This document shows positions 1 through 28,669 of a DNA stretch of 28,669 bases, piece by piece (position 1 is the first letter of the stretch; the number at the start of each line of letters is the position of its first letter). Source of the DNA: a virus (Duplodnaviria; Caudoviricetes); IMG/VR virus record IMGVR_UViG_3300046786_000085, positions 1 through 28,669 of that record. One strand, 5' to 3'. The notes beneath the pieces are model-generated. The model saw nothing but the letters and a program-made list of their open reading frames with translations. It did not search any database and was not told the origin of the DNA. Made by a program: the position numbers and the translations under genes.

Positions 1-300
1 GTGTATGACACCAAGAAGGGCAAGGCTGTAATCCCCAACCGAATCTACGGCGGTAAGGTAATTGAGAACGTGTGCCAAGCCTTAGCTCGTATTGTGATCG
101 GCGAGCAGATGCTCATGGTTGCAAAGAAGTACCGAGTCGTGATGACTGTGCATGATGCCATCGCTTGTATTGCACCAACCGAGCACGTCGAAAACGCTAA
201 AGAGTACGTTGAGATGTGCATGCGTACACGCCCAGATTGGGGTATGGAGTTACCGCTGAACTGCGAAGCAGGATACGGAGAAAGCTATGGAGACTGTTAA
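1..300 (+). CDS. Family A DNA polymerase, C-terminal fragment (5'-truncated by window)
   Basis: IYGGKVIENVCQALAR (phage PolA ENxxQ region), motif C VMTVHDAI, and terminal W-x4-PLNCEAGYGESYG typical of phage PolA. Confidence 0.9.
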   Translation: MYDTKKGKAVIPNRIYGGKVIENVCQALARIVIGEQMLMVAKKYRVVMTVHDAIACIAPTEHVENAKEYVEMCMRTRPDWGMELPLNCEAGYGESYGDC

Positions 301-751
301 AACAGAAACGAGCGACCAAAAAAATTGGGATGCCGCAGTAATAAAAACGTGGCGTAACGCAGGGTCAGTATTTGATGCAATGGTATTGTTTACAGCTCTT
401 TCGGGCAAACAAGTTACTGATTGTGACCCACCATTAAAACGCACACCGCCTGTGCCTTATCCTTGGAAGATAGGTATTAGAGTATTTGTAGCTAATCATC
501 TATCCAAGATCAGCAAACGCTTGTGGGATCAAACGCCCGACAAGGACATACTACTCCTGCGCAAGCTCGAGACAAGCCTGTACGATACGGAGAAAGACGT
601 GATACATGACAGGGAGCTTGACAACGAAAGAGAGCAGTACATACGCAACCGCAAGAAGGTAGCCATGAGCACACTTGGTGTATCCAACCAAAACCATGAT
701 ACCGACTGGAATGTAACCAAAGGCGCAGTAAGAGTAAGGAGGAGGAGATGA
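287..751 (+). CDS. Hypothetical protein (154 aa)
   Basis: Overlaps polymerase end, GGAG upstream, in operon orientation; no recognisable motif. Confidence 0.65.
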   Translation: METVKTETSDQKNWDAAVIKTWRNAGSVFDAMVLFTALSGKQVTDCDPPLKRTPPVPYPWKIGIRVFVANHLSKISKRLWDQTPDKDILLLRKLETSLYDTEKDVIHDRELDNEREQYIRNRKKVAMSTLGVSNQNHDTDWNVTKGAVRVRRRR

Positions 752-852
752 CAGACTATGTATGGCCTTTCCCGCCATTCCCCAACCCCAAAGACAAGGG
801 CACGAAAGTGCCCAAGTTCAACCCTGAAAACGAAGAGGACGCACCATTATGA
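748..852 (+). CDS. Small Pro-rich protein, 34 aa (MTDYVWPFPPFPNPKDKGTKVPKFNPENEEDAPL); not in ORF track
   Basis: AAGGAGGAGG immediately upstream; ATGA overlaps with both neighbours (748-751, 849-852); fills the gap exactly. Confidence 0.8.
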   Translation: MTDYVWPFPPFPNPKDKGTKVPKFNPENEEDAPL

Positions 853-1112
853 TTCCTGAAATAGCCAAAGAATTTTTAATCAAAGATAGCATCACTGTCG
901 AAGGCATTACCGAAGACTACATTTGGTATCACGCTAGCTTACTGGAACAGAGGATGAATCAATGGAATACTGACTTTAAAAAGTTAGTCAATGTAATGGA
1001 GGCGCGCCACAAAGACCAACTAAAAATGTTGCAGTCTGTCATGGAGGAGAACCGCGAATTGAAAAAACAACTTAAGGAAAAGAATCATGAGCGAACCAAC
1101 AGCATGGATTAA
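849..1112 (+). CDS. Hypothetical protein with coiled-coil-like C-terminus (87 aa)
   Basis: ATGA coupling to the upstream ORF; GAGG upstream. Confidence 0.65.
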   Translation: MIPEIAKEFLIKDSITVEGITEDYIWYHASLLEQRMNQWNTDFKKLVNVMEARHKDQLKMLQSVMEENRELKKQLKEKNHERTNSMD

Positions 1113-1278
1113 CAAAGAGCGTGACACCATTACGTTCGACAACCTATTCCCTGAGATGACCCCCTTGTACAAGCGCAACGATGTGCTTGAGGAAGTTGCC
1201 AAGGAGTTCGATAAGATGAAAGCGTTTGGCGATACCGCCGAATCGTTTGCAATCTTTGTAAGGAATATGAAAGCATGA
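1087..1278 (+). CDS. Hypothetical protein (63 aa)
   Basis: TAAGGA RBS; ATGA overlap with the nuclease gene. Confidence 0.7.
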   Translation: MSEPTAWINKERDTITFDNLFPEMTPLYKRNDVLEEVAKEFDKMKAFGDTAESFAIFVRNMKA

Positions 1279-1937
1279 GCATCGTCTGGTCATTCAGTAG
1301 CCTGAAAACATTTCAACAGTGCCCTAAGAAGTACTACCACACCAAGATAGCAAGGGACGTTGTTGAACCTGACACACAGGCAACGATGTATGGCAAGTGG
1401 GCTCACACTGTGGCGGAGGAATACATTCGTGATGGAACCCCAATCCCTGAACAGTTTGCGTATATGCAAGCTACCCTAGACGTCTTAAAAGACATCCCCG
1501 GAGATAAGTTATGCGAAGTGAAGCTTGGGTTGACCGAGAACTTAGAAAGTTGCGATTTCGATGCACCGAATGTGTGGTGGCATGGGATAGCAGATTTGGT
1601 GGTTATCAATCGGGAGACTGGGACGGCTCACTCGGTCGACTACAAGACAAGCAAGAGTGCGAGATATGCGGACGTGAAGCAACTCGATCTTGTAGCTTGT
1701 GGCCTGTTCGCGAAGTTTCCGGAGATCAAGAGGGTGAGGTCTGCTCTCCTTTTCGTAGTGAGTAAAGAGTTTGTAAAGGCTGAGCATCACGTTGAGATGA
1801 TGCAGAAGTACATCGAGAAGCCAGCCCAAGATGTAGCACGTATTGAGGCGGCATTGCAAAACGGGGTGTGGAACCCCATCCAAGGCCCACTGTGCAAGTT
1901 CTGCTCAGTGAAACAATGTGAGTACAACAGGAACTAA
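1275..1937 (+). CDS. Cas4-like PD-(D/E)XK exonuclease with probable Fe-S cluster
   Basis: N-terminal SFSSLKTFQQCPKKY, GIADLV and VDYKT catalytic motifs, QL motif, C-terminal CKFCSVKQC (1+3 Cys pattern). Confidence 0.9.
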   Translation: MSIVWSFSSLKTFQQCPKKYYHTKIARDVVEPDTQATMYGKWAHTVAEEYIRDGTPIPEQFAYMQATLDVLKDIPGDKLCEVKLGLTENLESCDFDAPNVWWHGIADLVVINRETGTAHSVDYKTSKSARYADVKQLDLVACGLFAKFPEIKRVRSALLFVVSKEFVKAEHHVEMMQKYIEKPAQDVARIEAALQNGVWNPIQGPLCKFCSVKQCEYNRN

Positions 1938-1940
1938 ATT

Positions 1941-2153
1941 ATGAATTCCATGACAGAAGAAGAGAAAGCAAGCGCCGCCGCTTATATCAAGTTGCAGGAC
2001 GATGTGCGGCAGTTGATTGTCGATACCGTATACAAAGAACTGAACAACTATGGTGGGTTGCTACACAACCAAGTCAAAACCGGCGTCATTTATTCATCCG
2101 AATTTAACCAAAAAGTTAAAGACGTCATCAAAGATCAAATGATGAAGTACTAA
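1941..2153 (+). CDS. Hypothetical protein (70 aa; alternative start at 1950)
   Basis: Starts 3 nt after the nuclease stop, AGGA upstream. Confidence 0.65.
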   Translation: MNSMTEEEKASAAAYIKLQDDVRQLIVDTVYKELNNYGGLLHNQVKTGVIYSSEFNQKVKDVIKDQMMKY

Positions 2154-2163
2154 GGGGGTCAAT

Positions 2164-2490
2164 ATGGCAAACGAGTTTGAAGCTAAGGTCGCAGAAGTAA
2201 AAGCCAAATACCCCGACCTGACTCAGTATGGTTTTGGTGGCGAAGGGGAGATTCGCATGGAGGCTGTGAACCTCTGCGCCGAGTGGCTACTTGCGCATGA
2301 CGGCCTAGACCGACGCAAAACTATAAATACTGCATGGTCTAGTTACGGGATAAAGCACGCCGTGGAACGAGCTAAGGGTCAGTATGTAGCCAATGGAGAG
2401 CTTATTTGCGCGGCATTGGCGCTTGGCTACAAAATGCGGAAGGTAAGACACAGAAGTGGCAACGCATTTTTTAACATCAAAAACCCATAA
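2164..2490 (+). CDS. Hypothetical protein with SSYGxKH...YVxNG motif (108 aa)
   Basis: AAGGGGG RBS; motif SSYGIKHAVE...YVANGELICAA recalled from uncharacterised viral proteins. Confidence 0.75.
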   Translation: MANEFEAKVAEVKAKYPDLTQYGFGGEGEIRMEAVNLCAEWLLAHDGLDRRKTINTAWSSYGIKHAVERAKGQYVANGELICAALALGYKMRKVRHRSGNAFFNIKNP

Positions 2491-2498
2491 GGAACACC

Positions 2499-2867
2499 AT
2501 GACACAGCAAATGCCCGATGACGAACTAGACACAGCCCTGATTCTTGAGGGTGAGCTTAAGCGTCGAGTGCGTGTAGTAGCCACTACTATAGTACGCGAT
2601 GAAGTAGCCCGACAAATGGGGGTGATTTTTGCCGAGCAGAAAGCTAAAATGATGATGGAGATCAGCATCAATATCGGCAAGATGTTGAACATGATCGAGA
2701 AGGAAGACCGTAAACCCCTTTGGGAGTCGACCCCTGAAGAGTTTGGGCTTACGCCGAGTGAACTAAACCGCTCATCAATTAGGCATTTAGATGAAACGCA
2801 AACTGTCCTAAATGAAATTAAAAAGGATTTAAATCATGCCCTACGTGAACAAACCCCGCCCCTATAA
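2499..2867 (+). CDS. Hypothetical protein (122 aa)
   Basis: TAAGGA RBS; operon position. Confidence 0.7.
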   Translation: MTQQMPDDELDTALILEGELKRRVRVVATTIVRDEVARQMGVIFAEQKAKMMMEISINIGKMLNMIEKEDRKPLWESTPEEFGLTPSELNRSSIRHLDETQTVLNEIKKDLNHALREQTPPL

Positions 2868-3150
2868 AAAAGAATACCAACAACAAATAGCAAGAGGAGA
2901 AGCCGATGAACGGCTCGAACGACAACGCGCCCGTGAGTCAATTGACAAGAAGAACCCAGACCGAAACAAAGATGGACGTGCTGACGTACGCGAAGGCAAA
3001 GATGTTGCGCATATCAGAGCTTTATCTAAAGGGGGCACTAACAAAGACGGAGTCAAACTCCAGTCACCCTCAGCCAATCGCTCATTCAAGCGCGGTTCTA
3101 ACCACAAAGTTGTGTCAGAAGTAAGCACCAAGGAGCGTAAGAAAAAATGA
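2836..3150 (+). CDS. Small basic HNH-like protein
   Basis: RPYKKEY N-terminus and GKDVAH-x3-LSKGGTN...ANRSF resembling phage HNH (DVDH...GGxN...NR) proteins; AAGGA RBS. Confidence 0.7.
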   Translation: MPYVNKPRPYKKEYQQQIARGEADERLERQRARESIDKKNPDRNKDGRADVREGKDVAHIRALSKGGTNKDGVKLQSPSANRSFKRGSNHKVVSEVSTKERKKK

Positions 3151-3323
3151 CGGACGAACAAATTTGGCTTTTGAAATACGGTAGGGGTTGGATACCTTGG
3201 TATGAATTGGTAGATGGCCCTGTTGGTGAGCAAGAGGTTGACCCTATACATGAACGACTTTTAGCCGCAGATAAAATAGAAATCAACAAAAATACAATGC
3301 AAGTTAGATTAAAAACCAAATGA
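3147..3323 (+). CDS. Hypothetical protein, 58 aa (MTDEQIWLLKYGRGWIPWYELVDG...); not in ORF track
   Basis: ATGA overlaps at both ends (3147-3150, 3320-3323); AAGGAG upstream; fills the gap exactly. Confidence 0.75.
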   Translation: MTDEQIWLLKYGRGWIPWYELVDGPVGEQEVDPIHERLLAADKIEINKNTMQVRLKTK

Positions 3324-4708
3324 ACCTATCAGAGTACACATGGCCTCGTCCCCCGGGGTTCACGCCGTTCGAGCATCAGAAGACAACAGCAGAGTTTTTG
3401 ACAGGCAACCCAAAAGCTTTTTGCTTTAATGAGCAAGGTACAGGTAAGACAGCATCAGTTATTTGGGCTGTCGACTACCTCATGACCATTGGATTAGTGA
3501 AACGTGTATTAGTGATCTGCCCCTTGTCGATCATGAAGTCGGCTTGGCAGAACGACCTATTTAAATTTGCAATCCACCGCACGGTGTCAGTCGCTTACGG
3601 TGCCGCACGTAAGCGCAAGGAAATTGTGAATGCCGGTGCCGAGTTTGTCATCATCAACTTCGATGGTGTCGGCATCGTGAAGAAAGAGATCATGGCGGGT
3701 GGATTTGACCTCATCGTTGTGGACGAGGCGTCTGCATATAAGAACGCACAGACCGAGCGTTGGAAAGACTTGCGTGATCTAACAAAAGTTATCAAGGGCC
3801 TGTGGATGCTGACTGGTACGCCTGCCGCCCAGTCTCCTGTGGATGCTTACGGATTGGCAAAGCTTGTGAACCCCAAGGGTGTGTCACCGTTCTTCGGTCA
3901 GTTCCGAGACACAGTGATGATGAAGCTCACTATGTATAAGTGGATACCCAAGCCCACTTCACAACTCATCGTGCACAAAGCACTGCAACCCGCCATCCGA
4001 TTTGAGAAAGCCGACTGCCTCGACTTGCCGCCGATTACATTCGTTGAGCGAGATGCACCGTTAACACCGCAGCAGTTAAAGTTCTACAACATACTAAAGA
4101 AGCAGATGCTGATTGAGGCTGCTGGAGAAGAAGTAAGTGCCGTTAACGCTGCCGTTCAAATCAACAAACTTCTGCAAATAGCAGGAGGTGCGGTGTATAC
4201 GGATACTGGCGAAGTGGTTGAGTTTGACGTGAGCAGTAGGCTCAACGTGGTGCAAGAAGTTATTGAAGAGTCGAGCCACAAGGTGCTTGTGTTTGTTCCG
4301 TTTACGCACACCATTGAGTTGCTTGAGAAGCACTTACAGAAGAACAACATCACGTGCGACGTCATCAATGGCTCAGTGCCTGTGAACAAACGCTCGGATA
4401 TTGTCAAGCGGTTTCAAGAGCAACCGGAACCGAAAGTATTACTGATACAACCGAAGGCCGCATCACACGGGTTAACGCTAACTGCCGCCAACACAATCAT
4501 TTGGTATGCTCCATGCACCAGCGTTGAAACGTACTTGCAAGCCAATGCACGTATCGACCGCCCCGGACAAGTCAACAACATGACCATCGTGCACATCAAA
4601 GGCAGTCCTATTGAGACTCGCATGTACTCGATGCTTCAGAACAACATTGACAACCATCAAAAAGTGATCGACTTGTACAAACAAGAAATTTCTTCAGATG
4701 AATGTTGA
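3320..4708 (+). CDS. SNF2-family (SF2) helicase/ATPase
   Basis: Q motif PFEHQ, Walker A EQGTGKT, VVDEAS, LTGTP, HGLTLT, QANARIDRPGQ. Confidence 0.95.
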   Translation: MNLSEYTWPRPPGFTPFEHQKTTAEFLTGNPKAFCFNEQGTGKTASVIWAVDYLMTIGLVKRVLVICPLSIMKSAWQNDLFKFAIHRTVSVAYGAARKRKEIVNAGAEFVIINFDGVGIVKKEIMAGGFDLIVVDEASAYKNAQTERWKDLRDLTKVIKGLWMLTGTPAAQSPVDAYGLAKLVNPKGVSPFFGQFRDTVMMKLTMYKWIPKPTSQLIVHKALQPAIRFEKADCLDLPPITFVERDAPLTPQQLKFYNILKKQMLIEAAGEEVSAVNAAVQINKLLQIAGGAVYTDTGEVVEFDVSSRLNVVQEVIEESSHKVLVFVPFTHTIELLEKHLQKNNITCDVINGSVPVNKRSDIVKRFQEQPEPKVLLIQPKAASHGLTLTAANTIIWYAPCTSVETYLQANARIDRPGQVNNMTIVHIKGSPIETRMYSMLQNNIDNHQKVIDLYKQEISSDEC

Positions 4709-4732
4709 CAATGTCAAAACTTTGTGTATAAT
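4705..4732 (+). promoter_or_regulatory. Consensus sigma70 promoter with palindromic operator candidate over the -35
   Basis: TTGACA (4705-4710), 16 nt, TATAAT (4727-4732); TTGACA-A-TGTCAA inverted repeat at 4705-4717. Confidence 0.85.
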
Positions 4733-4739
4733 TAGAATC

Positions 4740-4841
4740 GTGTGGCAGTAGTGGCTAACGGGTTAGCGCCGTTAAAACTCTCTTTCATAAGCGGACGAAA
4801 CGCTAAAACACACTGCTTTATGTGAACTGTTACTGCCACAC
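4740..4841 (+). ncRNA. Putative cloverleaf small RNA or structured leader
   Basis: Starts at the predicted +1; 11-bp perfect closing stem GTGTGGCAGTA/TACTGCCACAC enclosing three hairpins. Confidence 0.7.
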
Positions 4842-4860
4842 ACTTTATTAGGAGAATCAG

Positions 4861-5286
4861 ATGGACGACGAAGTTCAGAACAGAACTACCCCCACAGACT
4901 TAGCAAAGCTAACGTCAATCTACATCAAGATCAGGGACAGACGTGCCGACAACAAGCGCATGTTTGAAGCTGAAGACAACGACCTCAAAGAGCAGATGGA
5001 TGTGCTTGAAGCACAGATGCTCGATGTATGCAAAGAGATGAATGCTGACAGCATTCGCACCCCACACGGCACAATCATTCGCTCGGTTAAGTCACGGTAC
5101 TGGACGAATGATTGGGATTCAATGTACGACTTCATCGAGGAGCATGGTGCATTTGGCCTGTTAGAGAAACGACTTCATCAAACAAACATGAAAGACTTTC
5201 TCGCTGAGAATCCCACAGTTCTTCCACTTGGCCTCAATGTGGAGAATGCTTATACCGTGGTTGTTAGACGTTCTAAGGAAAAATGA
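4861..5286 (+). CDS. Conserved phage protein, coiled coil plus beta domain (possibly Gam/Gp157-like)
   Basis: TAGGAG RBS; helical N-terminus then SIRTPHGT...DWD...FI...LLEKR...PLGL; fold guess is tentative. Confidence 0.75.
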   Translation: MDDEVQNRTTPTDLAKLTSIYIKIRDRRADNKRMFEAEDNDLKEQMDVLEAQMLDVCKEMNADSIRTPHGTIIRSVKSRYWTNDWDSMYDFIEEHGAFGLLEKRLHQTNMKDFLAENPTVLPLGLNVENAYTVVVRRSKEK

Positions 5287-6176
5287 AAATGAGTAACCTC
5301 ACAATTATCAATCAAGACCTCCCCGACTTTCTGCAAACCGCAGGTGTTAGCGAGCTTACAAAACAACTCGCCGGTAAGACTGGCGTTAAACGCATCGTGC
5401 CTAAAAACGGAATCTTCCGTAAGACAGTCGGCGGTGAAGAGATGGGCAAGGTCAAGGGTAACTTGAGCGCGATCATCGTCAATGCTTCCCCACACGTCGG
5501 TCGTATTTTTTACGCAAAGCAATGGAGTCCTGACGCCGAGCCAACTGCACCTGACTGCTTCTCTAATGACGGTCGCGCACCCGACGCAGGTTCAGTGAAC
5601 CCACAAGCAAGTAGCTGTGACAACTGCCAACAGAACATCAAAGGTTCAGGCATGGGTAACTCTAAAGCTTGCCGCTACTCACGCCGTATTGCTATGGTGT
5701 TGGAAGAGGACTTCGGTACTTCACTCGAAGGCGAAGTCTATCAAATGAACTTGGCATCCAAGTCATTGTTCGGCGAAGGCGCAGGGGACAACACCCACAC
5801 CTTTGAAAACTATTCCAAGTATTTGTCCAACAACGGCAAGAGCTTGGACTACGTTGTTACGCAGATCAGCTTCAACGAAGAGAACGATAACCAGTCCGTG
5901 CTGTTCACGCCGACTGGCTACATCAACAAGGCGCAGTACGCTGTTACTAGCGAAGTTGCTAAGAAACCTGAAGTGCTGAAGATGGTGGTTATGACACCAT
6001 ACCAAGCAGACATGGCGGGTAAGCCTAAGTTGGAAGCACCAGCACCTAAAGCCGCCGAGCCTAAAGCTGAGTCTCCCATCGAGGAACCGACTAAGCGTGA
6101 GAAGAAGCCTGAGCCAAAGCCCACTGTCAAGAAAGACCTTGACTCTGTGGTGAAGGCTTGGAGCGACGAGGAGTAA
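5283..6176 (+). CDS. Putative single-stranded DNA-binding protein
   Basis: Cys cluster (PDCFS, CDNC, KACR), Pro/Lys/Glu-rich linker, aromatic-acidic tail WSDEE; lies between helicase and primase. Confidence 0.6.
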   Translation: MKMSNLTIINQDLPDFLQTAGVSELTKQLAGKTGVKRIVPKNGIFRKTVGGEEMGKVKGNLSAIIVNASPHVGRIFYAKQWSPDAEPTAPDCFSNDGRAPDAGSVNPQASSCDNCQQNIKGSGMGNSKACRYSRRIAMVLEEDFGTSLEGEVYQMNLASKSLFGEGAGDNTHTFENYSKYLSNNGKSLDYVVTQISFNEENDNQSVLFTPTGYINKAQYAVTSEVAKKPEVLKMVVMTPYQADMAGKPKLEAPAPKAAEPKAESPIEEPTKREKKPEPKPTVKKDLDSVVKAWSDEE

Positions 6177-6179
6177 ACA

Positions 6180-6428
6180 ATGACCTACGGTTACAGCCAG
6201 AGCTTGGTGTACGCCAATAGAAAAGCAAGCATCAAGTCTTTGGGTGTGGCCTTGGGTCGTGTATGTATTCGCGCAAACATCAGTGTTAGTAAGATTGCGG
6301 ATGACTTTGGGGTGACTCGAATGACTATCTACAATTGGTTCAAGGGCGACCGAGAACCGCACCCGAGTTATGCGCAAGCAATCAGCGATTACATCACCCA
6401 CACCAAAGCCCACCACCAAATAAAGTAA
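6180..6428 (+). CDS. XRE/Cro-family helix-turn-helix regulator
   Basis: SVSKIADDFGVTRMTIYNWFKGDREP; GAGGAG RBS. Confidence 0.88.
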   Translation: MTYGYSQSLVYANRKASIKSLGVALGRVCIRANISVSKIADDFGVTRMTIYNWFKGDREPHPSYAQAISDYITHTKAHHQIK

Positions 6429-6431
6429 AAC

Positions 6432-9284
6432 ATGTCAACCTTCGATCTACTCGACACGGTACTGCCACCGGAAGGGCGCTACTGCGTACTAGGGATTGGT
6501 AGGTATCCTGACCAGCATTTTGTAGATACTAAGGAAGAGGTTGAAGAGTTAGCGCAGCGCTTTGTCAAACGTAAGGTTGACGCATACTTCGGTTGCGCCA
6601 AGTACGGCTCGTTAGACAACCGCACCCATGAGAATGCCAAATACTTCCGTGCATTGTGGATGGACATTGATTGTGGCCCCACAAAAGGTGTACCCGACGA
6701 AAAAGGCATTATCAAAGGCTATCTCGATCAGCAGATTGGACTCGATGAGTTCAAGAAGTTCTGCAGTGCAGTCGGCTTACCAAAGCCAATATTAGTCAGT
6801 TCCGGTTACGGCATTCATGCGTACTGGCTACTGGAAGAAACAGTGTCTCGCCGAGAGTGGGAGCCACTAGCCAATCGGCTTCGTGAGTTGTGCGTTGAGC
6901 AAGGGTTAATTGTGGACTCCTCAGTCTTTGAGGCTTCACGTGTCCTGCGCATCCCCGGCACATTCAACTTCAAACAAGAAGAGGCCAAAGAGGTAACAGT
7001 ACTCAACACACTGACGCCTCGCATGACATATCAGGAAGTCAAGGACTTGCTTGGTGCGCCTGAACCAAAAGACGATGTACCCGACTTCATCCCGCGCACG
7101 ATGAGCCCGATGATGGAAGCACTGATGGGCAACAAGGTCAAGCGGTTTAAGACGATCATGCTCAAGGCCGAGAATGGTTGCCTGCAACTTAACCACTGTT
7201 TTGCAAACCAGAACAGCATTGAAGAACCACTGTGGCGCTCCGCTCTTTCTATTGCAGCTTTTTGCGTAGACGGAGACAAGGCCGCACATAAACTGTCGAG
7301 CGAACATGAAGGCTACGACCCCGCACAGGTTGACGAGAAGGTTAACAATCTGCGCAAGAAGGGTGGCCCACATCACTGCTCAACATTTGCGAAGCTCAAC
7401 CCACAAGGTTGTGACGGTTGCATCCATAGAGGCAAAATTAAATCGCCCATCATGCTCGGTGTTGAGATTGAAGAAGCCGACGCAGAAGATAACGAATACG
7501 CCGTCGAAGATGAGAACGGCGAGGTTGAGATACAGCATATCCCTGAGTACCCATTCCCATTTTTCCGTGGGAAGAAAGGTGGCGTCTACATTCGCCCTGA
7601 GAGCGAAGATGCCGAAGCCGAGCCGAAACTTGTGTACGAGCATGACTTCTATGTAGTCAAACGCATGCGTGACCCTGAAACTGGCGAAGTGGCTTTGTTC
7701 CGTTTGCACTTACCGCACGATGGTGTCCGAGAGTTCAGCATTTCAACAATGTCCATCTCCTCGCCTGATGAGTTGCGCAAACAGTTGGCACAACACGGAG
7801 TTGTAGCCCATAAGTCACAGTATGAGTTGCTTGCTCGGTATGTTGTGTTCTTTATTAAAAATTTGCAGTACGTTAGAAAGGCAGAGACCATGAGAACCCA
7901 GTTTGGTTGGGTCGAGGGTGACAGCAAGTTCATTCTCGGCGATCGAGAAATTACAAAAGATGGAGTGTTTTATAGCCCGCCGTCAAGCACAACGAAAGAT
8001 GTTGCCGAAAAGATTGTGCCCAAGGGCTCGCTTGAGAAGTGGAAAGAAGCATTCAACATGTACGCACGTCCCGGCCTCGAGCCTCATGCGTTTGCCGCAC
8101 TCACAGCGTTTGGCTCACCACTGTTGAAATTTACAGGTCTTGAAGGCGCGATCATCAACGTGATTCACCCCGAGTCCGGTTCAGGTAAGTCGACTGCATT
8201 GTTTATGTGCAACAGTGTGTACGGACAGCCCAAAGAGCTGACCTCCATGTACAAGGACACGTTCAACGCAAAGATGCACCAGCTCGGCGTGATGAACAAC
8301 TTGCCCAACACGATCGACGAGATTACCAACTTGAGCGGTATGGAGTTCTCTGACTTGGCGTACAGCATCAGCCAAGGCCGAGGCAAAAACAAAATGAAGG
8401 GCTCGACCAACGAGTTGCGAATTAACAACACCAAGTGGCAAGGTATTACCCTATGTTCCGCCAACGCCAGCTTTTACGAGAAGTTAGGCGTAGCCAAGAA
8501 TACGCCCGATGGTGAGTCCATGCGTTTGCTTGAATACAAAATCGAACCCAACAGCATCATCGACGTGCAAGAGGGCAAGGAGATGTTTGACCACCAACTG
8601 CGCGAGAACTTTGGGCATGCGGGTGATATTTACATCCAGTGGATCGTCAACAACTTGGAAGAAGCAATCGCCCTGATGCGTAAGGTACAAGCTCGACTTG
8701 ACCGAGAAGTTCAGTTCAATCAGAAGGAGCGCTTTTGGTCAGGTGTATCAGCGTGCAACATAGCTGGTGGTTTGATTGCCGGTAACTTGGGTCTGCACGA
8801 CTACGACATGAAGGCAATCTACGACTGGCTCAAAGGCATGTTGGGCGAGATGCGGTTTGAAATCCAAGCCCCGAACTCCACACCTGTAACAATCCTTGGT
8901 GAGTTTGTTAACGCCCACATTAATAATGCTTTAGTAGTAAATGGTGAGGTCGATGCTCGTAGTAACTTACAGTCGATGCCCATGCTCGAGCCCCGTGGAG
9001 AGCTGCTCATACGCTACGAGCCAGATACAAAAGAACTTTTTATCGCGGCCAAACAATTCAAAGACTTCTGTGTCAAACAGCAGATCAACTACAAGACTAC
9101 CTTGAAAGAATTGGGCAACGCCAAGATTTATGTAGAGGGTGTCAACAAGCGCATGTCCAAGGGCATGAAGGTTGTGTCCCCCGCAGTTCGGGTGCTGAAG
9201 TTTGACGCCTCAGCCGCCGAGTTCTTACAGATGGACGCCTTTGTAGCTACCGATGAAAATCGAGACAGTGTCGTATCAGATTGA
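6432..9284 (+). CDS. Primase-helicase fusion (RepB-like AEP primase, Cys-rich domain, DUF927-type helicase)
   Basis: WMDID, SSGYGIHAYW, RVLRIPGTFN primase motifs; QFGW, Walker A ESGSGKST, Walker B TIDE, ISQGRGK. Confidence 0.9.
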   Translation: MSTFDLLDTVLPPEGRYCVLGIGRYPDQHFVDTKEEVEELAQRFVKRKVDAYFGCAKYGSLDNRTHENAKYFRALWMDIDCGPTKGVPDEKGIIKGYLDQQIGLDEFKKFCSAVGLPKPILVSSGYGIHAYWLLEETVSRREWEPLANRLRELCVEQGLIVDSSVFEASRVLRIPGTFNFKQEEAKEVTVLNTLTPRMTYQEVKDLLGAPEPKDDVPDFIPRTMSPMMEALMGNKVKRFKTIMLKAENGCLQLNHCFANQNSIEEPLWRSALSIAAFCVDGDKAAHKLSSEHEGYDPAQVDEKVNNLRKKGGPHHCSTFAKLNPQGCDGCIHRGKIKSPIMLGVEIEEADAEDNEYAVEDENGEVEIQHIPEYPFPFFRGKKGGVYIRPESEDAEAEPKLVYEHDFYVVKRMRDPETGEVALFRLHLPHDGVREFSISTMSISSPDELRKQLAQHGVVAHKSQYELLARYVVFFIKNLQYVRKAETMRTQFGWVEGDSKFILGDREITKDGVFYSPPSSTTKDVAEKIVPKGSLEKWKEAFNMYARPGLEPHAFAALTAFGSPLLKFTGLEGAIINVIHPESGSGKSTALFMCNSVYGQPKELTSMYKDTFNAKMHQLGVMNNLPNTIDEITNLSGMEFSDLAYSISQGRGKNKMKGSTNELRINNTKWQGITLCSANASFYEKLGVAKNTPDGESMRLLEYKIEPNSIIDVQEGKEMFDHQLRENFGHAGDIYIQWIVNNLEEAIALMRKVQARLDREVQFNQKERFWSGVSACNIAGGLIAGNLGLHDYDMKAIYDWLKGMLGEMRFEIQAPNSTPVTILGEFVNAHINNALVVNGEVDARSNLQSMPMLEPRGELLIRYEPDTKELFIAAKQFKDFCVKQQINYKTTLKELGNAKIYVEGVNKRMSKGMKVVSPAVRVLKFDASAAEFLQMDAFVATDENRDSVVSD

Positions 9285-9447
9285 CTGGTCTAAATTCCGG
9301 CGCGGTTATTCTTTCTTTGTACCCTGCATCGACGAGAAAACCGCCCGGCAAACTATAACGTCAGTCTGTAGGCGGCTAAAAATGTCTGTGATTACGAAGG
9401 TAGTTATAGTGGACGGCATAAAAGGTTTGCGAGTGTGGCGTGTTTGA
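9253..9447 (+). CDS. Small conserved phage protein (64 aa)
   Basis: GxSFFVP...GLRVWRV pattern seen in small phage proteins; last gene of the arm. Confidence 0.75.
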   Translation: MKIETVSYQIDWSKFRRGYSFFVPCIDEKTARQTITSVCRRLKMSVITKVVIVDGIKGLRVWRV

Positions 9448-9455
9448 GCTACACT
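9427..9455 (+). promoter_or_regulatory. Putative sigma70 promoter for a small RNA
   Basis: TTGCGA (9427-9432), 17 nt, TACACT (9450-9455); no ORF between it and the terminator. Confidence 0.5.
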
Positions 9456-9461
9456 GATTAC

Positions 9462-9527
9462 ATTGTCATGGAGTCCTTGGGTTGATTGCTACTCTCCTTG
9501 CCCCGGCTAACCACCGGGGATTTTTTT
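9462..9527 (+). ncRNA. Putative antisense small RNA with anti-start-codon and anti-SD tracts
   Basis: Promoter-terminator unit of ~66 nt containing UGUCAUGGAGUCCUU and CUCUCCUU. Confidence 0.45.
9501..9527 (+). terminator. Rho-independent terminator at the junction of the two arms
   Basis: CCCCGG-ctaacca-CCGGGG followed by A and T7. Confidence 0.9.
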
Positions 9528-12500
9528 ATTTATTCCGCCCTTTTTCTTCCGCTTCTCTTGCGGCTTCCCTAGATGGACGCAGTGCTTTGATAAACATAGG
9601 CACGTTCTTCTCAGTCAGCGTAACACCGCGATAAGACTCAGCCCGTTGCTCTGCACGTTTCTCGATTGATCCAGTAATGTCATCAGACTCGAGTGCGTAG
9701 CTTGGGAACTCACGATTAAACTTGTTAACTCGCTTGCTCAAAGTTTCACTGAATCCTTTGAAGTTCTTTTCACGGAACTCACGATCAAGTCGGTTAAGCA
9801 ACTGAGTGCGTTCGTTCACAATCTTTTGCTCGAGGCCAATAACCTTGAAGGTCACGTACTGTGTATTTGCAAGTTGGTCTGAACGGAAGCCGACTGCTTG
9901 GAACAGCAACTGACCTGTTGAGAACGCATCCTTGGACAGAATCTTCGTACCCTTGTTGTCCTTAGCTCCTTCTTTCCACAGATCGTAGGAAGTCTTGAAG
10001 TTACGGAAACCAGCGGGCAGTGCGCGGTTAACGCCCTTATCGTAGTCACCCTGCATGAAGGCTTCGTATGCCTCGGCCCAAGACAAGAACATGTTTGCAG
10101 ATGGGCCAGCTTTCTCCAGCGCCAAAGCCATTGCACCTTCTCTAACAGTCTTAGGTTCTTTAGTATCGCGGAACCACAAATTGTTAAGACTTGTACGGCC
10201 CGAAATATCCAAGCCTGTCATCGCATTGGCTAGGCCACGCTCAACAATCTCAGACAACTTCTTACCGCCGATGCGTGTACCGCCGAGTTGCTCTTCAAGC
10301 CATACTGTACGGAACCACAACTCAAAGCTAAGGTTACGCAACTCTTTAGGCCAATCTTTGTCTCCACGCATGTGTTCCCATGCCGCACCGATCAGACCCA
10401 TGACAGTGCTGAACATTGGCAAACCAGCCGCGCCAGCGAGAACAAACGTAGTACCCAAAGTACCGAAGAACTTCTTGATTGCTTCTTCACGAGTCTTGCC
10501 GTGCATTGGCTTGACCATCTCCATGAAGTTTCTAAGCAGATACAAAGTCACATGCACGGGGTACATCATGAACTGAGTCAAGACTTTACCGACTGCGTTC
10601 TTCATAAACAGTGGGCGGTTGTACTGACCGTAGTTGCCAAGTGCTTCGTTGGTATCGATAACCGCTTGATCGACTGCGGCGTTGTGTGCCTCAGCAGGGG
10701 TCATGCTACCTTTAGCCATCATCTCACGATTCAAGCGATACGAAGATAGGAACATCATCTCGCGAGAGATACGCTCGGTAGAGTGCATCAAGCCACCCAA
10801 CACAAGCACGTCGACAGTATCTTTACCAAACGACATGATTGGGCCGCTTCGCTTGTCAGTCGGCGTAGCCTTGTAGTCGAAGATTGAGCTTGCGTATGTA
10901 GATGTAGTTACATCACGAGACAGCATGTCGCGAATAGCTCTGCGCTCATCTGGAGTCATGCCCTTTGCGTATTCCACAGAAGGTGCGACCCAAGACATAG
11001 AACCGTCTGGGTTCTGTTTGTACATGCCGAACTGACCCCACATCTTAATCATGCGACCCATCTCACGGGTTGCACCGACGGAGCCGTACTTCCACAACAC
11101 AGGCATACCAGTCTGGAACAAGCTTAGTGGTTGCAAGAGAGCAGAAGACGCGCCGCCCAAGTACCAGATGAACGATGCTTTATTAAGAGCCCCGGCAATC
11201 TTTTCTCCGGTTGTGTCTTTTGTATAGGCAAGCTCGTCAGTAACCCTGCGCTCCATCTCGGCAACGAATGGTGTGTAACGTGGACGGTTCTCAATAGAAT
11301 CTCGCGCCCCTGACAACGAAGCACGAAGCATCGGCGCGTACTTAATGCGAGCAAGCTGAGTTGCCATCTTAGTTGTGGTGTGAGCCACGTTGCGCAGTAA
11401 GTCAGGACGGAAACCTGTCACGCCCTTACGATGGATAAACTGCTTGCGGAAGCTTTGGTCAGGCATCGCTTGCAAGTAGACTTGATACACCGCATCCTTG
11501 AGTTTGTCTTTGGAGTCGGCATCGCCCAAGTTAGAGCTGTCAATCACATCAAAGATTTCACGCAAAAGGATGGAGCTGTCTGAAGAGATACGACGCAACG
11601 AACTGATGTCGTTGTCAAACACAAACTCTTTGTCAGTCAGCAACTCTTCAAGGTTAGCGGCACGGCGCTTCTGATATGTGTCCCAACTTTCCCCGGGCTT
11701 CTGTTTAATACGCTCGTCGGCGAAGGCTTGCATAGCATTGTCACGCTCAGCCATGCTTTCAAACATGAAGAACTTACGTGTCTTACCTTTGCCGATAGCC
11801 AACCAATAGTCGCCTTCACGAACGAGCGGGAAGTATGGGCTGATCTTGCCACCCTGCTCATAGATAGACCTGATCTTCTTCATCAAGTTTGCTTGCTGAG
11901 CAATCGACATATTGGACTTGGTAATCTGGTCGTCCAACAGTTTGGTGAAGTAAGCCGACAGTCTCTCGAAGTGCTGTTTGATCTGCACAAACAAACGCTG
12001 GCCTTCAACACCAAGATCGGCGTACTGTTTATCGAGGCTCTCGCTACGCTCATCTGCGGATGGATCAGAAGGATCAATTTCTGCAAGCGTAGATTCAAAC
12101 GCGATACGGTCTAGCTTAGCACGCAAAGTTTTGTCTGCACGGAACGCACGATCAATGCTATCCACCAACTCGCCAGAAGCCTTGAGGAACTGAAGAGTCA
12201 TGCCGTTCATTTTCTGAAGCAGCACGTTTGTATGTACCAGCTCTGGAACTGCATTAGCAGCCCACTGAACCAAGAAGTCAGTTGTCGGCAAGCGCACTAA
12301 AGCATTGCGCTGATGGATGGATGCGCGATTCCACAAAGCACGGAGCGCAGGGATAACCTCTCTTGGGTTCTGCGCCATTTGAAGCAGGGATACACCCTTG
12401 GCGAACTTGTCGCCCTTGACCGACTCCTTAAATTGCTCGCTTACTTCGGCAACTTTTTTGTCGACTTCCTTCTGACTTCTTATCGAGCCTCGGACTGCTT

Positions 12501-15500
12501 CAGTTTCGTTATCATCTCCGCTGTCGTCGACGACTTCTCCAGTATCCGCAGTGCCTTCGCCAGTGATTGCTGATAAGCTGGATCGCCCTTCTCCTGTTTC
12601 GCTAAGGCTTCCCACTGGCTTAGGAGTACCTTCATCTGAGATTTCTTCGGCGCTAGCGTCTTTGAAGCGGTTTCCACGAGGCTTGAGATTTCCACTTTTG
12701 AACTCCTTCTCTAAGAATTTGAATATATCTATGTTGGCTGCAATGTGGTCTGTCAACGCCTTTTGCACTTGGCGCATGTCGAAGCCGGGGAAGACTTCCA
12801 ACAATACCATAATCTTCTGCATCTCGGCAGGGAACTCAGCTCCGTGATTACGCACCTTAAAGTGAGCCAGCTCATGAATCATTGTGCCTATCATAGAAAG
12901 CGCAATCTCTTGTGGCGTGTCACTAAGCTTGGTAACAGACGGATTGATAAACATGCCTTTAAACGGCAGCATTACGTTGACACCGTAGTACTCGTTGTCA
13001 ATACTTGTACCGACTACTTGTGTAGCTAGATCACCGTATTCACCGCGTCCGGCGGCAATCAAAGCGTTGCGCAGATACATGAATGTCTGACCAACACCAG
13101 CCAAATACTTATCGTAGGCAGTACCAAACTCAGCACGTGCAGCTTCAGACAACGAGATATCAGCAGGCAACGCACCAGCGGCCTGCATCTTTTTAATCAG
13201 GTCATCCATCCACTCGCCGGAGTACTCTTCACCGTTAGATTTGTAAGCAACGTAATCGTTGTTGGCATTGATTGTTACTTGCCAACCTAGTCCAGTTAAG
13301 AACGCTCTTAGTTTGTCCGCATCATTTGGTATGCCGATAACTGTGTTGTCATGAATCATGACCCGATTAGGGTCAAGTTCGTTCTGCGGAATAGTCAGCT
13401 CATCAATACGAATTGACACATTCTTCAGGTCATCGTTTGTAAGTTCAGGAACTTGACGGTTGTTTACATACAGCACGCCATCCTTAACCTCAACTTTGTC
13501 GCCGGGTTTGATAAGCGTGAACGCAGTATCTGTTAGCGGTGCTTTAGGCTCAAGAACTTCTTTGGCCGACAGCGTACCATCGGGGTTGACATACTGCACA
13601 TCGCCAAAGTTTCTAATACCCGCAGCCAAGTCCAACTGACTGTAGATTGCAGTTATGTAGTTTGTGATCTTGTTGAAGTCTTCCTGCGCTACTTTGGAGA
13701 AACCTTGACGGTTCAACTCAAATGGGTAGCCAGCATCTTCGGGTTTGACGTGCGGGTCTGGCGAAACATCAATAAAAAAGTTTCGCTTAATTTCTTTACC
13801 GTCGAAACCGGGTCTGTCCTTGATTGATATATCAAACTGCCACAGACCATTGGACAGCACGTGCGCATTCTTACGAGGCCAATGTTCTTGCTCTTTAAGT
13901 TCTTTGGATACATAGATACGAGCAACACCCCATGCAAAACGCACGTTGGCAAAAGATGTGTACTCATCTATTGGGAAGTTTGCGCCAAGGGGCAAAGTTT
14001 TGGTTCTGTAGCCATCGTTGAACGTAACGTCAATGTCATCAAACAACGGGCTTTCCGTAAGCACGGGCGCACGCTCAAGATACCAGTCAGAAAAAGTAAT
14101 ATCCTTTTCTTGGCCAGTAGACTCGTCAGTGTACTTTTCTGGTATTTGAACAATAACAGCCGTGCCGTGACCGTCTGGGAAGTACTTTTGCTCGTACTCA
14201 CTTACTGTGTCTGGGTCGGTTGAAGTTGTAATAGTTGGCCCACGATCTGGATCGTCAAGCGCGGCTTTCAAATCATCACCGGTTGTAACCATGCGGGACA
14301 CAACCCCATCACGCAATGACACAACTTCCAACTGCTTGTTCTCAAACAGGAACAACATCTTGGCTACACCAAGACCGCCCGAAGCACGTGTAGTACCTTT
14401 GACCGTACCAGCAATCTGCAAGAACTGATTGCCCATCACGCTAGTCGGCATGCCGGGGCCGTTGTCCACAACACTAATAGTGCGCTTGCTTGAGTTTACA
14501 GATACATCAATCTTGCCCTTCTTGAGCTGACCTTTTTCAAGCGCTTCTTTAATAGCATCGAATGAGTTTTGGAACAGCTCTTTGATCGAGACCTTTGCAA
14601 TATCGTCAGGCGTGCCGTACAGTTTGTTACCAAGCATCTTAGCCAGACGTTGTACGTTAGCGCTGGGCTTGGCTTTGATTTCTTGATCGCCCTTTTTGCC
14701 CATGCCAAAGATAGAACTACTTGCAACTTCACCGCTGAGCTTAGCCCATGCAGGTGTACGTGAAGACAAGAGCTTGTCGGTGACAATAATCAAGTCGGTC
14801 ATTGCGTTGGTATCGTCATCGCTCATACCAAACAAATCGCGGATGCTGTTAACGAAGCGGTTGAAGAACGGTGTGTCTTCCTCGTAACCATGCGCACGTA
14901 ACAGAAACTCCTGCATCGCAGGGTCAGTCATGCCGTAGGCAACGAACTCTCGTGGGTCATCAAAGATTTCGCCATGAGATGCAAGCACGCTCATCTCTTT
15001 GGTCAGAGTGCCGTTAGCCGACAACTCATTGAACAGAGTACCAGCACTGTTCATTGTTCGGATCAAATCTTGGGCGGCACGTACTACTGCTGAGTTTGTG
15101 TTGATGCCTTTTTGAATCATTGCATAGGCCAAAGCCAACTTGCGGTTCGTAGCCGCATGCAACAACTCGTGCATGATCGTAGTGTTATTGACGCCTTGGT
15201 CTACACCAAAGGACGCACCGCGAACATAAATTACTTTGTCGCCAGTCCTGTAGTTCTCAATATACAGAGCAATAGAACGATCCCACTGCTGAGCATTACG
15301 AGTCTTCTTCAACTGTTCTGGAAGCTCGTCACCCTTCTCGATCACAACAAACTTAACGCCGTTGACAAACCCACGGAGACGTCTGCCCAACTTCTTTTGG
15401 AACAGATTGCCTGTCTTAATAATGTGAGACAGGGCTTGGGCACCCGTAGTGAACTTTTTGAATGTGTTGTCGGCTGCGCCCTTAGCAATAGTGACTGCGC

Positions 15501-18351
15501 TAGATGGGCCAGTAGTTTTAGCCGCAGCCATACCAGCCTGAATGTCGGCTTTCTCTTTTGCGGTAATGCTAGGGTGGTTAAGCGCCTCTTTAATCCTTGT
15601 GCTTACAGCCGTACCACGAAGGTTGGGAGACTGCTGCAGTTTGAACAGCTCTTTAATCAGCTCACGTTTTTCATCACGGCGCTTTTGCTGAGCTTCTTTA
15701 ACCTCGTCGTCATTAGCGTAGATGGACTCATCCATCGGCTGAGCCAGCTTAGTAAGCGCCTTGGTAATGCGTGTGACTGCATCGTCGGCACGCTTCTTCT
15801 CAGCCTGAATGGGCTTCTTACCCTCAAGCTTTTGCTTGCGCTCTTCCTCAGTTAGAACGGCAGGGCGACCACGTGGTTTACCTGTAGCTCTTGAGGGTCT
15901 TGGTTTCGCTTGTCCTTTTTGCGTTGCTTGCTGGGTTTGAGTGGTTTGAGTGCCAACTTCTGCTCCTGTGGTTGTGGGTTGAGCGGTTATATCTTCATTA
16001 AAACGACGTTTGTATTCCCAAGATGCAGCACTAGCAATGTCTTCTCGGTCGTTATTTTTTCCGTAGTTGTAAGACTCAATGAGCCCCTCTTTAGAAACAT
16101 AAAGAGGGTTTGTAATATTTGTGATTGCCTTAACAAGCGGATTGTCTACGCCTACTCTACCTTGGTCTTCTTCAGCTTTCCTAAGTGCGCCACCTTCTAT
16201 CGTCAATCTGCGGTATACAGACTGGCGTAGGGCGTTTTCAATTTCATCGGTTTCTTCTACTGCAGTGGGCTTGCTTTCTTCTCCACCAGCAGTGCTTGTA
16301 ACATCCGGTCTAGCAGGAACCAATCCACTTGTGTCAACTCCAGCAACTCCTCCGGTGGTGGGCTCTGCACTGGGCTGTCCAGCCACTCGAGCGCCTTTTC
16401 GACTTGTTTTACTGACAGGTTGTCCAGCATTTTTCTTCTCCTCCTTGGCCCGCTTAGCAGCAAGTTTGGCTTCCTTTTCCTGTTCCTTAAAGAGCGCATC
16501 AGCTTCAGCCTCTTCCCTAGCTTGTTGGAACGCCTTCAATATGGCGCGTTGTGGGTCTTCACCAGCAGTGATTAAGTCTTGGGCAATCTGAGACACACGG
16601 TCTGCCGGTACTTGTGTAGCCAAACGCTTGGCTTGCGCTGCGTCTTTTTGCTCGCGCTCAGTAACTTCAGCCTCGGCTAACTCACGCGCATCTTCCTCTG
16701 GGATACCGGTTGCCACAATCTCAGCCGCACGAGTATTAATCTCCTGTTCACGCTCTTCAGCGGTGGAAATCTTTGGTGCTTTGAACTCATCTAAGGGGGT
16801 AAAAGTAAGTTCTTTTTCCTCCCCGGGGCGCTCTTTGCCAACTTCGCCAAGGTCTTCTTGCTCTTGACGCTGCTGTCTTTGTTGTTTGGTTAAGAACCCT
16901 TTGGACTGCGCAAGTAGTTGAGATATGCCTTCGTAGCTCTCGTCTCTTTTGTAGCCGCCCTCACGTGGGCCTGTAAATGCTTCCAGTCTTTGGCGAGTCT
17001 CTGGGGACACCAGCGGGCTAACTGCCTCTGCTCCTAACTGTGCACCTTTTGTAGCTACAACCGTACCGCCAGCAGTTGCGCCAGCTTGGAGAATTGTTTG
17101 ACGCAGGGTCTCTTCAAGTTGCTTATATAAACCAACAAGACTTGGGTTCTTATTCGTGCCGATGCCGGGGAGAATATCAATGCCGTACTGAGTCAGCGTA
17201 GTTGCCATCTCAGGGGGAATCTCAGACACGATAGCCTTAGACATGTACTCGGGGATACCGCGCACACCGTTCTTAGCAATGTAGCCTTTCAGCCCAGCCA
17301 ACGCCTTAGTCATACCAAAGCGCTCAAAGATAACCTCGGCAGCAGCCATTGGTACTGCACGTGCTGTAGCAGCCTCACCAGACAAACCAGCGGCGCGACC
17401 TTCGCTATAAGAATCACCAAACTGCTGGATTGCAGCCTGCGCCAAAACTGGAGCCGCTGTACCTGTGAACGCACTCAGAGCAAGGAAAGGAGCTTGAGAT
17501 CCCAGACTTGTCATCGCACCTTGGGCAGAACGCTCAAAGATAGACTTGCCTTCAGGGATAGCTTTACCGCGAGCTTCTTCAACACGCCGAGCAGATATTA
17601 AGTCTCTGCTAAATTGGTCGTCGCCAGTCAGATCGGCGTAAGCGCTAAGTAAGCCAAGGCCAGCTTTTGTGTATTCTGAAGTAACACCAGCACCCACACG
17701 TCTCCAGAATCCTGCATCTTCCAACTCTGCTGCACGTTTAGCGGCTTCCTCTGAGGCGGCCTCACCAACAACATCGCGGTTCAGTTGCTGGAAGTCTGGC
17801 TTGATACGGCCTTGAAGAGCTTGCAATCTTGCTTGCCCCTGAGCAATCTCAGGGCGAAGACCTTGTTCTTCAAAGCGTTGGGTTTGGGTTTCTAAGCGGG
17901 GGTCAGTGTAGTACTGAAGCTTTTTGGATACGACTTTGTCGGCTTCTGCGTAACGCCCAGCAATAGCACGAGCAGCACGACCATATACATCACCACGTTG
18001 GGTAAGTTTTTCCAAAGCAGCTTGGCGTTGCTCTGGGGGTACGGCATCCAGTTGCGCTTTAACAGCGTCGACAAACTCAGGACGAACAACATACTTGTCC
18101 TCAGTTGCTAAGGGGGCGGGCATCTCCCTACCCTCTAGTACGCTTTTCTTTGGCTGGGGTGCAGCCATGATTTCTTCTGCACCAGTTCCCAAAGGAGAAC
18201 CAAAATCGTAATCGTCCGACGGCGCAGCTTTGGCCTTGGGTTTGGCTTTAGGCTCAGGTTTTTCCAACGGCGTGAAGGTTAACCCTTCTGCTCCGCCCCC
18301 CTCATCTGATCCTGCTTCGTTATTAACTTCAGAGAGGGGTACGAATTTCAT
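9526..18351 (-). CDS. Giant polyvalent (probably virion-ejected) protein, ~2941 aa: AT-hook, zincin, GHKL ATPase, second HExxH peptidase, PLxRFG-type C-terminal region
   Basis: Start moved to ATG 18351 (ATGA overlap with upstream stop). KPRGRP; HELLH...EFVAYG; ELFQNSFDA/DNGPGM/GGLGVAK/GHGT; HELAH-x4-NHG; YFPLVREGDY...RKGVTGF...NRP...LAGAAGLP. Confidence 0.9.
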   Translation of the reverse strand: MKFVPLSEVNNEAGSDEGGGAEGLTFTPLEKPEPKAKPKAKAAPSDDYDFGSPLGTGAEEIMAAPQPKKSVLEGREMPAPLATEDKYVVRPEFVDAVKAQLDAVPPEQRQAALEKLTQRGDVYGRAARAIAGRYAEADKVVSKKLQYYTDPRLETQTQRFEEQGLRPEIAQGQARLQALQGRIKPDFQQLNRDVVGEAASEEAAKRAAELEDAGFWRRVGAGVTSEYTKAGLGLLSAYADLTGDDQFSRDLISARRVEEARGKAIPEGKSIFERSAQGAMTSLGSQAPFLALSAFTGTAAPVLAQAAIQQFGDSYSEGRAAGLSGEAATARAVPMAAAEVIFERFGMTKALAGLKGYIAKNGVRGIPEYMSKAIVSEIPPEMATTLTQYGIDILPGIGTNKNPSLVGLYKQLEETLRQTILQAGATAGGTVVATKGAQLGAEAVSPLVSPETRQRLEAFTGPREGGYKRDESYEGISQLLAQSKGFLTKQQRQQRQEQEDLGEVGKERPGEEKELTFTPLDEFKAPKISTAEEREQEINTRAAEIVATGIPEEDARELAEAEVTEREQKDAAQAKRLATQVPADRVSQIAQDLITAGEDPQRAILKAFQQAREEAEADALFKEQEKEAKLAAKRAKEEKKNAGQPVSKTSRKGARVAGQPSAEPTTGGVAGVDTSGLVPARPDVTSTAGGEESKPTAVEETDEIENALRQSVYRRLTIEGGALRKAEEDQGRVGVDNPLVKAITNITNPLYVSKEGLIESYNYGKNNDREDIASAASWEYKRRFNEDITAQPTTTGAEVGTQTTQTQQATQKGQAKPRPSRATGKPRGRPAVLTEEERKQKLEGKKPIQAEKKRADDAVTRITKALTKLAQPMDESIYANDDEVKEAQQKRRDEKRELIKELFKLQQSPNLRGTAVSTRIKEALNHPSITAKEKADIQAGMAAAKTTGPSSAVTIAKGAADNTFKKFTTGAQALSHIIKTGNLFQKKLGRRLRGFVNGVKFVVIEKGDELPEQLKKTRNAQQWDRSIALYIENYRTGDKVIYVRGASFGVDQGVNNTTIMHELLHAATNRKLALAYAMIQKGINTNSAVVRAAQDLIRTMNSAGTLFNELSANGTLTKEMSVLASHGEIFDDPREFVAYGMTDPAMQEFLLRAHGYEEDTPFFNRFVNSIRDLFGMSDDDTNAMTDLIIVTDKLLSSRTPAWAKLSGEVASSSIFGMGKKGDQEIKAKPSANVQRLAKMLGNKLYGTPDDIAKVSIKELFQNSFDAIKEALEKGQLKKGKIDVSVNSSKRTISVVDNGPGMPTSVMGNQFLQIAGTVKGTTRASGGLGVAKMLFLFENKQLEVVSLRDGVVSRMVTTGDDLKAALDDPDRGPTITTSTDPDTVSEYEQKYFPDGHGTAVIVQIPEKYTDESTGQEKDITFSDWYLERAPVLTESPLFDDIDVTFNDGYRTKTLPLGANFPIDEYTSFANVRFAWGVARIYVSKELKEQEHWPRKNAHVLSNGLWQFDISIKDRPGFDGKEIKRNFFIDVSPDPHVKPEDAGYPFELNRQGFSKVAQEDFNKITNYITAIYSQLDLAAGIRNFGDVQYVNPDGTLSAKEVLEPKAPLTDTAFTLIKPGDKVEVKDGVLYVNNRQVPELTNDDLKNVSIRIDELTIPQNELDPNRVMIHDNTVIGIPNDADKLRAFLTGLGWQVTINANNDYVAYKSNGEEYSGEWMDDLIKKMQAAGALPADISLSEAARAEFGTAYDKYLAGVGQTFMYLRNALIAAGRGEYGDLATQVVGTSIDNEYYGVNVMLPFKGMFINPSVTKLSDTPQEIALSMIGTMIHELAHFKVRNHGAEFPAEMQKIMVLLEVFPGFDMRQVQKALTDHIAANIDIFKFLEKEFKSGNLKPRGNRFKDASAEEISDEGTPKPVGSLSETGEGRSSLSAITGEGTADTGEVVDDSGDDNETEAVRGSIRSQKEVDKKVAEVSEQFKESVKGDKFAKGVSLLQMAQNPREVIPALRALWNRASIHQRNALVRLPTTDFLVQWAANAVPELVHTNVLLQKMNGMTLQFLKASGELVDSIDRAFRADKTLRAKLDRIAFESTLAEIDPSDPSADERSESLDKQYADLGVEGQRLFVQIKQHFERLSAYFTKLLDDQITKSNMSIAQQANLMKKIRSIYEQGGKISPYFPLVREGDYWLAIGKGKTRKFFMFESMAERDNAMQAFADERIKQKPGESWDTYQKRRAANLEELLTDKEFVFDNDISSLRRISSDSSILLREIFDVIDSSNLGDADSKDKLKDAVYQVYLQAMPDQSFRKQFIHRKGVTGFRPDLLRNVAHTTTKMATQLARIKYAPMLRASLSGARDSIENRPRYTPFVAEMERRVTDELAYTKDTTGEKIAGALNKASFIWYLGGASSALLQPLSLFQTGMPVLWKYGSVGATREMGRMIKMWGQFGMYKQNPDGSMSWVAPSVEYAKGMTPDERRAIRDMLSRDVTTSTYASSIFDYKATPTDKRSGPIMSFGKDTVDVLVLGGLMHSTERISREMMFLSSYRLNREMMAKGSMTPAEAHNAAVDQAVIDTNEALGNYGQYNRPLFMKNAVGKVLTQFMMYPVHVTLYLLRNFMEMVKPMHGKTREEAIKKFFGTLGTTFVLAGAAGLPMFSTVMGLIGAAWEHMRGDKDWPKELRNLSFELWFRTVWLEEQLGGTRIGGKKLSEIVERGLANAMTGLDISGRTSLNNLWFRDTKEPKTVREGAMALALEKAGPSANMFLSWAEAYEAFMQGDYDKGVNRALPAGFRNFKTSYDLWKEGAKDNKGTKILSKDAFSTGQLLFQAVGFRSDQLANTQYVTFKVIGLEQKIVNERTQLLNRLDREFREKNFKGFSETLSKRVNKFNREFPSYALESDDITGSIEKRAEQRAESYRGVTLTEKNVPMFIKALRPSREAAREAEEKGRNK

Positions 18352-19928
18352 TTGGCGTATCCGATTAATTTTCCTGATGAATCCAGAATTTCCCAACCCT
18401 TGGCGGATTTACTACCAATTGTTGATCCTGCTGGCGCTCCCTTAATGGTACTGATATCTGGAGCATTTGTCGAATTTTTGTTTACCCCACCACCCGAGGG
18501 TTTACCCTGAGTTTGTCGGCGGGCAAGGATACGGTTACGTAGTGCTGTTTCAGCGGCATCTTTCTCCGCTGGTGTAGTGGCATTCTGCCAATCTGGGTCA
18601 AAGATTCGATCTTTAGCAACTTGTTTATCAAGCTCAGTATCAGCCTTGCTAGTGATCTTTGCTTCCTCAGTCTCAGCTTTTTCAGGATTCCACTGAGCTG
18701 TTTTAGCCAAACTCAATGTTTGCTCAAGCGCTTTCACACGGCGTTGCAGTGCTGCGTTTTCTGGATCTTCTGCCAATGCAATACGAGCGGCAGCAAGTTG
18801 TTTGTCCACCGCAGGAATAGCCGCATTTCCAGAAGCACCACGCGCAGATGCTTTATTGACTCTGCCCATGTCAGTAGCCAACTTACCGAGTGCCTTGTCT
18901 CTTTCAAGCTCCGCCTTGTTGTAGTCAGCTCTGGACTTGCGTGCCAGCTCGACAGAAGCTTGGGCCGCACGGGAGTTACCCATACGTTCTTTACGTTCTG
19001 AGTCGGCAATATGGTATTCCATCTGAGCCATAGAGCGCTTGGCGGCTTGGTCAGCACGCTGTGCCGCACCGTAAGATTGGGCAAGTTTAGCCCCGCCTTT
19101 TGCCAGACCACGTATAGCGTTATTGCCTTCCAACACTGCGGAAGCTGCCTCTAACAAACCTACACCTTTGTCGTACTCCAGATTGCCAGTACGCTCTTTA
19201 GCTTGCTCGGCTAAGTCTGCTCGCATAGCTGCAAATGGGCTTGGCCCCGCAGCTTTAGTAATTCGCTCGTATGCCTTGCCGTAGGCTTTCTCTTCTTCCT
19301 CGGGAGTCATGTCCCTTAGATTGCGGCTTGCAATACGACGAGCAGTAGCCAAAGATAGTTTGTTTGCCGCAGCCAGTCCAGCAGGGCTACCTTCACCACC
19401 TTCTAACTCATCAATAATCGATAAGTAGTCATCCTGCTCACCATCGCCTTCGCCTTCGGAATAACTTGGACTTGCACTGACTGCTGGAGTAGCCATTTCG
19501 TCAGTAAGTCTAGGATCAACATAACCCCTGTCTTGGAACGCAACGATACCGCCTTCGGCGTAGTCATGCTCAGGAGTCGGCAAACCAGCCAAACCACCCG
19601 ATGCTTGCATAACAGGAGCTTGAGGGGCTTGAGGGGCTTGAGCCATTTGGGGTGGCATACCTTGAGGAGCCTGACCCATTGCACCGGGCACCATAGCACC
19701 GAGGCCTCTTTGGGGGGCCATTGTTTCAGCAACGATAGAGGGGGAAGAAGTAGGCTGTTGTGCCCTCCCCGCCATAGCCATCATGCTAGATTCTTTTAAC
19801 AAACGCAGTGCGTTTAGCGCCGTGTATGGGTCTAACTTCGGATCAGGACTTTGCCCCATCACCGCAGCTTGTAGGGCTTGTGGATTTTGCTTGAACCGCT
19901 CGGCGTAGACAGATGCCATGTCGATCAT
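18348..19928 (-). CDS. Putative internal virion/ejection protein (526 aa)
   Basis: Ala/Gln-rich helical protein with YAEGGIVAF; TAAGGA RBS; position before the giant gene. Confidence 0.7.
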   Translation of the reverse strand: MIDMASVYAERFKQNPQALQAAVMGQSPDPKLDPYTALNALRLLKESSMMAMAGRAQQPTSSPSIVAETMAPQRGLGAMVPGAMGQAPQGMPPQMAQAPQAPQAPVMQASGGLAGLPTPEHDYAEGGIVAFQDRGYVDPRLTDEMATPAVSASPSYSEGEGDGEQDDYLSIIDELEGGEGSPAGLAAANKLSLATARRIASRNLRDMTPEEEEKAYGKAYERITKAAGPSPFAAMRADLAEQAKERTGNLEYDKGVGLLEAASAVLEGNNAIRGLAKGGAKLAQSYGAAQRADQAAKRSMAQMEYHIADSERKERMGNSRAAQASVELARKSRADYNKAELERDKALGKLATDMGRVNKASARGASGNAAIPAVDKQLAAARIALAEDPENAALQRRVKALEQTLSLAKTAQWNPEKAETEEAKITSKADTELDKQVAKDRIFDPDWQNATTPAEKDAAETALRNRILARRQTQGKPSGGGVNKNSTNAPDISTIKGAPAGSTIGSKSAKGWEILDSSGKLIGYAK

Positions 19929-19937
19929 GATTATTCC

Positions 19938-20963
19938 TTAGACCAAATTGTTCAAAGCAAGTGCGCCAATACCACCAGAACGAGCCACGCCACCGTCAGC
20001 CATGAGCTTGCTGATACCAGCCGCGCCAAGACCCAACGAAGCAATAGTCTGTGCTGTAGAAGGAGGAGCTTGGTAGATAGACGAGCCAGTCTGTGTCAGC
20101 GGTACACCACGAATGATGTCTGACATAAACGACAGATTCTTGTATGGATAGTTCTGCGCATTCAGATAGTCTTGGTACTTGACGTCAAGGTCTTTCTGCA
20201 TCTGCGCTTGTTGCTGCAAGCCGTATTGGTTTTGCAGCGCATTGATACCCATGTTCTGCTGATACTGTTGCTGGCCTAACTGACCCAGACCTTGAGCGCC
20301 AGACAGAGCAGTTTGTAAACCTTGCAAGCCTAAACCCGCGCCAAACTGTTGCTGTTGTGCGTTGAGTTGCTGAGCCGCTTGGTTCTGAGCCTGTGATTGG
20401 TTGAACTGTTGTTGCGCGTTTTGATATGCGGCTTGCAGTCCTTGGGCAGTAATGTCACCCTTTTGACGAGCTAAGTTAGCTGCTGCTTGCGCACGCATAA
20501 GATAATCACCGCTGCCACCAAAAGCACCGGATTTAGCAGCCTGAGCGCCCTGAGCCTGTTGAGCAATTGCAGCTTGACGAGTTGCATCTTGTTGTTGGCG
20601 TTGAACCACGTTCTCCATATAAGGAGACATGTACGCTTGTACGTTATTGCCCGTAAACTGCTGAGCTTGGTACGGGTTAAATGTGTACTGAGTATTAAGT
20701 GCGCCCAAACCAGCCAAGCCAGCCAAAGCAGTTGCGTCTTGCAACTGAGGCTGAGACTGCATCAAAGCAGCGTTTTCGTATGATTGTTGTTGCAAAGGGG
20801 AGAACTGCGCAGTACGTTCACCCTGATACTGCATGTATGGGTTGTAATTTACATCCGTAAGCGCTTGCGCTTGACCCAGTAAGTCTTGTGCGTAGGGCGC
20901 AACTTCCGGCGCAAAGCCGTAGTTCGTTTGCGTAATTTGTGTTGGGGTTGAGCTATCAGCCAT
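19938..20963 (-). CDS. Putative DNA ejection/pilot protein (341 aa)
   Basis: Gln/Ala/Gly-rich, YMSPY...GAFGGS motif, C-terminal hydrophobic LGLGAAG; TAAGGA RBS. Confidence 0.75.
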   Translation of the reverse strand: MADSSTPTQITQTNYGFAPEVAPYAQDLLGQAQALTDVNYNPYMQYQGERTAQFSPLQQQSYENAALMQSQPQLQDATALAGLAGLGALNTQYTFNPYQAQQFTGNNVQAYMSPYMENVVQRQQQDATRQAAIAQQAQGAQAAKSGAFGGSGDYLMRAQAAANLARQKGDITAQGLQAAYQNAQQQFNQSQAQNQAAQQLNAQQQQFGAGLGLQGLQTALSGAQGLGQLGQQQYQQNMGINALQNQYGLQQQAQMQKDLDVKYQDYLNAQNYPYKNLSFMSDIIRGVPLTQTGSSIYQAPPSTAQTIASLGLGAAGISKLMADGGVARSGGIGALALNNLV

Positions 20964-20972
20964 GTCTATTCC

Positions 20973-23435
20973 TTATACGGGAAGATGTTTGTCAGCGCGG
21001 CTGTTCTTAGCCACTTTACCTTTGCCGACAGTGCCTCGGCGAGCTGCTTGGACTCTGTCCATCATTGCATATAACTTACGCGCACCAGCTTCAGTTGAAC
21101 CGTTACCCAACTCAGATACGATACGTGCAGGTACTACGAATTCACCGTCGGCCAAACGTGCGGGGCGCTTGTTACCAATAGATGCAGGGATGGAATCAGA
21201 CACGCCATCACCGGGGCCACGAAGCAGTCGGCCACCATCAGAGTAGTCACCAAGGTTGTAGCTAGCAGAGCCACCAGCAGCCATAGCCATCAAGCCACCA
21301 CCTGCTGCAACTTGCGCTCCTTTTTCGTCAAACTTAGCGCCACTGGATGTGTAATAAAAACCATCATCGCGCATGTAGGCTTGTTCTGTATTGCCTTGAG
21401 CATCAATCACGTTGATTGACTTGCCCGACGCCGCATTTGAAGCCGCAGTTTCTTTAGCCGCAGCAGCCTTTTCACCAGCCAACACGTATGGTGGCTTCAC
21501 GTAATCAGGGTTCAGTACATATTTGGAGCCATCGTAGATGTACTTCTTTGTAGTCTTATTAACTGGGAAGCGACCGACTGACTCCCAATACGGCTTTTGA
21601 ATTTCGCCAGTGGGTGTGTAAGGCACAGGAGAGTAAGGCGTCTTACCCATCAAGTAGTCATAAGACTGCTTTGAACCGCCAGTCAGTCTGTTGTACTTGG
21701 CATTAAACTCTTCAATAGTTTTTGGTGTGTAAGGGACGTAGCCCAATCTTCCACCACCAGCAGTGTAAGCATTACGCACTTCTTCCATACCCGAGAAACC
21801 GCCATAAGGACGACCGGGGATGTTAGGCACAATCGTACGAGTGCCGTCTGGGTTGGTAATGATGTCACCGGGTGTAGAAGTTAGAGGGTTGCCAGTATCT
21901 CTGCCATAGTTAGCAAACGCGCCATTGTCATAAACAACTGCTCCGGGCATCTGTGTTCCGCCGGGGACTACGCTTGTAAATGGATCGGGCAAGACTACTT
22001 TATCAACAACCTTTTTATCCACTACCTTAGTATCTGGGAACAGCTCAGCCAAGGTCTTACCAGTGGCGCGCATGATGTCGGCTGCATTAAGGCCGTACTT
22101 GTTCATCTCTGTAAGCGCTTGTTCTCGTGCTTGTTGCCCAGTCAACGTACCGGCACCGATTTGGTTTTGTAGACCACCAGCGATGTAGTTAATGTTGCTG
22201 CTTAAGCCTTCCAAACCACCGCCTGTTTCTGCGACGTTTGCAGTTGGGCCAATATCTTGGTGTGTAAGAGCGTATTGAGAAGCCGCAGACAAACCGGAAC
22301 CCTGCAGCGCATTTGCCAGTGCTTGGTTCTGAAGGCCGACGTCTTTAGTAGCGGCCATAAACTCAGAAGTATCTACATCTGGTTTAGCAATAGCTTGAAC
22401 AAAGCGTGTGTTGTACTCAGGCAACTTATCCATAGTGCCTGTAACTTGAGCTATTCTTTCTGGACTCACATCAAATTTCTGCATATCCGCAGCGATTTGA
22501 GCATCTGTAAGTCCGGGGGTTTTAAAATAGTTAAAGATTTCAGTGTCGGTCGGCACATAACCACCCGGTGCGTAGCTAGCAATACCGCCGCTAGCCATAC
22601 GAACAACAGGCTCACTCTTCTGAGCAAAGTCAAACATGCCGGGGCTGTAACCACCTCCAGCCATACCCATCAAACCACCTTCTGCTGCTTTAGCAGGCGC
22701 AGCTTCGTAAGGAGTTCCAGCAGTGTATGTACCACCGTATGGGTCGAAAGCGTATGGGCGAATCATGCCGGGTTTTGTCACAGTCTGTGGGCCTTTTGCC
22801 TGTACGTTTGCACCGGCAAGAATAGCTGGGCCCGCAGCCAGCATTAGTGGGTTAGACATAGATTTTGCAAAACCCATTGGGTTTGCTTTAGCAGCGTCAA
22901 AACCGGTAGATAATTTCTCGTAGGGAGTAGCCGCAGCCATCTTGTCTACAACCTGTTGTTGCAATGCATTATTAGCAGCGGCAGCAGATTCACCCGCTCC
23001 TGCGTTCATAATTTGATTGGCTACATCTGGGTTCATGGCTAGCCCTTTAGCTGCTTCCTCAGCGCCAATAGTAGAAGCCCCCGCTTCTGTAAGACCAGCA
23101 CTCAAACCAGCGCCACCATAGGCACCAAGACCTGCGCTAATACCACGACCTAAATCACCAGTACGAGCAGTTTCAACTGCGCCAATACCTAAGCCGACTT
23201 GCCAAGCAGGGAGACCAGTAGCAGCAGTAACAGCGAATCCAAGAATAGCTGGAAGCAACTTACCTAAAGAAAGAGCTTCGGGTAAACCCGTATCAGGGTT
23301 AATAGTCAAAGAGCCGCCATGAGCCATGGCTAAAGCTTGGAGCCCCTGCACTTCACGTGGGGACATGTGTATAAGCATAGAATCGCCGCCGCGACCCTTT
23401 GATGCCATGTGGTCAGCTAGTACTGCAAGGCTCAT
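20973..23435 (-). CDS. Putative internal virion protein (820 aa)
   Basis: N-terminal GRGGDSMLIH...TINPDTGLPEA, glycine-zipper-like hydrophobic segment, C-terminal GPGDGVSDSIPA...LADGEFVVPA. Confidence 0.75.
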   Translation of the reverse strand: MSLAVLADHMASKGRGGDSMLIHMSPREVQGLQALAMAHGGSLTINPDTGLPEALSLGKLLPAILGFAVTAATGLPAWQVGLGIGAVETARTGDLGRGISAGLGAYGGAGLSAGLTEAGASTIGAEEAAKGLAMNPDVANQIMNAGAGESAAAANNALQQQVVDKMAAATPYEKLSTGFDAAKANPMGFAKSMSNPLMLAAGPAILAGANVQAKGPQTVTKPGMIRPYAFDPYGGTYTAGTPYEAAPAKAAEGGLMGMAGGGYSPGMFDFAQKSEPVVRMASGGIASYAPGGYVPTDTEIFNYFKTPGLTDAQIAADMQKFDVSPERIAQVTGTMDKLPEYNTRFVQAIAKPDVDTSEFMAATKDVGLQNQALANALQGSGLSAASQYALTHQDIGPTANVAETGGGLEGLSSNINYIAGGLQNQIGAGTLTGQQAREQALTEMNKYGLNAADIMRATGKTLAELFPDTKVVDKKVVDKVVLPDPFTSVVPGGTQMPGAVVYDNGAFANYGRDTGNPLTSTPGDIITNPDGTRTIVPNIPGRPYGGFSGMEEVRNAYTAGGGRLGYVPYTPKTIEEFNAKYNRLTGGSKQSYDYLMGKTPYSPVPYTPTGEIQKPYWESVGRFPVNKTTKKYIYDGSKYVLNPDYVKPPYVLAGEKAAAAKETAASNAASGKSINVIDAQGNTEQAYMRDDGFYYTSSGAKFDEKGAQVAAGGGLMAMAAGGSASYNLGDYSDGGRLLRGPGDGVSDSIPASIGNKRPARLADGEFVVPARIVSELGNGSTEAGARKLYAMMDRVQAARRGTVGKGKVAKNSRADKHLPV

Positions 23436-23463
23436 ATTTGCCTCTCAAAATGGGGGTTGATTA

Positions 23464-23492
23464 AGTTTATCATGCTGGGAGCGCAGACACAA
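23464..23492 (-). promoter_or_regulatory. Possible internal promoter upstream of the ejection-protein genes
   Basis: TTGTGT, 17 nt, TAAACT with extended -10 TGn; at the only >30-nt gap of this arm. Confidence 0.35.
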
Positions 23493-24333
23493 ATGTTGAC
23501 GTCACGATAATCGATGGTGACGCTGGGTGTACAGGAGAAGTTCCGGGCGGGTATGTAGCCGCTACTGTGTTGCCTGTATCCGATGCAAATAGCAATTGAA
23601 CATAGTCACCCGCATTCAGGGGCTGCACCAAGTTCCAAGAAATAATGGCCGTGCCGGGTTTACCACCGTGAATAGAGGGGATCGTGGCAATACCAGCGCT
23701 GTACGGAATATCTACGCCATTCAATCGGAACCAAATAGTCACGTTGTCAATTGTGTTGTCAAACGTCAGCATCTGGATACTGAACTGGATGTTATAAATG
23801 CCAGCGGTCTCGTGAACAATCTTTGTTTTGTCGGCAGGGTCAATAGACACGCCGTTGCTCACCGTGGTTTGAAGCAAGGTGAGGGGGGCCGATACCGTAG
23901 AAGACGCAAGCGTCTGGGCCTCGGATACAGAAACACCAGCGGTGTGCGCTACGTTAGTTGACCCATAAGCACCACGAGTAATGCCTGTAAAAGTTGTAGC
24001 GGTCTTACCTGTGTACTTAATCAATTCACTGCCAATAATCAAACCGCCAGCAGAAATAAACCCAGCCGTTGACGTGACTTGAATTGGCGTTGTGCCGTTG
24101 TTGGTCATGTTGGCGGTCAGCGTGGTGTACCCGTCTTGGTAAAACGCGCCATTAGGAAATTCAAGATACTTACCACCATTATTACCAAACAACTCCGACA
24201 AAGAATTGCGTAATTGGTTAAAGTACAAACGCAAAACGTTGGAATACTGATCTTGATATCGACGCTCATACTCCTGCGTACCCAACGGCAAATTGGGGGG
24301 AGCAGGGTTGATAATCCTTTTGTTAGTCGCCAT
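23470..24333 (-). CDS. Virion structural protein with C1q/TNF-like C-terminal domain (287 aa)
   Basis: N-terminal helix LRLYFNQL; AGIYNIQFS...WFRLNG...LNAGDYVQL; internal ELIKYTG...ITRG...AHTAG module. Confidence 0.7.
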   Translation of the reverse strand: MATNKRIINPAPPNLPLGTQEYERRYQDQYSNVLRLYFNQLRNSLSELFGNNGGKYLEFPNGAFYQDGYTTLTANMTNNGTTPIQVTSTAGFISAGGLIIGSELIKYTGKTATTFTGITRGAYGSTNVAHTAGVSVSEAQTLASSTVSAPLTLLQTTVSNGVSIDPADKTKIVHETAGIYNIQFSIQMLTFDNTIDNVTIWFRLNGVDIPYSAGIATIPSIHGGKPGTAIISWNLVQPLNAGDYVQLLFASDTGNTVAATYPPGTSPVHPASPSIIVTSTFVSALPA

Positions 24334-26393
24334 CAGCGCCTGCCGTCAGGACGAATGTCAATACGAGGAGCGCCCAACTGCCAAGCAGTGTTGATCTGGT
24401 TGGAGCTAATCTTGAAGATCATCTGGCGACCACGCATGCGTGTGAAGATCATGCCGGTGAACTCTTCAGTAATGTTGTATGAAGACGAAGCGCGTACTGG
24501 CTGATTAGCATCGCTTGTAACCCCAGAGCCAGAGTTAGCCAAGCCATACAAGTCCATCGTCACTGTGGCTTTATCCCCTGTCGGAGAGTCTGTAGCATTC
24601 TCAAAAGTTAAGTCTGGAAGGATACGCCAGACAAAGCCAAAGTTGTGGCCGTCACCAATGTCAAACTCAGACGAACTAATATAAGCATTAATTGCAGTAG
24701 TCGTAGCAGTTTCATTGTCGTTCAGCCCTTGTTCTTGGTTAACCAAGTTGTTGCTGTACGTAGCTGCCAAAGGATAGTCGCGCAGACCGGAATCTAACCA
24801 AGCAGTACGCGCCATGGTTCCGTAATACCAGATTTTTTCTGCGTAGTTGTATATAGCGTAACGGTCAACCGTAAAGCTACCAGCAGAGCAGTAGAACCAC
24901 CACACTTCGTTGAAGCCTTCACTTGTGCCGCAGAAAACTTGAGCCGCCTGCTCTTGGTTAATGTCTTGGAAGATGTAGCGGCGCAGGTCACAGTTGAGCG
25001 TTTGCACACGGCCATCGTAGGCATAGAACTTGTCCACACCCATCCAGTACACAATACCGGAAGCAATCACAGCCGAGTTCGGGCTGATGATAGAGATGTT
25101 GTCACCGAGCAACTGAGGTGCCCACACGTATGGAGGGCCAAGGTACTGAAGCGAATAGACACTAGAGTCTGTAAACACCACAATCTCTTGACGAGTCTGA
25201 ACTGTTGTAACAATCTCAGAGCCGTGGGATAACCGCACAAAACCTGCTTGGTTGGTGGGGTCTGGCGTCCAGTTATAGATGTCGTCCTGCGCTGACCAGC
25301 GAATCAGCATCGGGTCAATCGTTGAACTGCCGTAGTCGTTTGTACCAAACACAATCAAGAAACGTGATGTGTCTGAAACAGTAAATGTGTTCTGTATAGT
25401 TGGCGCGTCCACAATCTTAGACACAGAGCCTGAGCCAGATGACGAAGTATTTACTTCATTACCAGAACCATCAAGCAAGTTAAACGTCAGGCCGTTAACT
25501 TGGAACACGTAGTACGTTACACCTGCGGTGATACCAGTCGGCAAAGACCCACCAGAGAACTGAAGTGCTGCGCCTTCTGTGTAAAGAATAGTTGATGTAA
25601 CAACTGTTGGCGATGCGTTAGTGAATGTAACTGTGCCGCCAAGGGTATTGAGTGCAGTCCCACGTACAGTTAGACCGGCAGTAGCATCCCAGTAATAAAT
25701 GTTGCCACCACGAGGGCCATAAATTAAGTCCTCACCGTAGTTGATCTGGTTCCACAACTGCAAAGCCGTTGTAGATGTTGTGCCTACGCCCCAAACACCA
25801 GCGCCCCAAGCACCAGCGCCCCATCCGGTTAGCGGAACAGCATAAGCAGGGCCAGCGTTTACTTGATACGCAGCGGATACAGAAGCGCCGCCATAAGAGC
25901 CCGCAGACAACGCAGTCGGCGTTGTGATTGTGTATGAGTTAGCGTTAACTACTGTGATTTGATATTCAGCATTAAGCGTTGAAGCGTATGTGCCTGTTGC
26001 GCCACTAAACGTAACAAAAGAGCCAGTAGTTGCGCCGTGTGCAGTAGCTGAAACGGTAACTGTAGTTGTGCCGTTGGCTGTAAAAGGGTCTGTGCCAAGC
26101 GTTACTGTTGTGCGAATAGGAGTAACGTCGTAGTACGCACCGCCATTCTGGATGTAAAACTTAGTGTTTGTGCCAACGCCGACAAGATTTAAACTCCCAA
26201 GCGTCACCCAATTCCACAAAGACCGACATACGCCGTCATAAGTAAAACCAGAAATACGCTGCCAACCGCCAATAACTTCTGGATTGCCTTGACGGAAACG
26301 GATTTTGTCGCACTCGTACCAACCACCCTCTGTGGTGTATCGAGTATTTTCCCGGTTGACGCCCGGCTTAAACAGAACTTTTTGTAATGGCAT
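24333..26393 (-). CDS. P22 gp10-like tail nozzle/DNA stabilization protein (686 aa)
   Basis: KPGVNRE...GGW start, LIRWS, FNEVWWFY, WYYGTMARTAW, RMRGRQ...PDGRR end; FCCH-like inserted beta modules. Confidence 0.8.
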   Translation of the reverse strand: MPLQKVLFKPGVNRENTRYTTEGGWYECDKIRFRQGNPEVIGGWQRISGFTYDGVCRSLWNWVTLGSLNLVGVGTNTKFYIQNGGAYYDVTPIRTTVTLGTDPFTANGTTTVTVSATAHGATTGSFVTFSGATGTYASTLNAEYQITVVNANSYTITTPTALSAGSYGGASVSAAYQVNAGPAYAVPLTGWGAGAWGAGVWGVGTTSTTALQLWNQINYGEDLIYGPRGGNIYYWDATAGLTVRGTALNTLGGTVTFTNASPTVVTSTILYTEGAALQFSGGSLPTGITAGVTYYVFQVNGLTFNLLDGSGNEVNTSSSGSGSVSKIVDAPTIQNTFTVSDTSRFLIVFGTNDYGSSTIDPMLIRWSAQDDIYNWTPDPTNQAGFVRLSHGSEIVTTVQTRQEIVVFTDSSVYSLQYLGPPYVWAPQLLGDNISIISPNSAVIASGIVYWMGVDKFYAYDGRVQTLNCDLRRYIFQDINQEQAAQVFCGTSEGFNEVWWFYCSAGSFTVDRYAIYNYAEKIWYYGTMARTAWLDSGLRDYPLAATYSNNLVNQEQGLNDNETATTTAINAYISSSEFDIGDGHNFGFVWRILPDLTFENATDSPTGDKATVTMDLYGLANSGSGVTSDANQPVRASSSYNITEEFTGMIFTRMRGRQMIFKISSNQINTAWQLGAPRIDIRPDGRR

Positions 26394-26396
26394 CGG

Positions 26397-26840
26397 TTAA
26401 TCCAGCAGTGCGCACTCAGCCGTGCGGCGTTTAAGTAGACCCGGCAAAACCTTGCCGCCACCCTTAGTCCAGAGCATCAGTTGTTCCTTGGCCCCTTCCC
26501 AGTCATTGGCGTTGATTTTCCTCTTTAACGTGCTTGTTTGCAAGCGCCCAACACCAAGGTTGTAACAGAAATCTACGATGGCATTACACTTACGCACGTC
26601 AGTAATTAAACCGGGGCAGTTACGCAAAACCCCGGGCAGGTAAGTGTGCTGAAGCTCCACCATCAAAAGCGCCCGAGCCGTGGGTTCGTCCATCGGTGTG
26701 TCTTCTAGCGTCACCTTGCGGCCATCTGCGTAGTATGTAGAACCATAGCCAATCGTTGCCACACCAGCCGGGCAAAGGTAGGGCTTGGCCCGATACCCTT
26801 CAAACCGGCGGCACAGTTCTGCGGCAAGCTCCAAGTTCAT
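26397..26840 (-). CDS. Endolysin, GH24 phage lysozyme (147 aa)
   Basis: FEG-x7-CPAGVATIGYG, YNLGVG...STL...W...GLLKRR; start moved to ATG 26840 (ATGA overlap). Confidence 0.95.
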   Translation of the reverse strand: MNLELAAELCRRFEGYRAKPYLCPAGVATIGYGSTYYADGRKVTLEDTPMDEPTARALLMVELQHTYLPGVLRNCPGLITDVRKCNAIVDFCYNLGVGRLQTSTLKRKINANDWEGAKEQLMLWTKGGGKVLPGLLKRRTAECALLD

Positions 26841-27331
26841 AGGCCACGCTGTTTCAATGTACGGTCGAGGAACCAGTAGTTGATTGTGCCTGACACCAAA
26901 GCGCAAAAGTCCACAGTCATCATGGTCTTGAACACAACTTCAGGAGAAGCACCAGCTTTGTGAGCCTGCCAAGCAAACCACATGTGGATGAACGACCACA
27001 ACGCCATGATCCAGTAGGTCACGATAGGACGCACAGATGCGGAGAGGCTAGCAGCCCAGCCACCGGCAGCTTTGACCATCTCGGCTTGCTGATTGATTGC
27101 AGCATTGAAGGCATCCATGACACCGACATCCAAAGCCGCTTCACGGTTAGCGCCAATCTCAGCAAGGCGTTGTTGGCCACGAAGTTGTTCTAATTCGCAC
27201 TGGCGGCTGAACATGGCAAGCTCATGCTCACGCTCGCTTTTTTTGTCAAAGTACTTTAATACTTCAGGTGCAAGGCGGAACAGGCCGCCAATCACGCCAC
27301 CGAATAAACCGCCAGATAGGATTTCAAACAT
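26837..27331 (-). CDS. Holin-like membrane protein (164 aa)
   Basis: Hydrophobic N-terminus, SVRPIVTY plus two TM segments, YWFLDR end; directly upstream of endolysin. Confidence 0.65.
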   Translation of the reverse strand: MFEILSGGLFGGVIGGLFRLAPEVLKYFDKKSEREHELAMFSRQCELEQLRGQQRLAEIGANREAALDVGVMDAFNAAINQQAEMVKAAGGWAASLSASVRPIVTYWIMALWSFIHMWFAWQAHKAGASPEVVFKTMMTVDFCALVSGTINYWFLDRTLKQRGL

Positions 27332-27797
27332 TGGATTCCTTAATCGTAAACATCAGGTTTTTGTGCGAGGGGTAGTTCACAACCACCTCACCTTCTGGGC
27401 ATTTGTACTTGATGTGAGCCATCAACGTAGCCACCCCCGGCGTTACCTGCGAGGTGGTATCGAGCTTGAACTTGTACCCAAACTTATCCACAGTGTCGCT
27501 GGCGGGGCCTGAGAATGTTGCAATGCTGGGCTTGGCTGGGTGTACGACCAATTCAGAATCCCGCACCTCTAGTTTGAACGACGTGACTTCACAGTCATCC
27601 CTGATCTTTTGACGAGCCACTACAGCTTTGAATTCGCCGTTGGCAGGTGCATCGGATATTTGAAAGTGCTCTGGTGCCCACTTGAGGATGTCTTTATGGA
27701 ACACACCAAACTTGTCGGCAAGCGTGTACCCGCCACCAACCATAGCAGTTGAGGCAGTTATCGCACCAATGATTTTGGTGTAATACTCAAGTTCCAT
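27324..27797 (-). CDS. Hypothetical protein with N-terminal membrane anchor (157 aa)
   Basis: IIGAITASTAMVGGGYTL segment, beta-rich body with two Cys. Confidence 0.7.
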   Translation of the reverse strand: MELEYYTKIIGAITASTAMVGGGYTLADKFGVFHKDILKWAPEHFQISDAPANGEFKAVVARQKIRDDCEVTSFKLEVRDSELVVHPAKPSIATFSGPASDTVDKFGYKFKLDTTSQVTPGVATLMAHIKYKCPEGEVVVNYPSHKNLMFTIKESNV

Positions 27798-27798
27798 C

Positions 27799-27891
27799 TC
27801 ACCCCCACATCCAAATGATTGTGTACGTGCCCCAAATTACGAAGGCAACAATACAGGCCGCCGCAATAATTGCTTCAGCCCAATCGCGCAT
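27799..27891 (-). CDS. 30-aa single-TM peptide (MRDWAEAIIAAACIVAFVIWGTYTIIWMWG); not in ORF track
   Basis: Fills the gap exactly: 2 nt after upstream TAA, 1 nt before downstream ATG; strongly hydrophobic. Confidence 0.7.
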   Translation of the reverse strand: MRDWAEAIIAAACIVAFVIWGTYTIIWMWG

Positions 27892-27893
27892 GA

Positions 27894-28235
27894 TTATGCG
27901 TTCAGTGCGTCCAAACGACCCCATGCCCAGTCAGCGGCGGCAGATGGATCAAAAGGAATAGTGGCTGTAGGATCGCCGGGGTTTGCTGGATCAGGTTGTG
28001 TCCAGCCTGCGCCTACTGTTGTCAAATACGCCAACAGGTCAGCTTTGGTTGCAATAGCCTCAGCGTCACCGATGTCATCGGTTTCAGAGATGCCAACCAT
28101 GACCATGTCACGGGGGCTGGGGGTGCTAGGGTCAGCAACCACATACACGCCACCAACGCCTTCAGCGTGTAAGCAGAGGAATGAGGGGGCTGTGCCGTCA
28201 GCGGCCAAACGATACTTCATCATGCGATGTGCCAT
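27894..28235 (-). CDS. Hypothetical protein (113 aa)
   Basis: Start moved to ATG 28235 (AAGGAG RBS, 1 nt after the upstream stop). Confidence 0.75.
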   Translation of the reverse strand: MAHRMMKYRLAADGTAPSFLCLHAEGVGGVYVVADPSTPSPRDMVMVGISETDDIGDAEAIATKADLLAYLTTVGAGWTQPDPANPGDPTATIPFDPSAAADWAWGRLDALNA

Positions 28236-28236
28236 T

Positions 28237-28669
28237 TTATGCTCCTTGGGCGTACTGCCCGCTAAAAAGATATGCGCCAAAGTGTCCAAGTTCGCACCAA
28301 GGCGCGGCCCAGACGGTTCCACCGTGTTCACGGTACAAGTGGCAGAAGTTGTAGTCCTCAGACAGAAGCTCGTGGTCGTAGTTCTGTACCTTGAAGTAGT
28401 CGTACACCTTCTCGCCTTTGGGGATGGTTACACCCCCGTTGTCATACCAGCCCACATGAGGCTGTAGTTTCTCAAAAACATCGCGGCGGATCAACATAAA
28501 TCCTGTGCCAATATGCTTTACCTGAAACGGCAAGTCTGGGCTAATCATCTCGTGACCGTCCAGCTTGTTTAAATTAAAAATGCCCGTCAGCTTATGCAGG
28601 GCAGGGTGATTCAGAACAGCGCCCTGACGAACCCTATCCCAGTTAATCCCCTTCATAGGGACTGGGCCA
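28237..28669 (-). CDS. GT-A fold glycosyltransferase-like protein, C-terminal part (frame open to window edge)
   Basis: IGTGFMLIRRDVFEKL, LLSEDYNFC, GGTVW...LGHFG. Confidence 0.85.
   Translation of the reverse strand, partial: GPVPMKGINWDRVRQGAVLNHPALHKLTGIFNLNKLDGHEMISPDLPFQVKHIGTGFMLIRRDVFEKLQPHVGWYDNGGVTIPKGEKVYDYFKVQNYDHELLSEDYNFCHLYREHGGTVWAAPWCELGHFGAYLFSGQYAQGA

Follow-up and report, generated by a model that had tools for sequence, protein, structure and literature searches.

How is a GHKL-type ATPase joined to a zinc peptidase in the middle of a giant phage gene, and what might the pair do there? The window (the whole stretch of DNA analyzed) corresponds to a virus record of 28.7 kb, in which replication genes occupy the plus strand, while the minus strand carries an operon for virion structure and lysis. 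Ordinary phage genes occupy 3320-9284 and 26397-26906 (SNF2 helicase, DUF927 primase/helicase, lysozyme), and a search for tRNAs in the window found none. The pair lies in ORF 9526-18396(-), which remains open as far as a TTG at 18396, beyond the ATG at 18351. This ATG, which overlaps the stop of the preceding gene, is likely the start of the giant gene; the alignment with the closest database relative (P0003, 2,941 aa) starts at the same Met. With the NCBIfam PLxRFG model, the C-terminus of the giant protein gives 337 bits against a cut-off of 100, which places it in this family; it also matches the PHROG 'DarB-like antirestriction'. PLxRFG proteins are named without a function in the sections of PMC9505181 considered here. 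The scaffold matches 69 of 50,697 phage records, including, among the 40 listed, F116, PBC5, and ZX1 at 23-27% identity. At least a third of the sequence words of the ATPase-protease module (hereafter also cassette) were found in 17 DNA runs labeled as freshwater, lake or aquatic metagenomes, two of which may be the source of the window itself.

Table 1 Features of the giant gene, its cassette, and the neighboring genes, in window coordinates
Feature	Position	Strand	Remarks
Giant gene, PLxRFG-type large polyvalent protein, 2,941 aa	9526-18351	-	start ATG 18351
PLxRFG domain, conserved scaffold	9604-11838	-	NF032893, 337 bits, cut-off 100
Helical end of cassette	12652-12789	-	
Wss1/SprT-like zincin core, HELAH-x5-H	12790-13158	-	
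IHELAHFKVRNHGAEF	12832-12879	-	contains HELAH
HELAH	12862-12876	-	
Optional hypervariable insert of ~60 aa within the protease domain	13159-13335	-	dN/dS 0.26
Zincin fold, first strand (RVMIHDN)	13336-13371	-	Wss1 match starts at model residue 437
Beta-rich connector, conserved	13372-13614	-	no assigned fold; weak sub-threshold Peptidase_S26 match
S5-type second domain	13615-13974	-	PFELNRQ loop with invariant Arg precedes long helix; borders from model
PFELNRQGF	13699-13725	-	
GHKL (Bergerat) ATPase	14125-14679	-	N-box KELFQNSFDA, G1 DNGPG, lid GGLGVAK, GHGT
GHGT	14161-14172	-	
GGLGVAK (lid)	14359-14379	-	
DNGPGM	14449-14466	-	
KELFQNSFDA (N-box)	14554-14583	-	
Cargo junction, upstream zincin / cassette	14680-14730	-	ART-PolyVal inserted or cassette dropped in relatives
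Upstream zincin-like domain	14722-15519	-	by motif: HELLH 15157-15171, later EFVAYG
526-aa gene	18348-19928	-	no family match; stop overlaps ATG of giant gene
341-aa gene, PHROG 4287 'DNA ejection protein'	19938-20963	-	E 1.9e-11
820-aa gene	20973-23435		no Pfam, PHROG or NCBIfam match
686-aa virion structural protein, PHROG 3287, same operon	24333-26393	-	E 4.5e-63

The GHKL and zincin motifs named in an earlier note on this DNA are all intact and in frame, at the positions given there, with the exception of KLYG, which lies at 14614-14625 and thus outside the 14554-14580 assigned to it. A second zincin motif, HELLH, absent from that note, occurs just upstream of the module. The domain that contains it gave no match in a profile search, and may be read from its motifs as an MPTase-type zincin as defined in PMC5512222.

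Conservation was followed in a 66-row alignment comprising the window and 65 of 87 full-length locus copies, near-duplicates having been removed. The Glu, Asn, and Asp of the N-box, the Asp of G1, the lid glycines, the Arg of PFxxNR, and HExxH are invariant in all 66 rows, and the third zinc ligand, five residues past HExxH, is His in 65. Compared with the nearest locus, dN/dS is 0.10 for the ATPase, 0.10 for the middle domain, and 0.09 for the zincin, versus 0.26 for the insert. Giant-protein homologs of the module number 365 among 7,996 scored candidates, and module sequences form 783, 434, and 274 clusters at 50% identity with E<=1e-3, 1e-10, and 1e-30, respectively. Together with the catalytic residues kept in every row, these numbers indicate that the module is not a product of chance. 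The two enzymes are seldom found apart: among 150 listed representatives, ExxQNxxD is present in 142, HExxH-x4-7-H in 132, and both in 127. Seven of the eight that lack the former start inside the module, whereas the 18 that lack the latter either end inside it (six) or keep HExxH (12, with Glu for the third His in ten). Only one match to the module, weak and over 22% of its length, was found in the 50,697 phage records.

The predicted structure of the module contains a Bergerat fold followed by an S5-type second domain, with PFELNRQGF in the loop before its long helix, which agrees with the transducer proposed in the earlier note. Model residues 1-350 align with the two-domain modules of GRP94, ParE, and MORC3. 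The isolated module scores 28.3 bits on HATPase_c, above the cut-off of 26.4, and possesses the N-box, G1, lid G2, and motif IV of GHKL/GHL proteins. PFELNRQ is a likely candidate for the catalytic-arginine loop; it aligns to LNVSRE of HtpG only in a low-threshold full-length alignment, the match of the isolated domain not being significant. The beta connector weakly matches Peptidase_S26 in 22 of the 66 rows, and this probably explains why some homologs are labeled 'signal peptidase I'. Wss1 is the top fold for the C-terminal part of the model, in which a minimal zincin fold is predicted. The assignment to WLM/SprT/YgjP zincins thus holds for the HExxH-x5-H motif and the Wss1-type fold but not at the Pfam cut-offs for WLM and YgjP: the window module scores 19.4 bits on YgjP-like (cut-off 26) and has no WLM match, whereas at loose E values YgjP-like is found in 46 and WLM in 29 of the 66 rows. 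The insert is small, alpha/beta, and hypervariable, and measures at least 40 aa in 35 of the 66 aligned copies; in P0077 it reaches 136 aa and appears, by eye, duplicated. Such an insert in the protease fold could be a specificity module.

The earlier note had placed the ATPase on the Hsp90/HtpG/T4 RIIA branch. The best PDB sequence matches of the profile are indeed HtpG, TRAP1, and GRP94 (E about 1e-7 to 1e-6), then topo VI-B, and chaperones are the best matches by sequence and by Foldseek. The profile also matches E. coli HtpG (95.9%) and seven RIIA proteins (97.6%), with coverage confined to the ATPase domain. Nevertheless, the module forms a clade of its own. In a 40-row ATPase tree (seven RIIA rows, one further locus removed by a motif filter, long branches flagged), 20 module ATPases make up one group (90/96), from which RIIA (100/99), HtpG (100/100), and four HD-CE-linked ATPases stand apart. 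The module lies outside the HtpG family (18.6 bits, cut-off 371), and the Hsp90 C-terminal dimerization domain is absent, the C-terminal part being predicted to fold as a zincin. It is not a RIIA protein either, the match being restricted to about 150 ATPase columns.

Topoisomerase and MORC folds nearly tie with chaperone folds for the module, and fold comparison does not tell protein and DNA clamps apart. This near-tie and the Wss1 fold would suit a MutL-, MORC- or topoisomerase-like clamp that closes on the entering phage DNA, while the Wss1-like protease strips bound or cross-linked host proteins from it, such as nucleoid silencers, trapped enzymes or restriction complexes. The module is, however, neutral to acidic, and we consider such a role quite unlikely.

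In order to see how stable the association with the giant protein is, the 120 proteins closest to the window by C-terminal scaffold were compared; the cassette is present in 71 and absent from 49, so that it is a variable insertion, a point that the earlier note had raised as a check. In 26 of the 49 non-carriers, the upstream zincin meets the scaffold within 16-38 residues; in six (P0268, P0270, P0271, P0272, P0274, and P0278), the cassette slot is taken by another MPTase-like zincin, about 330 aa long; and in the remaining 17, the upstream zincin was undetected as well. The cassette-free P0267 groups with the carriers P0047 and P0052 at full support, and cassette presence requires at least 11 changes on the scaffold tree. 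With rows chosen among the closest relatives in both cases, the scaffold clade that unites the window with P0011 and P0024 is rejected by the module tree (31 rows; p-AU 8e-78), and the module clade by the scaffold tree (23 rows; p-AU 3e-44). One contig from another run matches the window only over 12679-14724, with 78 differences, and then diverges. The ATPase-protease block is a mobile cassette, exchanged between phages. Optional presence and conflict between module and scaffold trees are as expected of conflict cargo; ordinary phage mosaicism produces both patterns as well.

Other cargo varies too among the PLxRFG relatives (ART-PolyVal, InPase, RadC, methylase), as the earlier note had anticipated in writing of swappable effector domains. 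The tails of 129 representatives fall into nine similarity groups (74, 29, 19, 2, and five singles), and 16 hand-picked carriers contain ART-PolyVal, LPD22, LPD38, LPD39, InPase, RadC, C5-methylase, and FtsK-gamma as co-domains. A second cargo slot is seen near window position 14724, where P0006, P0007, and other close relatives insert ART-PolyVal and where the contig mentioned above departs from the window sequence; in P0006, the ART occupies residues 1285-1429, between the upstream zincin and the cassette.

The pair also occurs without a giant protein. Three stand-alone copies retain both motifs: L082:9698-11815 (705 aa), amid housekeeping genes of a Chlamydiae MAG, L084:9800-11638 (612 aa), from an uncultured bacterium, and L087:9974-11572 (532 aa), on a contig of 172 kb placed in a Roseburia MAG. 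The first two, on bacterial chromosomes, have an N-terminal extension of 80-100 aa and group together at 100/99; among 200 scored genomes sampled from the phylum of L082, only its own genome has a copy. L085, L086, and L087 are short copies on low-GC contigs that appear phage-like by gene content, and the top matches of L087 among cultured phages are for the most part RIIA proteins, over the ATPase domain only. In the BFVD fold search, uncharacterized proteins of about 700-760 aa from Hokovirus (A0A1V0SGC9, rank 2) and Yasminevirus (A0A5K0UA26, rank 5) gave long alignments, and may have the same architecture. The bacterial proteins L091, L093, L095, and L096 are HD-CE-linked HSP90-like proteins that have the ExxQNxFDA N-box in common with the cassette.

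These distributions bear on whether the cassette could serve the giant protein itself, as an internal chaperone and autoprotease that would fold, unfold or cut it for packaging, or free its cargo domains after ejection. Autoproteolysis has been proposed for the zincins of polyvalent proteins, with the processing of P1 DdrB as a cited case (PMC5512222). Chaperones being the best matches by sequence and structure, the second MPTase-like zincin that takes the same slot in six relatives, and the 71 of 111 full-length diverse carriers without another HExxH motif all fit such a role. However, the 49 close relatives dispense with the cassette, 17 of them without any HExxH in a motif search; a further HExxH exists in each of the 59 long close carriers; and the stand-alone copies, which indicate that the ATPase-protease pair can exist without a giant protein, have none to maintain. 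On balance, self-maintenance seems unlikely.

The giant gene is the last and largest of an ejection cluster, and the cassette is fused in the middle of it. Eighty viral loci contain the module, near-duplicates included, and 61 of these extend at least 3 kb upstream; counting presence anywhere in the locus, whatever the position, these 61 include homologs of the ejection gene in 35, of the structural gene in 45, and of the 820-aa gene in 54. From its position among ejection-type neighbors and from its protein family, we infer that the giant protein is probably a virion component that is ejected along with the DNA into the host. A 4,515-aa DarB-like protein (gp69) has been identified by mass spectrometry in JC1 virions (PMC9144972); gp69 is not among the 40 listed of the 69 phage matches to the scaffold. 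None of the 21 window proteins scanned gave a RIIB-type match.

The cassette might instead be cut off, or be active late in infection, in the producing cell, for example against superinfection or in assembly. P1 DdrB is packaged only in part (PMC5512222), and the stand-alone copies outside virion operons show that function is possible without packaging. Nevertheless, the cassette lies midway in the gene that closes the ejection cluster and is its largest, it trades places with cargo types for which injection has been described (PMC5512222), and we regard action in the producer cell as very unlikely.

The analysis shows that the GHKL and S5 fold and the Wss1-like zincin are intact and tightly coupled, and that the cassette is optional and exchanged between phages. 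Our tentative preference, a little short of an even chance, is that the polyvalent protein is packaged in the virion with the cassette as its accessory effector, namely an injected, ATP-gated protease that acts on host proteins. This reading, ranked first, fits a cargo that is optional, exchanged, and under purifying selection. RIIA, the nearest characterized phage GHKL protein, is required solely to counter RexAB and can be dispensed with otherwise (PMC13716836; 10.1101/2023.05.28.542683). GHKL proteins generally couple ATP binding with dimerization and clamp closure (PMC12733681). By analogy, once the giant protein has been ejected with the DNA, ATP binding would bring two copies together around a protein client in the manner of an Hsp90 clamp, with the γ-phosphate sensed by the invariant arginine of PFELNR, and closure would present the client to the zincin or unmask the zincin. 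The most speculative steps are that the clients would be host proteins hindering the first minutes of infection, e.g., defense components, and that the variable insert would help to set specificity. A bolder version, possible but doubtful, is that hundreds of uncultured phage lineages inject an ATP-dependent protease with a dimeric GHKL clamp in place of an AAA+ ring, which destroys chosen host defense proteins within minutes of infection and is retargeted by cassette exchange and by the insert. The earlier interpretation is supported in part: it stands for fold, motifs, and swappability, while its host-defense target is a ranked proposal.

The giant protein resembles the large polyvalent proteins described by Iyer et al. 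(2017, PMC5512222) in its PLxRFG scaffold, MPTase-like zincin, late-gene position, and swappable cargo, with ART-PolyVal, InPase, RadC, and methylase among the shared cargo; the difference is that here an ATPase and a protease travel as one unit. The main text of that paper does not mention GHKL, Hsp90, HATPase or WLM, its full list of 131 domains being in the supplement. The likeness to the Hsp90 family (HtpG, TRAP1, GRP94) covers the N-terminal and first middle domains, whereas a beta connector and a zincin take the place of the remaining middle-domain portion and of the C-terminal dimerization domain in the cassette. T4 RIIA is likewise a phage GHKL protein of the same broad branch, with a GGxGxxK lid and many BFVD fold matches, and its accessory counter-defense role resembles the one proposed for the cassette (PMC13716836; 10.1101/2023.05.28.542683), but RIIA stands alone as a protein, its gene shares an operon with that of RIIB, and its C-terminus is variable (PMC7824862; PMC13716836). 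Wss1/WLM, SPRTN/SprT, YgjP (DUF45), and the minigluzincins share HExxH-x5-H; the cassette zincin differs from Wss1/YgjP-type zincins by the optional insert past the first strand and by the GHKL fusion. On the host side, Tiamat combines a GHL ATPase with interchangeable effectors including peptidases (10.64898/2026.09.30.754977), and the HD-CE-HSP90 conflict proteins share the N-box noted above; both differ in having TPR-like, nuclease or HD domains, whereas the cassette is phage-side with a fixed zincin partner. Iyer 2021 (PMC7824862) discusses RIIA as a GHKL counter-defense protein and, in the sections considered here, treats SprT-like peptidases separately. Searches of the open-access PMC and bioRxiv literature yielded no description of the GHKL-zincin pair, most subscription papers lying outside this coverage.

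The giant protein is of a known kind; its cassette is a new cargo and represents a GHKL clade that is also new. The clean borders of the cassette, its confident model, and its natural stand-alone copies make direct expression and assay feasible. The energy-dependent proteases Clp, Lon, FtsH, HslUV, and the proteasome are designed around an AAA+ ring. A common, apparently undescribed two-enzyme cargo is added here to the phage proteins that are probably injected, and a GHKL clade is defined whose protease partner is fixed. Should ATP control the protease, the cassette would represent a novel type of energy-dependent proteolysis as well as a candidate counter-defense.
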